Below are positions 1 through 64,000 of a DNA stretch of 64,000 bases, piece after piece. Origin of the DNA: a virus. How positions within the stretch are numbered: position 1 is the first letter of the stretch; every line of letters begins with the position of its first letter. Below the pieces are notes generated by a model. The model did not search any database, was not told where the DNA came from, and was given only the letters and a program-made list of their open reading frames with translations. The stretch covers positions 98,231 through 162,230 of the IMG/VR virus record IMGVR_UViG_3300045988_177552. The stretch is one strand, 5' to 3'. Made by a program: the position numbers and the translations under genes.

Positions 1-722
1 CTCAAAAGTTAAGTTTTCGTTTGCCTCAGGTTTCTCTCCCTTGGTCTTTTGATTATCAATTAAGACATATGAGACGCCATTTTTACATGACTATTCTCTT
101 CGAATCTCATACTGCCTTAATAACTAAGCTGTATCAAAGTCACTGATAATCCACCCCAATACTCAGAGATCAGAATTATACAGATTCATCTCTCCTTTCT
201 CAGTTCATTAAGGATCCTTAATTACTGTGTTTGGTAATAAGCTGACAGGACATTCTTCATATCCTCGCTACATTCCGGTTGATAAGTCTTCTTCAGACCT
301 ATCGTTTCTTTTTCTTTTATTTGTTAATATCGGTATCACTCTTAAACAGAGCTCCTCCGATGTGTCCTCTTTAACCTTTACGCTTAGGGCCTATTCATTA
401 ATCAGAGGCTTAACAACACCTCTTCGTCCTTTATTTCAAGTAGATTAACTATTCTGGCTATTTTTATATCGCCCTAACGATACCAAGTTCATTACTCTTG
501 GATTTCCTCATATAAGTCCCCCAGACCACCTTCAGTATTATATGAGTAAGCCTTTCACCACGAAGGCATGAAAAATTAAATGGAATATTCTCCTCTCCAA
601 AAATACTCCATTAGGACAATACCAAGTTTCAGAGATTGAGTCTGAATCTGCTCGTTTCCAAGCTATGCTACATTGCACCAAACTTGATATTATCATCATC
701 TTCTATTACATATATAAGGTTT

Positions 723-1295
723 TCACGTGTTCTTAGGCGGTATAAATTCTAGTCCACCTCTATTAAACTTATCAACCTCATTATTCGGATCTACCTTAGA
801 CTGTAAGATAGAAACCCATTCTTCCATTGGCTTATTTCCTAAGATCAATTCCCTAAGGTCTCTACAAAATCTTCCATGAACTCTATTTATACTCCTCTGA
901 CTGTATTCCCCAAGTCCTTCATGCTTAGCTTCCTCCGTGTTAGATATGTACATTGAGGTAGAGAATGATCCCCCTAGTTCATTATTCCAACAAAATATAG
1001 AGGCCCTACACCAGAAGCAGATTATCCTCTTAGCTTTTACCTTATCAGAATTTGAAGAATACAGGACGTAATGGAAATCATCTAGGATAGGAATAGGGAA
1101 TCCAAAAGAAGTTCCATGTCCAGCAAAGATTATAGTATCTTCTTCCTCAGACATAACTTTCTCCACTTCTTCCTCTATTCCGTCCTTGATTTCTCCGGAT
1201 TTTATCTCCAGAACCTTAACACCCTTTACTCCTTTCCAGAGTGTTTGAAGAATCTTACAATCAATATCTCCCAAGTTTGAATATATTACCGTCAT
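723..1295 (-). CDS. hypothetical protein
   Basis: 190-aa ORF in minus-strand gene run, overlaps downstream gene by 4 nt; no recognisable motif. Confidence 0.4.
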   Translation of the reverse strand: MTVIYSNLGDIDCKILQTLWKGVKGVKVLEIKSGEIKDGIEEEVEKVMSEEEDTIIFAGHGTSFGFPIPILDDFHYVLYSSNSDKVKAKRIICFWCRASIFCWNNELGGSFSTSMYISNTEEAKHEGLGEYSQRSINRVHGRFCRDLRELILGNKPMEEWVSILQSKVDPNNEVDKFNRGGLEFIPPKNT

Positions 1296-2068
1296 TTTCT
1301 TGAAAAATTATAGCACGTCACACAGGAAGGAATGAAGATATCATACAAGGCTGAGTTAAACTTCTTAAACTTTTCAAAGAAATTCTTATCAGTCATTCCC
1401 ACATTAAATATCCTATAAAGTCCGAAAGGGCATTTATATACGTCACCGTTTTCATTTATCAGGAATGAATATCTCTGATCTTTATGTCTACAGTAACATC
1501 CTAAGGAGGAAAAGAAGGTTGAGTATAAGAATCCTCTTCCAATAGGGACAACGGCTCTTTCTTCCATTTTTCCTGCTTCACCCTGTATGTTATTTTCTTT
1601 CAACCAGGTAACAGCAGACTCTATGTTTTTCCCATTATGCCACCTATCAGCACTAACACAGAAGAAAATCGTCTTTGACTTATCCTGATTAACGAATTCT
1701 TTGATTCCTTCCTTTACATCATCCCTCGTAACCCAATCTCCATTAGTCACTATCCTCATCATCTTGATTTCCTTCAATAGTAGTGACATAATCTCCTTCC
1801 AGTCAGGATTACAAAAGAACTCTCCTCCCATAACATTGGCATAGAGGATATCATACTTATGTAAAAACTCTGCTACCTTCCTTGCTTGTTCCACTGTCAT
1901 CATATCATTCCTGTCAGGGGAGCAAGAGAAACAGCAATGATCACAGGATTGAGTACACTTCGTTGTTATTCTTATCGTTGGTTTTAAGAGTTTCCAAGCT
2001 GTATGTTTCTCGTCACACTCTAATTTTCCTTTACATTTGCCGTCATAGCAGTAATCACATGGAGTCAT
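1292..2068 (-). CDS. radical SAM domain protein with extra Cys clusters
   Basis: CX3CX2C motif (CTQSCDHCC), GGE motif (MGGEFF), N- and C-terminal Cys-rich stretches (SPASM/twitch-like). Confidence 0.55.
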   Translation of the reverse strand: MTPCDYCYDGKCKGKLECDEKHTAWKLLKPTIRITTKCTQSCDHCCFSCSPDRNDMMTVEQARKVAEFLHKYDILYANVMGGEFFCNPDWKEIMSLLLKEIKMMRIVTNGDWVTRDDVKEGIKEFVNQDKSKTIFFCVSADRWHNGKNIESAVTWLKENNIQGEAGKMEERAVVPIGRGFLYSTFFSSLGCYCRHKDQRYSFLINENGDVYKCPFGLYRIFNVGMTDKNFFEKFKKFNSALYDIFIPSCVTCYNFSRK

Positions 2069-2071
2069 TGT

Positions 2072-2410
2072 TTATTTCTTTAAGAAGGTTAGAAGATCAT
2101 TACATTCTTTACTAGGGCCAAATAGCTTTAAGTTTCTTTTTATCAATGGAATAAACTCTTTCGCCTTATGTTTCTTTACTATCCAGAAATTTATGGCGGG
2201 TAAGAATTCTCCAGTCAATAGATGTTCTGGCCTGATCTCACCATGAACCCTTTCAAAACATTCGGTACAAACAAGAGACCTGGTAGAAATTCCCATCATG
2301 GCACAAAATTTCTTCCAAATGGTATTCTTAACCATAAACCAATCTGTCTCTTTCTTCATCATACATCCGCATATTTCACATTTATGCATAATAATAAAAT
2401 TTAAATTCAC
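2072..2410 (-). CDS. zinc-ribbon protein
   Basis: CEICGC...CTEC pairs; called start is GTG, an ATG 7 codons downstream is more likely. Confidence 0.4.
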   Translation of the reverse strand: MNLNFIIMHKCEICGCMMKKETDWFMVKNTIWKKFCAMMGISTRSLVCTECFERVHGEIRPEHLLTGEFLPAINFWIVKKHKAKEFIPLIKRNLKLFGPSKECNDLLTFLKK

Positions 2411-2446
2411 ACTTATAAGGTTTTGAAAAGAAAAAAAGGAGGAGAC

Positions 2447-3508
2447 TTATAAATCTCCGCCCTTAATATATTCAACGATCAACTCAATACAGGCCTCCAC
2501 GTCAGTCCAACGTACAACTTCCACTGGAGTATGCATGGATCTGTTCGGGATACTCAAGAGAAGGGTTTCACAATCAAAGGATCTTTCCTGAATCCTTGAT
2601 GTATTTGTTCCTCCTGCCCTAGAGACGCCAACTTGATACGGAATTTCCTTCTCCTTGGCAACCTTAATGAGTTTCTCTGCTATTCTCCTACTCTTTCCAG
2701 GTCCAAATTCAATAACGACACCTTTCCCAAGCTTGACATCACCATACTTCGCCTTGGATATTCCGAATTCATCCTCAGTCGATGGAGTCACGTCTATGTC
2801 AATTGAAATGTCCGGATTAACTCTTGAAGCGACAACACCAGCACCTCTAAGTCCTGTCTCTTCCTGTGCCATTGCTGCTCCAATCAGATTTATCCCCTTC
2901 AAGTCATTATCCCCTAGCCTGGACATAACCTCCTCAGTGATATAAACTCCAATCTTATCATCGGTAGCCTCCGAAAGGATGAAATCTCCACTAGGTCCCC
3001 AATCAAGGTTCTCTAATCCTTTCTGAAATACGCAGAGACTTCCAATTCCTATCCCCAAGGATTCAACCTCTTCTTTATTTCTGCATCCCAAGTCAAGAAG
3101 AAGATCACTTACCTTTACCACTTTCTCGTATTCATCATCCTCTTGAACATGGATCGGTTTATAAGAGATTGCCCCAAGGTAGGATGTCCCATTTGATGTC
3201 AAGACCTGTAACCTTGAACCCGGCAGGACTCTTCTATCTTCTCCGGACAGGCAGGTAATATTACAAAATCCTCCTTCCGTTATGTTTGTTATCATGAAAC
3301 CAAGCTCATCAATGTGGCCTGATATCATAACCTTCTTTCCTCCCTTGTCTCCTTTTCGGAATACGCAGTTATTGAAGCTATCCTGGAAGAGAAGTTCACT
3401 ATTCCCTTCCATTTGTCTTTTGAATACCTCTACTCCACGTCCCTCGTCTGACGTTGGGGTTGGTGTTAGTAAGAGGTCTAGTAAGAAATTTTTATTATTC
3501 TTTTTCAT
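2447..3508 (-). CDS. M42-family aminopeptidase (FrvX/glutamyl aminopeptidase-like)
   Basis: 353 aa; MISGHIDELGFMI motif and overall layout typical of M42 peptidases. Confidence 0.55.
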   Translation of the reverse strand: MKKNNKNFLLDLLLTPTPTSDEGRGVEVFKRQMEGNSELLFQDSFNNCVFRKGDKGGKKVMISGHIDELGFMITNITEGGFCNITCLSGEDRRVLPGSRLQVLTSNGTSYLGAISYKPIHVQEDDEYEKVVKVSDLLLDLGCRNKEEVESLGIGIGSLCVFQKGLENLDWGPSGDFILSEATDDKIGVYITEEVMSRLGDNDLKGINLIGAAMAQEETGLRGAGVVASRVNPDISIDIDVTPSTEDEFGISKAKYGDVKLGKGVVIEFGPGKSRRIAEKLIKVAKEKEIPYQVGVSRAGGTNTSRIQERSFDCETLLLSIPNRSMHTPVEVVRWTDVEACIELIVEYIKGGDL

Positions 3509-3729
3509 ACTTCTTTAAATTTGTTTTTAAAGTCCTCTCTTTCTCTGACATATATACTTCCGCCTAGTTCAGTATCCTGGTACATTACTGCCTCAAACCA
3601 TCTTCTTGTTGTTGGATCTTTAGCAGTACATAAGCCAAGAACTTTATATTTTCCATCATGACTTAATCCCGTCTTAGGATTAGGTGTTTGATCTCTGAAC
3701 TCCACTATGGTTCCCTTGTCTGTAATCAT
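3505..3729 (-). CDS. hypothetical small protein
   Basis: 74-aa ORF tightly packed between neighbours. Confidence 0.3.
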   Translation of the reverse strand: MITDKGTIVEFRDQTPNPKTGLSHDGKYKVLGLCTAKDPTTRRWFEAVMYQDTELGGSIYVREREDFKNKFKEV

Positions 3730-6470
3730 TGTATAGCCTCCACTTTTGGTTTATCCTCTTCTATTGTAATTACGAACTTTGTTGCATCAGGTGTCCTAAG
3801 CATTTCATCGCTGACTGGTTCTACGACATACTTGATTATGTTCTTCTGTAAGTCTCTAGCACCAAACTTCTTATCAACCTTCCCAATGACAAACTTCCTA
3901 ACATCTGGATTGACTTTAATACCAACCCTCGTCTTGTTCAGGTTTCTTCTCAGCTTATCCAGCTCGATATTGAAGATCTTCTCCAGTTCAGCATCCCCAA
4001 GTGAGTTGAAAATCAGAATCGATGATAACCTACCTAAGAATTCCGGCCTGAAATGCTTCTCGACACTCTTCATTACAATACCACGATCCTTATTTCTCTG
4101 ATCCTCTTCTGATACTGAACCGAAGCCGATATTAAGAGAGGTTCCGAGTTCCTTAGTTCCTATATTACCTGTGAAGATAAGAACGCAATTTGTAAAGTCT
4201 ACCAACATACCATCAGCCATCTTACAGTAGCCTTGATCTGTAATGCTAAGAATAACATCCAGGATTTTTGGATTAAACTTCTCAACCTCATCAAACAAGA
4301 CTACCGACCTCTTATGCTGCCTAACCTTATTGAAAATTGCACTAGAGAAGTCTCCATGACCAACATAGCCAGCTGGAGCACCGATAAGCTTTGACAATGA
4401 ATGCTCCTCTTTGAACTCTCCACCATCAATCTTAATAAGGTCATTTCTACTACCAAAGAAGATATCCGCTACCTCCTCTGATATTAAGGTCTTACCAACT
4501 CCAGAAGGTCCTATAGCCAAAACACTGCATATCGGTTTTCTCTTATCCCTGATTCCTAAGGCGTTTAGTTGAATAGCCCTAGTGAATGTATCGATAGCTT
4601 CCTGTTGACCAATGACTCTCCTTTCCAATTCCTTCTTCATCAAGGCAATTTTCTCGTTGTCCGTCTGATTGATCTTATCTACAGGAATCCTAGACACCTT
4701 ACTTACAGCTGCTGCCACATAGTCTTTTGTCACCTCAGGCCAGTTCTTTCTCTTATCACCAGTTTTCTCATCTTTCTCCAACTGTGCTCTAAGGGCTTCT
4801 TCCTCAGCCTTCAGTTTTTCTCCAAGCTCAAAATCCATATCTTGGGTTACGGCCTGAATTTTCTGTTTCACCAAGTCAGCAATCTTAGCTTTCAGTTCAG
4901 CATTTTCATCCGTCAAGTTGCTGAGGAATGCCAAAGAACCAGCCAAGTCCATGACATCAATCGCTTTGTCAGGGAAGTTCTTATCACTTATATACCTATC
5001 AGACCACTCAACGCAAAGTTCTAGTGCTGCCTTAGTATATCTGACATGGTGATAAGACTCGTAGTGGGACTGAATACCCTTGAGAATCTTGAAAGTCTCT
5101 TGTACGTCGGGCTCTTCAATCTCTATCTGTGTAAACCTCCTATTCAGGGCAGCATCTTTCTCAATATACTTGTGATACTCTTCTACTGTAGTGGCTCCTA
5201 TACACTGAAACTCTCCTCTTGCAAGGTATGGTTTGAGTATATTAGCTAAGTCACCAGAGCCTGAAGATCCTGCATTGACAATATTATGAAGCTCATCAAT
5301 AAAGACGATGATTTCTCCCTTATGCTCAATGACCTCCTTAATGATTTTCTGGATTCTCTCCTCGAATTGACCACGATATTGAGTTCCAGCAATCAGGTCA
5401 TTTATATTAAGAGCACACAGCCTAATTCCCTTCATCCTCTCAGGAACCTCGCCAGCGACAATTCTCTGTGCAAGTCTTTCAACAATAGCACTTTTACCTC
5501 CACCGGCAGGTCCTGTTATTACGACTGAGTTCTTTTTTCTCTTGTTCAGGATTTCAACGATAGAATCTACCACAGAATCACGTCCTATTACAGAATCAAA
5601 CTCCTTTCTCTCAGCTTTCTTTGTATAATCAACTCCGAAACTGTCAAGAATTGGAGTATCACTGTTAGGATCTACCTCTGTTCCACTAAAGGCCTTTGAA
5701 TTTCCGTATTTTTCGAAGTTCTTCTCATCTTCTTCATGAGTATTCTTCTTCTCGTCTATCTCTTTCTTAGCCTCCTTCATAGCTTCTTTGGATATTTCCT
5801 CCAATTTCTTCTTATCCATTCCAGTAATAGATGATAAGAGATCTGTTACTTTAGAAGTTAAGTCATCTGTATAGTCTTCGGCAGCCTGTTTCCTATACTC
5901 GAACATGATTTTCTCAAGTTCCTCCTGAGATATATAGTCCGATAAGAGGTCTGAAAATTTACTATAGCCCTCACTTAAGACACAGAATAGAAAAACATCA
6001 GTATCAATTTCTCCAAGTCTCTCAGGGAATGACTTATTTGTGAACTCCAGAGCTGCTTCAAGTACCTCTGAAAGCTCTTCATCTGTTACGATTCCTCCAC
6101 CAATAGCAAACTCTTCAGGAATATTCTCTAAGTCTTGAAGCTGTGCAGATTGTTCGAGGAAAGTAAGCAAGTTATCCTTCATTTTTTCTGGTACTTTGCT
6201 TAGCAACCTAGTAAGAACAGTCTCCCTATTCTGTCTACATGTGATAAGTGGAAACAGAAGACGACCTACAACATCGACAACAGTTATTACAGGCCTATGA
6301 TTCCTCTCAGCGAATGCATAAGTCTCGGACATTACTGTTTTCAAATCTTTCGATAATCTAAATTCTTTTTTCTTTTTCATATTTAATTTGAATCTTTTGT
6401 TCATTAATAGGGATTTCACGTGTTCACAGTAGCAATTTTTACACCTTTTCCTTCTGTCTTCACCATCCAC
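3726..6470 (-). CDS. Clp/Hsp100 two-domain AAA+ ATPase (ClpA/ClpC-like unfoldase) with about 300-aa novel N-terminal region
   Basis: D1 Walker A GPAGGGKS, Walker B FIDELH; D2 GPSGVGKT, LFDEVEK; NIGFG loop resembling the ClpP-docking IGF loop; start probably at 6380 (MKKKKEF) or 6404 rather than 6470. Confidence 0.8.
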   Translation of the reverse strand: MDGEDRRKRCKNCYCEHVKSLLMNKRFKLNMKKKKEFRLSKDLKTVMSETYAFAERNHRPVITVVDVVGRLLFPLITCRQNRETVLTRLLSKVPEKMKDNLLTFLEQSAQLQDLENIPEEFAIGGGIVTDEELSEVLEAALEFTNKSFPERLGEIDTDVFLFCVLSEGYSKFSDLLSDYISQEELEKIMFEYRKQAAEDYTDDLTSKVTDLLSSITGMDKKKLEEISKEAMKEAKKEIDEKKNTHEEDEKNFEKYGNSKAFSGTEVDPNSDTPILDSFGVDYTKKAERKEFDSVIGRDSVVDSIVEILNKRKKNSVVITGPAGGGKSAIVERLAQRIVAGEVPERMKGIRLCALNINDLIAGTQYRGQFEERIQKIIKEVIEHKGEIIVFIDELHNIVNAGSSGSGDLANILKPYLARGEFQCIGATTVEEYHKYIEKDAALNRRFTQIEIEEPDVQETFKILKGIQSHYESYHHVRYTKAALELCVEWSDRYISDKNFPDKAIDVMDLAGSLAFLSNLTDENAELKAKIADLVKQKIQAVTQDMDFELGEKLKAEEEALRAQLEKDEKTGDKRKNWPEVTKDYVAAAVSKVSRIPVDKINQTDNEKIALMKKELERRVIGQQEAIDTFTRAIQLNALGIRDKRKPICSVLAIGPSGVGKTLISEEVADIFFGSRNDLIKIDGGEFKEEHSLSKLIGAPAGYVGHGDFSSAIFNKVRQHKRSVVLFDEVEKFNPKILDVILSITDQGYCKMADGMLVDFTNCVLIFTGNIGTKELGTSLNIGFGSVSEEDQRNKDRGIVMKSVEKHFRPEFLGRLSSILIFNSLGDAELEKIFNIELDKLRRNLNKTRVGIKVNPDVRKFVIGKVDKKFGARDLQKNIIKYVVEPVSDEMLRTPDATKFVITIEEDKPKVEAIQ
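6401..6427 (-). promoter_or_regulatory. promoter-like motif at the Clp ATPase start
   Basis: cattaatagggatttcacgtgttcac; near-identical core to 48957 and 708..729. Confidence 0.4.
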
Positions 6471-7318
6471 GGCACTAGGATTTGGTATGAGGTCTTAGTT
6501 TCTTTTCCAATTCCCAACAATCCATCCACCAGTCTGGCCTCTAAGAGGGGATGTAGGTGATTTGTTGGGGAAGGATCAATAAACGTCGTCCCACCAAAGA
6601 GAGAACTAAGGAAGTAGGGCAATGTTTCTATCAGGTACTGAGCCCCCGATCCAAGTTCCTCCAAGTCCATCTCTTTGTCCCTTCCTGAAAATAACCTCCA
6701 CTTCTGATCTATCCTGCCTATGGAGAGGTCTGATGTCACTAAGAATCCCTTCATCCATTTCTGTTGTTCTTCCTGTAATGACCATACCTTTTCCCAGACA
6801 CATTGTTTAGGAAGACATAACGAATTCCCTAAGATTTCCTGCATGAACTCTGCCACTGAAGGACATTCTTTCATCAATGGAATCCTGTAAGGTTGTTCAG
6901 GAAGATCCATATTCAGGAGTCCATCTATATTTGACGAAACAGACCAGAATATACTTTTAGGGATAGCCATTCCATTTGTTAATTCTAGGAGGACTTTAAA
7001 TTCTCCTCCACCTTTCTTTCTTAGGAGAAGTCTTTCATTAAATACTTTTCCCTCCTTATCTAAGACAAGGTTATAGCCATAGGTTTTCTTCTCATGTTCC
7101 CAGGTGATCATGAATTTTGTACCCGTCGTTTTCCCTTTTATCCAATCCAAGGAAACGCCTCTTTGTATCCAATCCATGTAATCTCTGAGACGTATAAAAA
7201 ATTCTTCAACATATAATCCGCACAGGTCATCCGTAACACTAATCAGTCCTGTTGGAATATCTTTTAATCTCTTTGTTCCAATAAATGGATCATCAATTAT
7301 TATTATATCTTTAATCAT
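6416..7318 (-). CDS. hypothetical protein with degenerate ABC-ATPase-like C-terminal motifs
   Basis: ELGSGAQ (signature-like) and TFIDPSPTNHLHP (Walker B/H-loop-like) but no canonical P-loop. Confidence 0.35.
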   Translation of the reverse strand: MIKDIIIIDDPFIGTKRLKDIPTGLISVTDDLCGLYVEEFFIRLRDYMDWIQRGVSLDWIKGKTTGTKFMITWEHEKKTYGYNLVLDKEGKVFNERLLLRKKGGGEFKVLLELTNGMAIPKSIFWSVSSNIDGLLNMDLPEQPYRIPLMKECPSVAEFMQEILGNSLCLPKQCVWEKVWSLQEEQQKWMKGFLVTSDLSIGRIDQKWRLFSGRDKEMDLEELGSGAQYLIETLPYFLSSLFGGTTFIDPSPTNHLHPLLEARLVDGLLGIGKETKTSYQILVPWMVKTEGKGVKIATVNT

Positions 7319-7349
7319 ATCATATATAAGGAATTGAAAAGAAAGGGCC

Positions 7350-7631
7350 TCAACACAACCCCTTCTTCTCTGCGAATACCCTAGCTCCTAACCTCTTATA
7401 GAGTTCCCAATTTTCTTCCATGTCATAAACTTTCCTCAGGCCCTCTAACTTATCTATCAAGGGCTGAACATCATCTAAGGAGCTTTCATGGATATCACAG
7501 GTAGGACAGTCATAGGTATAGGATGTAAAACCTGGAATATCCTCTAGGAAACCCCAAATAGGTGGAACCACTTTCTTCTTTATTATGTGTTCCTTCTTAC
7601 AAAATGGACACTTTATTCTTTTCATATTCAC
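7350..7631 (-). CDS. zinc-ribbon protein
   Basis: CPFC...CPTC Cys pairs in 93 aa. Confidence 0.4.
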   Translation of the reverse strand: MNMKRIKCPFCKKEHIIKKKVVPPIWGFLEDIPGFTSYTYDCPTCDIHESSLDDVQPLIDKLEGLRKVYDMEENWELYKRLGARVFAEKKGLC

Positions 7632-7656
7632 TAGTAAGGAAAAGAAAGGGAGGCTC

Positions 7657-7986
7657 CTAGTCCTCCCCCGAAATCAGGTTTCTTAATTCTTTTCCAGTCT
7701 CTTGTCTACCATAATCTTCCCAATGACATGTCCAAGCGGCTCCTGATATTTCAACCACCAAGACTCTTCCGTCCGATCCACCCCTTTGAATGGCCCTTGT
7801 GACAGCGTCTCGGATTGTATCTCTTTTTCTGGCTCCGCATTTTACAATAAAACATGTCTTTGTGAATTGAACAACTCCACCTCCACGACAATCTGCAAAC
7901 TTTTTACAGGCTTCTATAGCATCTTCATATCGCTGTTCCAATCCTTTTCCAGGATCTAGGGCAAATGTCACTAGGTAAGTTTCCAT
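7657..7986 (-). CDS. hypothetical protein
   Basis: 109-aa ORF, no recognisable motif. Confidence 0.35.
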   Translation of the reverse strand: METYLVTFALDPGKGLEQRYEDAIEACKKFADCRGGGVVQFTKTCFIVKCGARKRDTIRDAVTRAIQRGGSDGRVLVVEISGAAWTCHWEDYGRQETGKELRNLISGED

Positions 7987-8510
7987 TATTCTTGGCCTTC
8001 CTCTTTCTTTTCGAGAAGTTCTTTGAGACTGTTCTCAATTCTCTGACTGATGCTCTTGGTGAACTTCTTTGCTCCAGCCATGATATCATTGAGAGAGCTT
8101 TCCATGTTCAATACCTCACGGAGCTCCTTCACGTCTTTGTCATCGATGACCTTTTGAATCTTCTCACCAAGCATCTCCACGAGCTCACTATTCTCCAAGA
8201 ACTCAGATCCTTTATTCTTCAGGGCGTCATATCCCTCCAGGACCTTCTCCTTGAGTTCCTTAAGCAAACGTTCCTCACGCTCCTCATCTGTAAGACTAGC
8301 CTCTCTTACCATTGCGGCAATCTCTTCGTCCGACAGGTCAGGATTATTCTTGATTCTCTCAAAGATCTCCTCGCGTGTAGGTCTCTTATCTTCTTTCAGT
8401 TCTACCACACTGGCCTTAACGCCATTGATAAACTCTTCACTTGCCTCTTTAAAACTAGCTGCTGAGGCCTTAAGACTTTCATTGATCTTCTTCCAATTAA
8501 ATTTGCTCAT
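7986..8510 (-). CDS. acidic coiled-coil protein
   Basis: 174 aa, E/K-rich, predicted coiled coil. Confidence 0.35.
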   Translation of the reverse strand: MSKFNWKKINESLKASAASFKEASEEFINGVKASVVELKEDKRPTREEIFERIKNNPDLSDEEIAAMVREASLTDEEREERLLKELKEKVLEGYDALKNKGSEFLENSELVEMLGEKIQKVIDDKDVKELREVLNMESSLNDIMAGAKKFTKSISQRIENSLKELLEKKEEGQE

Positions 8511-8612
8511 ATTTTTTTTTAAATTAATAGTTTTTTAATCATATATAAGGAAATAAAGGGTGAGTAAGACTATCCATCCCGGACTGTCCTACTCTGTAAC
8601 AAAGTTGCCCAA

Positions 8613-8990
8613 TTAATTGCCTACTTTTATTATTTTAACTAAGGAAGAAAGAGAACTAACCCTTATCCCCAACTCCCTGACAACCTCTTCAACAGTATCA
8701 AACCTCTCCTTGAAGGATTGGTAATATTGTTTGGCGATTGCATATTGGTTTGGGTCTGGATCTGAAAGTTTTCTGTTGACCATCGCTATAAGTTCATCAA
8801 CATTCTCTTTCAACTCATCTTTCCCTAAGTTATATTCCTCTATAATCCTTTTTGCTTTTTCGAAATAGGACCTTATCTCTTCAATAGTGGCTTCCTTATT
8901 ACTAGCCTCTAATTCAAGTTTAGCCCTCTCTAATTCAGCCTCAATCCCAGATATCTTTGATTGAAGTTCATTAAATTTATCTTTCTCCAT
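8613..8990 (-). CDS. hypothetical coiled-coil protein
   Basis: 125-aa ORF. Confidence 0.35.
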   Translation of the reverse strand: MEKDKFNELQSKISGIEAELERAKLELEASNKEATIEEIRSYFEKAKRIIEEYNLGKDELKENVDELIAMVNRKLSDPDPNQYAIAKQYYQSFKERFDTVEEVVRELGIRVSSLSSLVKIIKVGN

Positions 8991-9300
8991 AACTCATGTA
9001 CATTAGTTTAAGCTGACTTGGAGTTAAGGCGAATAATTTTCCTCCTTTCCTATTGAGCTCTCTACAGATATAATCTTTTCTAGAAGCTGCTTTAACTAGG
9101 GAAGACTGTCCAGAGGAATCTAGGAGTTCATATCCTCCATTATTTAGATCCCTACACTCAAGGAAAACTTTATTCGTTGTTCCGTCTATGGCTCCAACCT
9201 TTGCAATATCACTAAGCCACTCAGGTACGTCTTCTCCCCAAGTCCATGTTTCAATTACTCTCGGATACTTTCCATTATATCCACTTTGAATAAATTTCAT
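8977..9300 (-). CDS. hypothetical protein
   Basis: 107-aa ORF overlapping its neighbours by a few nt. Confidence 0.3.
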   Translation of the reverse strand: MKFIQSGYNGKYPRVIETWTWGEDVPEWLSDIAKVGAIDGTTNKVFLECRDLNNGGYELLDSSGQSSLVKAASRKDYICRELNRKGGKLFALTPSQLKLMYMSYGER

Positions 9301-10022
9301 CCCAATTCTATATTTTGAATGTCGGTCTGTGTAGTTTCAATTCCCTTTCTAACAATCAAAGACGACATGAGGTACGAAAAATCATCCTCAATAAAAGTCT
9401 TGATGTAATCCCTGAAATCTTCTTTATCTCTGTCCCCAATCAAGAGTCCTATAGTCGGGGATTTGAAGAATAATATGTTAGTCGGGGAACTGTGTGTACT
9501 CCAATACCTATCTTTTGTTTCCTTAGCTTTTCTTTCCCACCAATTCAAGGTTATATTGTCTGGCATCATATAAATAGATCCCAACTCTTCCTCTTCCAAA
9601 CGACATACCCTCATGATAGGTTTTTGAATTCCCATCAATGCAATTTCCGGAAACCTACTAATCCTTTTAGTGTCATTGAAGTTTCCTAGTTTTTTCGTAT
9701 CCGTAATCAGATAAGTTGGATGTTTCTGGAAGACATCTTTGCAATATGATAGTGCTAAGAATAAGGGCTCTCCAATAATTTTTCCCTCTCCGCATAAGTA
9801 AGCACATGCATTATAGAGATTTGAAAACTTTGGAATATCAACTCCCTTATTTGTCTCCTTGAAATGATCTGAGAATACGAAGAACAAGTCTGACACTTTT
9901 CCTAGGGCATCAATATTCTCATGAACCCTTTTCGTCAGTGGAAGGTCCCTCGTATCTATTACTATAACTGTAACCAATGAATGTTCTGGTTGTCTCAATA
10001 CGTAAACTGAATTTTTGTTCAT
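9297..10022 (-). CDS. hypothetical protein
   Basis: 241-aa ORF preceded by the promoter-like motif. Confidence 0.4.
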   Translation of the reverse strand: MNKNSVYVLRQPEHSLVTVIVIDTRDLPLTKRVHENIDALGKVSDLFFVFSDHFKETNKGVDIPKFSNLYNACAYLCGEGKIIGEPLFLALSYCKDVFQKHPTYLITDTKKLGNFNDTKRISRFPEIALMGIQKPIMRVCRLEEEELGSIYMMPDNITLNWWERKAKETKDRYWSTHSSPTNILFFKSPTIGLLIGDRDKEDFRDYIKTFIEDDFSYLMSSLIVRKGIETTQTDIQNIELG

Positions 10023-10039
10023 ATCTCTTTAATAAGTAT

Positions 10040-10381
10040 TTAAAGGCCCATGGAGCGCAAAAATTCTATTTCACGGGCCTTATAATCTATCCACCATCGT
10101 AAAACTTCGTTCCATAATTCCTCAGCTTTCTTTTTCGTTTCTGCCAAGTAATAGGATGGATTAGGTGTGGTAAGTTCATGTTCCCGGAAAATGAAGTATC
10201 CTGTCTCTGGTTCATACATCTCCCAAAAACCCTCTCCCACACCTTGATAGAATCCAACGATACACTTCCTTGGAGGAATCATAGTCTCAGTTTTCAGTCT
10301 TCCAAACCTTGTAAACTCCAATCTGAAATACCAATAATCTCCGTAGCCTAAGTCTCTTCCTCTCAAGTAGTTTAAATTCAT
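10040..10381 (-). CDS. hypothetical protein
   Basis: 113-aa ORF, W/Y-rich. Confidence 0.35.
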   Translation of the reverse strand: MNLNYLRGRDLGYGDYWYFRLEFTRFGRLKTETMIPPRKCIVGFYQGVGEGFWEMYEPETGYFIFREHELTTPNPSYYLAETKKKAEELWNEVLRWWIDYKAREIEFLRSMGL

Positions 10382-12507
10382 CGTCTAAGGATATTCTGAT
10401 AATATTCTGGTCCTGTTTCCTTTCTTCTCGACTTCATAAACTTCTCGTTAAGCTGATTTCCATGCTCCCTGAGAATCCTGAGGTAAGTTTCAGAAGACAT
10501 TGAACCATATTCTCCCAGGTATAAGGCTAGTTCTTTAATGAGTTTCTCTTCAGTCTCTATTATGGCCTTCGTTTCTCCAATCAAACCACTCCAGTTCTCC
10601 TTAATCTGGAAATCAACCTGAGAGGCTCTAACATCCATACCTCCCGGAATACCAGAAGATGTGTTCTCGGATTCTCTATCTGAATATGAGATAAAGTTGT
10701 AATAACCGAGTCTATAGGCCGCTGTTGAGAAATAGTTCCAGGAATCCTCAATATCACTCCCCGAACCAAGTAAGCACATCTCGTCTTCAAAGAAATGATG
10801 CTCTGCCAAGTAACCTGCCATTCCTACTTTGGTTGATATATCCAAGTCGAGTTTTGAATCAATTTCTCCCTCTTGTTCCTTGTTATAGGTTGAACAGAAT
10901 CCGCCATGATCTGTAGCTACTGAAACGATAGTGTCTGGAATTTGGCCTGTCAGGAAGGAATAGACTACAGCATGTCCAGCCTCATGAACAGAACTAGCAT
11001 ATCTCTTCTTTCTCTTTTCAGGATTTCTAACTCCTCCTAAGTTAAGCCTCTGAGTATATTCACAAGACTTTCCACCATCGAAGGTCAGGAAGATTGTGAT
11101 TTCCTCCATCTTAAATCCCCTAGTCAAGACTTTTTCGACATCCTTAATTCCAATCACGACCTCCTTATCTCTTTCCCCTTTCTCAATTAGAATTTTTGAA
11201 AGATAGGGAGTAAGAATAGTATTGATTGTAGTAAAGACAGGCCTAACTCCTTGTGTTGGAAATACGCCCTCTACATATAAGAGTTGATAGATCTCCTCAC
11301 ATACCTTAATGGTAATGGGGTCAACCTTCTCATTAAACTCCTTGATAATCCTGAGGACTTCATTCTTTATGATTTCCTCAAAGTGCCTCTTCCCTAGGGT
11401 TGGATATTTAATCAAGTTATTCCCTAACCTAGCAACCTGTTCTGGCCTATATCTCTTAAGCATTGCCCTCTTGATATCAGCCACAGTAACCTTAGATGTT
11501 ATATCACAGAAAATGTCAGCGTTCATGTCAGGGTCTAGGTCATCAGATACTCGAAATGCTTCATCCAAGTTTCCTATGACGATAACTAAGGATCCTGAAC
11601 AATCAAGTTTCTTTGTGACAGGCATGAGTTTCTTCTTCTCCTTGATAAACTCTGTAAGCTCCTTCAAAGACCATGTCCTGCCTATAATTTCTTCCACTAC
11701 ATTAACTCCAAGCCCTGATTCAACCTCATTCAGTTTCTTAACCAGGGTCCTCAAGTGTCCAGTTTCTAGCAAGACGAATGGGCCTTTATCTTCTGTGTCT
11801 GTCTCCTCTTCTCCACCTTCTCCAAATTTCCTAAGATTGGAATAGTGAAGAAATCCGAGAGACTTTTTTATAGCTTCCACGTCATCCTTTCCGTGAATAA
11901 CATTATTCTTCACTACAATTCCAGGATGACTATCAGCAAATACGCAAAGATCATCAAAGAAGTTGCAGAATTGGCTAAAATCCCAGGAATAATTCTCGTT
12001 CATGTGAAGAATTCCACTATCCAGAATTGACCAGATAGGACGGAGACTAGGCTTTACACACTCACTTCCCTCCTCATCTATAGTCCTGGCATATTGAAAC
12101 TCGTCAAAAACAAATACAGACCTATCAAGTTTTATTATTCCTCCATCCATCCTAGTAAAGATAGACTCTTCTTTATCCAAGCCGAAGGAATCGCTAATCA
12201 TTCCTGCCAGGTCTTTACTGTCATTTGAACACTCTCCACAATCGAAGGTCATAGAATTTCTTTCCAATCCCAAGAGTTCAAGCAATCTCTTAACAATACT
12301 ACTCTTTCCAGTACCTGTCATTCCCCAAAGACTAACGATGACTGGCCTTGTAATAATCTCAGGCGTTATATACCAACTTGAGATATTTTCACCAAGTTCG
12401 TCAATAATCTTATCCAGGCCAACAAATTCCTGTTTAAGTATTGAAAGAGATTTTTCCAATGTTTTAATTCTTTCCGCTCTTTCTGTCGGTTCAATTACTA
12501 TTTTCAT
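10378..12507 (-). CDS. P-loop ATPase fused to an FtsH-like (M41) zinc metalloprotease domain; no transmembrane segment seen
   Basis: N-terminal GMTGTGKSS Walker A; C-terminal HEAGHAVV HExxH plus downstream D/G pattern like the FtsH protease domain. Confidence 0.6.
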   Translation of the reverse strand: MKIVIEPTERAERIKTLEKSLSILKQEFVGLDKIIDELGENISSWYITPEIITRPVIVSLWGMTGTGKSSIVKRLLELLGLERNSMTFDCGECSNDSKDLAGMISDSFGLDKEESIFTRMDGGIIKLDRSVFVFDEFQYARTIDEEGSECVKPSLRPIWSILDSGILHMNENYSWDFSQFCNFFDDLCVFADSHPGIVVKNNVIHGKDDVEAIKKSLGFLHYSNLRKFGEGGEEETDTEDKGPFVLLETGHLRTLVKKLNEVESGLGVNVVEEIIGRTWSLKELTEFIKEKKKLMPVTKKLDCSGSLVIVIGNLDEAFRVSDDLDPDMNADIFCDITSKVTVADIKRAMLKRYRPEQVARLGNNLIKYPTLGKRHFEEIIKNEVLRIIKEFNEKVDPITIKVCEEIYQLLYVEGVFPTQGVRPVFTTINTILTPYLSKILIEKGERDKEVVIGIKDVEKVLTRGFKMEEITIFLTFDGGKSCEYTQRLNLGGVRNPEKRKKRYASSVHEAGHAVVYSFLTGQIPDTIVSVATDHGGFCSTYNKEQEGEIDSKLDLDISTKVGMAGYLAEHHFFEDEMCLLGSGSDIEDSWNYFSTAAYRLGYYNFISYSDRESENTSSGIPGGMDVRASQVDFQIKENWSGLIGETKAIIETEEKLIKELALYLGEYGSMSSETYLRILREHGNQLNEKFMKSRRKETGPEYYQNILRR

Positions 12508-12521
12508 ATTTTCACTAGTAT

Positions 12522-12992
12522 TTATTCATTAATAGGGTTTTGCTCGGACCAGAGACGCAAAAATCTCTCTAAGTCAGTCATGGAAAAAGACGGAAATTCC
12601 CACTCAAGAGGATCACTTGAATCTAGAGTCACTGTTAAGGTCTTTTCAATAATAGGACCTTCACTAAACTTAACGTCTCCCTCCAAGATACACAACTGAA
12701 CTAGGTCCTTCCTCTCAATCAAACTCATTAACGACTTGAAATTAGTGGGGAATTTTTGCGGAAGACCTGTTTTAAGGAGGCCATAAAATATTGAGAATTC
12801 TACCTCCTCTTGCGGGTCCTCTAATAACTTGCGAAGTACTTCAAACATCACGTATTGACGGAAAGCACGTAGTTTGCTCTTCTTTCCAATCAAGAATACG
12901 GATGGATATGCTTCTCTGTTTACCCTTAAGGAGGGACACCTAATAATAACTCTTCCTTCCCTATACACGGAGACCTTAATTTCCATTCTCAC
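12522..12992 (-). CDS. hypothetical protein
   Basis: 156-aa ORF. Confidence 0.35.
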   Translation of the reverse strand: MRMEIKVSVYREGRVIIRCPSLRVNREAYPSVFLIGKKSKLRAFRQYVMFEVLRKLLEDPQEEVEFSIFYGLLKTGLPQKFPTNFKSLMSLIERKDLVQLCILEGDVKFSEGPIIEKTLTVTLDSSDPLEWEFPSFSMTDLERFLRLWSEQNPINE

Positions 12993-13956
12993 CTGTCAGA
13001 GTTAATCTTCCAATAAATTTTGCAGGCTCTTTCTCATAATAGAATACCATGTCCCTATCATCAGGATCAGGCTCAATTCCATTCAAGATTTCATATACTT
13101 GAGAATAATATTGCCGTTGAATTCCCTTGTATGTCGCTTTTCCATTGGTAAGGTCTGTTTTCTTGTAGACCCTAACAGTATGTCCATTCTGAGTAAGGAA
13201 CTCTATTGATGAAAGTCGGAAATTCTCTACCTTAACATTAATTCCAGTCTCATCGAATACCAAGTCCTCCATTCCTTCCAAGTCAACTTTCCCAGGTACC
13301 TCCAGGGTCATCTCATCATTACCTACTTGGATGATTGTTGAACCGGGTAGGTGACTATGAATCATAAGACCTGCCTGTCTCACTAGGTATTTTTCAACTT
13401 TAATCTGACTCTTAGCATTACAATTCCCTAAGATAACCTGCCTGAGATACTTTGATTCAGATACATACCACCTCAGGAGCTCTTTTCCATCTGGCATATA
13501 GGAAAGAAGCCATCTCTTATAGACATCATTAACCCTCTCCCCCTTCTTAGAGCCAAAGAAATCATCACTTAACCACATTAGGGCTTGAATATTTGCCTTC
13601 CTTAGGTCAATAGAGACATATGATTTTCCAATTCTAGCCTCATTATAGATATTTTCACCTCCCTGGCAGTTAATTTCCTGCGTCTTAGGGATAGGAGGTA
13701 GGTTTTTTAAGAGATCAAATGCAGGTGATCCATGAATACCTTGAATCAGGGACTCACGATAAGCATAAAAATCACTTAAGAAAGCTTCATAAGATCCACC
13801 ATATTCATTTTCAATTCCCTTGAGGAGCTTGGTCCATGATGTTTTTGATCCAAACTCTTTCTCAAACAAGGAAATTTGAAAACTCCAATATGGTTCTTCA
13901 TAAACAGTGACTGGTAATTTAAAATCATCTACAAATCTACTTTTTAATGTATTCAT
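12976..13956 (-). CDS. hypothetical protein
   Basis: 326-aa ORF, motif about 22 nt upstream of the ATG. Confidence 0.4.
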   Translation of the reverse strand: MNTLKSRFVDDFKLPVTVYEEPYWSFQISLFEKEFGSKTSWTKLLKGIENEYGGSYEAFLSDFYAYRESLIQGIHGSPAFDLLKNLPPIPKTQEINCQGGENIYNEARIGKSYVSIDLRKANIQALMWLSDDFFGSKKGERVNDVYKRWLLSYMPDGKELLRWYVSESKYLRQVILGNCNAKSQIKVEKYLVRQAGLMIHSHLPGSTIIQVGNDEMTLEVPGKVDLEGMEDLVFDETGINVKVENFRLSSIEFLTQNGHTVRVYKKTDLTNGKATYKGIQRQYYSQVYEILNGIEPDPDDRDMVFYYEKEPAKFIGRLTLTGENGN

Positions 13957-14034
13957 CTTATTTAAATTTTATAGTACATATATAAGGAAAAGGGAATTCC
14001 TTATAAGTGTAATGATAAAACAAAAATAAATTAT

Positions 14035-14406
14035 ATGTTTAATAGTAGAAAATTAGAAGTATTTGTATTACATCCTACGACAGGACATAAATCATATGAT
14101 GTCTATAGGGTAAAATATCAAAATCAAATACGAGATTACCTAGAAAAGAACAATTGTAGGAACCTGGTTAAGATTACACAGGCTGAACATGATGGTCGTA
14201 GAATTGATGTGCACCAGGAATCTACTGTACGGTGGAGACCTGGAGATATCTTAATCAAAGTTCCTGAAGGTGTAGACATATATTGGGGACTTAGGGACTT
14301 CTTGAATGACCTCAGTGAAGAAAGGGTAGCCAGAAATGAGCCCAGAGGTTTTAGGTGGTGTAGTCCTATTGAAGTTAGTACTGAAGAAGAGGCAGAAATC
14401 TTATGA
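14035..14406 (+). CDS. hypothetical protein
   Basis: first gene of a plus-strand operon 14035-17690. Confidence 0.4.
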   Translation: MFNSRKLEVFVLHPTTGHKSYDVYRVKYQNQIRDYLEKNNCRNLVKITQAEHDGRRIDVHQESTVRWRPGDILIKVPEGVDIYWGLRDFLNDLSEERVARNEPRGFRWCSPIEVSTEEEAEIL

Positions 14407-15452
14407 AAGGAAATTTCGGAATTAGGATTAGACGTGATAAGGAGAGAAACTATTATTCAGTCTGGCATAATTTAAAGACAACCAGGTTAGATGTAGGTGA
14501 ATCTAAGGACCTGAAGCCAGAAAGAAAAGAGTTTTATGATGTCGGCCTAGGGACAAAGTGTAATGCTATGTGTCCTTGGTGCTACGTATCTGCTAAGGGG
14601 GATGGTGAATTTTGGGAAAATCCATCGGAGATTTGGAAAAGGTGGATAGAAACATTCCCGTCCGATATCACCCTCACAGAAGATATGATGAGGGAGGATC
14701 CAGTATTTGAGGAACTATTCTACCCCGATAAAGGACAAGAATGGGATTCCTTGGATGCTGTGAAGTTATCAATGTTCTTAGTCTCTTCCAGATTAAGGCA
14801 TGATCCGATAACCCTTACCGAGAAGCCTTATCAAGTTGCAATCGGTAGTACAATGGAACCGACGATACATCCAGATTTCATAAAGTTCTTGGAAACGGTT
14901 CATTCTACTGGTGTTGTTCCAAACTATACAACGAACGGAATAACACTAGGGGGATCCAATAATCAAGAACTCCTAGAAGCAACTAGGGAATTTTGTGGTG
15001 GAGTAGCCGTATCTTTTGGTAATACCTTGATTAGGGATCAGGCGAGGAAAGCTATTAAGAACTTACTCAAGTACGATGAATATAAAGTCATGATTCACCA
15101 CTTGATTTCAGATAGGGAGAGTGTTGATGAAGTAGTCGACATTAGCAAAGAGTATAAGGGCCATATTCACTATCACGTCCTTCTCCCACTCATGAAACAT
15201 GGAAGATCGGAGAAAGGAATGGAAGATGACGGAACTTATCAATACCTAGCGGAGAAACTCGATAAGGAAGGAATAAAAAATGTCGCTTTTGGTGCTAATT
15301 TTCTCCCTTATATGGAAAAGTATCCAGGTCTCATTAAAGTCTATGAATACCCAAGTGAGATGTATAGTAATAATATTCTCTTGAAGGATGGGAAAGTAAT
15401 AATAACACCATCCTCATATAATCTGAACCCTATAATGGAAATTCAGGTATGA
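14403..15452 (+). CDS. radical SAM domain protein
   Basis: CX3CX2C (CNAMCPWC); overlaps upstream and downstream genes by 4 nt. Confidence 0.55.
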   Translation: MKGNFGIRIRRDKERNYYSVWHNLKTTRLDVGESKDLKPERKEFYDVGLGTKCNAMCPWCYVSAKGDGEFWENPSEIWKRWIETFPSDITLTEDMMREDPVFEELFYPDKGQEWDSLDAVKLSMFLVSSRLRHDPITLTEKPYQVAIGSTMEPTIHPDFIKFLETVHSTGVVPNYTTNGITLGGSNNQELLEATREFCGGVAVSFGNTLIRDQARKAIKNLLKYDEYKVMIHHLISDRESVDEVVDISKEYKGHIHYHVLLPLMKHGRSEKGMEDDGTYQYLAEKLDKEGIKNVAFGANFLPYMEKYPGLIKVYEYPSEMYSNNILLKDGKVIITPSSYNLNPIMEIQV

Positions 15453-15634
15453 TGACTATGGAACAGGTTATAATATTCTACAGTACATGTCAAGCTCCTA
15501 CCGAACGTGATCTCCTACGTGAAAGACTGGGAATGGAAGAGGAAGAGTTTGTTATGTATGAAGAATTTAAAGAAGGAAAGAACAGTAATTGGCTAATGAT
15601 AAATGAGTATTGTAGGCGTCCTTCAAAAGTATAG
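15449..15634 (+). CDS. small ORF (61 aa) translationally coupled to the radical SAM gene
   Basis: ATGA overlap with the rSAM stop; 2 Cys; acidic. Confidence 0.25.
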   Translation: MMTMEQVIIFYSTCQAPTERDLLRERLGMEEEEFVMYEEFKEGKNSNWLMINEYCRRPSKV

Positions 15635-16316
15635 TGAGATAACATTAGGGGAAGAATTACGTGGGCCATTACTAGGAACACTCTACAAAGAAGCAGAGCG
15701 GTACATTAGGCATATATATCTTGACAGGTTACACAGGACTTTCTTGTTTGACTTATTTCCAAGGAGAGGCTTAATAATTCCTTTGGAGATATTTTCAAGG
15801 TGGTTAGAACGCTTTGATGTCTCCAGAGTTGAAATCATATCTTCAGGAAGTTTCTTGTCCAGAATTCTCAAAGGTCCTGGATATGAGTCATTCAGTGGTT
15901 TGTTTCATGAGATAAACAGAACATGCTATTATCAAGGGGATCACTTCATTCTTGGGTTAATTCAATCTTTCAAGGATTCAACCCTTAATATGCAAGTGTT
16001 TCCTAATAACGAGGGATATATATTGCCTTATGATAGGTATTCCAGGAACTTTGGAAGAGATTGCCCATTATGGAACCTACTACCTGACGAAATTAGGTAC
16101 GGTGGGGCTAGTAGTATTAATGTTAAGTACCTGGATAGACGAGATGACCTATGTGTTTATGTAGGAAATTATGCTGTTATCTTCAAATTCAAGGATGACA
16201 TAGTTTTAATTTATGGAATCCTCGATCTCACTACAAGTAAATGGGTTTTCAATGAGAAATATGAACAAGTAAAAACATTATATAAGTATGAAAATAAAGA
16301 GAATAACTATTTTTGA
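15603..16316 (+). CDS. hypothetical protein
   Basis: 237-aa ORF in operon. Confidence 0.4.
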   Translation: MSIVGVLQKYSEITLGEELRGPLLGTLYKEAERYIRHIYLDRLHRTFLFDLFPRRGLIIPLEIFSRWLERFDVSRVEIISSGSFLSRILKGPGYESFSGLFHEINRTCYYQGDHFILGLIQSFKDSTLNMQVFPNNEGYILPYDRYSRNFGRDCPLWNLLPDEIRYGGASSINVKYLDRRDDLCVYVGNYAVIFKFKDDIVLIYGILDLTTSKWVFNEKYEQVKTLYKYENKENNYF

Positions 16317-17142
16317 ATGGTTCGGATCAAGGGATAACTTCTACTTAGAGTTGGATCCTGATGTTACGATCTTGAAAGGGAAAAATCAAACAGGGAAGAC
16401 GCTTTTCCTTCGCGATATTGAGTCCCTAGTGCAATGTGTCAGGAAGAATAAGACAACAGGAAGGGCTGAATGGAGTGGAGATACTACAGACGTCTTTGCT
16501 AGGGTAGAATTTGATGCTCCCAATACGACTGCAATGTGGGTTTCAAGAGAACTAACTGAAGCTAAAAGTCATGATGTCTACAGTGCTAAGAACTATAATC
16601 ACAATACACAGGACCTCATCAGTATTTGGGACCCTGAAACTGTCTTAGATATACAGACCCTTAACGACTTGACTGTAGAGAGTATTGATCTGATCTACTC
16701 TAAGATGAAAGATGAAGATCAGGATAAGGTCTTAAAAGCAATGAACTACGTGATGGGAGGAGACGAGACAATAGTAACTATCTATGAGATGGTAGCTTAC
16801 AATTCCTCTGCATTCAAAGTTAGATTCGCTGGCAAGAAGACTATGGATATTAGCCAACTTTCTTTCGGAGTAAAGATGTTATTCAATATCCTGATCAATA
16901 CTCCGGTGGGCGAAGGAAAGATCTACTTTATTGATAGTCCGGAACTTGGCATTAGTGATGACTGGAGTTCTAGGGTAATAACTGGAGTGAAAATGATTAA
17001 TCCGGATTGTCAAGTCTTAGTAACAACGAATCAGATCATGGTTGGAGATGAATGGCCTAAGAAGATGAAATCTATAAGTTCTTGTCTCCGTAAGGTTATT
17101 CCGACGTCTCCCACTAAGAAAGAAGAAGGAGGTGAAGCATGA
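16288..17142 (+). CDS. ABC/AAA_21-like ATPase
   Basis: Walker A GKNQTGKT, Walker B-like IYFIDSPELG. Confidence 0.5.
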   Translation: MKIKRITIFEWFGSRDNFYLELDPDVTILKGKNQTGKTLFLRDIESLVQCVRKNKTTGRAEWSGDTTDVFARVEFDAPNTTAMWVSRELTEAKSHDVYSAKNYNHNTQDLISIWDPETVLDIQTLNDLTVESIDLIYSKMKDEDQDKVLKAMNYVMGGDETIVTIYEMVAYNSSAFKVRFAGKKTMDISQLSFGVKMLFNILINTPVGEGKIYFIDSPELGISDDWSSRVITGVKMINPDCQVLVTTNQIMVGDEWPKKMKSISSCLRKVIPTSPTKKEEGGEA

Positions 17143-17690
17143 AGAAGCTAATTTCACGTTTCATCTTAGGAATCCTTGGTTGGAAGCTGGAAGGAGAATG
17201 GCCTAAGGATGTGAGGAAAAGTATAATTTGCTTTGCTCCCCATACCTCATATTCAGATGGATTTATAGGGAAACTCTTCTTCTGGCAACTTGGAGTAAAA
17301 CATAAATGCATGATGACCAAGAAATATTTCAATTGGATAACATCACCATTCCTGAGACTCTTCGGTTTCATTCCGGTAGGTGGTGTTAAAGGTCATAATG
17401 CAGTCTTAGATGCCGTTGGATATCTTAAGGAATCGGATGAGTTGAATATCCTGATCTGTCCAGAGGCTCACTTAAGAAAAATAGAGTCATGGAACTTAGG
17501 ATTCATCAGGATAGCAGAGAAAGCGAAGGTTCCTATCGTCTTTGGATATCTGAATTATAAAGATAAGAAGGGAGGAATCTTGGGATATACGGAATCTTCA
17601 GAATGGGTTAATGTAAAATCTGAGATCTACACAACCTATGAGAAAGAGTGGGCTAAGTATCCAGAGAAGTTTTCATTCCCCATGAACTAA
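17139..17690 (+). CDS. PlsC-like lysophospholipid acyltransferase
   Basis: HX4D (APHTSYSDG) and PEG-like block (ICPEAHLRK). Confidence 0.5.
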   Translation: MKKLISRFILGILGWKLEGEWPKDVRKSIICFAPHTSYSDGFIGKLFFWQLGVKHKCMMTKKYFNWITSPFLRLFGFIPVGGVKGHNAVLDAVGYLKESDELNILICPEAHLRKIESWNLGFIRIAEKAKVPIVFGYLNYKDKKGGILGYTESSEWVNVKSEIYTTYEKEWAKYPEKFSFPMN

Positions 17691-17699
17691 AAAAAAATA

Positions 17700-17736
17700 A
17701 AGGATAAGGTTTCTTAGTATTCCTTATCTTTTTTCT
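17700..17736 (+). terminator. intrinsic terminator hairpin plus T-tract after the plus-strand operon
   Basis: gataagg / ccttatc stem with 12-nt loop followed by TTTTTT. Confidence 0.45.
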
Positions 17737-17814
17737 TCCCTGGAGTAAAAAAAAGGAAAGGCCTATCTTCACAGACGAGCCAATCCAAAGCAAAACTTAT
17801 CATCGAATTTTTTT

Positions 17815-18009
17815 TTATGAAATAATAGTACTAGCAATACCTTTGACAGTTTCTAGTTCTTTTCTCAAGCTTTTGTTCTCTTTCCTCAGAGTAACCGTCT
17901 CTTCAGTTAGCCTTCGGATTTTACTTTCAAGCCTTTCGATCTTCTCTACTAAGCCTTTAATACTCTTTTCATTTCCGAGTACTTTCTTTTGCATAGTATC
18001 TTCTGTCAT
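17815..18009 (-). CDS. small coiled-coil protein
   Basis: 64 aa heptad-like K/E/L repeats. Confidence 0.25.
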   Translation of the reverse strand: MTEDTMQKKVLGNEKSIKGLVEKIERLESKIRRLTEETVTLRKENKSLRKELETVKGIASTIIS

Positions 18010-18030
18010 TGGTTTTCGGAATTAGTTATA

Positions 18031-18774
18031 TTACTCTTTCCTTCCTACGCTATATATCTCATTTATTCCAAGACATCTATATCCAGTTTCTCCATAGTGA
18101 CCCGTCAGAGATTGATGATGGTGTCCATAAAACCACTGAGAACACCTTACTTCATACAAAACATGATCGAGATATCTCCTGGTATTCAAGACCTTTTCCC
18201 ATGTCTCATAAGCAACATCATCTCCTCTCATTGGAATAGGTAGGAAACTCATTGGGGCTTCATGTGAGACAACTATATCTACACGTGTAGGTAATCCCCT
18301 CTCTTTAACAATGGGACTTTCATTTTCCCACCAGACTCTTCTCCTTGAACCAAACCTGATTAATCTATCATTCTCCTGTCTCCTACTTCTGAGTCTTCCA
18401 TAACATCCGGGCTTATCTATATCTACTGACACAGCTCCGCCAACAGGATATATTAAGAATCCACATAGGGTCACAGGAATATGATCAGGCAGGAAATGAA
18501 GCCTGGAGTAATCATGTTCTCCATCAAACCAAGAAGGATCATCATGGTTTCCTCTGATTGTATAGAGAGTCAAGTTATTTTTCTCTAACTTATCCTTTAC
18601 TTTATCATAGAGGACATCCATTGACTTAGGACCACCAAACCCAACTCCGAAGTCTCCAACTATCAAGATATCAGAGTCCCTAACCTTTTTCTGAATCACT
18701 AAGGTATGCACTAAGAGTTTTAATTCTCCGTGTATATCTCCACAAATATATAAACATTTCTTTTCCATATTCAT
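18031..18774 (-). CDS. calcineurin-like metallophosphoesterase (Ser/Thr phosphatase-like)
   Basis: GDIHG, GDFGVGFG, GNHD motifs. Confidence 0.6.
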   Translation of the reverse strand: MNMEKKCLYICGDIHGELKLLVHTLVIQKKVRDSDILIVGDFGVGFGGPKSMDVLYDKVKDKLEKNNLTLYTIRGNHDDPSWFDGEHDYSRLHFLPDHIPVTLCGFLIYPVGGAVSVDIDKPGCYGRLRSRRQENDRLIRFGSRRRVWWENESPIVKERGLPTRVDIVVSHEAPMSFLPIPMRGDDVAYETWEKVLNTRRYLDHVLYEVRCSQWFYGHHHQSLTGHYGETGYRCLGINEIYSVGRKE

Positions 18775-18816
18775 CAGTAAGGTTTTAGGTTCTTCAAGGG
18801 CGCGTTTTCCTTAATT

Positions 18817-19536
18817 ATGAATATGATTATAAACATTAATAATATGAAACGAGACTTTAGAAAATTTTTTAAGTCAAGACATCCATTTGAGATGACAGTA
18901 CTTGACGATTATGAGAAGAAGACTAAGACAGGTCTGATCACTCCCTACGTTACTAGGGAAAGCCAAGAAAGAATGGTTCAGGTCGATGTATTCTCGGAGT
19001 TAATGAGCAATAGGATCCTCTTCTTTGGGGATGAGGTTAATTCAGATACCTCCAATATCGCTCTTTCCCAGCTTCTGTACCTTCATGCAAATTCTCACGA
19101 ACCCATCACAGTTTACATCTCATCACCTGGAGGAGCTGTATATAATGGATTGGCACTCTACGATACGATGCAGCTTGTGGGGAAAGATTGCATAGTAAGG
19201 ACTGTCTGCTTGGGATTAGCAGCTTCAATGGGTAGTATTCTCATGGTCGGTGGAACAAGGGGTCATAGATCTGCGCTTGAACATAGCCGTATCATGATTC
19301 ACTCTGTATCAACTGGTTCAGATAGAGTTACGTATCCTGACTTGAAGATCTTAAGCGAAGAAACAGGAAAACTGAACGATGAACTGATGACAATCCTTTC
19401 AGAGAAGACAGGAAAACCGATCGAAGAAGTTATAAAAGATGCTGGAAGAGATTGCTGGCTTAAGGCGAGTGAATGTTTGCCTGGAGTTTATGGAAAGTTT
19501 GGACTTATTGATAGTATAGTTACTACTTTGCAGTAA
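18817..19536 (+). CDS. clpP: ATP-dependent Clp protease proteolytic subunit
   Basis: ClpP family hallmarks: ILFFGDEV, SSPGG, GLAASMGS (active Ser), His/Asp region. Confidence 0.85.
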   Translation: MNMIININNMKRDFRKFFKSRHPFEMTVLDDYEKKTKTGLITPYVTRESQERMVQVDVFSELMSNRILFFGDEVNSDTSNIALSQLLYLHANSHEPITVYISSPGGAVYNGLALYDTMQLVGKDCIVRTVCLGLAASMGSILMVGGTRGHRSALEHSRIMIHSVSTGSDRVTYPDLKILSEETGKLNDELMTILSEKTGKPIEEVIKDAGRDCWLKASECLPGVYGKFGLIDSIVTTLQ

Positions 19537-19650
19537 TTTTAGAGAAGGACTGGCTTGTGATAAGTCGGTCTTCTTTTTTTTTTCTTCACCCAGGACAAAA
19601 AAAAAGAAAAGGCAGGCTCATTGTCCATACCTTTTCAGTTCAGTCTTAGG

Positions 19651-20451
19651 CTATCCTATAGAAGTCTCAATCTTAGCTCCAAAGCTCTCAACAAGTTCAC
19701 CCCAAAGTCTCTCGGTTGCTTCACACTTTGTATTGATAGCAGCCATACAGTCATCCAGGATTATTAATTTTCCCTGGAACCTAGAGTCATTCATGAGGTC
19801 AATCAGAGTATACCTTACACAATAATCCTTTGCAAATCCAGCCACAAAGATATTATCGTACTCTGCCATGTCATCGAGAGCCTCTGTAACCCAGGAAGGA
19901 GAAGTTCCGTCAGCATAGGAGAAAGCTGAATACATCTCAGCTCCATCATACTCTCCCTTGTCGATAATCTTATAATGCCGATTCATATCCCTTGTCCAGA
20001 GATTAAGAGAGAACATTAGGTTATCGGGGAATTGCTGTCCTGTTGATCCATGAAGACAATGTTCAGGCCAGATATGATGCATCTCTCCCTTAGCCTCTAT
20101 AGCATTTAAGTACTTGAGTGCCTCCTCCTTGGTTATATAGGCTGGCTCATAGACTCCTGCTTCAACCTGCTTAGCAGAGATTGTTATAGGATAATTGTCT
20201 ATAATATGCCTTGGATTTCCCTCTAACCAAGCAAAGGGAGTTCCAATGTGAGTTATGAAGTGATTATCCCTTGTCAGAGTTATATCGCTGATAACCCCAA
20301 CGTTTCTATAAATGTCAATGAATGAACAAAGTCTCTTCATTGCATCTACTGCTCCCATTACGTACAATTTTCCTGAGATGTCGACAAAATCAATCTGTGC
20401 ATCAATGACCAGGAGCAGATTTTTCTTTCCTTTCAAGTCGCTAAATTTCAT
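19651..20451 (-). CDS. pncA: nicotinamidase / isochorismatase-family hydrolase
   Basis: LLVIDAQIDF N-terminal Asp motif, conserved Lys and Cys (DYCVRYT) spacing typical of PncA. Confidence 0.55.
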   Translation of the reverse strand: MKFSDLKGKKNLLLVIDAQIDFVDISGKLYVMGAVDAMKRLCSFIDIYRNVGVISDITLTRDNHFITHIGTPFAWLEGNPRHIIDNYPITISAKQVEAGVYEPAYITKEEALKYLNAIEAKGEMHHIWPEHCLHGSTGQQFPDNLMFSLNLWTRDMNRHYKIIDKGEYDGAEMYSAFSYADGTSPSWVTEALDDMAEYDNIFVAGFAKDYCVRYTLIDLMNDSRFQGKLIILDDCMAAINTKCEATERLWGELVESFGAKIETSIG

Positions 20452-21655
20452 ATTTTTCAGATATTTTAATGTTATTCTCTAAGATTCCCGATACCTCTAA
20501 GAACTTGTCAAGCGTTAGATCACAGTAATCATCGACCCAATCAGCAATATAATAGAGGCACCTACTGTCGGCCATAATTCCGAAAAGGATAGGGTCAGCC
20601 TTCTTTCTTCTTTCCTCCTCCTTCTCGTCCTTCGTTGCCTTATAGACTTTTCCATCCGGGTCATAGTGAAGAACGACATAGTTATCAAAGACATGGAGAC
20701 TATCTGCTTCAAGCTTCTTTTCCCTAACTTCCTTGGGAATTGGTCTTGAGAAGTTCTTGATATAACATAAAGATATTCCCTTCTCTGACAGCTTAATGAA
20801 ACTGACCATCTGAGCTTCTGTGATTCTTTTCTCAAATCCCTTTGACCTGAGGATGGATTCATACTTGACTGTAAACAACCTAGCCAACCATTTATCAACT
20901 AAGGCTGTCTGTCCCATCTCCTTAGCATCTTTCAGGGCTGCCAGGTAAGATCCAATACGTCCATAATAGTCATCAACTTCTTTCTGAGTCGTAAGTTTAA
21001 CCAAGTCAAAGAATTTAATGACATCCAACTTATAGACCTTTGGCTTTTCTTCCTTAGGATCTTTATCAGGCATCTCTTCCTCCTTTTTCTTTTCAGATTC
21101 AGAAGATTTCTTGAATACCTTCCCTAGGAGGCCTTTCATCCAACCTTTCTTTTCCTCTTTCTTATTGGATTGATAAAGATTCTCTAGGGCTTTCGCTGTA
21201 CTCCCCATGGTATTCCTGAAATTATCAATAGTATCAGTGTCTACTTCCTCCTCTATCCAGATCTGATCAGGTGTTACCAGTTTATATTGAGAGGCCATGT
21301 TCTTCGCTTTCTTCTCATCTACGAGGAAATTCAACTCATCAATAGACATAGCATCGAAGGCTTCTTGAGTAATAGTCTGTTGGGTTCTCATCCTTGCTAA
21401 GGCCTTTCTCTTTTCATAGGAATTGAATACTGAAACTTCCCTATCTTTAACAGCCCTATCTGAAGAGGAATAATCTTCTGTGACAGTTACGACACCATTC
21501 TTTCCTTCCTCAACTTTTTTCAAGATCGCATTATATTTCGGAAGGGTATAGTCAATCTCTACAGTTTCAGTAAAGATTCTGAGATATGACTGTGATCTAT
21601 CTAAGATTTCTGTTGCCATAGGCCTAAGCGACATCTTCGTCCAAGTGAAGCTCAT
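20441..21655 (-). CDS. hypothetical protein embedded in the NAD salvage operon
   Basis: 404 aa with K/E-rich linker; overlaps pncB and pncA ends (operon). Confidence 0.4.
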   Translation of the reverse strand: MSFTWTKMSLRPMATEILDRSQSYLRIFTETVEIDYTLPKYNAILKKVEEGKNGVVTVTEDYSSSDRAVKDREVSVFNSYEKRKALARMRTQQTITQEAFDAMSIDELNFLVDEKKAKNMASQYKLVTPDQIWIEEEVDTDTIDNFRNTMGSTAKALENLYQSNKKEEKKGWMKGLLGKVFKKSSESEKKKEEEMPDKDPKEEKPKVYKLDVIKFFDLVKLTTQKEVDDYYGRIGSYLAALKDAKEMGQTALVDKWLARLFTVKYESILRSKGFEKRITEAQMVSFIKLSEKGISLCYIKNFSRPIPKEVREKKLEADSLHVFDNYVVLHYDPDGKVYKATKDEKEEERRKKADPILFGIMADSRCLYYIADWVDDYCDLTLDKFLEVSGILENNIKISEKYEI

Positions 21656-22811
21656 ACTTAGCTATCTCAATCTCCTTAGGATCACCGATATGCTTTCCTT
21701 CATCATCGCTAATTTTGATAGTTTTCTCCCAAGGATCTTTAGCGCTCATCCTGACACGGCTAAGTTTCATCACGATATTGGCAGGCTTATAACCCTCAAT
21801 ATCAGGATCACAAGTAAGGTTAGTTCCTATACCAGCGGATACCTGAATTCTATTTCCAAAGTAGTCTCTAATAGTCTTATACTTCGGAAAATCAAGAGCA
21901 TTGGAGAATACCAAGAGCTTTGTCTTTGGATCTATTCCGAACTCCTCCAATCTCTCGATAATCATATTACCAATCTTGAAATTATCACCAGAATCAATCC
22001 TATAGCCCTGGAGAAGAAGTGCTTGTTGTCTTGTGAGGGTCCTAAGGAAAGACTTTGTTCCAAACAAGTCTGTCAAGGCTGTTCCCAAGTCTCCCTTATA
22101 GACATCAATCCAGGCTTCCAACATGAGATAGTTCGCCCTCTTATTGCCAAACATACCAGCATGGGCCTGAATCCACTCATGAGGGAATGTGCCAATAGGA
22201 GTCATGTCATACTTCATTGCATAGTACATATTAGACGTACCAGTGCAATAGATCGGACATCTCTCTTTGAGTCTTCTCACAACCTCATCCTGTACTAATG
22301 AGCTGAAACGCCTCCTTGTTCCAAACTCACTAAACTTAAGCTGGTACTCATTAGCGAAGTCAATCTTCTTGTCCAGCTTCCTTATAATATCTTGGATGTT
22401 AGCTTTCACACCAAGTCTAGCATTTCTCAACTCACTGACCGTATAGAGAACAAGGATCTCATACCAAGTCACCTTATAGAGACGGTCTGTAACTTCAATC
22501 TTCAATTCACCCGTCTCAGTCAAAGAAACTTGTATCCTCTTCGGCTCAAATCTGAATGTCTTAAGCCACTCCCAATACGGAAGGTCAATATACTTAATTC
22601 TCTTACTAACAAACTCAAATTCTTTGTCAGTCAATTTCAACATACCAGCCTTAGCGAATTCCAAGTTGAGAGCTTCTACAAATTTTTCATCGTAAGTCTC
22701 ATGGTTACGATCGTAGAATGTAAATGTTCCTTCTGCTAATGGATATAATTTCCAATAAGCAAATGATGTACTCGCTTTGTACAAATCAGTGTCTAAAATA
22801 CTTTGTATCAT
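21624..22811 (-). CDS. pncB: nicotinate phosphoribosyltransferase
   Basis: LDTDLYK, FGTRRRFS, GTSN, HEW, LVFSNALD, GIGTNLTCD blocks align with E. coli PncB. Confidence 0.8.
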   Translation of the reverse strand: MIQSILDTDLYKASTSFAYWKLYPLAEGTFTFYDRNHETYDEKFVEALNLEFAKAGMLKLTDKEFEFVSKRIKYIDLPYWEWLKTFRFEPKRIQVSLTETGELKIEVTDRLYKVTWYEILVLYTVSELRNARLGVKANIQDIIRKLDKKIDFANEYQLKFSEFGTRRRFSSLVQDEVVRRLKERCPIYCTGTSNMYYAMKYDMTPIGTFPHEWIQAHAGMFGNKRANYLMLEAWIDVYKGDLGTALTDLFGTKSFLRTLTRQQALLLQGYRIDSGDNFKIGNMIIERLEEFGIDPKTKLLVFSNALDFPKYKTIRDYFGNRIQVSAGIGTNLTCDPDIEGYKPANIVMKLSRVRMSAKDPWEKTIKISDDEGKHIGDPKEIEIAKYELHLDEDVA

Positions 22812-22910
22812 AATATACCTTTTTAATAAGTTTGATTAATACTCACTGATAAGGTTTTGAAGGATAAAAGAAAAGAGGGACTTACATTTTCCCTCCTCCC
22901 TTTATCATCA

Positions 22911-23504
22911 TCAAGAGAATTCGACTGATGTACTAAACCGAAGACCGTCTGAATAGAAATCATAGTATCCAGTGGGTTGATATCCTAAGGACCTCCAGAA
23001 GTTATCCCTCTCGTGATCATAATAATATCCATACTCCCTAGGATATTTCTTGTAATACATTTCCCCGTCAAGCATAGGTTCAGTTCCTTGCCATAATAGG
23101 GAGTCTCTTTCTACAGTCTCCTTAAACCAAGCCTCTTTGTCTAGATACTCTTCCTCGTATTCATCATAGAGTCTTACGTCAGGTCTCATAAGGAACCCTA
23201 AGATGCCCTCCTTGGTAAGATCATAATACTGTTTAATCCCCCAAGAACTGACATACCTCTTAGTTTCCGAATCATAGGATCCATTATTTACTTTCCAGAC
23301 ATTTGGGTTCCAGAGAAATTTCCATCCCCCAGATCTCTTTCCAAGATGAATAATGCCGCCTCTCCATTCATACTGCCCTGGTTCAGAATAAGTTAAAGAG
23401 ACTTCATCAACAATCTCCTTAAACTTATCCTCATCAATCAGTCGTTTTAGCTCCTCTTTCCTTTCTTTTGTTGGAATAATCCTTGCATAAAAATTAGTTC
23501 CCAT
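22911..23504 (-). CDS. hypothetical protein
   Basis: 197 aa, Y/W/E-rich. Confidence 0.4.
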   Translation of the reverse strand: MGTNFYARIIPTKERKEELKRLIDEDKFKEIVDEVSLTYSEPGQYEWRGGIIHLGKRSGGWKFLWNPNVWKVNNGSYDSETKRYVSSWGIKQYYDLTKEGILGFLMRPDVRLYDEYEEEYLDKEAWFKETVERDSLLWQGTEPMLDGEMYYKKYPREYGYYYDHERDNFWRSLGYQPTGYYDFYSDGLRFSTSVEFS

Positions 23505-23632
23505 AAGTCATAATGTTTTATTTGATTCACTAATAAGAGTTATGCGGTTTCTGGAGAGCAAAAAAATAGGAGGATACACATTCATCACGAACTTCTCCTC
23601 CCCAGAAAACACTTTAGTATGAACAAACGTTA

Positions 23633-24463
23633 CTAATTGCTAGTCGCCCACTCCTTGACTTCTTTGAGATATCCTGGAGTGAGTTCGATTATGTTAACGT
23701 GTTCCATATCACTTAACCTGTTGATTAAGATAGGGTTATGAATTACGGCAATTATCTGAGTATCTGGTCTATTCGTCTTAAGCACCCCTAGGAGGTCCTT
23801 TGAATATTTTATACTAAGATTTCTATCAGGTTCATCAAGAAGTATTGTTACTCTATTCTCTGTTTTCTCTGACCCTGGTAGATCATGTTTCTCGTAATAC
23901 TCTACAAGACTCTGGAACCTCTTACTCCAAACATCATTGCTTTCCTTTATGGCCTTCTTTATTCTCTCCAGAGGAAATTCTTTGGGAGCCTCTTTTCCGA
24001 ACATGAATTTGAAGAGAACACTAATAGAGTTTATCGTGGATTCTCCCGTTGAACCATTCATTCCGTTCATCTTAAGTTGAAAATTATGTATACTGTCAGC
24101 GAATTCGTAGTCGTTTATATCTGCCGACATCCTTAAGTTGAACGTTGGAAGTAAATAATCAGAGAATACATCAACTCCATCATTAAACCTGTCATCCTCT
24201 CCTCCCAATACATAGTCATCCCAGAATAGTCTTTTCAAGTGAAGTGTATCATTTCCTCCAGTCTTAAACTCTGAGCATAGATTCTTATCACACAACGTAT
24301 AAGAAGCTAGTAATTTCATTAGAGTTGATTTTCCAGAACCATTTTCTCCAATCACAATATTAACATGTGGCGTAAAATTAAACTCTTCACCACCTTTAAA
24401 TACTTTGTTACACCATGATATCGGCGTACTCTCAATATCTTTAATAATTACTTTTGTTATCAT
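23633..24463 (-). CDS. ABC/AAA_21-like ATPase
   Basis: Walker A GENGSGKST, Walker B ILLDEPD, H-loop IHNP. Confidence 0.5.
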   Translation of the reverse strand: MITKVIIKDIESTPISWCNKVFKGGEEFNFTPHVNIVIGENGSGKSTLMKLLASYTLCDKNLCSEFKTGGNDTLHLKRLFWDDYVLGGEDDRFNDGVDVFSDYLLPTFNLRMSADINDYEFADSIHNFQLKMNGMNGSTGESTINSISVLFKFMFGKEAPKEFPLERIKKAIKESNDVWSKRFQSLVEYYEKHDLPGSEKTENRVTILLDEPDRNLSIKYSKDLLGVLKTNRPDTQIIAVIHNPILINRLSDMEHVNIIELTPGYLKEVKEWATSN

Positions 24464-24673
24464 ACATTAATAAGAGTTTCCTGGGGACGAAAAAAAAAAA
24501 TCGGAGGAATGATCAAGGCTAAATTCACCTACCTTAATCACCCTCCTTTAATAATGCCTCTGTCATGGGATTATCGACATCAGCGCTCCAACCTGAGTTT
24601 ACCCGGGATGGGAACTCAAATTAATTCCTCATCAATAAGGACTTGAAGCCTTCCGGAGCGCGTTTTCTCCACA

Positions 24674-25069
24674 TTACAAGACAGAGACCATCCTCTCGAA
24701 CATCTTGTCAAATCCAGCTTGACATAATAGGAGTGAATAATTCCTAAATACAGCAGACCTAATCTTATATTGAACAAGTGGCAAGGATTCTCCAATATTC
24801 CAAATATCTAGCCTCCTCTGATCAGGGATGTAAGTGACAAACCCTATTGGAGCCTTCTTATAGTCTGGGGTGCAAATTGTATATCTATAAACCTTCTGTC
24901 CCTCAGCTACTTGAAGTTTAAGGCTAGTTGTCACATTGAAAACAGATTGAATAGCTCCAAACATTGCTTTCAACTTAAGGGACTCATTCTTATCGCTGAT
25001 ATCTTTGAAAAATACCATTGGATCACCTATATCCAGGTAATTGAGCCCCATATATCCGATTCCTAACAT
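24674..25069 (-). CDS. hypothetical protein
   Basis: 131-aa ORF. Confidence 0.35.
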   Translation of the reverse strand: MLGIGYMGLNYLDIGDPMVFFKDISDKNESLKLKAMFGAIQSVFNVTTSLKLQVAEGQKVYRYTICTPDYKKAPIGFVTYIPDQRRLDIWNIGESLPLVQYKIRSAVFRNYSLLLCQAGFDKMFERMVSVL

Positions 25070-25072
25070 AGC

Positions 25073-27835
25073 TTATTTCATTTTAATTCCAGTTATTCCA
25101 CCTTCGTTCAATTCCAACTTTAACGATTTATTGTTGAAAGCTGGGATAGAATCCATATGGCTGCTAAGGAGAGTTAAGCCGATATTCATTTGTCCTATCA
25201 TATCAAGGACTATATCATGATTTGAAGAATCTAGGTGTTTTAAGAATTCATCCATAATCAAGAGACCCATCCTAGTAACAACTTTGCTTAGGAAATCTAC
25301 ATCAAGTAACGTTCTCTGACCATCTGAACAATTAACATATCTCACATTATTTCCATTGAGATTATATGAAGATTCCAAGTTGAGATGATCTTTTCCTCTA
25401 AACGTTGTCTGTGTAACCTCATACTTTATCCTATTATCACTAAACTGATCTGCCAACCTTGTCATAATCTCTTTATAGATAATTCCTGTCGGTCCTGTCA
25501 GTTTAATGTAGGCTTGGTATGCTTCTACGGCCTTTGACATCTCTTGTAGGTGAGATTCGCAAGCCTGAATTTCCTCTAAGGCAGCTGTCCTATCTCTTAT
25601 TAAGGATTCATATTGGTCCCATGTCACCAAGTCCTTCTCTAGCTTCCCCATTGTCTCCATAAAATCCAAAGGCAACTCTACTTTCTCAGGTTGTGGCCCT
25701 ATACTTTCAATAGACTTCTCAACCTCCCCTAGTTTTGTCTCCTCAGAATTTTTCTCCCAGAGCAACCTATTATACTCATTGGTTTCAGAAATTCTCTTAG
25801 CTATCTCTGTTGACATCTGAGATATAAACCCTTTACAGCCAGAATCAATTTCCTGTTTATCCTGAATTCCGAAGTCCCAAAATTCCTGATAGAGTGAATT
25901 CTGCTTTCCAACCAAATCCTGAATCTGAGCATCAAGTTCAGCCTTATGTTGCTCTAAGTGTTCTCCTGGTTTGATAGGTTGACCACAGGAAGGACAGACT
26001 TTCTTTTTCTCCAAGTCCTGTCTCTCATAGTAAGCCTTCTTTCCAAGTTGTTTGATTTCATTCAACCTGGTCACAGCATTAGTCACCCAATCGAGCTTCT
26101 TATGATACTCATCTGTTTCTTTATTGATGACATCCAGGGGCCTAACGTTGGAGAGACTAGGGAGAATAATTTCAGTCAACCTCTTCCCTATCGATTCCTT
26201 CTGAGCTTGAAGATTTGCAGTCGTAGTCATGTACCTATTATAGGCCATCCACTTCTCTTGCATACTCTTCCCATATGCCTTCTTGGATTGGAGATCTTCT
26301 TTTGTAAGTTCGGGCAAGACTAGGGAATCCAACTTTCCATTTAAGTAAGTCAACAATTCTCCTGCCTTATCCTGTCTCTCCTTCCAACCACTACCTTGTC
26401 TTAGGTATTGCTCCAAAAGAATCCTCGCCTGATCATTATAAGCATCAATCCTATCCATCTTATAGAACCTACTTATGATCTCACTCTTCCTCTCTGGTGT
26501 TATGTCACCAATGAGCTTAGGATGATCTGAGTCAAAGAAGTAGACGTCCATGTAATCAATGAATGGGAACCTTACGTGCATATCTTTCTCAAAGTCTTTC
26601 TTGCAATTATACTTTTGAGGCTCTCCATTTATCCAGAAGCCATACCTCTTGGAACCTCTCTGAATTTTATACTGAGATCCTTGATATAAGAATTCTACCT
26701 CTGTCCAACACTCTTTAGTTCCAAATTGAATAAGATCCTTAGGGTGCGGATTCTCTAGGAAAGCATATTTCAAAGCACTAAGAAGAGAACTTTTACCTGA
26801 TCCATTCTCTCCTGTAACCAGTACCTTGTCCATATCCTCGAAAAAGAGCTCAACCTCATCTATACTTCTCCAATTCTTACAATAGAATCTTGTAATAACG
26901 AAATTGAAATCAACCTCTTTCGAATCAATGTCCTGAATATTCTGAATTACCTCACTATGAACTCCCTGAAGTGAGTTGGAAATGATTATATTATCCGTCA
27001 AGTGTTCAATCTCCTCCCAAGCTGGAATTTCAATATCCCTAACACCACCGGAAATAGATTGATTTGAAGGTTTATAAACACTCCAAACACCTGTCGAAGC
27101 ATTCCATCCTTCCTCATCCCGCTTATCTGTATATTGGAATTTCATCAAGTTATCATGAGGGTTCAGGTTTACCCATTTCCATGACTTCTTTTCCGGTTCC
27201 AAAATAATGCCAGTTGAATATTCACAGTCCGACATCTTACACCTCTGAGGAATTCCTATACTGACAAACTTTCCATTTTGTGCTGGTTTATGAATATCTC
27301 CACAAATAGCCAGGTCAAACTTAGTCTCATCTAAGATTTGTGAGTGGTAATTATCATCAGGGGAATAGGAAATAGTAGCATGAGTAAATAAGACATCAAG
27401 CTTTCCATTAATCCAGGATAAGTTAAATTCCGGTCTCCAGTTATAGAAGCCAATCCTACAACCGTCCACATTAATCTCCTTCATATCAGAGTAATAGAGA
27501 TTATGGGGCAACATAACACCGAGACAAGAATCCGAAAGTTCTGAATCTACTCCTTTATTATCCTGATCATGATTTCCTAAGATGAAATACCCAACCCTGA
27601 AATGCTCCATCAAGGTATCCAGGAACATCTTAACTTCGTTCTGGATATAAGGGCGGATAAGGAATTTCTCGATAATATCACCAGCCAAGACAATAATATC
27701 ACAACCTTCCTGTTCTCCAACCTCAATTATATTTTGACATACAGTTCTTGTTTGATAGAGTCTATACTTTTCCGACGGATTTCTCTGCGGATAGTCATAG
27801 ATATGTATGTCTGATATTGCAAGAATCCTACTCAT
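25073..27835 (-). CDS. fused Mre11/SbcD nuclease and Rad50/SbcC ATPase
   Basis: N-terminal phosphoesterase motifs (SDIHI, AGDI, GNHD); Walker A GENGSGKSS; long coiled coils with CPSCGQP zinc hook; C-terminal LLIMDEF Walker B. Confidence 0.65.
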   Translation of the reverse strand: MSRILAISDIHIYDYPQRNPSEKYRLYQTRTVCQNIIEVGEQEGCDIIVLAGDIIEKFLIRPYIQNEVKMFLDTLMEHFRVGYFILGNHDQDNKGVDSELSDSCLGVMLPHNLYYSDMKEINVDGCRIGFYNWRPEFNLSWINGKLDVLFTHATISYSPDDNYHSQILDETKFDLAICGDIHKPAQNGKFVSIGIPQRCKMSDCEYSTGIILEPEKKSWKWVNLNPHDNLMKFQYTDKRDEEGWNASTGVWSVYKPSNQSISGGVRDIEIPAWEEIEHLTDNIIISNSLQGVHSEVIQNIQDIDSKEVDFNFVITRFYCKNWRSIDEVELFFEDMDKVLVTGENGSGKSSLLSALKYAFLENPHPKDLIQFGTKECWTEVEFLYQGSQYKIQRGSKRYGFWINGEPQKYNCKKDFEKDMHVRFPFIDYMDVYFFDSDHPKLIGDITPERKSEIISRFYKMDRIDAYNDQARILLEQYLRQGSGWKERQDKAGELLTYLNGKLDSLVLPELTKEDLQSKKAYGKSMQEKWMAYNRYMTTTANLQAQKESIGKRLTEIILPSLSNVRPLDVINKETDEYHKKLDWVTNAVTRLNEIKQLGKKAYYERQDLEKKKVCPSCGQPIKPGEHLEQHKAELDAQIQDLVGKQNSLYQEFWDFGIQDKQEIDSGCKGFISQMSTEIAKRISETNEYNRLLWEKNSEETKLGEVEKSIESIGPQPEKVELPLDFMETMGKLEKDLVTWDQYESLIRDRTAALEEIQACESHLQEMSKAVEAYQAYIKLTGPTGIIYKEIMTRLADQFSDNRIKYEVTQTTFRGKDHLNLESSYNLNGNNVRYVNCSDGQRTLLDVDFLSKVVTRMGLLIMDEFLKHLDSSNHDIVLDMIGQMNIGLTLLSSHMDSIPAFNNKSLKLELNEGGITGIKMK

Positions 27836-28350
27836 AGCGTCAACATTATATTCCTATAATTATTCTGAACCCACAATAAAGCCGCATATACATGTTTACA
27901 GAGAAGCGTCGTTCCTCTCTTTCCGGTAGGGGCATCATTCAAGGCTGCTCCAAGGCTTAGCTTAGTCCAGTCATTTGCAAATAATGAATCCCTTTTATTC
28001 AAGAGATAGGCGGAACGATACTTGAAATCATTACAATCACAATATACCCTAATCTGATTTCCCATCCAATTACTATTTGTAAAGTCTGGTTCAAGTTGGA
28101 TAAGGACATAATGTGTGTTTCCTGTATCACTACTAACTTTCAATTTCAGAGTAAGATAACAAACTTTAACCGAGTTTCCCGTGAAGAGGCTTATAAACTT
28201 TGATGCTATAGATTCCTCTTTAATGGTGAAAAATGTATTAACCAAGGAGACAGAGCAAGATGATGCCCTACCCTGTCTTCCCTGATCTATATTCATTAAC
28301 TCGCCAATTGTGTATCTTCGTCCAAATATGCTACCTAATACACTAGCCAT
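27832..28350 (-). CDS. SWIM zinc-finger protein
   Basis: CDCNDF...CKHVYAALLW CxC..CxH pattern. Confidence 0.45.
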   Translation of the reverse strand: MASVLGSIFGRRYTIGELMNIDQGRQGRASSCSVSLVNTFFTIKEESIASKFISLFTGNSVKVCYLTLKLKVSSDTGNTHYVLIQLEPDFTNSNWMGNQIRVYCDCNDFKYRSAYLLNKRDSLFANDWTKLSLGAALNDAPTGKRGTTLLCKHVYAALLWVQNNYRNIMLTL

Positions 28351-28353
28351 AAT

Positions 28354-28584
28354 TTATTTTATTGAATTTATATCTACAACTGGTTTTATATGTCCGGCAG
28401 GAGTTAGAATTGAGTTAATATTCTTAAGCATTAAGCCTGAAAATATCGGCTCAGAATCTTTTCCATTGCCACAATATACTGGTTCTACCTGTGATTTCGG
28501 GACAAACATACCATTCTTAAAGGTTCTCTCTGTCTCTCTATCAAAAGAATAGGCATCACCATTTGAAGTTACAATCTCAATCAT
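28354..28584 (-). CDS. small hypothetical protein
   Basis: 76 aa. Confidence 0.25.
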   Translation of the reverse strand: MIEIVTSNGDAYSFDRETERTFKNGMFVPKSQVEPVYCGNGKDSEPIFSGLMLKNINSILTPAGHIKPVVDINSIK

Positions 28585-29633
28585 CTCTCACAGTATAATG
28601 AAGGGTTAAACCTACTGATGAATGTTGTAAAGAATCCATCACTAAGGCCTATCATCTTAAACCTATCACAGAACTCATGCCATTCCTGCAATGAACCGAG
28701 ACGTCCACAGGTAGGAAGGAGGTCTGTAATATTCCTCTTCGCCTCTTCTAATCTAGGATAATTTCCCAGGTTAAACGTTGAGAGCTGAAGATTAAACAGA
28801 TCAACATCATCAACATTGGTATAATCGCCTTCCAAGATCTGTTCGATTGTCTTTACAGGATCTGCATACTCCTTCTTGGTTCTCCTCATTTGATTATGTC
28901 CCATTCCCAAGGAGTCCATATAAGACTTGTAATTATAGAGGCTTAACTTACTCCTCAAGGTCTCAGGAATCTTATCATACATCTCCTCATACGTTATTGT
29001 GATAGGTTGTTGTCCTGACTTTGGAATCTTGAAAAACTCCATAGTAGGACTCAAGGCATAAGTAAGATCAGAATCCTGAGTGATAATGACGCTATGTTTC
29101 CTGTTTTCCTGATACAACATCATACTGGCCAGGTAAGCTAGGTTATCAAACTCCCAACCAGGAACTCCAAGCGATGGAAATCCAAAGTTCTTGAGCTCTT
29201 TAACCATACCCCACTTAGCATCAAACCTTACCTCATTCTTGTAAAGTTTTTCATAAGCCTCTTTCAGGTCCTCTTGAGAAACATCAGGATCTGCTTTCAT
29301 CTCCTCAAACTTCTCCTTGGTCATATAGGTATCCAGGGGGTTTGCTTTTCCTTTGTTGGAATCTATATCACCTCTAGAGTCTTTGTATGCACCTCCAAGA
29401 ATTTGAGTCGTGACATAACCCTTATCACCATCCCACCTGTCTAAGAGGAGGATATGTTTCTCAGCCGTAATACCAAAATCTCGTTGGACCTTGTTGAATG
29501 TGTATATACAGCTCTTTATCAGGTCTCCAGCCGTATACTCTCCCGCTTTCTTGTCCTTTGATACGCCATACATGTTCCTCTGCATTATATAGGAGAGGTC
29601 CCAGAATGCGTATTCATATTTACAATTGTTCAT
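28581..29633 (-). CDS. FEN / 5'-3' exonuclease-like (PIN-fold) nuclease
   Basis: acidic blocks LLLDRWDGD and IITQDSDLTYAL resemble T4 RNase H / T5 D15 active-site motifs. Confidence 0.45.
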   Translation of the reverse strand: MNNCKYEYAFWDLSYIMQRNMYGVSKDKKAGEYTAGDLIKSCIYTFNKVQRDFGITAEKHILLLDRWDGDKGYVTTQILGGAYKDSRGDIDSNKGKANPLDTYMTKEKFEEMKADPDVSQEDLKEAYEKLYKNEVRFDAKWGMVKELKNFGFPSLGVPGWEFDNLAYLASMMLYQENRKHSVIITQDSDLTYALSPTMEFFKIPKSGQQPITITYEEMYDKIPETLRSKLSLYNYKSYMDSLGMGHNQMRRTKKEYADPVKTIEQILEGDYTNVDDVDLFNLQLSTFNLGNYPRLEEAKRNITDLLPTCGRLGSLQEWHEFCDRFKMIGLSDGFFTTFISRFNPSLYCER

Positions 29634-29719
29634 CTTTATTATTATTTTTATAGTAAATAAAATGGTGGGAGGGTTCCATCCTATTAAGATTTCGCCTATC
29701 CCACCTTAATCAATTTCTA

Positions 29720-31024
29720 TTAGAAAGGCAGACCATTACTACCTGCTCCGAAATTGCTACCTGCAAACTGAGGTCTCTCGAAAGGAGCTGCTTGACCAGG
29801 ATTTGCAGAACCAGGAACTATTGGAGCTCCTGTAATTGCATCCAAGTGTGCAGCAGGTGCCTGACGGAAAGGATCATTATTCTTTGATGTAATATCCTGA
29901 CCATTACCACCTACAAAATTACTGTTTCCATAACCTCCTACTGGCTGAGCTGCCTGTTGTGCGGCTTGCTGTGCCATCTGAGCAAGAACGGGATCATTTG
30001 TAGCCTGGCCCCTAGTATCTGTAGGAGTCTGATTTGCCAAGAGCGTCTTATTAGTTGCTTCAATGGCCTCCTCAATACTAGTACCGTTAGCCTTTGCCAT
30101 TCTAGTTTTTGCGAGAATATCAGTCATAAACTCAATCGTCTCTGTGATGAGTGCCTTATTGAAAAGTCTACGCTGATCTGCAGGAACGGAATCATCTTCA
30201 CGACCTGCCTGCCAACCCAAGAACATTTGCACTGGATTCTGCATTAACTCAAGATCCTCCTCAGGAATTGTTACTCCATTGAGGTAATTCTCCGCATTGA
30301 GAGAATGACTAACCGAAATATTGAAACCCGGTGAATCAGATTTTGAGATATTGAACATTAAGAAGCCCTTACGACCGCTTGCATCACGGTTATAGACATT
30401 CTTAACCCAATCATCATCTCCAGCTGTGATACTTGTGTCAGAGATGCTTTCTCCAACAGTATCCATGAAACCCTTCGATGTTACTACCATGAGGGCACTA
30501 AAGTTCTGGCGGGCTACTTCACGTGTGTTTCCAACTGACCAATAGTTCATAACACGTGCCATAAACAGTGAATAGGTCTTACGACGAATAAGTCCACCAA
30601 TAGCAGGATTCATGACGTTATTCTTTGCGTCAAGTTCCTTATAAAGCTCCTCCCAGACTGCATAAGCCTGATCCAAGAGTGCCTCATCTGCTGCTGTCAA
30701 AGAGCTTACCTCACGACCCGTTGAAGGATCCTTGATTGTATAAGCATCTTTCGGCAGAAGCTTAATCCATGCTGAATACTCCTGAGGTGTACCATCTGAC
30801 ATCACATTCTTCCTAGGCATCTTGATCTCCCTCGTATTTTTCAACGATACATAAGGGAAGTCATTGATTACGCTAGTCAGAGGAAGCAATTGATACTTAC
30901 CAAAGTTAGCCTTAGCATTGGTGTACACTGTCTCAATAGCACGACGCTTTACGAATGAGGTCGGCTTTTTCTTAGGCGACATTGACTGAAGTCTCTCCAA
31001 GAATGTTTCTACTGAATTACTCAT
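29720..31024 (-). CDS. abundant hypothetical protein with Gly/Gln/Ala-rich disordered tail ending LPF (possible SSB-like)
   Basis: 434 aa, elevated GC and codon bias; 115-nt leader with strong promoter motif; tail resembles SSB linker and tip. Confidence 0.4.
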   Translation of the reverse strand: MSNSVETFLERLQSMSPKKKPTSFVKRRAIETVYTNAKANFGKYQLLPLTSVINDFPYVSLKNTREIKMPRKNVMSDGTPQEYSAWIKLLPKDAYTIKDPSTGREVSSLTAADEALLDQAYAVWEELYKELDAKNNVMNPAIGGLIRRKTYSLFMARVMNYWSVGNTREVARQNFSALMVVTSKGFMDTVGESISDTSITAGDDDWVKNVYNRDASGRKGFLMFNISKSDSPGFNISVSHSLNAENYLNGVTIPEEDLELMQNPVQMFLGWQAGREDDSVPADQRRLFNKALITETIEFMTDILAKTRMAKANGTSIEEAIEATNKTLLANQTPTDTRGQATNDPVLAQMAQQAAQQAAQPVGGYGNSNFVGGNGQDITSKNNDPFRQAPAAHLDAITGAPIVPGSANPGQAAPFERPQFAGSNFGAGSNGLPF

Positions 31025-31127
31025 AAATTAATAAATAATTGTTTGTTGTTAAACATAAATTTTTGTTAAATTCTCATTGAGGGCTACATATCATTAACAC
31101 AAAAATCAGATCATGCCCTCTTCTCTA

Positions 31128-31172
31128 CATTATTAAGATTTTGCCGGCTTCTGGAGTGCGTTTTCTCCATGG
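31128..31172 (-). promoter_or_regulatory. two-part promoter-like motif (full form) about 115 nt upstream of abundant gene 29720..31024
   Basis: cattattaagattttgccggcttctggagtgcgttttctcc; same composite at 48957..48997. Confidence 0.45.
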
Positions 31173-31238
31173 ACCCTTTAAAATCTTATATATGTGAAAT
31201 GAAAAACTTTATTATTAACTTTTTAAAATTAAATTATT

Positions 31239-32771
31239 ATGATTACTTACATTATTTGTGGTGTAGTAGCAGTGCTATTAGTAGTGTTAATCTCAAGTAG
31301 TTATGTCAAAGCTCCTCCCTCATTTGCCTTTGTAATCTCTGGTCTCAATAAAGAGCCTAGGGTACTCATTGGCAAGGGCGGATTCCGAGTTCCTGGATTG
31401 GAGCGCCTGGACAAAGTGTATCTTGGCCAAATCACAGTTGACGTTGATACCGAAGGAAGTGTTCCTACAAACGATTTCCTCGATGTCATTGTATCATCTG
31501 TCGCTAAGATACGTGTAGTCCAGACTCCGGAAGGTATTAGGTTGGCTGCTAAGAACTTCCTCAACATGACATCTGAAAAGATCTCTGAGCAAGTTAGAGC
31601 AACTCTCCAAGGTAACCTCCGTGAAATCATTGGAACTATGGACCTCAAATCTCTTAACATCAACAGAGAGGGATTCAGTCAGGCAGTTACGAAGAGTGCA
31701 ACACCAGACATGGACAAACTTGGTATTGAGATTCTTAGCTTCAATATCCAGAACATCAGTGATAAGGACGGCTTGATTCGTGATCTCGGTGCTGACAATA
31801 CTGCTAGCATCAGGAAGGCAGCCGCTATCAATAAGGCTAATGCTACACGTGATATCAAGATTCAAGAGGCAATCGCTGAACGTGAAGCAAACGAGGCCCG
31901 TGTTGAAGCTGATACTGCCATCGCTGAGAAGAATAATGAGCTTGAGCTGAAAAAAGCGGCCTTGAAGAAACAGTCTGATGCAGCAAAGGCAGAGGCTGAT
32001 GCAGCTTATGAGATTCAGAAGCAGATCCAGCAGAAGACTATCAACATCTCAAAATCAGAAGCTGAGATTGAATTGAAGAAGCAGCAACAGATCATCTCTA
32101 ATGAATCAATCAAGATTAAGGAGAATGAACTTACTGCAACAGTCAACAAACAGGCTGAAGCAGACAAGTACAAGACTCAGGTTAATGCAGAGGCTGAGCT
32201 GGAACAAAGAAAGAGAAAGGCTGAAGCTGAGCGTTATGAAAAGGAACAACAGGCTGCTGCTAGGAATGCAGAGGCTGACGCTATAAGGTACGCTCAGGAA
32301 CAGAAAGCTCTTGGTATTAAGGCAGAAGGTGAAGCTGAAGCCGCTGCCATAGAAGCTAAGGGTAAGGCAGAAGCAGCAGCAATTGAAGCTAAGGCAAAAG
32401 CTGAGGCCGCTGGTATGAAAGAAAAAGCAGAAGCATTCAAGCAGTACAATGATGCTGCTGTAACTCAAATGCTTATCGATAAACTTCCTGAGGTTGCCAA
32501 TTCTGTCTCAAGTGCTATCGCTGGCATCAAGGGTATCAATATCTACAGTGCCGGAGGTGGCGATGGCGAAGGAGCTATCGGTTCAGTATCAGGCAATGTT
32601 CCTGTAGTGATCAAGCAGGTTTTTGACACTATGGAGAGCGTTACTGGAGTTCCTATGGCTGAACTCGTCAAGGCTCATACAATCGAGGCTAAGACAACCA
32701 GGAAGATTCAGGTTGATGATGCCCTGGCTGAAGTAGCTGATGAAATACTTGAAAGCGCTAAGAAAAAGTAG
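31239..32771 (+). CDS. SPFH/band-7 flotillin-like protein
   Basis: N-terminal TM helix, SPFH core, long EA-rich coiled coil (AEAAAIEAKGKAEAAA repeats); elevated GC. Confidence 0.7.
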   Translation: MITYIICGVVAVLLVVLISSSYVKAPPSFAFVISGLNKEPRVLIGKGGFRVPGLERLDKVYLGQITVDVDTEGSVPTNDFLDVIVSSVAKIRVVQTPEGIRLAAKNFLNMTSEKISEQVRATLQGNLREIIGTMDLKSLNINREGFSQAVTKSATPDMDKLGIEILSFNIQNISDKDGLIRDLGADNTASIRKAAAINKANATRDIKIQEAIAEREANEARVEADTAIAEKNNELELKKAALKKQSDAAKAEADAAYEIQKQIQQKTINISKSEAEIELKKQQQIISNESIKIKENELTATVNKQAEADKYKTQVNAEAELEQRKRKAEAERYEKEQQAAARNAEADAIRYAQEQKALGIKAEGEAEAAAIEAKGKAEAAAIEAKAKAEAAGMKEKAEAFKQYNDAAVTQMLIDKLPEVANSVSSAIAGIKGINIYSAGGGDGEGAIGSVSGNVPVVIKQVFDTMESVTGVPMAELVKAHTIEAKTTRKIQVDDALAEVADEILESAKKK

Positions 32772-32889
32772 CACTATTTAACAAAGAAGGGGACCTAAGA
32801 TTCGGGTTCCTTTCTTTTTTTTTATTTTTGCGCTTAGGAAGGTCTCATTGCTTTATTATTGGAAAGTAAAACATATAAATTTTTAAACT

Positions 32890-34764
32890 ATGAATGGAAG
32901 GTACGAAGACATTAATCAAATTGATTTGGTATTAAGTATGTTTAATCAATACCTATTCCAGGATTGTAAGAATAATATTGATGACTTGATATATTCTTAT
33001 CAGACTAATATGGCAACAAACGGCAATAGACTGGTAGAGTTACTCTTGGATTCAATAAAAAATTACACCCTGGATAATATTGGTTTACCATTATTTCAAA
33101 GCATCCTGGGGAGGTGTGGAAAAACTGGGCCTGAGAGTCAACAGATCATCAATAAGATCATAGAGTATAAGATGTACACTAAGGATCAGATTGAACCAAT
33201 GAAGAAATACGTTAAGGATATGATTGCTAAGACGTATATTCTCAGAGCTAATGATCGCTATAGTGATTCCCCTAGTGATTTCATAAACTACCTTAAGGGT
33301 GTAAACTTTAAATCTTCGGCTGTTGATTACTTGACATCTACGAAATTTGGAGATATAGATGTAAATTCAATCAAGGCGGAAGAACAAAACCAAGGAATTC
33401 CATCTTCTTTTGAGTGGATTAATCAAACTTTCCGCCCTGAATGTATGTATCCAAGGATGGGATTGTTCTGTGTTTCAATGCCTCCTGGTTGTATGGCAGG
33501 AGATACTGAGGTCTTTCTTGCAGATGGGACAGTAAAAACTCTGGAGGATCTCTATAAAAGCAAAAAGACAAATATTACGATCTATGCATGTGATGGAAAT
33601 GATCCAAAGGTTTCAGTAGCAGAGAATTGTCAGATCTCTAAGTACGTGAATTCCTGGTATGTAGTTGAGATTGATGGAAAGAAGGAATATAGGGTTACTG
33701 AAAACCACCCATTCCTAATGATAAACGGAGAATGGAAGAGGGCAGATAAGCTTGTTGAAGGTGATATTCTAATGACATTTAACTATAAGTCAGTAAATGA
33801 AAAAGTGATTCACACAATCACTAAGGTATATGTTGAGACCTTAAAGGAACCACAGCCAGTATATGACTTAGTAAATGTCGATCTCTATCATAATTATGCA
33901 GTAAAGTTCGACGAAACATCTGGATTCTTTAGCCACAACACTGGTAAGACCCTTTTCTGTATGCAAGAGTGTCTTTATATGTGCTTGAAAGGAAAGAAAT
34001 GTCATTATCTCTGTATGGGTGATATGACAGAATCCGACTTTATCATTCGTATGGCAGCTCAATATTTTGGAATCCCATTCTATGAGGCTAAAAGAAACTT
34101 CGATATCGTCTATGAAGAACTAAAGAAAGTCATAGGGGACAGACTTGAGATTACTTGTATTCCTGCCAGTGTTATTACAGTGGATGAATATATTGAATTT
34201 GTTAAGAGTAAGGACTATGATGTCTGTTTCTGTGATTATGATAGTCAGTTTAAATCTAATGTCTATACAGAATCAATGTACCTAACTTACGGTGATATCT
34301 ATGCTAAATTGAGTGAGCTTACGATACAGTATAAAAAACTAGTATTCATCTTAGCTCAGCCTATGAAAGCGTCTTGGTCTCTCCCTGTTATTGAAATTGA
34401 TCAGGTAGGTGAGAGTGCTAGGAAGATTCATGCCGTAGACTGGTGTTTGACAAGGGGACGTGAGCCTGGAAACTTGAATGGCTTGGGAATTTCTAAGATA
34501 GTTAAATCTAGACGTGGAGAGGAACAAGTTATAGATTACAATATTAGGCTGAACAACGGTAGATTTAAAAGTCTTCCTAGGGCAGTCTATGAGGATATCA
34601 AGCAGATTCCAGAAAAGAAAGACTATACAGAAGCTGAGATTGACAATATGATAAATAATTACCTTCAAGCTAGAGGACAGGTTCAGCAATCTATCAATAA
34701 TAAAATGGGAAATTCAGGAATAAACAATTCAGGACCTAATAGGAGAGGCGCGGCACCATTTTAA
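32890..34764 (+). CDS. RecA-fold replicative helicase (DnaB-like), intein-containing
   Basis: Extein junction restores PPG|TGKT Walker A; downstream VCFCDYDSQ resembles DnaB Walker B/DYLQ block. Confidence 0.55.
   Translation: MNGRYEDINQIDLVLSMFNQYLFQDCKNNIDDLIYSYQTNMATNGNRLVELLLDSIKNYTLDNIGLPLFQSILGRCGKTGPESQQIINKIIEYKMYTKDQIEPMKKYVKDMIAKTYILRANDRYSDSPSDFINYLKGVNFKSSAVDYLTSTKFGDIDVNSIKAEEQNQGIPSSFEWINQTFRPECMYPRMGLFCVSMPPGCMAGDTEVFLADGTVKTLEDLYKSKKTNITIYACDGNDPKVSVAENCQISKYVNSWYVVEIDGKKEYRVTENHPFLMINGEWKRADKLVEGDILMTFNYKSVNEKVIHTITKVYVETLKEPQPVYDLVNVDLYHNYAVKFDETSGFFSHNTGKTLFCMQECLYMCLKGKKCHYLCMGDMTESDFIIRMAAQYFGIPFYEAKRNFDIVYEELKKVIGDRLEITCIPASVITVDEYIEFVKSKDYDVCFCDYDSQFKSNVYTESMYLTYGDIYAKLSELTIQYKKLVFILAQPMKASWSLPVIEIDQVGESARKIHAVDWCLTRGREPGNLNGLGISKIVKSRRGEEQVIDYNIRLNNGRFKSLPRAVYEDIKQIPEKKDYTEAEIDNMINNYLQARGQVQQSINNKMGNSGINNSGPNRRGAAPF
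33490..33939 (+). other. mini-intein (150 aa, no endonuclease domain) inserted in helicase P-loop
   Basis: Block A CMAGDTEV, block B TENHPF, blocks F/G VYDLVNVDLYHNYAV...SGFFSHN followed by extein T. Confidence 0.7.
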
Positions 34765-34767
34765 ATT

Positions 34768-36153
34768 ATGGAAGAATTAATAAACAGCCCAGAGATGATG
34801 CTTAGACTAGATCTTGAAAAAGAAACCTACTCTAAGTATTATCACGACTTGGTAGACTACTGTAAAAACAAGTACCCAGGAAGAGATAAGTCTATTTATG
34901 TAGACTATCTTGAAGAGCATCATATTCTACCTCGGTGTATGGGAGGAAAGGATGAAGATAGCAACTTAGTACTAATGAACTATAGATGCCACGTCTTAGC
35001 CCATTGTTTACTATTTTTAATGGATCAAGACAGTAGAAGCTTGGCGAAAGCTGCTTGGTACATGTTATATACAGCAAATAACAATAGGGGAGGAAAGGAT
35101 ATAAATAGTTTAATATTAAGTTTCGAAAAATTTAAGGAAGAGTTATTTAATACGCTAAAGAAACCAATCGTATGTCTATCTTTAGATCTTAAGGTTGTAA
35201 AAATATACAAAGGAGTTCTAGAAATAAAAGTAGATGGTTTTTCTCCAAAACTTATGAGTCGAGTCCTAAAGAATAGGGAAATGCACAAAGGGTATCTGTG
35301 GGAAAGATTAGAAGATGTTGAAGATAAATATCCAGAAGAGATAAAAGAGTACTACAGAGACTTGGAAAATGGGAATGTTCGAACCATAAATAAAGATAAA
35401 ACTTGGATAAAAGAACAGACTACGCTGTACAGATCTCGATATAGACGAGGAAATAAGGGAAAAACCGTGGTTGGGTATGATGACGAAGTGTATTGTGTAT
35501 TTAATAATATATCCGTTGCCAAGAGACTAGGATTTTCTGCTTCAATTATAAGTTTAAACATAAACAATAAAGCTACAGTCAATAATGGGGGATACTCTTG
35601 GAAACTTATTAAATCAGATGACGACTTAAAAGATATCTCAAGTAGTAGAAAGAGAGTAGAAGAAATTCACCCTAAATCAAAAAGAGTTATCTGTTTTGAT
35701 AAAGAGAATAATAGAATTATTAAAATTTACAAAACACAAAAGGATACCGCAGCGGACGGTTTTGTTTATACTACTGTTTGTTCAGCTTTGGCAAGTGATT
35801 CTAGAAAATATTGTGGATATTATTGGTATCTAGAGTACGAATGGAAGGATAAAGATCTTCTAGAGGATTATAATAGAAGAGATGTTTTACCCGAAGTTAT
35901 TGTAAATAGGCCAAACGATCCCATAAAATTAGTTCAATTAAGTGAAAACCATAAGATTGTAAATGTATTTAGTAATCTACATGATGCTAAACCATTTGAC
36001 TATCGAGCATTAAGCAAGGTCCTAAAAAAGGAAGATAGGTTCTATAAAGGATTCTTTTGGTTTACAATGGATGAACTGAAAGTTAAATTTCCAAACATTA
36101 TAAAAGAATATGAAGAAAGAATTAAGTATAGTAATAACACTAGAAAAAATTAA
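34768..36153 (+). CDS. HNH homing endonuclease with repeated putative DNA-binding modules
   Basis: HHILPRCMGG...N...HVLAH HNH core; three repeats with G[YF]xW + acidic KYPEEIKEY-like blocks. Confidence 0.65.
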   Translation: MEELINSPEMMLRLDLEKETYSKYYHDLVDYCKNKYPGRDKSIYVDYLEEHHILPRCMGGKDEDSNLVLMNYRCHVLAHCLLFLMDQDSRSLAKAAWYMLYTANNNRGGKDINSLILSFEKFKEELFNTLKKPIVCLSLDLKVVKIYKGVLEIKVDGFSPKLMSRVLKNREMHKGYLWERLEDVEDKYPEEIKEYYRDLENGNVRTINKDKTWIKEQTTLYRSRYRRGNKGKTVVGYDDEVYCVFNNISVAKRLGFSASIISLNINNKATVNNGGYSWKLIKSDDDLKDISSSRKRVEEIHPKSKRVICFDKENNRIIKIYKTQKDTAADGFVYTTVCSALASDSRKYCGYYWYLEYEWKDKDLLEDYNRRDVLPEVIVNRPNDPIKLVQLSENHKIVNVFSNLHDAKPFDYRALSKVLKKEDRFYKGFFWFTMDELKVKFPNIIKEYEERIKYSNNTRKN

Positions 36154-36940
36154 GCTAATTTCAGTCAATGCACTATATAATGCAGGACTGATGTATAGGG
36201 GTGGGAGACCGGTACCTTATATATACAAATCTCCAGATGCTAAGAAGTTTGAGGCTATAATGGATGAACAACTTCGAGCATTAAACTGGGATGATCACAT
36301 TGAATGGCTAACTAATACTAAGCAATTCACTGTAACTCAGCAGTATATATTTAAGAGCGGTATTAAGAGCAGGGACGTCTCGAATGTTGAAAAACTATGT
36401 AGTGACGGATTTGTGCGCTTCGTTCGCTCTGAATTGGGTATAACTACCTTTGATGACTCATTATTTAGTGATGTCCATCTATATAAATCTATTATACCTG
36501 GCTCAACTAGGGAATATCTTTGTTTCAAAATATCCCCTTCTGACTTCAATATGCGATTTGATCAGATGGACAAGCCTGAACAGATCCTCTTTCACTTTGA
36601 GGGGGATTCGGATTGGGAAACGAAGGAATTCAAGAAAGGACTTAAAGATCTTGGTCTGAAATATCAATTATGTAATACCGACAAGAAGATAAAAGATCAT
36701 AATACCGATGTTTATTTCTTAGATTACCGAGATGAAAACTTTACGGAGAAGCTAATAGATCTCATGGATGTCTTATATTCAAAAAAGGACTCCGGTTTCT
36801 GCTATGTCGGAATCTTGGGGGAACCGAAAGAGAGCATCATAAAGAAAATTAATGACCTTGGTGGTAGTAATATTAAGGCCATTGGGATAGAAGAGCATAA
36901 AGATATTATAAGATTGTTCAAAGATGAAGATACACGTTAA
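36110..36940 (+). CDS. hypothetical protein
   Basis: 276-aa ORF. Confidence 0.4.
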   Translation: MKKELSIVITLEKIKLISVNALYNAGLMYRGGRPVPYIYKSPDAKKFEAIMDEQLRALNWDDHIEWLTNTKQFTVTQQYIFKSGIKSRDVSNVEKLCSDGFVRFVRSELGITTFDDSLFSDVHLYKSIIPGSTREYLCFKISPSDFNMRFDQMDKPEQILFHFEGDSDWETKEFKKGLKDLGLKYQLCNTDKKIKDHNTDVYFLDYRDENFTEKLIDLMDVLYSKKDSGFCYVGILGEPKESIIKKINDLGGSNIKAIGIEEHKDIIRLFKDEDTR

Positions 36941-37319
36941 TGAATTTAGGGTTATCATAGCAGGATCTAGGGAATTTAGTGATTATGAACTCCTCAAGAA
37001 GACCTGTGATTATTACCTATCCAATAAATTCAAAGATCCAAGTTGTAAGGTAATTGTTGTTTCCGGTCATGCCTCTGGAGCTGATACCTTAGGAGAGATA
37101 TATGCCAAGGAAAGAGGCCTGGATTGTGAAATTTATCCCGCTGATTGGAATAAGTACGGCAAGAAAGCTGGATACCTAAGGAATATGTCAATGGCTGAGG
37201 TTGGAAATTCCGCTATTATCTTCTTAAGTGCTTACGGTGAAAACAAAGGAAGCAGGATGATGGAGAGAATAGCTAGAGAAAAACATCTCTTAGTTAGAGT
37301 AGTGGAGGAAGAGGCATGA
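36924..37319 (+). CDS. SLOG-superfamily (DUF2493-like) protein
   Basis: IAGSREFSDYELLKK..., SGHASGADTLG, PADWNKYGKKAGYLRN match the DUF2493/SLOG pattern. Confidence 0.55.
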   Translation: MKIHVNEFRVIIAGSREFSDYELLKKTCDYYLSNKFKDPSCKVIVVSGHASGADTLGEIYAKERGLDCEIYPADWNKYGKKAGYLRNMSMAEVGNSAIIFLSAYGENKGSRMMERIAREKHLLVRVVEEEA

Positions 37320-37540
37320 TTAGGGTAGGCTTAGGAGATAATGATAATGAACTTGAACCTCACGGAACATTAAAGAGTTTCCTAGATGGGGTTGTGAAAG
37401 AACAAGAAGATCCTGAAGCGGAGAAGCATATAAAACTAGCTGAGAGAGTTCAGAGCCTCTATGGTGGAGACTTGAATTATTGGCTTAGATTATACGATCA
37501 AGAGTTATACGATAAAATTAGAATGTATGAAAGTAAATGA
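37316..37540 (+). CDS. hypothetical small protein
   Basis: 74 aa, overlapping neighbours by 4 and 14 nt. Confidence 0.3.
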   Translation: MIRVGLGDNDNELEPHGTLKSFLDGVVKEQEDPEAEKHIKLAERVQSLYGGDLNYWLRLYDQELYDKIRMYESK

Positions 37541-37811
37541 TTTTAGGAACAGAGTAAATCAATATGTCTCTAGAGATTCTCAGCCAGGGAATCTTTGTAA
37601 GGCATATGTCCAAAACTTAGTAAGTGAATTTGGACGACTTACCCTTCCTACAGGTCCTTTCAAGTTCTCTCTTTACAATGATGAGGATGGAGAATTGGTC
37701 TGTGAGAGAGGAGGCAAGAAAGACATTGTGGATGAGGTAAATGCCAAAGCCACACTAGAAATGGTTGGAACATTTAGAGATGACTTAACAATTGGAGGAG
37801 AGGATGATTAA
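37527..37811 (+). CDS. hypothetical small protein
   Basis: 94 aa. Confidence 0.3.
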   Translation: MKVNDFRNRVNQYVSRDSQPGNLCKAYVQNLVSEFGRLTLPTGPFKFSLYNDEDGELVCERGGKKDIVDEVNAKATLEMVGTFRDDLTIGGEDD

Positions 37812-38514
37812 GGTTTGTGCACTTAGTGACCTACATGGACACATTGATGAAGTCAGGATAGAAGAGTCTGACTACCTATTGATTGGAGGAGACATAATGC
37901 CTTTGGGTATTCAGAGCACATATGTAGCTTCTATTGACTGGCTTGAGAATAAATTCGTCCCCTGGGTGAGAAAACAGCCGGTACTCAAGAAAACTATTGT
38001 CGTCGCTGGTAATCATGACTTTGTTTTTGAGAGACATGATGAAAAAGCGAGGAATGTCTTGGAGATGGCTGGTATTGCTTACTTGAACCTGGAGACATGG
38101 GAAAATAATGAAGTTAAAATCCTAGGAGTCCCCTGGTGTAAACAATATGGATCCTGGGCATTTATGAAACCCGATAGCATCTTGAAGGAACTATATTCAG
38201 ATAGAATTAAGGATGATATATTTAAGGATACAGGAAAAATAACAATTCTCTTGAGCCATGATGCACCGTATGGAACTTCTGATATCATAACTCAGGATGT
38301 ATCATGGAATACTGGAGATCACATAGGAAGTGTAGCTATGAAAGACTTGGTGGAGAGGATTCAGCCTGATTATAACTTACACGGACACCTACATACAACG
38401 AATCACGACCAGGAAGTACTGGGGAAGACGAAGGTATATTGTGTAAGTATTCTCGACGAAAGTTATGAAGTAGCATATAAACCGTTATATCTTACAATCG
38501 GGAGTGAGGAATAA
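37792..38514 (+). CDS. metallophosphoesterase
   Basis: LSDLHGH, GGDI, AGNHD motifs. Confidence 0.55.
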   Translation: MEERMIKVCALSDLHGHIDEVRIEESDYLLIGGDIMPLGIQSTYVASIDWLENKFVPWVRKQPVLKKTIVVAGNHDFVFERHDEKARNVLEMAGIAYLNLETWENNEVKILGVPWCKQYGSWAFMKPDSILKELYSDRIKDDIFKDTGKITILLSHDAPYGTSDIITQDVSWNTGDHIGSVAMKDLVERIQPDYNLHGHLHTTNHDQEVLGKTKVYCVSILDESYEVAYKPLYLTIGSEE

Positions 38515-38533
38515 AAAAAATATAGAGAGGGAC

Positions 38534-38944
38534 TTATAATCCTTCTCTATTAATTTTACTCAAATCGATAACTAGTGGTTCTCCTGTTATGGCGTAAACT
38601 AAGAGCTGAAGTTGATGAAGATATTCAAAATCTCCAGACCCTATAGTACAATGATCCTCACTATCGAAGTGAACCGACCATGAACGCCCAACAGAATTAC
38701 TCCATTCATCAGTTAATTCGAGGTAATACTTTCCACCTAAGCAAGCCTCATGACGTTTAATCCCAAGAATCTTGTCATGTACTTCCTTAAACCCGATGGA
38801 CCTTAAGACCTCCTTCGTTACAGGAATAGGCTTAAGATTCTCCACCTTAATCGTCTCTTCATTCACAGTTCTGGTTTTGGGGTCATAGTCTCTTATAACT
38901 ATTCCTCCTTGCCAGACTGATCCTATAAAATAATCCTGTTCCAT
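38534..38944 (-). CDS. hypothetical protein
   Basis: 136 aa. Confidence 0.35.
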   Translation of the reverse strand: MEQDYFIGSVWQGGIVIRDYDPKTRTVNEETIKVENLKPIPVTKEVLRSIGFKEVHDKILGIKRHEACLGGKYYLELTDEWSNSVGRSWSVHFDSEDHCTIGSGDFEYLHQLQLLVYAITGEPLVIDLSKINREGL

Positions 38945-39561
38945 TATTTCTCAAACTTAATCACCTCATTAACCTTTTCGCCAACAGTATCTTTATTGAT
39001 TCCTGGCATCCTAACTAGTTCTTCAAAACATGAGCATTCCAAGACGGTCTTCTTAAAATCCGTATCACCATCCTTACAAGCTTCGTAGAGTTCATCCCAG
39101 ACTGGATTAGTTTCCCAGTCATTAGTCCAAATCTCAATCTTAATTCTCTCACTGACAGGCTCCAAGTATCCTTTCATAAGATCCATGACTTGATACTCAG
39201 GGAGGCCTCCATTATTACATCCCAACAGAGGGAAAGCAACTTCCTTGAGACCTTGTGCCTTGTATTGAGAACAGAACTTATTAAGGCCAGATTCGATATC
39301 CCTAATATCTGACTTACTTCTCCAGTCTCTTTTAGTAGGGAAATTCAGTACGTCCCATCGATTGGTATTCTGATATAACCAGAGAGTTCCAATCCGCAAT
39401 GCTCCAGTACTACAATACTCTTTATACTGCTGGAACATCTTGGGGAACATCATTTTATGTACTAATGCTAATCCTGCTCCCATAACGCCAACAGTATTAA
39501 CGGTGTTTACAATTGTCTTACACCTAGTGTTAAAAATACTTCCAGTTTTGTACTCGATCAT
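38944..39561 (-). CDS. macro-domain (ADP-ribose binding/processing) protein
   Basis: GSIFNTRCKTIVNTVNTVGVMGAGLAL resembles macro-domain N-terminal and Gly-rich blocks. Confidence 0.5.
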   Translation of the reverse strand: MIEYKTGSIFNTRCKTIVNTVNTVGVMGAGLALVHKMMFPKMFQQYKEYCSTGALRIGTLWLYQNTNRWDVLNFPTKRDWRSKSDIRDIESGLNKFCSQYKAQGLKEVAFPLLGCNNGGLPEYQVMDLMKGYLEPVSERIKIEIWTNDWETNPVWDELYEACKDGDTDFKKTVLECSCFEELVRMPGINKDTVGEKVNEVIKFEK

Positions 39562-39694
39562 AATATTTTATTTTTACTTTTTTATACACACTAATAAGGA
39601 TTTAGACGGGGAATAAAAAAAAGAAGTGCGACAGTCTCATTCGTACATATCACACTCCTCCAAACATTTTATTTGAGAACTGTTTGTATGATTC

Positions 39695-39895
39695 CTACTT
39701 AGTTCCCTCCTGTGTTGCCTCCGGATTTTCCGGTTCCGGCGTTGGTTCAGCTGTTGCTTCGTCGCTCTTCTTGTTCTTGTTCAAGAAAGGTACACGCTTG
39801 GTGACCTTTGAAGCGATTCCAAACTTGTTCTCCAGGAAAACTCCCAGACCGAACGCTGCTACTCCCACGAGTGAAGGTATAATTGTCTTTTTCAT
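39695..39895 (-). CDS. small membrane protein
   Basis: 66 aa with one hydrophobic helix; elevated GC. Confidence 0.3.
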   Translation of the reverse strand: MKKTIIPSLVGVAAFGLGVFLENKFGIASKVTKRVPFLNKNKKSDEATAEPTPEPENPEATQEGTK

Positions 39896-39913
39896 AATTC
39901 AATCCTCCGATAA

Positions 39914-40267
39914 TTAATGTTTGTAACTATTGTTGTTAAACTCGCGACGCTGATCACGACGATCTTCACGACGCTCAAAGTTGTTGCGCTGTGCAGGCTG
40001 TTGTTCACGCTGAGGCTGCTGATAAATGCAACCAGTCATCTCCTGCGGCTGTTCGCGCACTACTGTTGTTGTATCACTCTTGGTAAAGAGTCCCTTGACC
40101 CAATTACCGCATGACTTAGTCCCACTTACGACTTTGTCGCGGGAACCCCACTTGTTTGTTGCCAGTACATAAGTTCCACCGGCTACTACTGCTCCGAATC
40201 CTATCCATTTAAGGACGGTCTTCACTTTACTACCCTTCTTAGGGGCTTCGTTATTGTTATTGTTCAT
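39914..40267 (-). CDS. small membrane protein, Q/R/E-rich tail
   Basis: 117 aa, one TM helix, elevated GC, promoter motif upstream. Confidence 0.35.
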   Translation of the reverse strand: MNNNNNEAPKKGSKVKTVLKWIGFGAVVAGGTYVLATNKWGSRDKVVSGTKSCGNWVKGLFTKSDTTTVVREQPQEMTGCIYQQPQREQQPAQRNNFERREDRRDQRREFNNNSYKH

Positions 40268-40339
40268 ACCAATAAAATGTTTTAAAAAAGTTTATAATTT
40301 TGTTTATTATTTTCTCATATATAAGGTTTTCACGCCTTC

Positions 40340-40789
40340 CTAGACGGTCGTTTTTCTTTTCCGAATTTTCTTCAATTCTTGGGCCTTTTTCTCGCATTTT
40401 CTGATCTCTAACGACAATAAAGCCACCTCTCTATCCTTTTCTGGCAAGATTTCTATACATCCTCGATCATTGATAAACTTTAAGTCATCAATAGTATACT
40501 CCGGAGTCCTATACATAAATCTCATTTCAGGATTCATAGAGGGATGAACGAAGCTGAACCTAACCGTCTGCATCTCCTTATCAACTTCAGTCCATATATC
40601 CAACTTGTTCTCCAGGATTGATAGGGTTGATAAGGTCTTCTTTTTCTTAGAAGAATCTTTTATTCCAGATACAACGAACTCTTTCCAAAATTCATGGCTC
40701 CTTAACCATCTAAAAATTGCCATGTTGTTCTTTGTCTTCTCTTCTTCGAATAATTTCTTCAAGACTACGTATTCTTTCCGTCTTTTCAT
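40340..40789 (-). CDS. hypothetical protein
   Basis: 149 aa. Confidence 0.35.
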   Translation of the reverse strand: MKRRKEYVVLKKLFEEEKTKNNMAIFRWLRSHEFWKEFVVSGIKDSSKKKKTLSTLSILENKLDIWTEVDKEMQTVRFSFVHPSMNPEMRFMYRTPEYTIDDLKFINDRGCIEILPEKDREVALLSLEIRKCEKKAQELKKIRKRKTTV

Positions 40790-40847
40790 ATCACATATAA
40801 GGAAAAGAAGTGGCCCCAGGATTTTACTCCCGGGACTCTAATACCTA

Positions 40848-41345
40848 TCATTGTAAGTGAAAGAGGAGGTTCGTTACATCCCCTAGGTCACTGTTTATGA
40901 TAGTCTTCTTTTCAACTTTCTTAATGGCACCTGTTCCTGGCTCTATATATTCAGAACCAGCCAAGAGATACTCCTTAGGTTGAATAGTGCATGTCTCCTG
41001 TGCTCTGTCGGTTACCTCCTTAAGCTTTGTCAACCAATACTTCGACCACTCCGACCTACCCTCTGAAGGATTATATGGAGGATTGAAAATACCATCCTTA
41101 GGCCTAGGACACTCTACCCTAACCGTAATATCTTCATCATCAATGGAAGTAACAGTGACCTCCCAATAGATATAGTTCTTATCTCTCTTACATGTACTAG
41201 TGGGACTTAGTAATTCATCCCAAATATTTTCAATAAGTGCGACCGTATTACTGCTTGTCACACCACCAGGACCTACCAGTGTCTGATCCTGTAACAAAGA
41301 ATCGCCTGAAATCCAAGCCTGTCCTTTTATAATCTTCGTATTCAT
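40848..41345 (-). CDS. hypothetical protein
   Basis: 165 aa. Confidence 0.35.
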   Translation of the reverse strand: MNTKIIKGQAWISGDSLLQDQTLVGPGGVTSSNTVALIENIWDELLSPTSTCKRDKNYIYWEVTVTSIDDEDITVRVECPRPKDGIFNPPYNPSEGRSEWSKYWLTKLKEVTDRAQETCTIQPKEYLLAGSEYIEPGTGAIKKVEKKTIINSDLGDVTNLLFHLQ

Positions 41346-41406
41346 ATCAATATTAATAAAAAGACATGCTCAGAATGAACATGCCCTTTAAAGTTAGTTT
41401 TAATTC

Positions 41407-42459
41407 TTAATTCGTCTCCGCTGATCCTGAAGCCTTCATAATAAGATCCTCAGTAATCAACAGGTAGGAGATACTATTATAATATTCACTACTATCGTTC
41501 GGAGTTATAATAAAGCTGAGAGGGAAATGTTTCTCAATCTCCTTGCAGAATGTCTCGTCCCCTAGGAGTTTCTTGAAAAGATATGCTCCACCTCCAAGCA
41601 TGACAAGATTATTGGCAGCATCAAGGAACTCTCCATATCTCTCTTCAATTAAGTTCAAGACATTAACGAAATATCTCTTAGTAAACTGATTAACTACCTC
41701 TGAGAGATTAACTTCACGTCCCCTACGCCTGAGAATTCCAGTATCTACAACGGTCTGAGCTTCCTTAATTGAAATTCTATACTCGAAATTCTTGTAGATA
41801 TAATCTGACATATCTCTAGCGATTACGATAATTCCTGTGTCGGGAAGTCCTATCGTAGCACCAACAGAAGACTTCCTATTAATCACAGAACAAAGATCAA
41901 CGGTGAGATAACCAATGTCTGCGATTACATAGGAGTCGAAATCATTAACCTTCGTTGCATTAGCTGCATTTTCCCTAATATTTGCTCCAAACTTCTGAAG
42001 TGTATACCTACTTGACATAGCCTGAGGAAGACATACGAAGAACTGAGAATCTGGAGAAATCATCAAGGCGTCGTATAAGGTCTGAAGGAGTAGATCTGCT
42101 TTCTTAACAAATGCAAAACTAAGTCCAATAGCTACCTTATCAAACTTTATATGTTCCAACTTCTTCAACATATAACTAACCCAAGCAGGATAAACAGCCA
42201 ACATATCCTCGAATGTCTCTAGGGGAAGGAGATAACTACGGGCCGTCCTAAGAGCAGAAGGACCGAGGAGGAACCAGTCTGCACCAAGTCTGAAAGTCTC
42301 ATCATTATCTGCTGTTGTTGGAGGTTCTGGAAGTTTGGCAGCAGCTGAAATAATCTTATCGCTAACCATCTTTCCATTCTCATCAATGTAAGTATACTTT
42401 AGTGCTGAATAACCAAGATCCAGCGCTAGAATTTTAGCTCTTTTTTCCATAACGTTCAA
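41407..42459 (-). CDS. actin-like ATPase (ParM/Alp family)
   Basis: phosphate-1 ILALDLGYSALK, phosphate-2 IADIGYLTVDL, adenosine LMLGGGAYLF. Confidence 0.6.
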   Translation of the reverse strand: MNVMEKRAKILALDLGYSALKYTYIDENGKMVSDKIISAAAKLPEPPTTADNDETFRLGADWFLLGPSALRTARSYLLPLETFEDMLAVYPAWVSYMLKKLEHIKFDKVAIGLSFAFVKKADLLLQTLYDALMISPDSQFFVCLPQAMSSRYTLQKFGANIRENAANATKVNDFDSYVIADIGYLTVDLCSVINRKSSVGATIGLPDTGIIVIARDMSDYIYKNFEYRISIKEAQTVVDTGILRRRGREVNLSEVVNQFTKRYFVNVLNLIEERYGEFLDAANNLVMLGGGAYLFKKLLGDETFCKEIEKHFPLSFIITPNDSSEYYNSISYLLITEDLIMKASGSAETN

Positions 42460-42778
42460 TAATTTCTTTATAAGTCTCTATAATTTTCTTTTCCACTTTC
42501 CACGCAATAAAGTCTCCAATCAAGCTTTCCAGGTAAGAATAGCCAACATGAGGATAAAGCATAGTATAGCCTGATGTAATTATTCCAACACCATAATCGT
42601 CCTCACTTCCCAGGTTCTTTACCACTACAGCTTGGAGTAGACCTGACTTTGCTGTTCCTAACTCTTTGTATAAGAATAACGGAAAACCACTTAAGAGAGA
42701 ACTATGAAGGCTACAATAAATCTCCTCCGCAGCTCTATCTACGCTCGGCCATCCATAACAATAACTATCTGATTGCAT
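42434..42778 (-). CDS. hypothetical protein
   Basis: 114 aa. Confidence 0.3.
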   Translation of the reverse strand: MQSDSYCYGWPSVDRAAEEIYCSLHSSLLSGFPLFLYKELGTAKSGLLQAVVVKNLGSEDDYGVGIITSGYTMLYPHVGYSYLESLIGDFIAWKVEKKIIETYKEIIERYGKKS

Positions 42779-43145
42779 AAAATAGGATATAATAATAATC
42801 GTCTAATGAACATTCTACTTCCTGAATTCCGAATCCCTTCAAACCATGACCACTAAGATCATCGCATAGAAATTCATAGAGCTGAAACATAACAAAGGAT
42901 AAGTACCTAGGGCACTCTTCAATTTTCTTGATGCCGATAAGGATATCATACTCGGTCCAATGATCCAAGTCTCCCTTAACATCTCTACTCTGAAGAAATA
43001 CCAAGTCTCCAGTTCCTCTTAAGCCCTTGTTATAATCATACTCCAAGAGAAATTCAGTGAAGTCATCTTTTACCTGTAGTCTTTTCCTGCCCTTCATAGA
43101 TAAGAGCCTGGATATATTATGACTACTTATTCCCTGTGTGTCCAT
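42765..43145 (-). CDS. hypothetical protein (start trimmed to internal Met to avoid a 200-nt overlap with dut)
   Basis: ORF track 42765..43319; Met at 43145 gives a 23-nt overlap instead. Confidence 0.3.
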   Translation of the reverse strand: MDTQGISSHNISRLLSMKGRKRLQVKDDFTEFLLEYDYNKGLRGTGDLVFLQSRDVKGDLDHWTEYDILIGIKKIEECPRYLSFVMFQLYEFLCDDLSGHGLKGFGIQEVECSLDDYYYILFYAIR

Positions 43146-43581
43146 AGCCGCCTTCTCCTCTATCGGTATTCGTGTCAATCGTCTCTTTCGGTTCCCACAC
43201 AATCTTAGGAACCTTCTGAAGTACAAACTGTGCAATCCTCTCTCCAGGTTCGATAACTTGACTCTCCTTACCCGTATTGAAGATAATGACACCGATCTCA
43301 TTTCTATATCCGGAATCAATTGTCCCCGGAGTATTAAGTACAGTAAGGCCTTTCTTCAGAGCATTTCCACTCCTTGGCCTAACCTGAATTTCATACCCCA
43401 TCGGAAGCTCTACATAAAGTCCAGTCGGTATCAAGACCCTTTCGAAAGGACCCACTACAACAGGACTTCCCAAGCTAGCCCTAACATCCATTCCTGAATC
43501 TCCCTCTTTAGCATAAACGGGGAGGTCGTTGGATGACTTATTAAGGACACCTACTTTTACAATCTCTTCTTGAATTTCCAT
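43123..43581 (-). CDS. dut: dUTP diphosphatase
   Basis: all dUTPase motifs incl. AKEGDSGMD, RSG, GTIDSGYRNEI, C-terminal GGYGHTG. Confidence 0.85.
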   Translation of the reverse strand: MEIQEEIVKVGVLNKSSNDLPVYAKEGDSGMDVRASLGSPVVVGPFERVLIPTGLYVELPMGYEIQVRPRSGNALKKGLTVLNTPGTIDSGYRNEIGVIIFNTGKESQVIEPGERIAQFVLQKVPKIVWEPKETIDTNTDRGEGGYGHTGNK

Positions 43582-44024
43582 TTTGTTATTAATTTAAACC
43601 ACCATGAATTACTAGAAACAAATCTCACTCGTCCCACTAGAGATAGGCCCTTCTGAAACTCCTTCAGGTCAATAGCATATAAGTCAAAGCCATAATTCTC
43701 AGGACTTACGATAAAACCTCTATCTTCCAAGACCCTAGAATCATATATAGACTCACTTAAGGTTGTCATGAGATATTTATAATCTTCAGCCAGGAGATAT
43801 GAACAATTCTCCTTTCCTGCTAAGTCTTCCAGGCCAAGGCTATAGTAGATAGGGAGTCTAAGCCTAACCATAGTACCTTTATGTTCGAATACTAAGGGAG
43901 ACTCAATTCCATCCCTATCAAACCATACCCTAATAGGCGCTGGATTCTCTGCTTGTGCTACTGCCTTACTAAACTCCGTTAGGTTATTATAAATCTCTAG
44001 GAGGTCAGTCTGCAGAACATTCAT
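43557..44024 (-). CDS. hypothetical protein
   Basis: 155 aa. Confidence 0.35.
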   Translation of the reverse strand: MNVLQTDLLEIYNNLTEFSKAVAQAENPAPIRVWFDRDGIESPLVFEHKGTMVRLRLPIYYSLGLEDLAGKENCSYLLAEDYKYLMTTLSESIYDSRVLEDRGFIVSPENYGFDLYAIDLKEFQKGLSLVGRVRFVSSNSWWFKLITKWKFKKRL

Positions 44025-44677
44025 TATTCACCAAGAGCTAAGAATACCTTTACACCAACCTGCTCCAGGATCTCATAAATCTTAGACGCTGCACCAGGTT
44101 CAATCTTACCCAACAGTTCCTTAGCCTTCTCAAGCTGCTCAACATAGTCCTTCAGCGGGTTCTTAGTATTACCAAACTTTGTGGTATCAAACAGACCACT
44201 TTGCTCAATTGCTTGCTTGAGAACGGTAATTACATCAGCACCTTCACCAGGAACAATCTTGATAGCTGTAGGATAGTCATTCTGAACGAAATTAGTGTCA
44301 ATGATATTCCACTCAGCTACCTCTGCAGGAACACCAGTAGGATTCTCTTCATCATCAGTCACATTCTGGATCTTCACAATGTAACCACTCTTTGCCAACC
44401 AATAATTCAGACTTGCAAAATCCTTAGTTGTCATTGCAGTATCACCATTGATGAAACTAATGATGTCAGGGTTCTTTACAGCCAATTCCAGGGTAGGAAC
44501 ATTAGTACGAAGAAAACCCTTTACAAACTCCATTACTCCAACCCCCAAGGTCTCTTTGTCAAAACGGGTACGATCAACACACTTACCCATTGATACATTC
44601 ACATCACCACCGGCAATTGAATACAAACTTACTTCAATCATTTCTGTTATTAAATTTATTGTTATTACTCGGGTCAT
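44024..44677 (-). CDS. hypothetical protein
   Basis: 217 aa. Confidence 0.35.
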   Translation of the reverse strand: MTRVITINLITEMIEVSLYSIAGGDVNVSMGKCVDRTRFDKETLGVGVMEFVKGFLRTNVPTLELAVKNPDIISFINGDTAMTTKDFASLNYWLAKSGYIVKIQNVTDDEENPTGVPAEVAEWNIIDTNFVQNDYPTAIKIVPGEGADVITVLKQAIEQSGLFDTTKFGNTKNPLKDYVEQLEKAKELLGKIEPGAASKIYEILEQVGVKVFLALGE

Positions 44678-45041
44678 CTATTACTAGGAATATGGCCCAT
44701 AATCTTTCTTCAATGTCTCCTAGTTCAAACATTCTCTGCTCAGAACTAACGAAATCTCCAACCTGAAGGATAGACTCGTAGATATCTGTAAAATCAACTG
44801 GCTTACCTTCCTTGAACTGAATCATTTGATCAATAAGGTAAGAAGTAAATCCAGCACCCCCAAGGTCTCTCTGTTGATCTGAACTCCATTCGGTTACACC
44901 AAAAGAGTATTTCAACATTTCTATAAGGGATGTTATTCTAGCAGAATATTGAAACTTCTCTCTGACATGATCGTACACCAGTTTCATAGTTGGGGTATAC
45001 GTCATGTCATCCTTCGTCCTAATATAATGTTCTTTTTTCAC
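44634..45041 (-). CDS. hypothetical protein
   Basis: 135 aa. Confidence 0.35.
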   Translation of the reverse strand: MKKEHYIRTKDDMTYTPTMKLVYDHVREKFQYSARITSLIEMLKYSFGVTEWSSDQQRDLGGAGFTSYLIDQMIQFKEGKPVDFTDIYESILQVGDFVSSEQRMFELGDIEERLWAIFLVIDDPSNNNKFNNRND

Positions 45042-46536
45042 TTAACGCTATATAAGATGCTTCCCACACAAGTTCTAAGTTCTTTTTCTGAAGGTCTGTA
45101 CTTAAGAATGACTTCAGGTAATCATGATATTCTGCCTTCTTATCATCCTTGACAAGACCAAGGAGGACACTGAGATCTACTCCAGTATTCTCCCACCTAA
45201 ACCTATCAATGACAAGGAAGTTATTAAGATTGAGCTCCTTGGGAATATCGTTAATAGAGTCCAAGTAAGCCCTCATTCTTCCAAGTCTCTTAGTACATAA
45301 GGGATTTCCACACTTCAGGAGGGATGAGTAGATATCAGCCACTCCTAACTTATAACCACACTCACACGTAGGCCACCTGAAATCCCCATTACCTGGACTA
45401 AACACTGATCCAACCATGGGGATAGTACTATTAGCCAGGATAATACCAACTTCAGCACCGGGAGATATATTACTCTTAACAAGTTTTGCAACACTTCCAG
45501 CACTAGGTTTCTTTACAGTACAGCCCTTGATATCGACCGGTTCAATAACGACATTTGCAGACCAAGAATCTTTTCCCTTATCTGTCTGGTCATTCCATTG
45601 GATATCTAGGACTTTCGTTTTAATTGCCTCAGTTCCAGAACCAGCTCCAGCAAACTTCAAAGCTCTCTGACACACTCCAGCCTTATTATAACAAACCCAG
45701 CCATCAGCCAAGAATGTTCCCGTGAGTGTCTTTACGTGGTCGGTCTCTGTAATCTCTTCCGTCAGGCTTCCTAATGTCCAAACCTGTCCTGGAGCAAATG
45801 TTATATGACCATCTGCAGGACTAGTCTTAATCTGAAGTGCCCTGATCAATTCATCATAGGGTTTCTGCATGAGAAGTTTTCCAAAGTAATTATCTTCATC
45901 GATAAAATACCTGAAAACCCGGAGAGTCAAGAGATCCAAGACTTCATTATCCATGTTCTTAGAGTTCACGAGACCGTTTGCCTTCTGCCTTGCTTTCTCT
46001 GGGTTAATATCATTTAATCTATTAATATCCACCAAGGCCTCACACTGAAGAGCCTTTATACCAAGAGGAAAACTGGCAGGAAGAAGCTTGTGTATTTTCC
46101 AAGTCTGGTCAACACCCATAGAGCCGATATTAGTATTCCCCACCGTAACAGCATTAAGAAGTCGACCTGTGGATGGATTGATGTAGAGGGCTATAGAGCT
46201 GCCATCATACTTAGGCATCCAGAATAAGTCCTCAGGTGCAACTCCTAATTCCTTAGCAGTTTGTCCCATGGCCTGAAGCATAGTAGAATCAGGACTAACT
46301 TTGAACTTGGTAATCTTTTCAATGTAAGGAGCATTCTGTCTCTTCTTTCCTTTAGTCCACGTCCTCATAACGTAGTCCCTAACGAAGAAACCATCCTCCT
46401 TGGCGGCTTGAATTTCATACTTATCGAAAACTTCATCTGTCATGCCTGTTGGAATATTATCTATCCAATAGGCCTTTCCCGCATTAATCAGGAATTCCCA
46501 TTTCTTGAGAACATTATCATTCATATTTCTTATCAA
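45019..46536 (-). CDS. NAD-dependent DNA ligase-like protein
   Basis: Ia-domain-like AYWIDNIPTGMTDEVFDKY, KxDG adenylation motif (MPKYDGSS), C-terminal Cys4 zinc finger. Confidence 0.5.
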   Translation of the reverse strand: MIRNMNDNVLKKWEFLINAGKAYWIDNIPTGMTDEVFDKYEIQAAKEDGFFVRDYVMRTWTKGKKRQNAPYIEKITKFKVSPDSTMLQAMGQTAKELGVAPEDLFWMPKYDGSSIALYINPSTGRLLNAVTVGNTNIGSMGVDQTWKIHKLLPASFPLGIKALQCEALVDINRLNDINPEKARQKANGLVNSKNMDNEVLDLLTLRVFRYFIDEDNYFGKLLMQKPYDELIRALQIKTSPADGHITFAPGQVWTLGSLTEEITETDHVKTLTGTFLADGWVCYNKAGVCQRALKFAGAGSGTEAIKTKVLDIQWNDQTDKGKDSWSANVVIEPVDIKGCTVKKPSAGSVAKLVKSNISPGAEVGIILANSTIPMVGSVFSPGNGDFRWPTCECGYKLGVADIYSSLLKCGNPLCTKRLGRMRAYLDSINDIPKELNLNNFLVIDRFRWENTGVDLSVLLGLVKDDKKAEYHDYLKSFLSTDLQKKNLELVWEASYIALSEKRTLY

Positions 46537-46909
46537 GTTTAAGTAAGAGTTTCAAGATAATTCTCTGAACTTCATCAGTAAAGACCTCAATTATATTATC
46601 ATACTCGGGGATAGTCTCTGTTTCCGGTTTTACAGCAACAGTATAATCCTCGTCAGTATCTTCATCTGTTCTATTCATAATAACATAACCTAAAGCCTTA
46701 AGAAATCCTGTCATAGAATCTAAGGTCCATGGCATTCCGAACGGTTTAGGAACAAAGATGAGTTTTGATATCATATCTGCATATTCACACCCTAAGTCAT
46801 CCCCTTCATCTTCCCAATCAGAATCATCGTCAGGGGAAGGCCAAGAGGGAAGACCGCTAATGAGGTTATTAAGGTCACCATCATTATTTCCAAAATTTTT
46901 CTTCTTCAT
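46517..46909 (-). CDS. acidic hypothetical protein
   Basis: 130 aa, D/E-rich. Confidence 0.35.
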   Translation of the reverse strand: MKKKNFGNNDGDLNNLISGLPSWPSPDDDSDWEDEGDDLGCEYADMISKLIFVPKPFGMPWTLDSMTGFLKALGYVIMNRTDEDTDEDYTVAVKPETETIPEYDNIIEVFTDEVQRIILKLLLKLDKKYE

Positions 46910-47016
46910 ATAAATAAATTTTATGTGTTATTATACATTGATAAGGATTATAGTTCCTCTGAAGCGCAAAAAAGAGAATTCCTCCCCGATATTATTCAGG
47001 AAGGAAAACTCAAATG

Positions 47017-48642
47017 TTATTCCTCTTTAGTAGCAACCTTTGGCTCACAGGTAATCGTACAGTCAATAAGCAAGATCATTGAGGCTGCACTGATACTATT
47101 CTCCAAGCTTACACGAAGGGCCTTTGATGAATCCAAGACACCTGACTCAATAAGATCCTCGAACTTCTTTGTCTTAGCATTGAATCCATAACCAGGCCTA
47201 TTCTCCTTGGATGCTATATCAAGTACAACATCCCCTGAGACTCCAGAATTCTCAGCAATAGTCTTCATGATGATGGGGAGTGATTTCTGAACAATCTTTA
47301 TACCCTCTTTCTCATCCTCCGTACAACCTTCCCAAAGCGTCTTATCAAGATCCATAGACTTTGAAGCTTGGTAGAAGATATAACCACCACCAGGAGCACA
47401 TCCCTCTTCAATAGCGGCCCTAGCAGCAAGGATAGCATCTTCAATCGTAGCTTTCCTATTCGCTGTCTCTGCCTCTGATGCACCACCAGCCTTAATTACA
47501 GCTATACCACCAGTCAAGTTGGCAACTCTCTTCTCAAACTTCGTCTTATCATAATCTGAAGTCTGAGGGTCAACAAGTCGCTTCTTGAGAATTTCAGCCC
47601 TCTCATTGATTTCGCTCGGATTTCCTGCACCCTCATAGATGATACAAGAATCCCTTCCAACAACGACCTTCCTAGCCTGACCAAGATCTGACAGGGAAGC
47701 TTGGATAACTGAAACTCCATTTTCCTGACAAATATGAGTACCCCCAACTACAATAGAAATATCCTCCATTGTATTCTTCCTGTTGTCTCCATAATCGATA
47801 CCCTTCACTACACAGCACCGAATAGCACCACGTAGGGTATTGAAAACGAACATCGCATTGACAGTCTCATCCATGTCATCACAGATAATAAGGAGAGGAC
47901 GACCTTGTGAATTTCCCTGATAATCCTCCAAGAGATTCATAAGTTGAGCAACAGATGAAATTCTCTCTGAGGCAACCAGGATATAAGGATTCTCAAGAAC
48001 ACACTTTCCTTCCTCCGGTGATGTGACATATTGAGGACTAGCCCATCCACGATCCAGTTTCATACCGGTCGTGATGTCAATGGTTGTATCAAGTCCTGCA
48101 CTTCCTTCAGCGGTGACAAGAGAATTAATGCCTACCTCCTTGAAAGCCTGCATAACCAAGTTTCCAACCTCAGGATCATTGTTCGCTGAAATAGTAGCAA
48201 CCTTCCTGATTTTCTCAAGATCAGAACCAACCTCGATACTGTTAGCCTTGATATACTCGGTCATCCACTTTCCAGCTTTCAACATACCTGACTTGAGTTC
48301 ATTGACATTAGCTCCAACACTGACCGCCTTCTGTCCTTTCTTACAGAACTCCCTGATTAAGAGAGATGTAGAGGAAGTTGCATCACCAGCCTTATCCTCA
48401 GTCATTGATGCTGCCTTCTTAACAAGCTCTGCACCAATATTTTCCTCTGGATCACTGAATTTGACGGACTTTGCAATAGTGGCTCCATCTCTTGTAATCT
48501 GGACACCAAAACCATCATCCTCAATGGCAATACCCCTACCTGCAGGACCCATAGAAAGCTTAATCGCATCTACAATTTTGTCTACACCAGCAATAACCTT
48601 AGCCTGTGTAGAATCACCAAGCTTAATTACCTTGTTTTCCAT
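47017..48642 (-). CDS. groL: chaperonin GroEL (Cpn60)
   Basis: 541 aa; GPAGRG-type N-terminal block, ATP-binding segments, typical length; directly downstream of groES. Confidence 0.85.
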   Translation of the reverse strand: MENKVIKLGDSTQAKVIAGVDKIVDAIKLSMGPAGRGIAIEDDGFGVQITRDGATIAKSVKFSDPEENIGAELVKKAASMTEDKAGDATSSTSLLIREFCKKGQKAVSVGANVNELKSGMLKAGKWMTEYIKANSIEVGSDLEKIRKVATISANNDPEVGNLVMQAFKEVGINSLVTAEGSAGLDTTIDITTGMKLDRGWASPQYVTSPEEGKCVLENPYILVASERISSVAQLMNLLEDYQGNSQGRPLLIICDDMDETVNAMFVFNTLRGAIRCCVVKGIDYGDNRKNTMEDISIVVGGTHICQENGVSVIQASLSDLGQARKVVVGRDSCIIYEGAGNPSEINERAEILKKRLVDPQTSDYDKTKFEKRVANLTGGIAVIKAGGASEAETANRKATIEDAILAARAAIEEGCAPGGGYIFYQASKSMDLDKTLWEGCTEDEKEGIKIVQKSLPIIMKTIAENSGVSGDVVLDIASKENRPGYGFNAKTKKFEDLIESGVLDSSKALRVSLENSISAASMILLIDCTITCEPKVATKEE

Positions 48643-48656
48643 TTTCTTTTCTTAAA

Positions 48657-48917
48657 TTAAAGTACTACTAAGATATCAGATACTGAGATAACACGGAAAG
48701 AATCTCCTTCGAATGTAAACTGATGACCTGGATTGACATAAGTAGCCAAGAGATCTCCCTCTACTACCCCCTCAACCTTCGGACCTACAGAAATAACCCT
48801 ATAAGTCTCATACTCACCAGCACCAGCAGGAACTTCAAATCCGCCTAACCTCTCAGTAAGTTTTGAATCTTTTTGATCTTCTTTCTTTACCAAGATCTTT
48901 GAATCAATTGCTTTCAT
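48657..48917 (-). CDS. groS: co-chaperonin GroES (Cpn10)
   Basis: MKAIDSKILVKK...GEYETYRVISVGPKVEG; ORF-track start 48974 over-extends into the promoter motif. Confidence 0.75.
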   Translation of the reverse strand: MKAIDSKILVKKEDQKDSKLTERLGGFEVPAGAGEYETYRVISVGPKVEGVVEGDLLATYVNPGHQFTFEGDSFRVISVSDILVVL

Positions 48918-48956
48918 AATTTCTTTTTTATCAAAAATTAATAATTGAGTTAATAT

Positions 48957-48997
48957 CATTAATAGGGATTTCACGGCTTCTGGAGTGCGTTTTTGTC
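48957..48997 (-). promoter_or_regulatory. two-part promoter-like motif upstream of groES-groEL
   Basis: cattaatagggatttcacggcttctggagtgcgtttttgtc. Confidence 0.45.
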
Positions 48998-49053
48998 ATC
49001 AAACCCTCATATATGATGATAAAATTAATCATAACAGGTAAAAAGTAATAAGT

Positions 49054-51153
49054 ATGAATAAAACAGTGATTAATGTCCCTAGTGAAATAAAGTATATTGG
49101 GGACTGGGAAGAGTTTAATAACATCTTTCCCATGCATCCACACATCATGAATAAATCAGTGACTGGCTGTGGATTTACAGAGTGGTGTCTGAGAAATGAC
49201 ATGAACGTGATCTTATGCTCCCCTAGAAATGTTCTCCTTGATAATAAAGCGAGACAACATGAAGGGGAAGTATATAGGTTTCGTAGTCAATATTTCGATA
49301 AAGATCTCGATGTTGACAGAAATCTTTTAGACACCAGAGAGGTAAAACTTACCAATCCTAAGCAAGAGAACACATCTAGTGGAAAAATTAATGACGAGAA
49401 ACTAGAAATAACGAAACAGGAAACTTTAAGTGCCTATCAGAAGCTGAAAGTAGATCTTACGACATACTTTAGTGTAAGGCAGAATAAAGCTAAGAAAATT
49501 CTTGTCACTTATGATTCATTCCACTTGGTAAGAGACGTTCTTGAGAAGTGGGGACTGATAAGAGACTATTACATCATAGTAGATGAATTCACTTCAATTT
49601 TTACAGATTCACGTTTCAAAGCAACAGTAGAGATAAGTTTTGTTGGACAATTGAGAGGCTTAGATAAAATCTGTTACCTTTCAGCAACTCCTATGATGGA
49701 AGCTTATCTCAAAGAAATTGATGAGTTTAAAGATCTCCCTTACTACAAATTAGACTGGACAGCACTAAATCCATCAAGGATTGTAAAACCCGATCTAACA
49801 GTTAGGGTCGTTAGTAGTATATTTAAGCCAGCTAAAAGAATCATTGACGAATACAAGAAAGGAAAATTCAAAAAATGCTTTATAAAAGACGAAAAAACTG
49901 GAGAAATCATAACGGTAGAATCTAAAGAGGTTGTCTTCTTCGTTAATTCTGTATATAATATACAGAATATAATCAGGAAATGTGATCTCAAGCCGGAAGA
50001 AGTTAATATTATATGTGCGGATACAGATAAGAATAAAAAACTGTTGGCTGATAAACTGGGCAAGAAGTTTACCATAGGGCAAATTCCGATAAAAGGAGAG
50101 CCTAATAAAATGTTTACTTTCTGTACAAGAACCGCGTATATTGGCGCTGACTTCTATTCAGATAATGCTAGGACTATTGTTCTAAGCGACGCAAACATCG
50201 ACTGTCTCGCAGTTGATATTTCTCTAGACCTTCCTCAAATTATTGGAAGACAGAGACTCGAAGAGAATCCTTGGAGAAATAGTGCTGAATTCTATTATAA
50301 ACCTCTAACGAAAAATAAAGGAATAGACGAAAAAGATTTCAAGGAATACATCGATAGGAAGATAGCAAGGACGAAATCCTTGATCAGTTCTTGGAAAAGA
50401 GTCGAAAATGATCCTAAAGATCGAGATGCACTAACAGAGGTTTATGAAGACTGGATTAAGATGAATAACTACTCAAGAGACTATTTAGCAATCAGTAAAC
50501 GAGTTAAATCGTATCCAGTACCGGTTTTGAATAGTCTGGTTATGATAGCAGAAAAACGAGCATATGATATTCAAGCAAAAGACTATAAAGATAGGATAAC
50601 TGTTCTAAACCTTGCATTCAAAGAGCTAAGAGATGAGGATGGTAATAGTCTATCTGATTCTAAAAAAGCTATGTTGATATTTGACCACTTTGATTTATTA
50701 GAAACACCTAGAGATAAATTAAAGTTTATCTGTAGTGTTCTGGAAGATTCTGAAATTCCGGAAAAAACTAAAGAAATCGTAGATAACAACTTAGGAGTTA
50801 TCTTCAAAAATTATTTGTCATTAGGTATCGATAGACTGAGAGCTTTAAACTATGATACCTCGCTCATTGACAAAGATCTTGGGGTAAAAACATTTAATAA
50901 ATCAATATTAACTGAAGCTATTTTTCAGAATTTCCAAATAGGAGATAGATACAGTAATCCAGAATTGAAAAAGAAATTAGGTGAAATTTATGAAAAAATT
51001 GGATATCATGAAGCACCTAAAGCCACAGATATAAAGAACTGGTTTAAAACAAAACGGGGATCAGAATTAAGAAATGGATTTAAACAGGATGTAGTAGTTC
51101 TAAGTGATGTTATTGATGGAATACGGGCAGCTGAGTTAGGCGCTGCCCGGTAG
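49054..51153 (+). CDS. SF2 helicase-like protein (degenerate Walker A)
   Basis: motif II IIVDEF, motif III LSATP, motif VI QIIGRQR. Confidence 0.4.
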   Translation: MNKTVINVPSEIKYIGDWEEFNNIFPMHPHIMNKSVTGCGFTEWCLRNDMNVILCSPRNVLLDNKARQHEGEVYRFRSQYFDKDLDVDRNLLDTREVKLTNPKQENTSSGKINDEKLEITKQETLSAYQKLKVDLTTYFSVRQNKAKKILVTYDSFHLVRDVLEKWGLIRDYYIIVDEFTSIFTDSRFKATVEISFVGQLRGLDKICYLSATPMMEAYLKEIDEFKDLPYYKLDWTALNPSRIVKPDLTVRVVSSIFKPAKRIIDEYKKGKFKKCFIKDEKTGEIITVESKEVVFFVNSVYNIQNIIRKCDLKPEEVNIICADTDKNKKLLADKLGKKFTIGQIPIKGEPNKMFTFCTRTAYIGADFYSDNARTIVLSDANIDCLAVDISLDLPQIIGRQRLEENPWRNSAEFYYKPLTKNKGIDEKDFKEYIDRKIARTKSLISSWKRVENDPKDRDALTEVYEDWIKMNNYSRDYLAISKRVKSYPVPVLNSLVMIAEKRAYDIQAKDYKDRITVLNLAFKELRDEDGNSLSDSKKAMLIFDHFDLLETPRDKLKFICSVLEDSEIPEKTKEIVDNNLGVIFKNYLSLGIDRLRALNYDTSLIDKDLGVKTFNKSILTEAIFQNFQIGDRYSNPELKKKLGEIYEKIGYHEAPKATDIKNWFKTKRGSELRNGFKQDVVVLSDVIDGIRAAELGAAR

Positions 51154-51384
51154 AGAATAAACTCTATTAATAGCTTAATTGGTGTAATTTTTATAGTTAA
51201 ACTTTAATCAATATATAGGTATTGAACAAAATGTTTTATGAAAATTGCACTTTTAATTTTAAACTTCCGGGATTTTTATAGTTAAATTTTATCATTTTAC
51301 TAATAGTATGGTATAAATAGAAAAAATCCCGGAAACTACTAATCCAATTAATCTAATAAATCTCCTATCTTAACCAAGCGAAGC

Positions 51385-51520
51385 CGGGACCCACCCGGCA
51401 GTGAGGACCTATGTTCCGAACAGGGTGGGAGGCAAAGCGATAGAGGTCTTGGGTTCAGATAGGTTCTCTGTAGCGTAGCGGAGGAGGTTCTAGCTGTGGC
51501 CCGGGAAGGCAAGACCTCTT
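51385..51520. ncRNA. GC-rich structured intergenic region (candidate small RNA)
   Basis: nested inverted repeats: ccggg/cccgg, cccaccc/gggtggg, gaggtcttg/caagacctc, in a 500-nt ORF-free gap between convergent genes. Confidence 0.25.
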
Positions 51521-51681
51521 CTATTCAATCACCATGAGAATAATAGAAACTCTTGCCTAATATCCCACAGAGTTTTCTACCTGGACCCTCCTAACTCCCC
51601 TTAAAATTAAAAAATCACTGAAGCAAAAAAAAAGAAAGGTGAAATTCGTTATGAAATCCACCTCTCTTTTTCTTTTTATCC

Positions 51682-52488
51682 TTATAATTCTTCTAGTTGG
51701 ATAAGTACTCTGTTCGCCTCGTGACTATCTCCCAGGGTCTTACTCCCCAAGAGTTCAGCCTCAATGATCTTTTCCAGGTAGACCACCTCATTATCTAATC
51801 TCCTAGCCAAGTCAGCGCCACCTATGAAAAAGTCGCAACCCCTCATTTGTCTCTTAAACCCAGCCAGTTTTATGAAGTCCTTTATAGACTTTGACATGAC
51901 GATATTGATAATCTTACTTGGCATTTCAATATCCGGTCTTTCCTGTGTAGAACCATTAAACCAAGCTCTAACATCATCCAGCGTTAAGCCAGAATTTATC
52001 ACACAAGGCACAACTAACTTCTGATTTCTCGGGTTATACTTTTGTACTTCCTTCCAGACATCATCACCATTTTTCAAGGAATATGTATTGTTATTTCCCT
52101 TTGTTAAGATCCCAGGAAATGATCTAACAATACTATCCAATTCCATGTTTGATGTAACTATCTTTCTCCATCTATTCTCCCTCAAGTATTTTCCAACTAA
52201 GGCAAAGTCGATGGGACCTCTTATTCTACGTCCAAGAGCAGCCATGACGAATAGGATATAATCCACGTCTTCAACTGTCTTCTTTCTTGCCTTTGATTCA
52301 ATAATGGCCTCCTTAACCTCCGTATCCCCTTTGTCCTCATTATTCATTGGGGAAACCTCAGCAAATTGAATTCCATAAGTTTTCTTTGCATAGGACGTTA
52401 CTTTCCTAAGGTATACTGGAACTGTACTCTCACTGAAGTTCAATTTCCAGCTTCTACCTTCTTTGACGATCGTATAGACAAGGACCAT
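51682..52488 (-). CDS. hypothetical protein
   Basis: 268 aa. Confidence 0.4.
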   Translation of the reverse strand: MVLVYTIVKEGRSWKLNFSESTVPVYLRKVTSYAKKTYGIQFAEVSPMNNEDKGDTEVKEAIIESKARKKTVEDVDYILFVMAALGRRIRGPIDFALVGKYLRENRWRKIVTSNMELDSIVRSFPGILTKGNNNTYSLKNGDDVWKEVQKYNPRNQKLVVPCVINSGLTLDDVRAWFNGSTQERPDIEMPSKIINIVMSKSIKDFIKLAGFKRQMRGCDFFIGGADLARRLDNEVVYLEKIIEAELLGSKTLGDSHEANRVLIQLEEL

Positions 52489-53035
52489 CCCTATGTCTTT
52501 GAATCGTCTGAGCCATTTTTTCTATCCAAGCCTGAGATAGAGACTTTTTCTTCATGAGTTTCCTTAGGTCCTCAGGTTCTAGGTCTCTTTCTGTCTCAGC
52601 TTTCTTTAGGAGCAGGTATAAGGAGATAACATCCTCCTTCTTTACTGCCCGATGTCTTGTTTTCTTCACTACTACTTCGGCGGCAACAGGTTTTTGTTTC
52701 CTAGCCTTATCGAAGTACTCTGTGGCTATATTCTCGATAATCTCGTTCTCAGGGCTATTGACATAAGAAATCAGTCTGTGATTCTTATTCTTGCCAACAC
52801 CTCTTTCCTCTTTGCTTCTTTCAACCATAGCCACCTCAACGATGTCATGATAGATATCGAGAAATTTATCCTCAATATTCTTCACTACCTTAGGTTTTCC
52901 ATAACCCAGTTCCAGAGAAACCGTGTCAATCAGGTCTCTCATTTTGTCTTGGGTTACAATACCACCAAGGTTTTTAATTTCAGTTGCCAACATCTTATAG
53001 AATTCGCAACCTCTCAATTTTTCACTTGTCTTCAT
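52454..53035 (-). CDS. hypothetical protein
   Basis: 193 aa, basic. Confidence 0.35.
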   Translation of the reverse strand: MKTSEKLRGCEFYKMLATEIKNLGGIVTQDKMRDLIDTVSLELGYGKPKVVKNIEDKFLDIYHDIVEVAMVERSKEERGVGKNKNHRLISYVNSPENEIIENIATEYFDKARKQKPVAAEVVVKKTRHRAVKKEDVISLYLLLKKAETERDLEPEDLRKLMKKKSLSQAWIEKMAQTIQRHRDGPCLYDRQRR

Positions 53036-53056
53036 TTGTTTTTCTTTTTTATTTAT

Positions 53057-53437
53057 TTATTTATTCCATAATGCCTCTTCGATCTTTTTCAGTTTCTCGT
53101 TGTCATCCAAGTCCATTACATAATAGACATCAAGGTGAAACTCATCTGATAGGATCTCTGAGATATTTTTCTTATCTCTCAGTATTTTGTCTGGTCTCAC
53201 TAAGATTAAGTAATCACCAGGCAAAAGGAAAACACTATCAATGAAGTATTTTTCCAAGTTCATTCCAAGCTTTTCACTGAGGGTATATTCTATGCTATCG
53301 TTCCTGATGCATGTCCGATATCCCTCCTTAAGCTCTTTCAATTTCTCTATTTCGTAGCTTCCGATCCGTACAGGCCCGCTTAGGGGAGTTAATTGACGGA
53401 GCATGGAAGGCGCGAAAAGGTTTGTTATATATTTCAT
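53057..53437 (-). CDS. hypothetical protein
   Basis: 126 aa. Confidence 0.35.
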   Translation of the reverse strand: MKYITNLFAPSMLRQLTPLSGPVRIGSYEIEKLKELKEGYRTCIRNDSIEYTLSEKLGMNLEKYFIDSVFLLPGDYLILVRPDKILRDKKNISEILSDEFHLDVYYVMDLDDNEKLKKIEEALWNK

Positions 53438-53667
53438 TTCTTTGTTAATTTTCCGTTTATGAAACTTGTTCTCTCTATATCTCTCTTAAGGCCAGCGATC
53501 AAGAGATTCTGATTATCAATCTGGCCCTGCAGGTTATTTACCCTACCTCGCAGCTTCATGTTATTTTTCGCTAAGCCGTAAATCACTGCTATACCGGCTA
53601 GACCACTGAACACAGCTATCACCGTCTTCCATGGGATTGTTTTCTTTTCTTCTTCTTTTGTTTTCAT
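53434..53667 (-). CDS. small membrane protein
   Basis: 77 aa, one TM helix then coiled coil. Confidence 0.3.
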   Translation of the reverse strand: MKTKEEEKKTIPWKTVIAVFSGLAGIAVIYGLAKNNMKLRGRVNNLQGQIDNQNLLIAGLKRDIERTSFINGKLTKK

Positions 53668-53762
53668 ATTTTACGTTTTTATTATTATTGTTCATTTACA
53701 TATATAAGGCTTTGAAAGGCAGGTGAATCTCTTATATATGGACTAATAAAATTTAAACTATT

Positions 53763-54794
53763 ATGATTGAAAAAGAAACAAAGTATTCGTATCGTGACTT
53801 ATTCATTAAACCGAGAACCACTTCGTATATTCGTCATCGGTCAGAGTGCATTCTCCCCGATACCCTTCCCTTGATTACTGCCCCTATGGATAGTATTGTA
53901 GGGAAAGAAAATTTCGAAGAGTGGAAGAAGAACGGTATTACTCCTATTCTTCCTAGGACATTCAGCTTAGAGGAGAGACTTGAGTTTGGATCTCATAATT
54001 GGATCGCCCTGGGGTTGGATGAATTCGAGGGAGCAACTTTACCGAAAGGCCAGCATGTCTTGATTGATATAGCCAATGGACATATGGAGGACTTATACGA
54101 CGCCGTCAGGAAAGCAAAGTATGAGGATCCTTCCCTTGTTGTAATGGTTGGAAACATAGCTAACCCTGAAACCCTCATTGTAGCGGAAGAGGCTGGAGTT
54201 GATTATATTAGGGTTGGTATAGGAGCAGGACAGGGTTGTATAACTGCCTCTAACGTCTCTGTATCTTATCCAATGGCCTCCTTAGTGAATGACTGCTATG
54301 AGGTAAAAGTGAGGCACGGACTTAGGGTTGGAATTGTAGCAGATGGTGGTGTCAGGAATTATTCAGATGCTATAAAAGCCCTTGCCCTTGGAGCAGATTA
54401 TGTCATGATTGGTTCAGTATTCGCCAAGATGTTAGAGTCTTCGGGTGAGATTCTTAGTTTCCCTGAACTCCCTAGGTTCATTAGGGAAGAAGATATGGAG
54501 ACTTACGGAATTGAGCCGGATTTTACTAAGAATGGAATTGGTCTAAAGAAGATATTCTATGGTATGGCTTCAAGACAAGGACAGATTGCTATGCATGGAC
54601 AAAAGACTAGAACATCTGAGGGTATAATGAAGTTCTTGCCTGTAGAATATACAATGAGGACTTGGGTCGAGAATTTCAGAGATTACCTGAGATCCGCCAT
54701 GTCTTATACTGGTCATAAGAGGCTTTCAGATTTCATTGGCAGTCCTACATTGATCGTTGCTTCTCCACTAACGGTTGAAGGAATAAATAAGTAG
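53763..54794 (+). CDS. GMP reductase / IMP dehydrogenase-family enzyme
   Basis: 343 aa TIM-barrel; ANGHMED, GIGAGQGCITAS (catalytic Cys loop), IVADGG blocks. Confidence 0.7.
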   Translation: MIEKETKYSYRDLFIKPRTTSYIRHRSECILPDTLPLITAPMDSIVGKENFEEWKKNGITPILPRTFSLEERLEFGSHNWIALGLDEFEGATLPKGQHVLIDIANGHMEDLYDAVRKAKYEDPSLVVMVGNIANPETLIVAEEAGVDYIRVGIGAGQGCITASNVSVSYPMASLVNDCYEVKVRHGLRVGIVADGGVRNYSDAIKALALGADYVMIGSVFAKMLESSGEILSFPELPRFIREEDMETYGIEPDFTKNGIGLKKIFYGMASRQGQIAMHGQKTRTSEGIMKFLPVEYTMRTWVENFRDYLRSAMSYTGHKRLSDFIGSPTLIVASPLTVEGINK

Positions 54795-54828
54795 GGAGAA
54801 AAGAAAAAGTTAGGGATTGATTATTTCC

Positions 54829-55371
54829 CTAACCTTCTTTTTTAGTCTCCTTATCGAGTAATCTTAAGAGTTCTGGGAGTCTATACTGTCCCTTCATTCT
54901 TTTAACCAATCGTAAGGCCTCCTCATTACTCAAGCCACCTCCACCTTGTATCCATAGTGGCGTACTTCCTTTTGGTCCCCTGGTATAACCTAAGGCCTCT
55001 CCATAGATAAGGCCTGTTCCACCAAAGTCCTTCTTAGCCACTCCGATAAGACAAGGATTCCACGGCTTGATACGCCTTAAGAGCATATCACCGAGACCCT
55101 CCCTAAGCTCTCCAGTTTCCTTATCGTGAATCCTTAAGAACCCGTCTAAGATTATGTATGTTATCCTCTCTTCCTTCCCCTGAATTTTCTCAAGGAGGTC
55201 AAGAATAGGAGGAAGTTCTCTAAGGTAAAACTTTCCTGGAATATAAGGACCGAATTGATCAGTCCAAGAGGTTATAATTTCCTCAGGCACCAAGTCAATC
55301 CAGTCCTTAAACAATATCCCTACCGTCTTAGCTTTATCGCTCAGGTAGTAAGTGTCGATAGCGAGAATCAC
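54829..55371 (-). CDS. nfi: endonuclease V (deoxyinosine 3' endonuclease)
   Basis: collinear with E. coli Nfi: YIPGKFYLRELPPILDLL, ILDGFLRIH, LIGVAKK, MKGQYRLPELLRLLD. Confidence 0.7.
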   Translation of the reverse strand: MILAIDTYYLSDKAKTVGILFKDWIDLVPEEIITSWTDQFGPYIPGKFYLRELPPILDLLEKIQGKEERITYIILDGFLRIHDKETGELREGLGDMLLRRIKPWNPCLIGVAKKDFGGTGLIYGEALGYTRGPKGSTPLWIQGGGGLSNEEALRLVKRMKGQYRLPELLRLLDKETKKEG

Positions 55372-55721
55372 CAGTCGTCCTCAGTATCATACGACTTCTT
55401 GAATTCATCCAGGTCAATGGCATCCTTTAAGATAGGATCATCATCACTAACCTCTTTGATTTCATTGATGTCGAGATAACAGCACTCTTCATCCACGTCG
55501 TCCCAGTCTTCATCTTCCTCATCGTCATCATCGAAGTACCTGCCAGAGTCGAAAGAAGGCTCATCATAATCGTAGTCCTCCTCTCCATCTCCATAATAGT
55601 ACTCTTCTGGAATTTCCTCTCTTACGTAGTCTTCCACGTCTTCTTCAGTAATTTTCTGACTTGACTTAAACACGAACTTTTTGCCTACATGAACGGCACT
55701 TTCACATAATGCTACAAACAT
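55368..55721 (-). CDS. highly acidic small protein
   Basis: 117 aa, D/E/Y-rich. Confidence 0.3.
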   Translation of the reverse strand: MFVALCESAVHVGKKFVFKSSQKITEEDVEDYVREEIPEEYYYGDGEEDYDYDEPSFDSGRYFDDDDEEDEDWDDVDEECCYLDINEIKEVSDDDPILKDAIDLDEFKKSYDTEDDW

Positions 55722-55744
55722 AATTCTTAATTTTTATTTATTGT

Positions 55745-56326
55745 TTAGTATTTCCAGATCTTATGCAACCTACAGCCAAGGAGATTTCCCAAGACTTCAG
55801 CTATCCAGATTAATTCAACTTCACCATTGCCGGTCATACTCATAAAATAGAATGAATCTGCTATGCTATGTGTAAATCCAGCCATGATGAAGAGTGGAAT
55901 GCCTAAGAGTATTGGTAAGACCCTCTTGGATTCTCTATAGTGTTCAACAGCTGTAGTCATGATTATACCACATCCTATTGCTAAGAGAAAACAGTCGATT
56001 ATCCCATGCTGTATTCTTCCTTCTGTTATAGTCCTGGCTCCTTCCACTACTTCTGGCATGGCAATTATACACACTAGGAATGAGATCAGTGTTCCCAAGA
56101 TATTACCTCCCAGGATTATACCGAGTCTCTTCCAGGATTCCAATGACTTATGATCAAAGAATCCCGCTGTTCCTGTATATAGCCCTAATCCATAGTAGCA
56201 AACACTAATCAGGCCAAAGGAGAATAATACGGCTCCTATGATACCTCCGACTTTAATGTTTACTATGCAGCCTAAGGAAATGAATATTCCAGCTCCAATC
56301 GATTCCCTTAAAGTCTTACTTATCAT
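55745..56326 (-). CDS. integral membrane protein (possible small-molecule transporter)
   Basis: 193 aa, 5-6 hydrophobic helices. Confidence 0.4.
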   Translation of the reverse strand: MISKTLRESIGAGIFISLGCIVNIKVGGIIGAVLFSFGLISVCYYGLGLYTGTAGFFDHKSLESWKRLGIILGGNILGTLISFLVCIIAMPEVVEGARTITEGRIQHGIIDCFLLAIGCGIIMTTAVEHYRESKRVLPILLGIPLFIMAGFTHSIADSFYFMSMTGNGEVELIWIAEVLGNLLGCRLHKIWKY

Positions 56327-57080
56327 CTAAGAGGTCGATTATTTTAAGATCTCCAATAACTTCCTGTCCCTGGGTAAACTCATAAAAATCAGTCTCCCCT
56401 TCGTCTATTAGGAAGTTATATGTCTTTCCAGTCTCATCCGTCAAGAAAATTCTCCATGATTCTTTGTAGGAGTGTTTCAATTTCAGTCCACAGAGCCTAA
56501 ACACCAGGACTTCATCTTCCCAATCCTTGACATCTTCCTCATCAGTATCTTTCAGAGGTCGAATCGCTACAACAATATTCTTTGCATACTTCAAGGTCTT
56601 TACAAGGTCCTTATTATCATTCAATGCTTTCAAGGCACCGAAAGGTAGGGTTCCTCGTTTATCCCAGAGCTTCAATACCCTGTCATAGTAGATTCCCTCC
56701 TCCAAAAGTCTGTTGTGGAGTGAGAATGTCGTAAACCTATTCATTGTATTCTGAATTCCTTGTCCCATGACATCGAAACTGAAACCTTCCGGAATGATTC
56801 TTTCGATTCGGATTTTTTCGCCATCTTCACCTTGTCTGTCAGGAAGCTTATACTCTACTTGGTATGTCATAGTAACGGGATCATAGTCTGACATCTTTGT
56901 AATGATAGCCTTCTCAACTGTTGTATCCCACTTACCATCGGACGGGTCTCTCCTATAATCAATATAAACGAGCTCAGCCCCGACATACTTCAAGAGTTCA
57001 CCACCTTCCAGAACCCACTTAACGTCTCCGGTGTTAAATCCATAACGTTCTTTAAATTCCTGAAACTTAGTTTTACTCAT
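56316..57080 (-). CDS. hypothetical protein
   Basis: 254 aa. Confidence 0.35.
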   Translation of the reverse strand: MSKTKFQEFKERYGFNTGDVKWVLEGGELLKYVGAELVYIDYRRDPSDGKWDTTVEKAIITKMSDYDPVTMTYQVEYKLPDRQGEDGEKIRIERIIPEGFSFDVMGQGIQNTMNRFTTFSLHNRLLEEGIYYDRVLKLWDKRGTLPFGALKALNDNKDLVKTLKYAKNIVVAIRPLKDTDEEDVKDWEDEVLVFRLCGLKLKHSYKESWRIFLTDETGKTYNFLIDEGETDFYEFTQGQEVIGDLKIIDLLDDK

Positions 57081-57133
57081 CGTTTTGTTTGTTTATTTTT
57101 ATTGTTATACATATATCAGGAGTTGAGGCCTTC

Positions 57134-57514
57134 CTAAGCGCAAATTATTCCTTTTGCTACTAGGATTTTCTCAACCTCTTCCCAATTAATGAAAGGTCTA
57201 GGAGATAAGGCAGGGTCTTGTGTTAAGGGAGCCCCTAGTGCAGTATCATCTATATAAAGATTCGCAAATACTTTAGGGCTTTTTGTCCATCTAGTCTGTG
57301 ATCTATTGAAATTAACCCCATACAGAGGAATTTCATGATCCTTAAACCACTTAACGGCCTCTTTCTCTGTTTCATCACTTCTCATTGTATGAAGGATTAG
57401 TTTATGTCCCTCATCAACAAGTTTCTTCAAGACGGGAACAGCTCCTATGTCCTTCCCTACTTTTGGATAATCATGCGTTACACATGTTCCATCAAAATCA
57501 ATTGCTATAAACAT
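57134..57514 (-). CDS. HAD-superfamily phosphatase
   Basis: IDFDGT motif I, small 126-aa HAD core. Confidence 0.5.
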   Translation of the reverse strand: MFIAIDFDGTCVTHDYPKVGKDIGAVPVLKKLVDEGHKLILHTMRSDETEKEAVKWFKDHEIPLYGVNFNRSQTRWTKSPKVFANLYIDDTALGAPLTQDPALSPRPFINWEEVEKILVAKGIICA

Positions 57515-57557
57515 AATAAAATAGTTTTTAATACAGAGTCCACTTCATTGTTGACTC

Positions 57558-57615
57558 CTACATACATAAGGAAATAAGGGCGGGAAATTCAGAAGCCGGC
57601 AAAATCTTAATAATG
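57558..57615. promoter_or_regulatory. divergent promoter region: minus-type motif for 57134..57514 and plus-oriented motif for the leader/57838 gene
   Basis: catacataaggaaataaggg (minus gene) adjacent to ttcagaagccggcaaaatcttaataatg (plus orientation). Confidence 0.4.
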
Positions 57616-57716
57616 TAAGATGAATGTATTTAAAAAAGTATTATTAATGATGAAAAAGAGCGTTGATGTATTGAAAATTAATATGTCAAATGAGCGTTCA
57701 TCAGAGAGATACTACG

Positions 57717-57772
57717 ATCTATGTGGTGAGGAATTTGCTGGCTCACTTTGGGGTTCGAATCCCCGACATAGA
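57717..57772 (+). ncRNA. tRNA-like element lacking anticodon arm
   Basis: 7-bp acceptor stem TCTATGT/ACATAGA, D-arm-like TGAG..CTCA with GG loop, canonical T-arm TGGGG-TTCGAAT-CCCCG, discriminator G; no CCA. Confidence 0.3.
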
Positions 57773-57837
57773 GCTATTGCCTTAGAATCCACAGTCAACT
57801 CTAAGGTGATGTTTCAACTTAAAACTAGTTTTAAAAT

Positions 57838-58896
57838 ATGAACAAGATCGTAGTTTACACATCAAATCTTGATGTAAATCCCAAAAACATGGGAGACGTC
57901 ATCGAGTTCGCAAAAAGAACACCGAAGTTCTACATTGCGTCTGTAGGGGCTAGTGAAACACTTGCCAATGTGAAACCAGGAGACCAGATTATTACTAAGA
58001 AGGGCAATTCCCTCTATGTAATTCGTGCGTTCGACAAAGACCTGGAGAATCTCTCTGACGAAGACCGTAACTATCTCGCCGAAATCAAGGGTGCGTACGG
58101 TGCTCGTAATATGAATATCACCAGTGTAGGTCAGATTATCAAGTTTGAGACCTGGTGCAAATCAGCAAAACCATTCATCAATTTAAAATCAGAAACAAAA
58201 ATGAAGAATTCAATCAGTGGCCTCAGTGCCCGTCTTAAGGAGCTCTATACTCCTACTGAAGCAAAGGATGTACGTGTAACCGCTCAGGGTGACATCTGTG
58301 TAGAAACAAAGAACGGCTTCGTAGCTATCGACGCCAATGGTAAGCTCAACTCATACGTAGAGGAGCTCACTGTGAAGCTGCCTTGCTACATCATGTCAAA
58401 GCCCGCTAATGCTCTCCAGCCTGGTGATATTCTCGCCCTGGATAAGAGCTACGCAAAGGTTACTGAAGTGAAGGGTGACAAGATCTCTGCTATCGGCTAT
58501 ACCGGTGCAGTCAAGACCATCCGCACTATCAACGACGTCCTGTTCAACCAGACCATGGTACGCGTTGTCGTATCTCTCGCTGGCAATCTCGGCGGTGGTG
58601 CACTCAACCCTCTTATGTTGATGCTCCTCAGCGACGACGAAGAGAAGTCTAGCAAGAAGGACCTCCTGCCTCTGCTCATGATGAGCCAGAACGGTGGTGC
58701 ACTTCAGGCTAATCCCCTGATGATGCTCGCCCTCACAAAGGACGGTGAAGGATCTTCTATGAAGGACCTCCTGATGCTCAGCGCTATGTCTAGTAATGGC
58801 ATGAACCTTTTTGCTGGTCTCGGTGCTCAGCCTGCCGCTCCTGCAACTAACGCAACTGGTGCAGCACAGGCAGCTGATCCTAAGGCCGCTGAATAA
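57838..58896 (+). CDS. abundant hypothetical protein with C-terminal Met/Leu-rich triple repeat
   Basis: 352 aa, high GC and codon bias; repeats NPLMLMLLSDDEEKSSKKDLL / LMMSQ.. / LMMLALTKDGEGSSMKDLL; long 5' leader. Confidence 0.45.
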   Translation: MNKIVVYTSNLDVNPKNMGDVIEFAKRTPKFYIASVGASETLANVKPGDQIITKKGNSLYVIRAFDKDLENLSDEDRNYLAEIKGAYGARNMNITSVGQIIKFETWCKSAKPFINLKSETKMKNSISGLSARLKELYTPTEAKDVRVTAQGDICVETKNGFVAIDANGKLNSYVEELTVKLPCYIMSKPANALQPGDILALDKSYAKVTEVKGDKISAIGYTGAVKTIRTINDVLFNQTMVRVVVSLAGNLGGGALNPLMLMLLSDDEEKSSKKDLLPLLMMSQNGGALQANPLMMLALTKDGEGSSMKDLLMLSAMSSNGMNLFAGLGAQPAAPATNATGAAQAADPKAAE

Positions 58897-58967
58897 ATAA
58901 TAAATGGAGCTACTTTACTGTGGGAGTAGTTCCATTCTTTTTGTTAATATCAAACTTTTTAGCATAG

Positions 58968-59795
58968 ATGGAAAATTTTTCATGTGGGATATTAAGTTTA
59001 TGCACAATGTATAAATGTGATTTTGATGGACATTCCATTGATCACTTTTCAGATTGTGAGTCAGCCGCTTGTTTTGGCGGTTATACTGGGCTTCTCAGGA
59101 AAGAAAAATACAGGCCACAGGAGAAACTTGATGTAACTCTGGATATCAAAATAAGAACGTTCGATCACTTCCTTGAGGATCATAAGGGAAAGAATAACTT
59201 TTGCCTCTTAGGGAAGAAAGATATTGAGGAGCATTTCGCTTATCTCAGTGAAACCTATTGTATCGATTGTTCTGTTCAGGTTTTCGGAGACGATTGGAAG
59301 GAGCTCGAAGATGATAAGTTGCCTGAGGAGAATTATTACCTCAAGCTTCATCTCAACGCTACTCCAGGACAGCAGGTATTTGCCCTGACTTGGTGTAGAC
59401 ATCTTTACGAGTTTCCGTTCAATATGTTCCTCCTTGATGCACTTCGTCTTAAGAAGGAGTTTGGGGAATTCAGGAACGAACACCTAGCCAATATCATCCA
59501 AGTAGTCGGATCTTCTTTTGCTAAGGTCTCATACTATAGAGGTGATCAGTGTCTGTGTGAGCCTCAGAAAGAGTTGATAACAGAGGATAGACTCTGTAAA
59601 CACTTGACTTCTCACAAGACGATAACAAGTGCTTGGAATTCACTGTCGGAAGAAAAGCGACAGGCAATTAAGCCGCTCCTTTCTAATGAGGATACTTTGA
59701 AGAAGTCAACCTACTGGCTCGATCCTCAGACTTTTGACGAGAGGAAGAATATCTATCTCCAGAACTATATGTCAATTTATAATTTTATAGGATGA
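58968..59795 (+). CDS. hypothetical protein, paralog A1 of duplicated module
   Basis: 275 aa; paralogous to 60375..61169 (LTWCRHLYEFPFNMFLLDALRLKKEF vs LTWIRYIYEYPYNLILMDSRRLKKG). Confidence 0.4.
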   Translation: MENFSCGILSLCTMYKCDFDGHSIDHFSDCESAACFGGYTGLLRKEKYRPQEKLDVTLDIKIRTFDHFLEDHKGKNNFCLLGKKDIEEHFAYLSETYCIDCSVQVFGDDWKELEDDKLPEENYYLKLHLNATPGQQVFALTWCRHLYEFPFNMFLLDALRLKKEFGEFRNEHLANIIQVVGSSFAKVSYYRGDQCLCEPQKELITEDRLCKHLTSHKTITSAWNSLSEEKRQAIKPLLSNEDTLKKSTYWLDPQTFDERKNIYLQNYMSIYNFIG

Positions 59796-60430
59796 AAGAA
59801 AAAGCGATAAAAGTTTATGTAGTGGGTCCGTCTACAGGTTATTCTGGATTTATTGAGAATAAGGTACTTGTAGATAAGATGGAGGAGGCTCAAGTTGTAT
59901 TGTTTACTGGCGGAGAAGATATCAATCCCCGTCTCTATAACAAGGCTCCACATCACTCAGTCTATTATACGGACCGTCGTGATAAGATGGAAGTAGCTGC
60001 CTTTGAGAAAATAAGGCCGGGACAGATTGCCGTAGGTATATGTAGGGGCGCTCAATTATTCTGTGCTTTGTATGGTGGTATCTTAGTTCAGGACTGTGAC
60101 CGTCATTGGGGTCATGGCAAGCATACAATTACGAATGGAACTCAGGAATTTACTGTTACCTCCATTCACCACCAGATGCAATACCCTTATGACCTGCCTA
60201 ATGAGGATTATGAGGTCTTATTCTGGTCAGAGGGGAGAAGCTCCTACTATGAAGGCGATGGTGTTGACCCAAAGAAGATAAAGGAATTCGGAGAGCCTGA
60301 GGTTACTGTTTTCCATCGTGAAGGTATGCCGTTGTGTTTCGGAATTCAAGGACACCCCGAGATGATGGATAGAAATGATCCGTTCGTTAAGTGGGTTAAT
60401 GAGAAAATCCATGAATACGTTGAAGGATGA
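59792..60430 (+). CDS. class-I glutamine amidotransferase-like / C26 gamma-glutamyl hydrolase-like protein (copy 1)
   Basis: nucleophile elbow GICRGAQLF, IQGHPE His-Glu motif. Confidence 0.6.
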   Translation: MKEKAIKVYVVGPSTGYSGFIENKVLVDKMEEAQVVLFTGGEDINPRLYNKAPHHSVYYTDRRDKMEVAAFEKIRPGQIAVGICRGAQLFCALYGGILVQDCDRHWGHGKHTITNGTQEFTVTSIHHQMQYPYDLPNEDYEVLFWSEGRSSYYEGDGVDPKKIKEFGEPEVTVFHREGMPLCFGIQGHPEMMDRNDPFVKWVNEKIHEYVEG

Positions 60431-61169
60431 AATTACTGGGAGAACCTCTTATTATACCTGTTATAGGAACGGTAACGATAAGATTAAGAGGGGACAAGGA
60501 TGTTTCAGCTCTATCTTCTATAAGGGCAAATTAGATGATATCTCTAGTAGGACGTATCATGTCTATGCCTTTATCGGATTTGGTTGTACAGTAAGTAATA
60601 ACTGTTTCATGACCAAAGAGGAAGTGGAGGAACACCTGGGATACCTCAATGATATTGTTCCCCTAGAGCGTTATTCAGTTAAAGAGACAAAGTTTCCTTA
60701 TCCTGGTACAAAAGGAATTCCAGCTTTTGATATATCCATAAAGCTTAAGAATCAGAGGAGAATAAAACATAAGTATGCCTTGACTTGGATAAGGTATATC
60801 TATGAATATCCTTACAATCTTATTCTCATGGATTCAAGGAGGCTGAAAAAGGGATTGCTTCAGGATGAAACGATGATTAATCTCTTTACTCTCGTTGTTA
60901 GATGTTTTAAGTGTAGTAAATATATGTATGGCGCAGGTCATGCAATGCCATTACCGGCTTCATCTGGTTTCATTTCAGATGTAGATGTTATCAAGAAATT
61001 GGATGGCACACTGAAACTTAATTCAATCTTCCCAACGACTTCAGTGAAGGTACCAACATTGCCGGGAGGCTCAGAAACCAAGTTCTTAGAATATTGGGCG
61101 GCAAATGAGTACTTTGATCAGAGAGCCAAGATTTATATGGAAGCATATAAAAAACTAAAAGGACAATGA
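60375..61169 (+). CDS. hypothetical protein, paralog A2
   Basis: 264 aa, paralog of 58968..59795. Confidence 0.4.
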   Translation: MIRSLSGLMRKSMNTLKDEITGRTSYYTCYRNGNDKIKRGQGCFSSIFYKGKLDDISSRTYHVYAFIGFGCTVSNNCFMTKEEVEEHLGYLNDIVPLERYSVKETKFPYPGTKGIPAFDISIKLKNQRRIKHKYALTWIRYIYEYPYNLILMDSRRLKKGLLQDETMINLFTLVVRCFKCSKYMYGAGHAMPLPASSGFISDVDVIKKLDGTLKLNSIFPTTSVKVPTLPGGSETKFLEYWAANEYFDQRAKIYMEAYKKLKGQ

Positions 61170-61792
61170 AAAATTTAAAAGTTTACGTAGTGGGTGGATC
61201 ACTTAGGTATTCCTCGTTTATCAAGGAATGTGAAGTGGTTGATGACATAAAATCCGCCCAGGTAGTGATATTTACAGGAGGTGAAGATGTTTCGCCTTCA
61301 ATGTATGGTTGTAGGAAACATAAGAAAACATCTTGCAACTTAGAACGTGATAAGAAAGAGGAGAAGATCTTTAAGAGCATTCGTCAGGATCAGTTGGTGA
61401 TTGGCGTATGTAGGGGATCTCAGCTCCTGTGTGTGTTAAATGGTGGAATCCTCGTGCAAGACGTGCCAGGTCATGCAACAGGAAGAACGCACGAGATAAC
61501 AAATGGTGAGATGGCATATCAGATTACGTCCACACATCACCAAATGCAGTATCCGTATGTATTGAATGAGAAAGAGTATTCTGTTCTCTACTGGTCATCC
61601 CTCAATGCTGGAAATTACGAGGGAGATAAGGTAGACGGAAATATCATAATGGAAAAGGGAGAGCCAGAGATTGTGCTTTATAAGAAAAAAGGAAAGCCTA
61701 CCTGTCTGGCTATTCAAGGGCATCCCGAAATGATGGTTGATGCCCCGGTTGTTGATATGTTAAATAAATTAATTGAAGAATATGTACATTGA
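61166..61792 (+). CDS. class-I glutamine amidotransferase-like / C26 protein (copy 2)
   Basis: GVCRGSQLL, IQGHPEMM; paralog of 59792..60430. Confidence 0.6.
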   Translation: MKNLKVYVVGGSLRYSSFIKECEVVDDIKSAQVVIFTGGEDVSPSMYGCRKHKKTSCNLERDKKEEKIFKSIRQDQLVIGVCRGSQLLCVLNGGILVQDVPGHATGRTHEITNGEMAYQITSTHHQMQYPYVLNEKEYSVLYWSSLNAGNYEGDKVDGNIIMEKGEPEIVLYKKKGKPTCLAIQGHPEMMVDAPVVDMLNKLIEEYVH

Positions 61793-62132
61793 AGATTTTA
61801 CAGTAGGTTCAGATCCCGAGTTGTTCATTATTAACGAGAAGACGGGAAAAGTAGTATCATCAATAGGTCTTATCCCTGGAGTAAAGGGAGAACCATGGGT
61901 TGGTAGTGATATGCCAAGTGGTTTCGGACTGGAGACTGACAATATCTTGGCGGAGTTCAACATTCCACCAGTGACTGATTGCGAGAATTTCGTGAATAAT
62001 ATCCAGTATATGAAGGATTATATCACGAAGTTTGTGAAGAGCCAAAATCCTGATCTGGGTATCAGGTGTATAGCATCTCAGATGGTTGATGCAAGCCAAT
62101 TACAAAGTGAAGAAGCACAGTTATTCGGTTAA
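61773..62132 (+). CDS. carboxylate-amine ligase (GCS2/amidoligase-like) N-terminal segment, putative exon 1
   Basis: FTVGSDPELFIIN resembles the GCS2 N-terminal hxhGxExEh motif; ORF stops exactly at start of structured insert. Confidence 0.45.
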   Translation: MKNMYIEDFTVGSDPELFIINEKTGKVVSSIGLIPGVKGEPWVGSDMPSGFGLETDNILAEFNIPPVTDCENFVNNIQYMKDYITKFVKSQNPDLGIRCIASQMVDASQLQSEEAQLFG

Positions 62133-62664
62133 AAAAAATAGCCGCCTACTAGGATTAATAGTAGGAAAATCGGACAAAAACGGTGAATAAATACCAAGAG
62201 TATATTGTTTAAATACCGTGATAACTCTGAGGATTGCGAAAGGCTTCAGAGTATTGTAGAGCGTAGGAAGTGAATAAATATAATCTTCCCAAGAGTGCCC
62301 GACATGAAAATGAAAATGTACGCCGAACTATAGCGAGAATTGGTGTAGCTATAGAAGTCTAGATAAAAAGCTAGGCGATAACATAATTGTGTGATCCTGA
62401 CTTCAACGCATACACACTTTCTGAGAACCCTAAACCAGAGGGAACAGCAACAAATCTGAGAAGTGCGGGTCGGTGGAAAGGCCCGAGAGCATAGTAATAT
62501 GTTCTTGAGAATAGATCAAAAACGGTAAACGAGTAAAATATAATGTCTTGGATACCGTGCTAATTATAAATTTAAAATGTTTATAACAGTGTAACGCATA
62601 GAGATTGAACCTGAGAAATCAGAATAAAATATCTCCACGAGTGATCTACCCCATGAGTTAATTG
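62130..62664 (+). other. candidate self-splicing (group I-like) intron, ORF-less
   Basis: 535-nt ORF-free insert starting with TAA; perfect hairpins cctacta/tagtagg, ctatagc/gctatag, ctctgagg/cttcagag; repeats ataccgtg, aaaacggt; R-like TTCAGAG element; joining 62129|62665 is in frame. Confidence 0.3.
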
Positions 62665-63123
62665 TGGGTGAAAATATATGCTGAACTTACGGAAAATATT
62701 TGGAACCGTAAGAACTGTGGGATAAAAAGCCTGCAGGTTAACAAATTGTTTCATATACATCTTGGATATCCGCATAACAATCAGGACGCATCCGTTGAAC
62801 TGGTAAAATACTTGGACTGCTATCTTGGAGTTCCTTCTATTGTTGAGGATCCTGATACAAAGCGTCGTTCCCTCTATGGAAAGGCTGGTGCATTCAGACT
62901 TCAAGATTGGGGAGTTGAGTATAGGTCCCTCTCATCTTATATGATGAGGAATGAGGAGTCCTTGAGGAAAGTTTGGAAGGGAGTACGACGTGCTATCCAT
63001 GCTTTCAATGAGGGATATGATCGTCCCGCTGAGAGTGATGTAGTAACGTGCATTAACAAGAGCAACGTCAACCTTGCAAAAGAACTCATCAAGGAGTATA
63101 ATCTTGAGTTTGATATTCACTAA
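62662..63123 (+). CDS. carboxylate-amine ligase C-terminal segment, putative exon 2
   Basis: no in-frame ATG near start (TTG called); FHIHLGYP resembles the GCS2 H-x-H-x-G catalytic motif. Confidence 0.4.
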   Translation: MWVKIYAELTENIWNRKNCGIKSLQVNKLFHIHLGYPHNNQDASVELVKYLDCYLGVPSIVEDPDTKRRSLYGKAGAFRLQDWGVEYRSLSSYMMRNEESLRKVWKGVRRAIHAFNEGYDRPAESDVVTCINKSNVNLAKELIKEYNLEFDIH

Positions 63124-63135
63124 CGGTTTAAGCTT

Positions 63136-64000
63136 ATGTGTGGAATCGCAGGTATATTGAATTTAAAGCCGAAGAAATTAGATTACGCAACCTTCACTTC
63201 AATGGGAATCTTGAATGATGAACGTGGTGGAGACGCTTGTGGTATCTTCATTGACGGCGACGTAGACTATGGAACCGCCGTGGATGATCGGCATTTCAGA
63301 GATTATTTCACAAAGAGTACTGTCCTGAAAGAGGCCAGGGATAAGAAAGTTAATATCGCCCTAGTTCATTGCAGGAAAGCCTCTGTTGGTGGTGTAGCTC
63401 CAGAGAAGGCTCAGCCAGTTGTTCTAAAAGACTCTAAGGGTAATGTGAGGTTCGTTATGATTCATAATGGAACTGTTCACAACTACGAGGCCTTAGCGAA
63501 GAAGTATATTCCTGATGTTAAAATCGAGGGTCTTACTGATTCACAGGTCTTGGCTAGGATATTCTATTACAAGGGATATGAGTGTCTTAGTGAGTATAAT
63601 GGTGGAGCAGCTTTCGTAACTGTAGATTATAGACAGCCCACTCCATTGGTATTGATGTGGAGAGGAGCTTCTAAGAAGACTGATGTTTCGAAAGAGGTTA
63701 CTGAAGAAAGGCCGTTGTGGTTTGTTTATAATAAAAAGAAGGCAGAGCTCGTATTCTGCTCTATTCCAGAAATCCTAGAAGCTTGTCGGCCTGATGAAAC
63801 ACTCTATAGGCCAGTTGAAAATAAGCTGGTTACATTCAGGTGGGATGACGAGAAGCCAGGAGAAGCTGAAGTTTATGTTCATGCTTCCTATTCTCGTGAT
63901 AAGTGTACCCAGACTAAGGAGTATACAGGAACGACTACCTATTATGGAGGTGGTTATTCTGGTTCCTACAACTGGGGAAGGTCTAGTGGTGTATCTTCTG
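63136..64000 (+). CDS. class-II (Ntn-type) glutamine amidotransferase, partial at window end
   Basis: N-terminal MCGIAG nucleophile Cys2; frame open to end of window. Confidence 0.6.
   Translation, partial: MCGIAGILNLKPKKLDYATFTSMGILNDERGGDACGIFIDGDVDYGTAVDDRHFRDYFTKSTVLKEARDKKVNIALVHCRKASVGGVAPEKAQPVVLKDSKGNVRFVMIHNGTVHNYEALAKKYIPDVKIEGLTDSQVLARIFYYKGYECLSEYNGGAAFVTVDYRQPTPLVLMWRGASKKTDVSKEVTEERPLWFVYNKKKAELVFCSIPEILEACRPDETLYRPVENKLVTFRWDDEKPGEAEVYVHASYSRDKCTQTKEYTGTTTYYGGGYSGSYNWGRSSGVSS

Follow-up and report, generated by a model that had tools for sequence, protein, structure and literature searches.

Does the gene at positions 31239..32771 encode a true flotillin, how did a large phage-like element come to carry it, and what could such a protein do during infection? 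The locus lies in a stretch of 64,000 nucleotides (the window, i.e., the whole of the DNA analysed), which is part of a metagenomic contig of 212,999 bp (ENA ERZ27229646, k119_201540); a further contig, of 305 kb, encodes an identical flotillin protein. Bacterial flotillins are poorly understood and their roles are debated.

Domain architecture and predicted fold

The coding sequence, taken from the open reading frame list, is an ATG-to-stop frame on the plus strand (31239..32771) and specifies a protein of 510 aa. The original prediction had described an N-terminal transmembrane helix, an SPFH core and a long Ala/Glu-rich helical region in this protein, and all three were recovered. Residues 1-23 (MITYIICGVVAVLLVVLISSSYV; 31239..31307, plus strand) form a hydrophobic segment that is predicted to act as the N-terminal membrane attachment typical of the flotillin subfamily. 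The mean Kyte-Doolittle hydropathy of residues 1-19 is 2.81, a helix is modelled at residues 2-22, and the segment is the only one in the protein that resembles a transmembrane helix. The SPFH (Band 7) domain occupies residues 24-202 (31308..31844, plus strand) and was matched by the Pfam model Band_7 (PF01145) with E=1.8e-20 and 74.1 bits against a cut-off of 23.6, which places the protein in the SPFH superfamily. Residues 203-400 (31845..32438, plus strand) consist of 24% Ala, 18% Glu and 14% Lys, and this presumably helical region aligns to the coiled-coil part of human flotillin-1. A C-terminal Flot domain (PF15975, 42 bits against a cut-off of 27) was found at residues 365-473 (32331..32657, plus strand), where residues 308-419 of flotillin-1 are aligned. 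A Flot domain that follows long Ala/Glu-rich helices is the arrangement that defines the flotillin subfamily.

The protein had been assigned to a 'YqiK/FloA type', of which one half stands: it is of the FloT/YqiK/flotillin-1/2 type, and a FloA type found no support. Only the FloT model (NF058507, residues 41-479) was matched in NCBIfam, which presumably also contains a model for FloA. FloA-type proteins have a length of about 330 aa, as opposed to the 510 aa observed here. The FloT match reached 252 bits and stayed below the equivalog cut-off of 700. Bacillus subtilis FloT and Escherichia coli YqiK thus show the same subfamily architecture, but relative to the Bacillus protein the match is below the level of an orthologue, and an adjacent NfeD-type partner is lacking: no NfeD-family protein was seen among the Pfam matches of the called neighbours of the flotillin gene, and hence no SPFH-NfeD module. 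In a search of solved structures, human flotillin-1 (9l3g_A) was aligned with E=1.1e-55 over residues 26-331 and 363-476 at about 30% identity, and human flotillin-2 with E=8e-45.

An AlphaFold2 monomer model was built from an alignment of 12 sequences; with a mean pLDDT of 60.7, its overall confidence is low. Besides the N-terminal helix it contains an alpha/beta SPFH core, two long helices at residues 185-296 and 305-428, which together reach slightly past the Ala/Glu/Lys-rich segment, and a small C-terminal domain. The SPFH part was modelled with pLDDT values of 70-86 and gave target-normalised TM scores of 0.77-0.83 against the Band 7 domain of flotillin-2 (1win) and the SPFH domains of stomatins, in line with a predicted alpha/beta SPFH fold. 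The top fold matches of the model, as listed by Foldseek, were chains of flotillin complexes. The eukaryotic flotillin-1/flotillin-2 proteins (PDB 9l3g, 9bq2) are alignable to the phage protein over the SPFH domain, the coiled coils and the C-terminal domain. Their complex is a dome-shaped, membrane-attached oligomer. The N-terminal helix of transmembrane type in the phage protein is a difference, as eukaryotic flotillins have an acylated hydrophobic N-terminal region.

Residues 382-392 (32382..32414, plus strand) hold an additional 11-residue EA repeat, IEAKAKAEAAG, which in the family alignment is present in 7/7 proteins of the phage clade described below and absent from the homologues of Prevotella and other Bacteroidales. 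As a clean marker of the clade the repeat was rejected, because the number of repeats varies elsewhere in the family; it is a weak character.

The element and the neighbourhood of the gene

The element carrying the flotillin gene would be a very large phage of gut or rumen, and its gene content makes this designation as a phage, which had been assumed, plausible. Its replicative helicase carries an intein and adjoins an HNH endonuclease gene, T4-like split topoisomerase II genes are located in the flank, and a helicase-like window protein of 699 aa has homologues in cultured phages of ~90 kb. The best phage-database match of a ClpB/C-like ATPase belongs to an uncultured phage of 642 kb. Relatives of several window genes are found on IMG/VR viral contigs of 56-327 kb, and many of the window ORFs could not be allocated to any family. 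The window and the flanks checked yielded no genes for tRNA, rRNA or ribosomal proteins. The designation as a phage is qualified by the virion genes: about 40 window ORFs compared with PHROGs or Pfam, and the Pfam labels of about 14 kb of extra flank, included nothing recognisable as a capsid, portal or terminase gene. PHROGs contained no family for the flotillin or for its two upstream neighbours, and a megablast search with the flotillin gene and a 24-kb stretch against 50,697 phage records gave no match.

These virion genes missing from the searched window and flanks, together with the close cellular homologues of the protein, would fit a contig that is cellular or chimeric, or a gene that is a recent and decaying passenger, so that the flotillin would not be functionally phage-encoded. 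This explanation is very improbable. Independent assemblies from several samples contain the same neighbourhood, and the neighbours named above (the intein-bearing DnaB-like helicase, HNH endonuclease, split topoisomerase II and the helicase-like protein shared with cultured phages) are typical of phages. The relatives in IMG/VR and the negative result for translation-related genes point the same way, as do the codon use and the constraint on the protein, both of which are described below.

Among the window genes are host-like maintenance genes: the products include GroEL and ClpP, an unfoldase of ClpB/C-like type, a protease resembling FtsH and an M42 aminopeptidase, and there are genes of NAD salvage. 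The FtsH-like AAA+/M41 protein has the HEAGH motif but no transmembrane segment, and is therefore predicted to be soluble; its gene is located 19 kb from the flotillin gene. A ParM/MreB-like actin is also encoded. Further genes code for a NAPRTase, an isochorismatase-like and an NAD-ligase-like protein and a Macro domain, a set that resembles the gene content reportedly found in gut jumbo phages (PMC11662467). The ORF at 20441..21655 bears the PHROG label 'transposase', which is probably wrong; in three lineages this ORF lies between the NAPRTase and the isochorismatase-like gene. Its homologues were all located on contigs of 100-420 kb and gave no host assignment.

The flotillin gene had been described as a lone gene of the plus strand. 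In fact a block of plus-strand genes (31239..38514) begins with it and goes on to the genes for the intein-bearing DnaB-like helicase, the HNH endonuclease, YAcAr and a metallophosphatase, but the description may hold in the sense of transcription. A hairpin resembling an intrinsic terminator (14-bp stem, 7-nt loop and T run; 32783..32827, plus strand) begins 12 nt past the stop codon, and because of this position directly behind the gene the flotillin appears to be its own transcription unit. Hairpins of unrelated sequence were found at the same position behind the flotillin gene in three relatives (L098, L002 and L006). Upstream, an AT-rich intergenic region of 214 bp (31025..31238) separates the flotillin gene from a leftward gene for a 434-aa protein and is presumed to contain the promoter. 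Matches to sigma-70-like promoters in this region were no commoner than in shuffled sequence, and the Bacteroidetes-type motif TAnnTTTG is absent from it; in the intergenic DNA of the window as a whole the motif was observed 5 times against 2.9 expected, i.e., without clear enrichment.

A codon bias indicative of high expression, which had also been claimed, was not found. The Nc of the flotillin gene is 48.4 and equals the mean of 38 window genes (48.4 +/- 4.0), and its GC3 is 0.405 compared with 0.387 +/- 0.042 in the window. The raised total G+C of the gene (0.447) is due to its Ala and Glu codons. The codon use is thus that of the element.

Origin and retention of the gene

About 6,700 homologues of the flotillin were found. 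Among those without a name, the best share 59-63% identity with it and have about 495 aa; those that bear a name are called Prevotella or Bacteroidales. Flotillins of the latter organisms (P0045, P0021 and P0119) resemble the phage protein in length (about 495-510 aa), domain order and identity (59-63%). The Prevotella homologue P0045 is located on a contig of cellular type between the gene for aspartyl-tRNA synthetase and mnmE, and these flanking genes show it to be chromosomal. Like the phage flotillin, it is encoded by a gene that stands on its own, with no NfeD gene beside it. What distinguishes the phage clade from the Prevotella/Bacteroidales flotillins is the additional EA repeat, a greater branch length, the codon use of the element and a neighbourhood of phage type.

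Trees were calculated by neighbour joining, a distance method, with 200 bootstraps, and cellular Bacteroidota were thinly sampled in them. The window protein forms a clade with six metagenomic relatives (P0002, P0003, P0004, P0006, P0007 and P0008) that has 100% bootstrap support; the checked contigs of these relatives are phage-like and 24-430 kb in size. The sister group of the phage clade, with bootstrap values of 84-88%, is the Prevotella/Bacteroidales clade, for which the support is 100%. Both clades are placed inside a group with 100% support that comprises viral contigs, two MAG fragments labelled as Bacteroidota and the Prevotella/Bacteroidales sequences, and the flotillins of Lachnospiraceae and Oscillospiraceae branch outside of it. 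In the wider tree the neighbours of the Prevotella clade on all sides are viral. An ancestral element, from which a lineage of very large phage-like elements descends, probably shared the gene with, or acquired it from, Prevotella-like Bacteroidales. The direction of this transfer is only inferred, because the trees are distance trees, the sampling of Bacteroidota is thin and the Prevotella clade has these viral neighbours. The flotillin tree is also what suggests a host among the Prevotella/Bacteroidales.

Comparison with the host-type proteins showed that the SPFH domain is the part with the highest identity to P0045 (73%), and that 73% of the columns invariant in five host flotillins were kept in the phage clade. 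The fixed differences between the phage clade as a whole and the host flotillins are conservative throughout (13/13). Branches are longer in the phage clade than in the host clade.

The gene has also been kept in related elements. L098 encodes a flotillin that is 94% identical to that of the window and agrees with the window in gene order upstream as well as downstream of it. In L002-L005, which belong to a protein cluster found on contigs of up to 430 kb, the flotillin is 68% and the helicase 81% identical, and the downstream block is shared. The order flotillin, helicase, 275-aa gene, YAcAr, Metallophos and Macro is common to the window, L098 and L002-L005. Between the window and L098, the dN/dS of the flotillin gene is 0.044 at a dS of 0.73, and the values of neighbouring genes range from 0.02 to 0.17. 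Among contigs with an identical flotillin protein, up to 47-58 nucleotides of the coding sequence are different, a count of silent differences that is biased by the choice of these contigs for exact identity of the protein.

The dN/dS, the conserved columns and the conservative nature of the differences argue against a decaying passenger and also against a radical change of function. The sequence comparisons indicate an old, retained, host-related gene rather than a passenger. The position next to a cellular sister clade and the purifying selection would suit a host-derived auxiliary gene of a phage; the viral nature of the contig is supported indirectly, by relatives in IMG/VR, and no hallmark genes were found in the part searched. 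Taken together, the identity of the protein as a flotillin, its origin and its retention in the phage-like lineage are held with high confidence.

Flotillins were also found on other viral contigs. An alignment-based scan of IMG/VR gave 34 viral contigs with a flotillin, 6.6-413 kb in size with a median of about 124 kb, and these fall in at least six separate clades. One of the clades includes the GenBank record MT835492.1. This record, the best match in the phage database, was rejected as a relative of the window, with which it has only the flotillin and a metallophosphatase in common. Within the phage clade, the P0007 subclade consists of contigs of ~420 kb on which the flotillin gene has other neighbours, among them homing endonucleases and split RNA polymerase beta-like genes. 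Clustering of the neighbours in the viral clades of the Bacteroidales-type group revealed no gene next to the flotillin that is common across clades.

Possible roles during infection

A role at the membrane during infection is a reasonable inference, because the protein is a true flotillin, is encoded on a phage-like contig of 213 kb and is under purifying selection. The reading given slightly better than even chances is that a true flotillin, related to those of Bacteroidales, is kept by a lineage of large phage-like elements in order to replace or supplement the flotillin of the host in the upkeep of the membrane. After infection, the protein would be anchored in the cytoplasmic membrane of the host by its N-terminal helix. 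The SPFH domain and the long helices would then mediate oligomerisation into membrane-attached assemblies, as in cellular flotillins, and the organisation and integrity of the membrane might in this way last through a long infection, with the phage flotillin taking the place of the host protein or adding to it. Such a role fits the other maintenance genes of the window (GroEL, ClpB/C-like, ClpP, FtsH-like and NAD salvage), and is to this extent argued from gene content.

The position of the gene in the window lineage, between an SSB-like gene and that of the DnaB-like helicase and hence at the head of a replication block, might instead indicate that the flotillin is a scaffold for a membrane process specific to the phage. 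It could anchor replication, concentrate proteins of assembly or lysis, or enclose a patch of membrane as a compartment; in one version it would recruit the soluble FtsH-like protease of the window. SPFH proteins elsewhere are partners of FtsH-type proteases, and an AAA+/M41 protein with HEAGH but without a transmembrane segment is what such recruitment would act on. The actin encoded in the window and the faster evolution of the phage clade, as seen in the branch lengths, would also agree with a scaffold. Against it, the flotillin gene of the P0007 lineage is found in an unrelated context, and the viral clades have no conserved neighbour in common. Moreover, the terminator separates the flotillin from the helicase gene, all of the fixed differences from the host flotillins are conservative, and the distance to the FtsH-like gene is considerable. 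A scaffold of this kind is considered unlikely. Still more speculative, and rather doubtful, is its most far-reaching form, in which large phages of gut anaerobes would use their own flotillin to build membrane-attached cages around a patch of host membrane, each for a phage-specific task such as the retention of lysis proteins, of a protease or of the replisome. If this were true, it would amount to a second kind of phage-made compartment besides the protein-based 'phage nucleus', and the flotillins in at least six viral clades would represent a convergence on the cage strategy.

The flotillin is one of only three window proteins with a segment that resembles a transmembrane helix, and early membrane proteins of phages are often responsible for exclusion. 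The protein might accordingly act against competitors, by superinfection exclusion or another block of incoming phages at the membrane, or it might counter a host defence that acts at the membrane. That the gene forms a stand-alone unit and was separately acquired by several phage lineages would be compatible with such an activity. However, PADLOC gave no defence-system match for the flotillin (or for the acyltransferase treated below), and the literature search found no link between flotillins and exclusion or anti-defence. The nearly complete conservation of a housekeeping architecture with conservative substitutions is also unlike the pattern of exclusion and anti-defence genes, which evolve fast. 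An action against competitors is accordingly judged improbable.

The original prediction had gone further in joining the flotillin to a PlsC-like acyltransferase, the two of which would remodel lipid microdomains of the host membrane, perhaps in connection with replication compartments, the timing of lysis or superinfection exclusion. The acyltransferase itself was confirmed: the ORF at 17139..17690 (plus strand, 183 aa) matched the Pfam Acyltransferase model PF01553 with 30.3 bits (cut-off 23) and has the HX4D motif as H34-T-S-Y-S-D39 as well as a PEAH motif, and the product can on these grounds be assigned to the PlsC/LPLAT-like proteins. Both genes are thus real and both families act at membranes, which is what speaks for a partnership. 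The genes are, however, 13.5 kb apart in different strand blocks, and the acyltransferase belongs to another, conserved cassette. The gene in front of it (16288..17142, plus strand) encodes an AAA_15/AriA-like ABC-type ATPase, which was matched by AriA in PADLOC with 7e-17 and by Pfam AAA_15 with 30.3 bits, just under the cut-off of 32.1; its end overlaps the start of the acyltransferase gene by 4 bp. The order of three genes for 269, 280 and 182 aa recurs in the distant relative L132, whose acyltransferase is 52% identical, and no flotillin was present within the 12 kb read around the cassette in L132. In this cassette the ATPase goes with the acyltransferase and not with the flotillin. The families also differ in extent, with only six homologues of the acyltransferase (52-98% identical), a tiny and lineage-specific family, compared with thousands for the flotillin, and the viral flotillin loci of other clades have no acyltransferase as a neighbour. 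A joint remodelling of the membrane by the two proteins was therefore not upheld and has a very small probability.

A flotillin that is kept by a phage under strong selection points to a function of the membrane that limits infection. It would also offer a natural gain-of-function system for the study of flotillin assembly in Bacteroidales. If the recurrence on large viral contigs holds, flotillin would be one more of the host-maintenance genes by which large phages differ from small ones.

Genes of the SPFH/flotillin kind are already known from phages, and the host-derived, full-length flotillin described here adds to them. A 'flotillin family protein' of Vibrio phage KIT04 and genes of Xanthomonas phage X1 and Gibbsiella phage GIB1 belong to the SPFH family as well; the KIT04 protein matches only residues 100-184 of the window flotillin, with 32% identity. 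The three genes are not known to encode full-length flotillins of host origin that are conserved in a lineage of huge phages. The literature search found no jumbo-phage paper that mentions flotillin and no description of full-length flotillins that recur on large viral contigs, and their recurrence in large phages appears to be undescribed in the literature searched. SPFH genes have merely been listed for a few phages, and the reason for their presence was called unclear (PMC13239085, PMC13384950). A different connection between phages and flotillins is known from one phage that integrates into the floA gene of its host (PMC13245101).

Genes flanking the flotillin

The flotillin gene is followed on the plus strand by a gene for a DnaB-like helicase (32890..34764) with an intein at aa 208-350 (Pfam Intein_splicing). 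The helicase orthologues are 471-473 aa long and free of the intein in both L098, a related locus with a 94% identical flotillin, and L002, one of the P0003-type relatives (flotillin 68% identical). Directly after the helicase lies an ORF for an HNH endonuclease (34768..36153, plus strand), which is present in L098 and absent from L002. Upstream of the flotillin, a 434-aa protein is encoded on the minus strand (29720..31024); it has a Gln/Ala/Gly-rich tail and ends in ...NGLPF. The C-terminal end of the helicase reads ...RRGAAPF. As judged from their sequence, both ends resemble the partner-recruiting C-terminal tips of SSB, and the 434-aa protein is a putative SSB.

A conserved pair of ORFs of ~160-200 aa is located directly upstream of the flotillin in L010, L122, L123, L126, L127 and L130. 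These loci are IMG/VR contigs, viral by their IMG/VR listing, and their flotillins fall outside the Bacteroidales-type group, the clade to which the flotillin of the window belongs. The paired ORFs are possibly NfeD/YqiJ-like partners of these flotillins.

Proteases and chaperones

FtsH is often a partner of SPFH proteins. An AAA+ protein of 709 aa (10378..12507, minus strand) has an HEAGH motif like that of FtsH at aa 508, with a Walker A motif nearer its N-terminus (aa 62-69); its match to Peptidase_M41 remained below the threshold (25.8 bits versus a cut-off of 29.9), and a search for a transmembrane segment in this protein found none. The protein resembles a soluble protease of the FtsH type. 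The window also encodes a protein quality-control set, composed of an M42 aminopeptidase (2447..3508, minus strand), a ClpB/ClpC-like unfoldase with two AAA domains (3726..6470, minus strand; PHROG label 'ATP-dependent protease'), ClpP (18817..19536, plus strand) and GroEL (47017..48642, minus strand).

Acyltransferase cassette and NAD-related gene order

Three genes with overlapping ends form a cassette on the plus strand (15603..17690), encoding a 237-aa protein, a 284-aa AAA_15/AriA-like ATPase and the 183-aa acyltransferase. The same three-gene cassette was found in the distant relative L132 (6356..8549). The pairing of an acyltransferase with a defence-like ATPase is an unusual combination.

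The order NAPRTase, ~400-aa protein, isochorismatase-like gene (19651..22811, minus strand) is kept in three lineages, namely the window, L132 and the further lineage L143. The ~400-aa protein bears the PHROG label 'transposase'. Its position between these two genes, and the location of all its homologues on phage contigs, suggest a role in NAD metabolism rather than a transposase.

Thymidylate synthase, composition outliers and other genes

Within the P0003-type relatives, L002, L004 and L005 (5495..7321) have a thymidylate synthase gene interrupted by a gene for a GIY-YIG/NUMOD3 endonuclease; the L003 copy is unbroken and encodes 272 aa. The difference resembles a polymorphism of a mobile intron or homing endonuclease.

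Two ORFs of the window are composition outliers. The first, of 352 aa (57838..58896, plus strand), has a GC of 0.482 and a GC3 of 0.524, against averages of 0.396 and 0.387 for the window, and gave no family match; in the second, of 217 aa (44024..44677, minus strand), codon use is more biased than anywhere else in the window (Nc 37.8). A protein with a ParM/MreB-like actin fold (41407..42459, minus strand), labelled 'partition protein' by PHROG and matched by Pfam to ParM_N and MreB-like_C, has a conserved counterpart in L098. Only three ORFs in the window bear transmembrane-like segments, among them a 193-aa protein (55745..56326, minus strand) with three such segments and the precomputed Pfam label Form_Nir_trans (formate/nitrite transporter family). 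Two Peptidase_C26-type glutamine amidotransferases, a GATase_6/7 protein and an Amidoligase_2-like protein form a cluster that takes in 59792..61792 (plus strand) and some 4 kb of contig beyond it (L134 8627..14705, the locus reaching past the window). After this cluster come topoisomerase II genes that are split as in T4.

Follow-up and report, generated by a model that had tools for sequence, protein, structure and literature searches.

P-loop inteins are common in DnaB helicases (Novikova et al. 2016, PMC4760082), and in phages the genes for homing endonucleases form clusters around essential ones (Barth et al. 2023, bioRxiv 10.1101/2023.03.23.533998). As summarised in later accounts of Zeng, Bonocora and Shub 2009 (PMC6083498, bioRxiv 10.1101/2023.03.23.533998), F-CphI and the ORF-less psbA intron of cyanophage S-PM2, like the T3/T7-like phages, bring together an element without an endonuclease, an essential host gene and an adjacent endonuclease gene. 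In phage T4, MobE mobilises a defunct nrdB intron, and its authors extend the idea to inteins (Wilson & Edgell 2009, PMC2790892). The fractured gp41 genes (Dassa et al. 2009, as cited in bioRxiv 10.1101/2025.01.02.630785) likewise link inteins and free-standing endonucleases in a gp41-type helicase host.

Here we analysed a 64,000-nt stretch of DNA (the window; positions 98,231-162,230 of IMG/VR record IMGVR_UViG_3300045988_177552) that comes from an uncultured jumbo phage of the gut, sampled by metagenomics. At positions 32,890-36,153 of the window, in the replication module, a helicase gene carrying a mini-intein is followed by a free-standing HNH endonuclease gene, a pair for which a first-pass annotation had suggested a trans-acting homing arrangement. 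Megablast of this region against 50,697 phage records gave no match, and tblastn yielded distant helicases only, at 33% identity or less, so the region is without any cultured relative to compare. Scanning IMG/VR with exact peptides also gave no match; relatives were retrieved from it by an alignment-based scan. The comparison covered about 165 related loci, and intein homologues were sought by an exhaustive HMMER search. Within the whole 64,000-nt window there was no second intein and no further member of the free-standing HNH family.

The helicase precursor (624 aa; 32890..34764, + strand) is a DnaB/gp41-like replicative helicase of superfamily SF4 with 105 homologues, several of which contain Pfam DnaB_C, and its match to phrog_19 (DnaB-like replicative helicase, E 1.7e-18) falls in the C-extein. 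Junction analysis divides it, all on the + strand, into an N-extein (aa 1-200, 32890..33489) ending in ...CVSMPPG, a class-1 mini-intein of 150 aa (aa 201-350, 33490..33939) without an endonuclease domain, and a C-extein (aa 351-624, 33940..34764) that starts with the +1 Thr of TGKT, the remainder of Walker A. Pfam Intein_splicing (PF14890) covers aa 201-350 over the entire model (E 4.4e-10, 40 bits against a cutoff of 35.8). The junctions read PPG|CMAGDTEV upstream and FFSHN|TGKT downstream; the nucleophile C201 stands immediately after PPG, this Cys is invariant in 19/19 inteins extracted from the helicase family, and the class-1 signature is complete, with TENH in block B, VYDLVNVDLYHNY in block F, a penultimate His with terminal Asn, and the +1 Thr. 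Removing the 150 aa gives ...CVSMPPGTGKTLFCM..., exactly what is read in alleles that naturally lack the intein, P0001 (96% identical) among them, and in the DNA alignment with the intein-free P0001/L001 the intein appears as a clean 450-nt indel, a precise presence/absence polymorphism with respect to P0001, L001 and L002. The Pfam search for a Hint domain and the intein-free alleles of related phages, both of which the first-pass annotation had proposed looking for, thus bear out its description of a P-loop mini-intein at residues 201-350 lacking an endonuclease domain, with Hint blocks A, B and F/G and a PPGTGKT Walker A upon excision. That the 150-aa segment might be a native helicase insertion is ruled out by the Hint blocks together with the 96%-identical intein-free allele. 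The dN/dS of the intein is 0.05-0.11, and from this value, the intact catalytic residues and the essential host gene we infer that the intein excises itself to restore PPGTGKT and is a polymorphic passenger whose function purifying selection maintains.

The closest likeness of the intein itself is to the DnaB P-loop inteins (point 'b', M. smegmatis DnaBi1; PMC4760082, Kelley et al. 2018, PMC6195587), which are also class-1, occupy the Walker A of an SF4 helicase, exist in mini and full-length forms and are sporadically distributed. Unlike theirs, the host here, a gp41/DnaB-like helicase of a phage, resembles DnaB only distantly, and sequence similarity to the solved DnaB inteins is weak (E 0.03-0.4). 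The window intein is inserted between G and T of PPG|TGKT, and the likeness to DnaB is drawn at the level of the loop, not of the residue; for terminases, the 'classic' P-loop insertion site is reported to be GK|T (PMC5050341).

Relatives of the mini-intein at the same site are longer. P0118 contains a 369-aa intein whose splicing domain is 77% identical to that of the window over shared columns (79% by HMMER), so that the window intein corresponds to this intein minus about 220 aa; L094, too, has a full-length intein at this site, and the 280-aa intein of P0045 represents an intermediate deletion. Judged by these siblings, the mini-intein is a deletion derivative of inteins of about 370 aa that bear their own nuclease-like domain. 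The additional domain of the full-length siblings carries a conserved HH..N..N..H..H motif; in the full-length and intermediate siblings it had no significant match in Pfam, PHROGs, or PDB sequence or profile searches, and its low-confidence AlphaFold model found an HNH domain as the best, non-significant, Foldseek match. We call it nuclease-like by the motif and by non-significant fold matches only. Inteins 61-76% identical to that of the window reside in helicases whose exteins are just 37-53% identical, so the similarity pattern of the inteins conflicts with that of the helicases, and where inteins have been transferred into such distant helicases C-extein identity is not raised. At finer scale, L005 and L001 diverge by about 8-9% in a segment that extends from roughly -160 to +66 nt of the insertion point and no further; beyond it they differ by 0.2% on the upstream side and by 4-5% on the downstream side. 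Such a local peak suggests that the break occurred at the insertion site itself. Altogether, the divergence and similarity patterns fit ordinary site-specific homing, by which the mini-intein would have spread before losing its nuclease-like domain; alternatively, full-length siblings would have helped it to home in trans during co-infection.

The neighbouring gene (461 aa; 34768..36153, + strand) starts 3 nt past the helicase stop, although its true start is perhaps the conserved MMLRL at 34795. On the same strand, 829 nt separate the end of the intein from the HNH start. The identification as an HNH endonuclease held up: a catalytic motif at aa 31-79 (34858..35004, + strand; EEHHILPRCMGG...N...H..AH), 84-93% conserved among closely related HNH genes, matches Pfam HNH (PF01844, 25.4 bits against a cutoff of 21.4), and the protein matches phrog_655, 'homing endonuclease', with E 7e-23. 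Where the first-pass annotation had counted three repeated modules, profile-profile comparison and an AlphaFold model yielded four, all on the + strand: M1 (aa ~128-198, 35149..35361, ending GYLW), M2 (aa 228-290, 35449..35637, ending GYSW), which is the most divergent copy, M3 (aa 303-372, 35674..35883, ending GYYW) and M4 (aa 383-455, 35914..36132, ending GFFW). Profile-profile probabilities were 97-98.5% among M1, M3 and M4 and 50-84% for M2, with <1% for the module profiles against the catalytic domain as a control, and the four repeats are predicted by AlphaFold to form beta-beta-alpha-alpha-beta units. Known profiles touch two of them, phrog_20162 at aa 215-285 (M2) and phrog_3855, 'HTH DNA binding protein', at aa 407-443 (M4). 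The best PDB match of the whole model by Foldseek was I-HmuI (1u3e), which likewise has an N-terminal HNH followed by an extended DNA-binding region, at a non-significant E of 0.15; unlike I-HmuI, the protein has four tandem repeats of ~60-70 aa that end in G-[YF]-x-W and match no Pfam model. We also considered whether this gene is the endonuclease lost by the intein, and rejected this origin because the free-standing HNH protein and the intein-borne domain have no similarity.

The helicase, the HNH gene and a conserved downstream gene, p276 (36110..36940, + strand), appear to form one transcription unit, the start of which is marked by an intrinsic-terminator-like hairpin with a 14-bp stem and a T-run (32783..32817, + strand) after the upstream Band_7/flotillin gene. 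No 14-bp hairpin like this one was found between the helicase, HNH and p276 genes; the sole other hairpin match on the + strand is a 5-bp stem within p276 (36497-36511), and such matches are overall no more frequent than expected by chance. In the window, the first 44 nt of p276 lie within the 3' end of the HNH gene, and in HNH-less relatives it adjoins the helicase, the gap from helicase to p276 being 3-11 nt in L008, L106 and L010 versus 1345-1436 nt in HNH-containing loci. The right border of the HNH gene is the shared TATAAAAGAAT-ATG of p276, the site after the helicase stop is found both empty and filled, and in L012-14 the same slot holds a 99-aa HNH remnant. Read from these borders, the HNH gene is a mobile insertion that fits exactly between the helicase stop and p276. 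Moreover, its DNA-binding region and the first ~130-150 codons of p276 together make up an exchangeable cassette (35040..36500, + strand) of two types, A and B, which are about 55-60% identical in DNA within genomes that are otherwise 97-99% identical; the window has type A. As the DNA-binding region thus co-varies with p276 and not with the helicase, we infer that the HNH target lies more likely on the p276 side or at the empty junction than elsewhere, although it may lie within the helicase gene. The matched pairs L005/L001 and L007/L006 (97-99% DNA identity) differ in both intein and cassette type, in opposite combinations, and the 1.1 kb that lies between these differences in L007/L006 is no different from the background in identity and is hence uninformative. 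That intein state and HNH cassette change together in both pairs could reflect linked transfer.

This arrangement resembles the HEG islands (Barth et al. 2023) in having unrelated homing elements around a replication gene and sharp identity breakpoints at an endonuclease gene. Unlike in those islands, one breakpoint here lies within the endonuclease gene, and exchange therefore replaces the DNA-binding half along with half of p276 but leaves the catalytic domain in place.

Across the loci, all four combinations of intein and HNH gene occur, and both cassette types are seen with and without the intein. Both elements are present in the window, L020, L005 and L007; the HNH gene without the intein in L001-4, L006, L009 and L044; the intein without the HNH gene in six lineages (L008/L106, L015, L016-18, L019, L094 and L136); and neither in many loci. 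Counted per lineage, the HNH gene accompanies 2/8 intein-containing and 10/45 intein-free lineages (Fisher p=1.0). An intact PPG|[TS]GK site persists in four independent lineages whose HNH gene is full-length (L001-4, L006, L009 and L044) and also in L012-14, where the P-loop beside the remnant is uninterrupted; the HNH of L006, 83% identical to that of the window, adjoins an intein-free helicase with PPGTGKT, and in both matched pairs the intein-free member has an intact P-loop next to its HNH gene. By this sampling, intein and HNH gene are distributed independently across lineages, and the trans-acting homing arrangement suggested earlier finds no support in their independent assortment or in the HNH genes that stand beside an intact PPGTGKT. 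Our preferred interpretation, to which we give a probability of roughly 65%, is that two ordinary, independent selfish elements lie side by side in a hotspot with no dedicated partnership. The HNH gene would move on its own schedule, apart from the intein, and the adjacency of the two would reflect homing elements piling up around essential replication genes.

A collaboration of the two elements could take a loose or a strict form. In the loose form, of the MobE/nrdB-intron type, the HNH enzyme contributes to the spread of the intein among close relatives by cutting or nicking genomes that lack the HNH gene or carry the other type near its own gene, with a repair tract that sometimes reaches about 0.8-2 kb upstream and takes the endonuclease-less intein with it. 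Here, as in the T4 system, a non-autonomous splicing element has a free-standing HNH gene close enough for recombination to span both, and in this locus the distance is just 829 nt, with no 14-bp terminator hairpin between; the joint difference of intein state and cassette type in both matched pairs also favours it, as does the comparison of L005 with L001, where identity is about 95% and then 55% from -160 nt to mid-p276 against a backbone of about 98%. However, divergence between these two genomes is not even all the way to the HNH gene but has its peak at the insertion site, and this, unlike in MobE/nrdB, points to a break at the intein site and not at a distance, as far as can be read from sequences alone. 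There is also no lineage-level association, six of the eight lineages with the intein lack the HNH gene, and in the distant helicases C-extein identity is not raised, the two such loci examined (L015 and L019) having no HNH neighbour. We consider this form of co-conversion rather unlikely. Much less probable still, with only a slight chance of being correct, is the strict form known from F-CphI/psbA, in which the HNH enzyme recognises the uninterrupted P-loop, and the intein gives self-immunity and is copied during repair. The architecture formally matches the cyanophage S-PM2 and T3/T7 cases (PMC6083498, bioRxiv 10.1101/2023.03.23.533998) and the P-loop DNA is a proven hotspot, but an intein takes the place of the intron here, and co-distribution and self-immunity, the defining features of such a partnership, were tested and neither was found: the four HNH-containing lineages and the remnant-bearing L012-14, with both cassette types, keep an intact PPG|TGK, and the HNH DNA-binding region follows p276, not the helicase. 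In the matched pairs the -1 codon is GGC in intein-free alleles with HNH and GGT in alleles with the intein, which would suit self-immunity; yet GGC, common in HNH-containing intein-free genomes, is present in HNH-less genomes as well, so the codon difference is no clean immunity signal. The gp41 split inteins of the fractured genes, as that citing account presents them, differ from this locus in that the intein here is contiguous and the endonuclease is encoded outside the helicase gene.

The remaining readings assign a role to one element or widen that of the other. If the intein were retained as a conditional-splicing switch on the helicase, the HNH gene would be irrelevant; its P-loop position blocks ATP binding until splicing, selection on it is strongly purifying, and such a role has been proposed for mycobacterial DnaBi1 (PMC6195587). 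Any intein in an essential gene is, however, expected to be under purifying selection, genomes 97-99% identical manage without it, and its distribution is sporadic with horizontal transfer, all of which make a switch very improbable. At the hotspot mentioned above, the P-loop DNA of this helicase family has taken up two classes of intein and at least two group I introns, whose insertion points lie within about 12 nt of each other. The HNH family follows this helicase in many jumbo gut phages, and in a sister clade it stands downstream of helicases that ORF-less group I introns interrupt. A wider role considered for this family is that of a shared trans-acting mobility factor for the helicase mini-intein and the compact ORF-less introns of sister clades; its cuts would fall within the helicase gene or close to it, with repair copying the passengers. 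Between the presence of any self-splicing element and that of the HNH gene there is a weak positive trend (7/20 versus 5/33, p=0.17). The short helicase inserts of relatives, undetected by Rfam at the gathering threshold and in an E-value run on 58 kb, are group I-like only by 1.3-kb Rfam searches and core-motif counting. We regard a shared factor as a long shot; if it proved true, an intein would for the first time be known to take part in collaborative or trans homing.

The P-loop helicase mini-intein and the free-standing HNH gene are, each taken separately, one more case of textbook selfish elements. Should the HNH enzyme be shown to mobilise the intein, collaborative homing would be extended from introns to inteins. 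The metagenomic relatives of this phage constitute a natural experiment, offering near-isogenic alleles with and without the intein and with and without the HNH gene. Inteins and compact group I introns have struck one and the same stretch of ~12 nt in the DNA that encodes the P-loop, and the full-length, half-deleted and mini versions of one intein represent the homing cycle caught in stages.

Having its C-terminal half matched by phrog_19, 'DnaB-like replicative helicase' (E 1.7e-18), the 624-aa ORF at 32890-34764 (+) was searched with the Hint-type HMM check that the first-pass annotation had proposed, and the full Pfam Intein_splicing model matched residues 201-350 (E 4.4e-10; 40 bits against a curated cutoff of 35.8). 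The junctions read PPG↓CMAGDTEV upstream and FFSHN↓TGKT downstream, block B is TENH, and without nucleotides 33490-33939 the helicase reads CVSMPPGTGKTLFCM, which together bear out the mini-intein that had been noticed in its P-loop. We found no close cultured phage; the 105 helicase homologues in the protein database come from gut and rumen metagenomes, and because the largest contigs carrying such homologues reach 373-400 kb, the source is a jumbo-phage lineage. An insert exactly at PPG↓[T/C]GK[T/S] is present in about 20 of the 105, and the others are contiguous. The advised comparison with intein-free alleles agreed with this, since the homologue P0001 (96% identity) is contiguous and the DNA alignment reduces intein presence or absence to a clean 450-nt indel. 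At 0.05-0.11, the dN/dS of the intein is what one would expect of an insert that splices and sits in an essential gene. Upstream of the helicase lies a terminator-like hairpin (32783-32817) whose stem is 14 bp long, and none of this kind was found between the helicase, the HNH gene and the next gene. The gene 5' of the helicase (31239-32771) encodes a 510-aa protein with a long, repetitive, Ala/Glu/Lys-rich C-terminal half, whose 511-aa homologues at the related loci L001, L002 and L005 match Pfam Band_7 and Flot; such a gene is uncommon in a phage replication module.

The ORF starting 3 nt past the helicase stop (34768-36153, 461 aa) is indeed a free-standing HNH gene, matching Pfam HNH above cutoff at aa 31-79 and phrog_655 'homing endonuclease'. 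Its repeat modules were also real, although they number four (M1-M4) rather than the three reported at first. Each spans ~60-70 aa with a C-terminal G-[YF]-x-W; in profile-profile comparison M1, M3 and M4 matched mutually at 97-98.5% probability and M2 at 50-84%, whereas the modules matched the HNH catalytic domain, used as a control, at <1%. An AlphaFold model of the protein (pLDDT 76.6) contains four beta-beta-alpha-alpha-beta units, and its top PDB match was the HNH homing endonuclease I-HmuI, non-significant at E 0.15. In HNH-less relatives, 3-11 nt separate the helicase stop from the start of p276, the conserved downstream gene (36110-36940, +), while HNH-bearing genomes have 1345-1436 nt inserted there between a left border TAA and a conserved right border TATAAAAGAAT-ATG; at L012-14 the gene is reduced to a 99-aa remnant. 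Judged from these empty and filled junctions and from the remnant, the HNH gene is itself a mobile insertion. At L044 the endonuclease seems to have been joined in frame to p276, since a single 668-aa ORF (6423-8429) gives matches to the HNH family as well as to p276. The HNH catalytic domain is 84-93% conserved across close relatives. The DNA-binding region of the HNH gene, from ~aa 95 to its end, forms with the initial ~130-150 codons of p276 (~35040-36500) a cassette of two types, 42-45% identical in protein and about 55-60% in DNA, which is exchanged as a block among genomes otherwise 97-99% identical (also L005 8117-9672 and L007 3406-4994). This linkage of HNH tail and p276 suggests that the recognition site may lie either towards p276 or at the unoccupied junction itself.

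The same annotation had raised the possibility that mini-intein and HNH gene are a trans-acting homing pair. The genomic neighbourhoods of 20 relatives, either close or intein-bearing, were retrieved together with 147 additional loci from IMG/VR and JGI, and every locus was scored by HMMs for helicase, intein, HNH family and p276. All four combinations occur: both elements in the window, L020, L005 and L007; HNH alone at L001-4, L006, L009 and L044; intein alone at L008/L106, L015, L016-18, L019, L094/L161 and L136; neither at many loci. After helicases were collapsed at 95% identity into units, the HNH gene was present in 2 of 8 intein-bearing and 10 of 45 intein-free units (Fisher p=1.0). 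The near-isogenic pairs L005/L001 and L007/L006, 97-99% identical in DNA over 7-9 kb, differ solely in the intein and a ~1.5-kb cassette, and of the two intein-bearing members one has the type A cassette, the other type B. With neither co-distribution nor self-immunity found for this intein, the homing pair did not hold up, and we regard the two as independent elements with a probability of about 0.65. Strict collaborative homing, in which the HNH enzyme cuts the empty intein site, is highly improbable, since at least four HNH-bearing lineages would then cut their own genomes; at L006 an HNH gene 83% identical to that of the window adjoins an uninterrupted PPGTGKT. Somewhat less unlikely, though still doubtful, is that the HNH enzyme might set off gene conversion in which the intein is sometimes carried along, in the way that T4 MobE mobilises the nrdB intron (PMC2790892). 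In its favour, intein and cassette differences coincide in both near-isogenic pairs, L005 and L001 diverge slightly more from the intein to mid-p276 than across the backbone, and the same HNH family lies downstream of helicases with ORF-less introns in a sister clade; the association of HNH presence with any splicing element (7/20 versus 5/33, p=0.17) is weak, non-significant and phylogenetically confounded.

The movement of the intein can be followed among its relatives. The homologues P0045, P0068, P0091 and P0099 have inteins 61-76% identical to that of the window but exteins only 37-53% identical, whereas the nearest helicase has exteins 94-97% identical and an intein only 85% identical. 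The discordance between intein and extein identities indicates that the intein has moved horizontally. Two such loci were examined, L015 (P0045) and L019 (P0091), and neither has an HNH neighbour. An exhaustive HMMER search with the window intein returned 1258 relatives, the best being P0118, a helicase of 833 aa whose intein of 369 aa (77% identity) lies at the same site; on alignment this intein equals the window intein once ~220 aa between FNYKS and HTITKVYVE are removed; the P0045 intein is a partial deletion. Full-length inteins (366-412 aa) with the ~220-aa domain, which has a conserved HH..N..N..H..H motif, occupy the same P-loop site at L094/L161 5595-6695, at P0118 aa 194-562 and in P0126, P0129, P0134 and P0144. 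This domain had no match in Pfam, PHROG or PDB sequence searches and no similarity to the free-standing HNH, and its model was poor, with an HNH domain as top, non-significant fold match; it may represent an undescribed intein-borne nuclease lineage. Between L005 and L001, 8-9% extra divergence is confined to about -160 to +66 nt around the insertion point, against 0.2% further upstream and 4-5% downstream, a peak such as a break at the insertion site would be expected to leave. Intein dS against the closest relative, L020, is 0.57, about twice the 0.23-0.28 of the flanking exteins, so that intein alleles seem to be exchanged even between very similar genomes. Together, the discordance, the full-length and partial siblings, the local divergence and the dN/dS argue for an ordinary homing cycle, in which the nuclease domain of a full-length intein would decay to leave a mini-intein that is eventually lost. 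At this P-loop site L157 (4090-5323, ORF leaving the contig end) has an intein of the Cys+1 class, whose insert, YLIYKITNKVNGKCYIG, resembles GIY-YIG (Pfam SegE_GIY-YIG, E 0.004, under cutoff), an endonuclease type uncommon among inteins.

In the sister clade, phages of 230-400 kb, the helicase gene lies in 2-4 ORF pieces with 170-210-nt inserts at five positions (L072 5548-5722; L081 ~5546-5746; L053 5679-5849 and 6048-6223; L056 5642-5844, 6038-6224 and 6440-6645; many others at L043, L047, L053-L096, L138-143, L152 and L163), and 427-473-nt gaps at some loci contain a tandem pair of introns. Only the copy at L094 6972-7212 passes the Rfam group I threshold (70 bits), the rest scoring 17-42 bits in 1.3-kb searches; all share the core motifs AAWTGC...TCAAYGACTA...GATATAGTC, and of the 101 places in 1.64 Mb where TCAAYGACTA is followed within 120 nt by GATATAGTC, 98 fall inside helicase genes. 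By these motifs the inserts resemble a family of group I introns that lack ORFs and are unusually compact. Within the P-loop DNA, introns sit at GGC GT↓A, 2 nt downstream of the intein point (33489/33490), and at AT↓G CCT CCA GGA, 10 nt upstream of it (L072 ~5560-5745; L081 ~5550-5760), and at the same codon boundary L158 carries another insert, 258 nt long and without an Rfam match. The same ~12 nt of P-loop DNA has been a target for at least four independent splicing elements. Large variable ORFs flank the helicase at L016-18 3411-4901, L056 7416-8660, L047 6829-8250, L042 6601-8049 and L124 687-1802; they include a 496-aa HNH_3 protein upstream (Pfam/PHROG matches), at L124 an upstream ORF of the same HNH family as in the window, and ORFs of 414 and 473-482 aa downstream. 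A turnover-prone insertion hotspot flanks the helicase. The 501-aa gene directly 5' of it is a single ORF in some relatives (L072 3465-4970) and 137-aa plus 366-aa pieces in others (L053/L056/L062 2437-4970); the 267-aa ORF (start MTKSKQLKIEDL...) between the pieces at L056 and L062 suggests another insertion.

Both the intein and the HNH gene belong to known kinds of element. Replicative-helicase P-loop inteins, at DnaB insertion point b, are among the commonest (PMC4760082, PMC6195587), and earlier work has described free-standing HNH homing genes whose DNA-binding tails are modular, the clustering of homing genes around phage genes that are essential, and breakpoints located at nuclease genes (PMC2988022; bioRxiv 10.1101/2023.03.23.533998). 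Introns are known to undergo collaborative and trans homing (PMC2790892, PMC6083498), whereas here the element is an intein that neither co-distributes with the nuclease gene nor shows self-immunity. What these phages add is a rich natural allelic series, and inteins and introns converging on the same few nucleotides.

What the first reader, a model, noticed from the sequence alone, without database searches (positions are those of the whole stretch)
57620..57841. tRNA-like element lacking an anticodon arm inside the 5' leader of a highly expressed gene
57717..57772 folds as a perfect 7-bp acceptor stem (TCTATGT/ACATAGA), a D-arm-like hairpin with a GG loop, a 3-nt connector and a canonical T-arm (TGGGG TTCGAAT CCCCG) plus discriminator G. 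There is no anticodon stem and no encoded CCA. It lies downstream of a plus-oriented strong promoter motif and upstream of 57838..58896. The overlapping 73-aa ORF may be spurious. It could be a processing signal (RNase P/Z substrate), a regulatory tRNA mimic or a decayed tRNA or att remnant.
Basis: seen in the sequence. Interest (0 to 1): 0.5.

Follow-up and report, generated by a model that had tools for sequence, protein, structure and literature searches.

The report
tRNA top-half mimic in phage mRNA leader
A jumbo gut phage keeps a shrunken tRNA (acceptor stem, T-arm and elbow, no anticodon arm) in the translated leader of a conserved gene, probably as a cutting signal for the host's tRNA-processing enzymes, and the same mRNA has complementary hairpin loops at its two ends.

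Summary

One sequence alone is weak evidence: a comparable motif turns up in about 9% of shuffled windows. Comparison with relatives decides it. Homologous jumbo-phage loci keep the same architecture with 10 of 12 helix pairs covarying, 99% of cells paired, and G·U pairs only on the + strand. ARAGORN and Rfam call nothing, so it is not a tRNA, tmRNA or mascRNA.

Two relatives carry a full tRNA (Thr, Met) at this position, so the element looks like a reduced tRNA.

The overlapping 73-codon ORF is not spurious. Its frame stays open in nearly all bearers, but the peptide is not conserved.

Just downstream lies a hairpin with an invariant CCACAG loop. That loop is complementary to the CUGUGG loop of the gene's own terminator in all 17 lineages that have the hairpin.

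Best reading (inferred, untested): an RNase P/RNase Z processing signal like plant-mitochondrial t-elements, which sets the 5' end of an mRNA closed by a kissing-loop contact.

The parts
57590..57619 (+). Promoter-like motif CAGAAGCCGGCAAAATCTTAATAATGTAAG, ending just before the ATG of the leader ORF.
   Evidence: The 19-mer occurs 3 times in the window against 0.08 expected. A 28-nt nearly identical copy lies at 31114-31142(-). At 24461-24479(-) the ATG of a real ATPase gene follows within 2 nt. The same motif stands upstream in most related loci. Its likeness to the Bacteroidota -7 box TAnnTTTG is from my own knowledge. No transcription start site has been mapped.
57620..57841 (+). Leader ORF of 73 codons whose stop overlaps the main start (ATGA). 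It contains the tRNA-like element and the 5' hairpin.
   Evidence: The frame is open in all tested bearers of the element, with 5-11 stops in the other frames. Indels are in frame. The peptide is not conserved: against L123, 5 of 5 substitutions are nonsynonymous, while the main ORF has 11 of 12 at codon position 3. The frame is broken in L051 and the ATG is lost in L016. No Pfam or PHROG hit.
57711..57720 (+). Segment ACTACGATCT just 5' of, and overlapping, the acceptor stem. It is complementary to codons 3-6 of the main ORF (57845-57854, AGATCGTAGT).
   Evidence: Predicted in the fold of the whole leader. Position-anchored shuffle test: p = 0.005 in the window, 13 bp with p = 0.0006 in the L002 family, 8 bp with p = 0.12 in L001, absent in L041. 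Tentative.
57718..57773 (+). tRNA-like element: 7-bp acceptor stem, D-like hairpin (5 bp, 11-nt loop with GG), 5-bp T stem with loop TTCGAAT, discriminator G. No anticodon arm, no encoded CCA.
   Evidence: Sequence. Fold of the isolated element. Covariation. Double compensatory changes against L040 and between L041 and L051. ARAGORN and Rfam negative. It is the only such motif in the window on either strand.
57775..57811 (+). 5' hairpin: arms TATTGCCTTAGA and TCTAAGGTGATG (core CCTTAGA/TCTAAGG, 57780-86 and 57800-06), loop 57787-57799 holding the invariant CCACAG (57789-57794). It starts 1 nt after the nucleotide that follows the discriminator.
   Evidence: On 11 lineages, 98% of cells are paired, all 5 pairs change on both sides and the loop CCACAG is invariant. 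The hairpin lies 26-38 nt before the ATG.
57821..57832 (+). A/T-rich perfect palindrome AAAACTAGTTTT just before the main start codon.
   Evidence: Sequence. Conserved in L040, L041 and L051. L001 and L002 carry a different palindrome, ATTAACGTTAAT, at the same place. Role unknown.
57838..58896 (+). Main gene, 352 aa, function unknown. Beta-rich N-terminal part and a Met-rich, low-confidence C-terminal tail.
   Evidence: At least 343 homologues, none with a Pfam domain. No Pfam or PHROG hit. AlphaFold2 pLDDT is roughly 65-88 over about residues 1-220 apart from a dip to 37-41 at about 110-130, and low after about 220. Foldseek finds only uncharacterised phage proteins such as Bacillus phage G gp39 and nothing in the PDB. 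Under strong purifying selection.
58903..58944 (+). Intrinsic terminator of the main gene: stem 58903-58915 / 58924-58936, loop TACTGTGG, then a T run. The loop CTGTGG (58918-58923) is complementary to the CCACAG loop of the 5' hairpin.
   Evidence: Terminator scan. Loop content. CTGTGG sits in the terminator loop in all 17 lineages with the 5' CCACAG hairpin and in none of the 5 without it. A seventh pair covaries: U·G, U-A, A-U, C-G.

Best explanation
The element is a reduced tRNA. It keeps only the 'top half': acceptor stem, T-arm and a GG-containing D-loop that can form the elbow.

SHOWN:
- The structure is maintained by selection in the + strand transcript across several clades of gut and rumen jumbo phages.
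- It always lies upstream of the same 352-aa gene.
- Some relatives have a complete tRNA there.
- It has none of the features needed for decoding.

INFERRED:
- It is kept because it is what RNase P and the tRNA 3'-processing enzyme (RNase Z or equivalent) recognise. This would make it work like a plant-mitochondrial t-element or the mascRNA module of MALAT1.
- RNase P would cut at 57717/57718. That detaches the 5' part of the leader, including a segment that can pair with the start of the main ORF.
- 3' processing after G57773 would leave an mRNA that begins 1-7 nt before a stable hairpin.
- The loop of that hairpin (CCACAG) can kiss the loop of the mRNA's own terminator (CUGUGG). This would close the message and shield both ends, as suits a very abundant transcript.
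- Alternatively only RNase P cuts, and the tRNA-like fold stays attached as a base-paired 5' end.

The leader ORF that runs through the element is kept open but not conserved as a peptide. Ribosomes probably translate through it and reinitiate at the overlapping ATGA, in competition with or ahead of processing. That interplay is unresolved.
For: Real structure:
- 10 of 12 pairs covary and 99% of cells are paired.
- Window versus L040 (main protein 89% identical): the acceptor changes from TCTATGT/ACATAGA to TCTATAC/GTATAGA, which costs amino-acid changes in the ORF.
- L041 versus L051: G1-C72 becomes A1-U72, and the mid hairpin changes from GTGGC/GCCAC to GTGAC/GTCAC, even though the ORF frame is broken in L051.
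- G·U pairs occur only on the + strand.

Elbow features are kept: T-loop TTCGAAT is invariant and GG is present in the spacer in 10 of 11 elements.

tRNA origin and co-transcription: tRNA-Thr(tgt) lies 74 nt and tRNA-Met 61 nt upstream of the orthologous gene in L014 and L018, each followed by the same CCACAG hairpin. In those phages the mRNA must be released by tRNA processing. The L001/L016 elements resemble tRNA-Thr.

Same 3' flank as real tRNAs of these phages: C follows the discriminator in 10 of 10 elements (C-N-A), and in 13 of 15 ARAGORN tRNAs of the related loci (my reading).

The hairpin starts 1-7 nt after the element.

The 5'/3' loop complementarity is conserved in 17 of 17 lineages.

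Functional precedent: t-elements with the GGTTCRANYCC motif direct RNase Z/P cleavage at mRNA ends (PMC1920247).
Against: - There are no RNA-end data, so cleavage is entirely inferred.
- The element lies inside an ORF that selection keeps open. Cutting it would truncate that ORF's mRNA, so processing and translation must be reconciled somehow.
- In L046 a similar anticodon-less element is followed by its own intrinsic terminator and has no hairpin. There it cannot be maturing this mRNA.
- Four hairpin-bearing lineages (L004/6, L015, L017) and L049 manage without any tRNA-like element directly upstream.
- The hairpin abuts the discriminator, and a structured 3' trailer may hinder RNase Z.
- The host and its RNase repertoire are unknown.
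Confidence: 0.5

Rival explanations
1. The element is a cis-acting tRNA mimic that works without being cut. It would be a folded module inside the translated leader that controls translation. It could pause or gate ribosomes on the leader ORF, hold the long-range helix that masks the main ORF start until a ribosome unwinds it, or recruit a tRNA-elbow-binding factor.
For: The leader ORF is kept open and ends in ATGA with the main start, while its peptide evolves freely. That pattern is typical of regulatory leader ORFs. Complementarity between the leader and ORF codons 3-8 is significant in two clades and is predicted in the full-leader fold.
Against: A generic hairpin would serve for pausing or masking. 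It would not explain the invariant T-loop, the GG, the exact 7+5 bp geometry, a tRNA-type 3' flank, or full tRNAs at the same place. The ORF is interrupted in L051 and absent in L046, yet the fold is kept. The long-range helix is absent in L041.
Confidence: 0.2
2. The product is the small RNA itself. A stable tRNA-like RNA of about 56 nt, perhaps CCA-tailed like mascRNA, would be released from the leader and act in trans. It might be a decoy or inhibitor for host enzymes or defences that recognise the tRNA acceptor/T-arm/elbow.
For: L046 has such an element as a stand-alone unit with its own terminator, next to where its relative L050 has ordinary tRNAs. The best, though sub-threshold, Rfam match over the full length is mascRNA (14.9 bits). 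Acceptor-stem sequences vary freely, as expected if only the shape matters.
Against: The L046 element is a single sequence, so its conservation is untested. In all other bearers the element is tied to one gene's leader, immediately before the hairpin, and occurs once per genome region examined. No conserved sequence outside generic tRNA features suggests a specific partner.
Confidence: 0.15
3. The fold has no function: it is a decaying tRNA pseudogene or att remnant, or a chance fold inside a genuine small protein gene.
For: tRNA finders and Rfam call nothing. The single-sequence motif has about a 9% chance expectation per window. An ORF covers it.
Against: Compensatory double substitutions occur in 10 of 12 pairs across clades whose main proteins are only about 50% identical. 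Those substitutions are nonsynonymous in the ORF. The fold is kept where the ORF is broken. The 5' acceptor strand is present, unlike in att sites.
Confidence: 0.04

Closest known systems
Plant mitochondrial t-elements (tRNA-like processing signals at mRNA ends; Forner et al. 2007, PMC1920247)
   Same: Non-canonical, incomplete cloverleaf that keeps the T-arm motif GGTTCRANYCC and an acceptor-like stem. It lies in an mRNA leader. In relatives a genuine tRNA occupies the equivalent place upstream of the gene. No decoding role.
   Different: This one is in a bacteriophage rather than an organelle. Cleavage has not been demonstrated. The element is embedded in a leader ORF that is kept open. It is coupled to a conserved 5' hairpin and terminator loop pair.
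mascRNA / MEN-beta tRNA-like modules (Rfam RF01684)
   Same: Small tRNA-like fold of about 56-61 nt inside a longer transcript, recognised through its acceptor/T-arm. The full-length alignment to the model covers the acceptor and T-arm.
   Different: The score of 14.9 bits is far below the gathering score of 42.5, and there is no homology. mascRNA defines a 3' end of a nuclear lncRNA, whereas here a 5' end of a phage mRNA is proposed.
Bacterial and phage tRNA-mRNA co-transcripts (for example E. coli tufB and metY-nusA operons; from my own knowledge)
   Same: A tRNA transcribed ahead of a highly expressed protein gene and removed by RNase P. L014 and L018 look exactly like this.
   Different: In the window the tRNA has lost its anticodon arm and cannot be a tRNA. 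Only the processing-relevant half is kept.
tmRNA tRNA-like domain
   Same: Acceptor stem plus T-arm plus a D-loop without a proper D stem, and no anticodon. Associated with an ORF.
   Different: In tmRNA the ORF and pseudoknots lie between the D-loop and the T-arm, and the 3' end carries CCA. ARAGORN finds no tmRNA, and Rfam matches only the 15-nt T-arm (8.1 bits).
5'/3'-UTR base-pairing in bacterial mRNAs (B. subtilis hbs, PMC5737220; S. aureus icaR, PMC3868564)
   Same: Complementarity between the leader and the 3' end of the same mRNA, proposed to affect stability or translation.
   Different: Here the contact is a 6-8-bp loop-loop (kissing) contact between a leader hairpin and the terminator hairpin. 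It is conserved across a phage family and is untested experimentally.

Membership tests
Canonical tRNA | Cloverleaf with an anticodon arm and anticodon, detected by tRNA finders or the Rfam tRNA model | tested here: not met
   ARAGORN finds 0 genes in the window and none at the element in the related loci. No Rfam tRNA match even at E <= 10. Only 13-28 nt lie between the acceptor and the T-arm.
Canonical tRNA | 7-bp acceptor stem, 5-bp T stem, T-loop TTCRANN with G53-C61, GG in the D-loop | tested here: met
   T-loop TTCGAAT is invariant. GG is present in 10 of 11 elements.
tmRNA | tRNA-like domain enclosing a tag ORF and pseudoknots; Rfam RF00023 / ARAGORN tmRNA call | tested here: not met
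   ARAGORN finds none. RF00023 matches only 15 nt at 8.1 bits against a gathering score of 47.
mascRNA-menRNA (RF01684) | Score at or above the family's gathering threshold | tested here: not met
   14.9 bits against 42.5.
t-element-type processing signal (functional class) | Incomplete tRNA-like fold with the conserved T-arm motif GGTTCRANYCC and an acceptor stem, located in an mRNA precursor | tested here: met
   GGTTCGAATCC at 57752-57762. The fold is conserved. It lies between a promoter-like motif and the gene. Motif definition taken from PMC1920247.
t-element-type processing signal (functional class) | RNA termini coincide with the ends of the element; cleavage by RNase P and/or RNase Z | not testable with these tools
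   No transcript-end or enzymatic data are available.
Bacterial Y RNA / YrlA tRNA mimic | Ro-binding helix formed by the RNA's ends with the tRNA-like domain capped by a loop; a Rfam family match | tested here: not met
   No Rfam match at E <= 10. The topology is the opposite, with the ends at the acceptor stem. The description of the YrlA architecture is from my own knowledge and PMC4201824 (listed, not read).
Regulatory leader ORF with translational coupling | Reading frame kept open across lineages, stop overlapping or adjacent to the main start, peptide sequence free to vary | tested here: met
   Exceptions: L051 has a frameshift and L016 has lost the ATG.
Regulatory leader ORF with translational coupling | Actual translation of the leader ORF, and dependence of the main ORF on it | not testable with these tools
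   Needs ribosome profiling or reporter fusions.
5'/3'-end interaction within one mRNA | Conserved complementarity between a leader element and a 3'-terminal element, with covariation | tested here: met
   CCACAG and CTGTGG loops co-occur in 17 of 17 lineages and in 0 of 5 without the hairpin. The seventh pair takes four pair types. The six core pairs never vary, so they give no covariation evidence.

The most novel reading that the evidence does not exclude
The tRNA top-half, the translated leader ORF, the segment that masks the main ORF start, and the complementary 5'-hairpin and terminator loops would form one RNA device. A primary transcript whose main cistron is masked or only translationally coupled would be converted by RNase P (and RNase Z) into a message with both ends tucked into a kissing complex. 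This would be the first phage or bacterial example of t-element-driven mRNA maturation combined with a closed-loop mRNA.
Probability: 0.2. Interest if true: 0.8.

Novelty: new variant of a known kind. Interest (0 to 1): 0.6.

Why it matters
tRNA-like processing signals in mRNAs are established for plant mitochondria and a few eukaryotic lncRNAs. In bacteria and phages only whole tRNAs are known to punctuate operons.

This case is a tRNA that has been whittled down to the half that processing enzymes read. It has been kept for a long time, by compensatory evolution, in front of one conserved and probably very abundant jumbo-phage mRNA.

If it is cut, that shows phages recruit host RNase P/Z for mRNA maturation. 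It would also provide a compact, portable processing module for Bacteroidota.

The associated loop-loop complementarity between leader and terminator gives a directly testable case of 5'-3' communication in a prokaryotic message.

The element also illustrates a blind spot: tRNA finders and Rfam miss it completely.

Tried and rejected
- ARAGORN and Rfam (gathering and E <= 10) gave no usable family assignment.
- My first covariance model (R1, built from the L001/L002/L041 types) was over-fitted to sequence. It did not recover the window's own element, even with filters off. I dropped it and used explicit helix parsing instead.
- MAFFT mis-registered the acceptor strands when the variable spacer was included. 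Pair counts were therefore made on helix-only strings with the spacer removed. This is a manual step and is stated as such.
- A pattern scan of IMG/VR for T-arm + C-N-A + CCACAG gave 70 hits. It recovered only the L001/L002 families already known, plus ordinary tRNAs, with no new host genes for the module.
- Searches for a function of the 352-aa protein led nowhere: PHROGs, Pfam, AlphaFold2, and Foldseek against viral structures and the PDB.
- The GenBank phage collection holds no close relative. Only a neighbouring HAD-phosphatase gene matches crAss-like phages, at about 70% identity.
- Ideas considered and dropped:
  - attP or tRNA 3'-half remnant: the 5' strand is present and covaries.
  - Permuted or split tRNA with the CCACAG hairpin as a displaced anticodon arm: full tRNAs in L014 and L018 also have the hairpin, and the loop lacks U33.
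  - YrlA-type Y RNA: opposite topology and no Rfam hit.
  - A DNA-level cruciform: the G·U pairs are strand-specific.
- The unanchored search for leader-ORF helices is not significant, because AT-rich sequence gives 10-bp helices in about 25% of shuffles. Only the position-anchored test is.
Full report
**What is at the coordinates.** On the + strand, 57718-57773 reads:

TCTATGT G GTGAG GAATTTGCTGG CTCAC TT TGGGG TTCGAAT CCCCG ACATAGA G.

This gives a perfect 7-bp acceptor stem, a 5-bp mid hairpin whose 11-nt loop ends in GG, a 2-nt connector, a textbook T-arm and a discriminator G followed by CTA.

ARAGORN finds no tRNA or tmRNA anywhere in the window. Rfam at gathering thresholds finds nothing. 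At E <= 10 only sub-threshold matches appear: mascRNA over the full length at 14.9 bits (gathering 42.5), and the tmRNA model over the 15-nt T-arm only.

Folded alone, the 56-mer adopts exactly the three-way tRNA-like shape (-19.5 kcal/mol, z = -2.5). Within longer flanks, alternative pairings compete.

A motif of this quality turns up in about 9% of shuffled 64-kb windows. The single sequence therefore proves little.

**Comparative evidence.** The downstream gene (57838-58896, 352 aa) has no Pfam or PHROG assignment. It belongs to a large family of at least 343 proteins. Members are found on gut and rumen phage contigs of up to about 350 kb. The window's own leader ORF occurs on contigs of up to 305 kb.

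I fetched the upstream DNA for about 25 distinct lineages. Several lineage groups carry the same architecture at the same place:
- the window with L040 and L123;
- L041 with L051;
- the L001 family;
- the L002/L016/L044 family.

The helix sequences differ between these groups. Examples (L051):
- GCCTTTG...AACGG TTCGAAT CCGTT CAGAGGC
- GTCCTTG...GATAG TTCGAAT CTATC CAGGGGC
- GTCTGTA...GGTAG TTCGAAT CTACC TACAGGC
- ATCTGTA...TACAGGT

I counted pairs on the 12 acceptor and T-stem pairs of 8 distinct elements, using helix-only strings because MAFFT mis-registers the variable spacer. The result:
- 99% of cells are paired.
- 10 of 12 pairs change on both sides.
- 0 of 500 shuffles reach this.
- Slid registers give 19-51% paired.

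The closest relative, L040 (main protein 89% identical), has two double compensatory changes in the acceptor stem and one in the following hairpin.

Many pairs are G·U, which would be A·C mismatches on the other strand. The structure therefore belongs to the + strand RNA.

The T-loop TTCGAAT is invariant. A GG is present in the spacer of 10 of 11 elements, so the tRNA elbow can form.

The spacer is a covarying 5-bp hairpin in the window clade (GTGAG/CTCAC, GTGGC/GCCAC, GTGAC/GTCAC). In the L001/L002 clade it is only 13-16 unpaired nucleotides. In no case is there an anticodon arm.

**Origin.** In L014 and L018 a complete tRNA sits at the equivalent position: Thr-UGU at 74 nt and Met-CAU at 61 nt before the ATG. 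Several other relatives have tRNA arrays a few hundred nucleotides upstream.

The L001/L016 elements align best with tRNA-Thr. L001 still contains CTTGTAA, the Thr-UGU anticodon-loop string, which has mutated in its close relatives.

On a rough NJ tree of the main protein, the reduced element occurs in separate clades and the full-tRNA lineages branch deep. The element is therefore a tRNA reduced to its top half, and it has been retained, not left to decay.

**The overlapping ORF.** In every tested bearer of the element, the frame that ends in the ATGA overlap has 0 stops over 52-74 codons (32 in L016). The other two frames have 5-11 stops (4-5 in L016). P(open) is about 0.001-0.005 per lineage by shuffling (0.06 for L016).

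The distance from the T-loop to the main ATG is always a multiple of 3 (78, 81 or 84). Indels between close relatives are in frame.

The ATG follows directly on a promoter-like motif. That motif recurs in the window, and at 24461(-) it directly precedes the ATG of a real ATPase gene. This suggests leaderless transcripts.

Yet the peptide is not conserved:
- Against L123, the main ORF has 11 of 12 substitutions at third codon positions and one amino-acid change. All 5 substitutions in the leader ORF are nonsynonymous.
- The compensatory changes in the helices change amino acids.
- In L051 a 5-nt shorter spacer breaks the frame while the fold is kept.
- L016 has lost the ATG.

So the frame is selected to stay open, but the product is not. 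This is the signature of a regulatory leader ORF, probably coupled to the main start.

**What lies around it.**

*5' hairpin.* One to seven nucleotides after the element, a hairpin begins (window 57775-57811). Its stem differs in every lineage, and its loop always contains CCACAG, 26-38 nt before the ATG. On 11 lineages, 98% of cells are paired and all 5 pairs covary. This hairpin is more widespread than the tRNA-like element. It also follows the full tRNAs in L014 and L018, and it occurs without any tRNA directly upstream in L004/6, L015, L017 and L049.

*Terminator loop.* The intrinsic terminator right after the main gene's stop codon (58903-58944) has CTGTGG in its loop (58918-58923), the exact complement of CCACAG. 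The same holds in all 17 lineages that have the 5' hairpin. It holds in none of the 5 that lack the hairpin. Those 5 form one clade, so they count as roughly one evolutionary event.

The flanking seventh pair covaries: U·G, U-A, A-U, C-G, with two A/G mismatches. I read this as a 6-8-bp kissing-loop contact between the two ends of the mRNA.

*Long-range helix.* The 10 nt at 57711-57720, immediately 5' of and overlapping the acceptor stem, are complementary to codons 3-6 of the main ORF (57845-57854). An equivalent helix of 13 bp exists in the L002 family. Anchored shuffle tests give p = 0.005 and 0.0006. It is marginal in L001 and L051 and absent in L041. I treat it as tentative.

**Mechanism.**

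Shown: a conserved tRNA top-half, a leader frame that is kept open, and a conserved pair of complementary terminal loops.

Inferred: the top half is kept because it is the part recognised by RNase P and the tRNA 3' endonuclease. This is how t-elements work in plant mitochondria, where the same GGTTCRANYCC motif marks elements whose ends coincide with mRNA termini (PMC1920247).

Points that fit this reading:
- In L014 and L018 the mRNA must in any case be released from a co-transcribed tRNA.
- In all 10 distinct elements the base after the discriminator is C, with the pattern C-N-A. By my reading of the ARAGORN boundaries, 13 of 15 genuine tRNAs in the related loci also have C there, and none encodes CCA.
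- Cleavage would place the mRNA's 5' end next to the hairpin that contacts the terminator. It would also remove the segment that can mask the ORF start.

Points that count against it:
- No RNA-end data are available.
- Processing conflicts with translation of the leader ORF.
- In L046 a similar element has its own terminator.
- Some lineages do without the element.

I put the processing-signal model at about 0.5, an uncleaved cis-regulatory mimic at 0.2, a trans-acting small RNA at 0.15, and a non-functional remnant or chance at under 0.05. The remainder I leave unassigned.

**Comparison with known systems and novelty.** The element fails the membership tests for tRNA, tmRNA, mascRNA and Y RNA. 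Functionally it is closest to t-elements and the mascRNA module, and to bacterial tRNA-mRNA co-transcripts. The loop pair is closest to the hbs and icaR 5'/3'-UTR interactions (PMC5737220, PMC3868564, listed).

My literature searches found no description of an anticodon-less tRNA mimic in a phage mRNA leader. A large screen of phage structured RNAs mentions only generic 'tRNA-like' candidates (PMC10690425).

I rate it a new variant of a known kind, of moderate to high interest. The 5'-3' loop complementarity is arguably the more surprising part.

Noticed in passing
window 57789-57794 and 58918-58923; equivalent sites in L001, L002, L004, L006, L009, L014-L018, L040, L041, L044, L049, L051, L123: The loop of the leader hairpin (CCACAG) is the exact complement of the loop of the gene's own intrinsic terminator (CTGTGG). 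This holds in all 17 lineages with the leader hairpin and in none of the 5 without it. A seventh pair covaries. I predict a 5'-3' kissing-loop contact that closes the mRNA.
   Followed up: partly
window 57711-57720 versus 57845-57854; L002 2880-2892 versus ORF +11..+23: The segment just 5' of the tRNA-like element is complementary to codons 3-8 of the main ORF: 10 bp in the window (p = 0.005) and 13 bp in the L002 family (p = 0.0006). It is weak or absent in L001, L041 and L051. It may mask the initiation region until it is cleaved off or unwound by a ribosome.
   Followed up: partly
window 57590-57619 (+), 31114-31142 (-), 24461-24479 (-): A repeated promoter-like motif (GAAGCCGG-CAAAATCTTA-ATAATGTA) resembles the Bacteroidota -7 box. 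An ATG follows within 2-5 nt at two of the three sites, including the start of a real ATPase gene (23633-24463). This suggests leaderless mRNAs.
   Followed up: partly
window 57821-57832; L001 about 2965-2976; L002 about 2971-2982: A perfect A/T-rich palindrome lies just before the main start codon: AAAACTAGTTTT in the window clade and ATTAACGTTAAT in the L001/L002 clades. The sequences differ but the position is the same. Role unknown.
   Followed up: no
L046 about 1395-1443, then a terminator about 1450-1480: A second kind of anticodon-less tRNA-like element (GGGAGGT CTTAC GACG GTAAG TTTA TTAGG TTCAAT CCTAA GCCTCCC A). It is followed by its own intrinsic terminator and has no leader ORF or CCACAG hairpin. 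Its relative L050 has two ordinary tRNAs and a terminator in the same region. It is a single sequence, so conservation is untested.
   Followed up: partly
L001 2892-2939 and relatives L009-L038: The spacer of the L001-type element contains CTTGTAA, the anticodon-loop string of tRNA-Thr(UGU), without its stem. Close relatives have CTAGTAA or CAAGTAA. This suggests stepwise reduction of a tRNA-Thr.
   Followed up: partly
L049 1258-1332: ARAGORN calls a 'tRNA-Cys' with the unusual anticodon ACA. Its loop TCACAGA resembles the CCACAG loop motif. It is followed by a terminator and a second copy of the promoter-like motif.
   Followed up: no
tRNA-like elements and ARAGORN tRNAs in L003, L014, L022, L043, L047: The nucleotide after the discriminator is C in all 10 distinct tRNA-like elements, with the pattern C-N-A. 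By my reading it is also C in 13 of 15 genuine tRNAs of the related phages. None encodes a full CCA.
   Followed up: partly
window 1-56500: The gene content is typical of a jumbo phage with many host-like functions. These are a ClpB-like AAA+ protein (3726-6470), an FtsH-like AAA/M41 protein (10378-12507), ClpP (18817-19536) and GroEL (47017-48642). Also flotillin/SPFH (31239-32771), NAPRTase (21624-22811) and an SbcCD-like fusion (25073-27835). Also a ParM/MreB-like actin (41407-42459), a macro domain (38944-39561), a truncated formate/nitrite-transporter-like protein (55745-56326) and endonuclease V (54829-55371). One protein carries an intein (32890-34764), followed by an HNH gene.
   Followed up: no
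window 58968-59795 and 60375-61169: Two paralogous genes of unknown function (275 and 264 aa) share motifs such as ALTW..IYE.P.N. They flank a Peptidase_C26/GATase gene (59792-60430). In relatives a COOH-NH2 ligase gene follows, which may indicate a nucleotide or DNA modification cluster next to the main gene.
   Followed up: no
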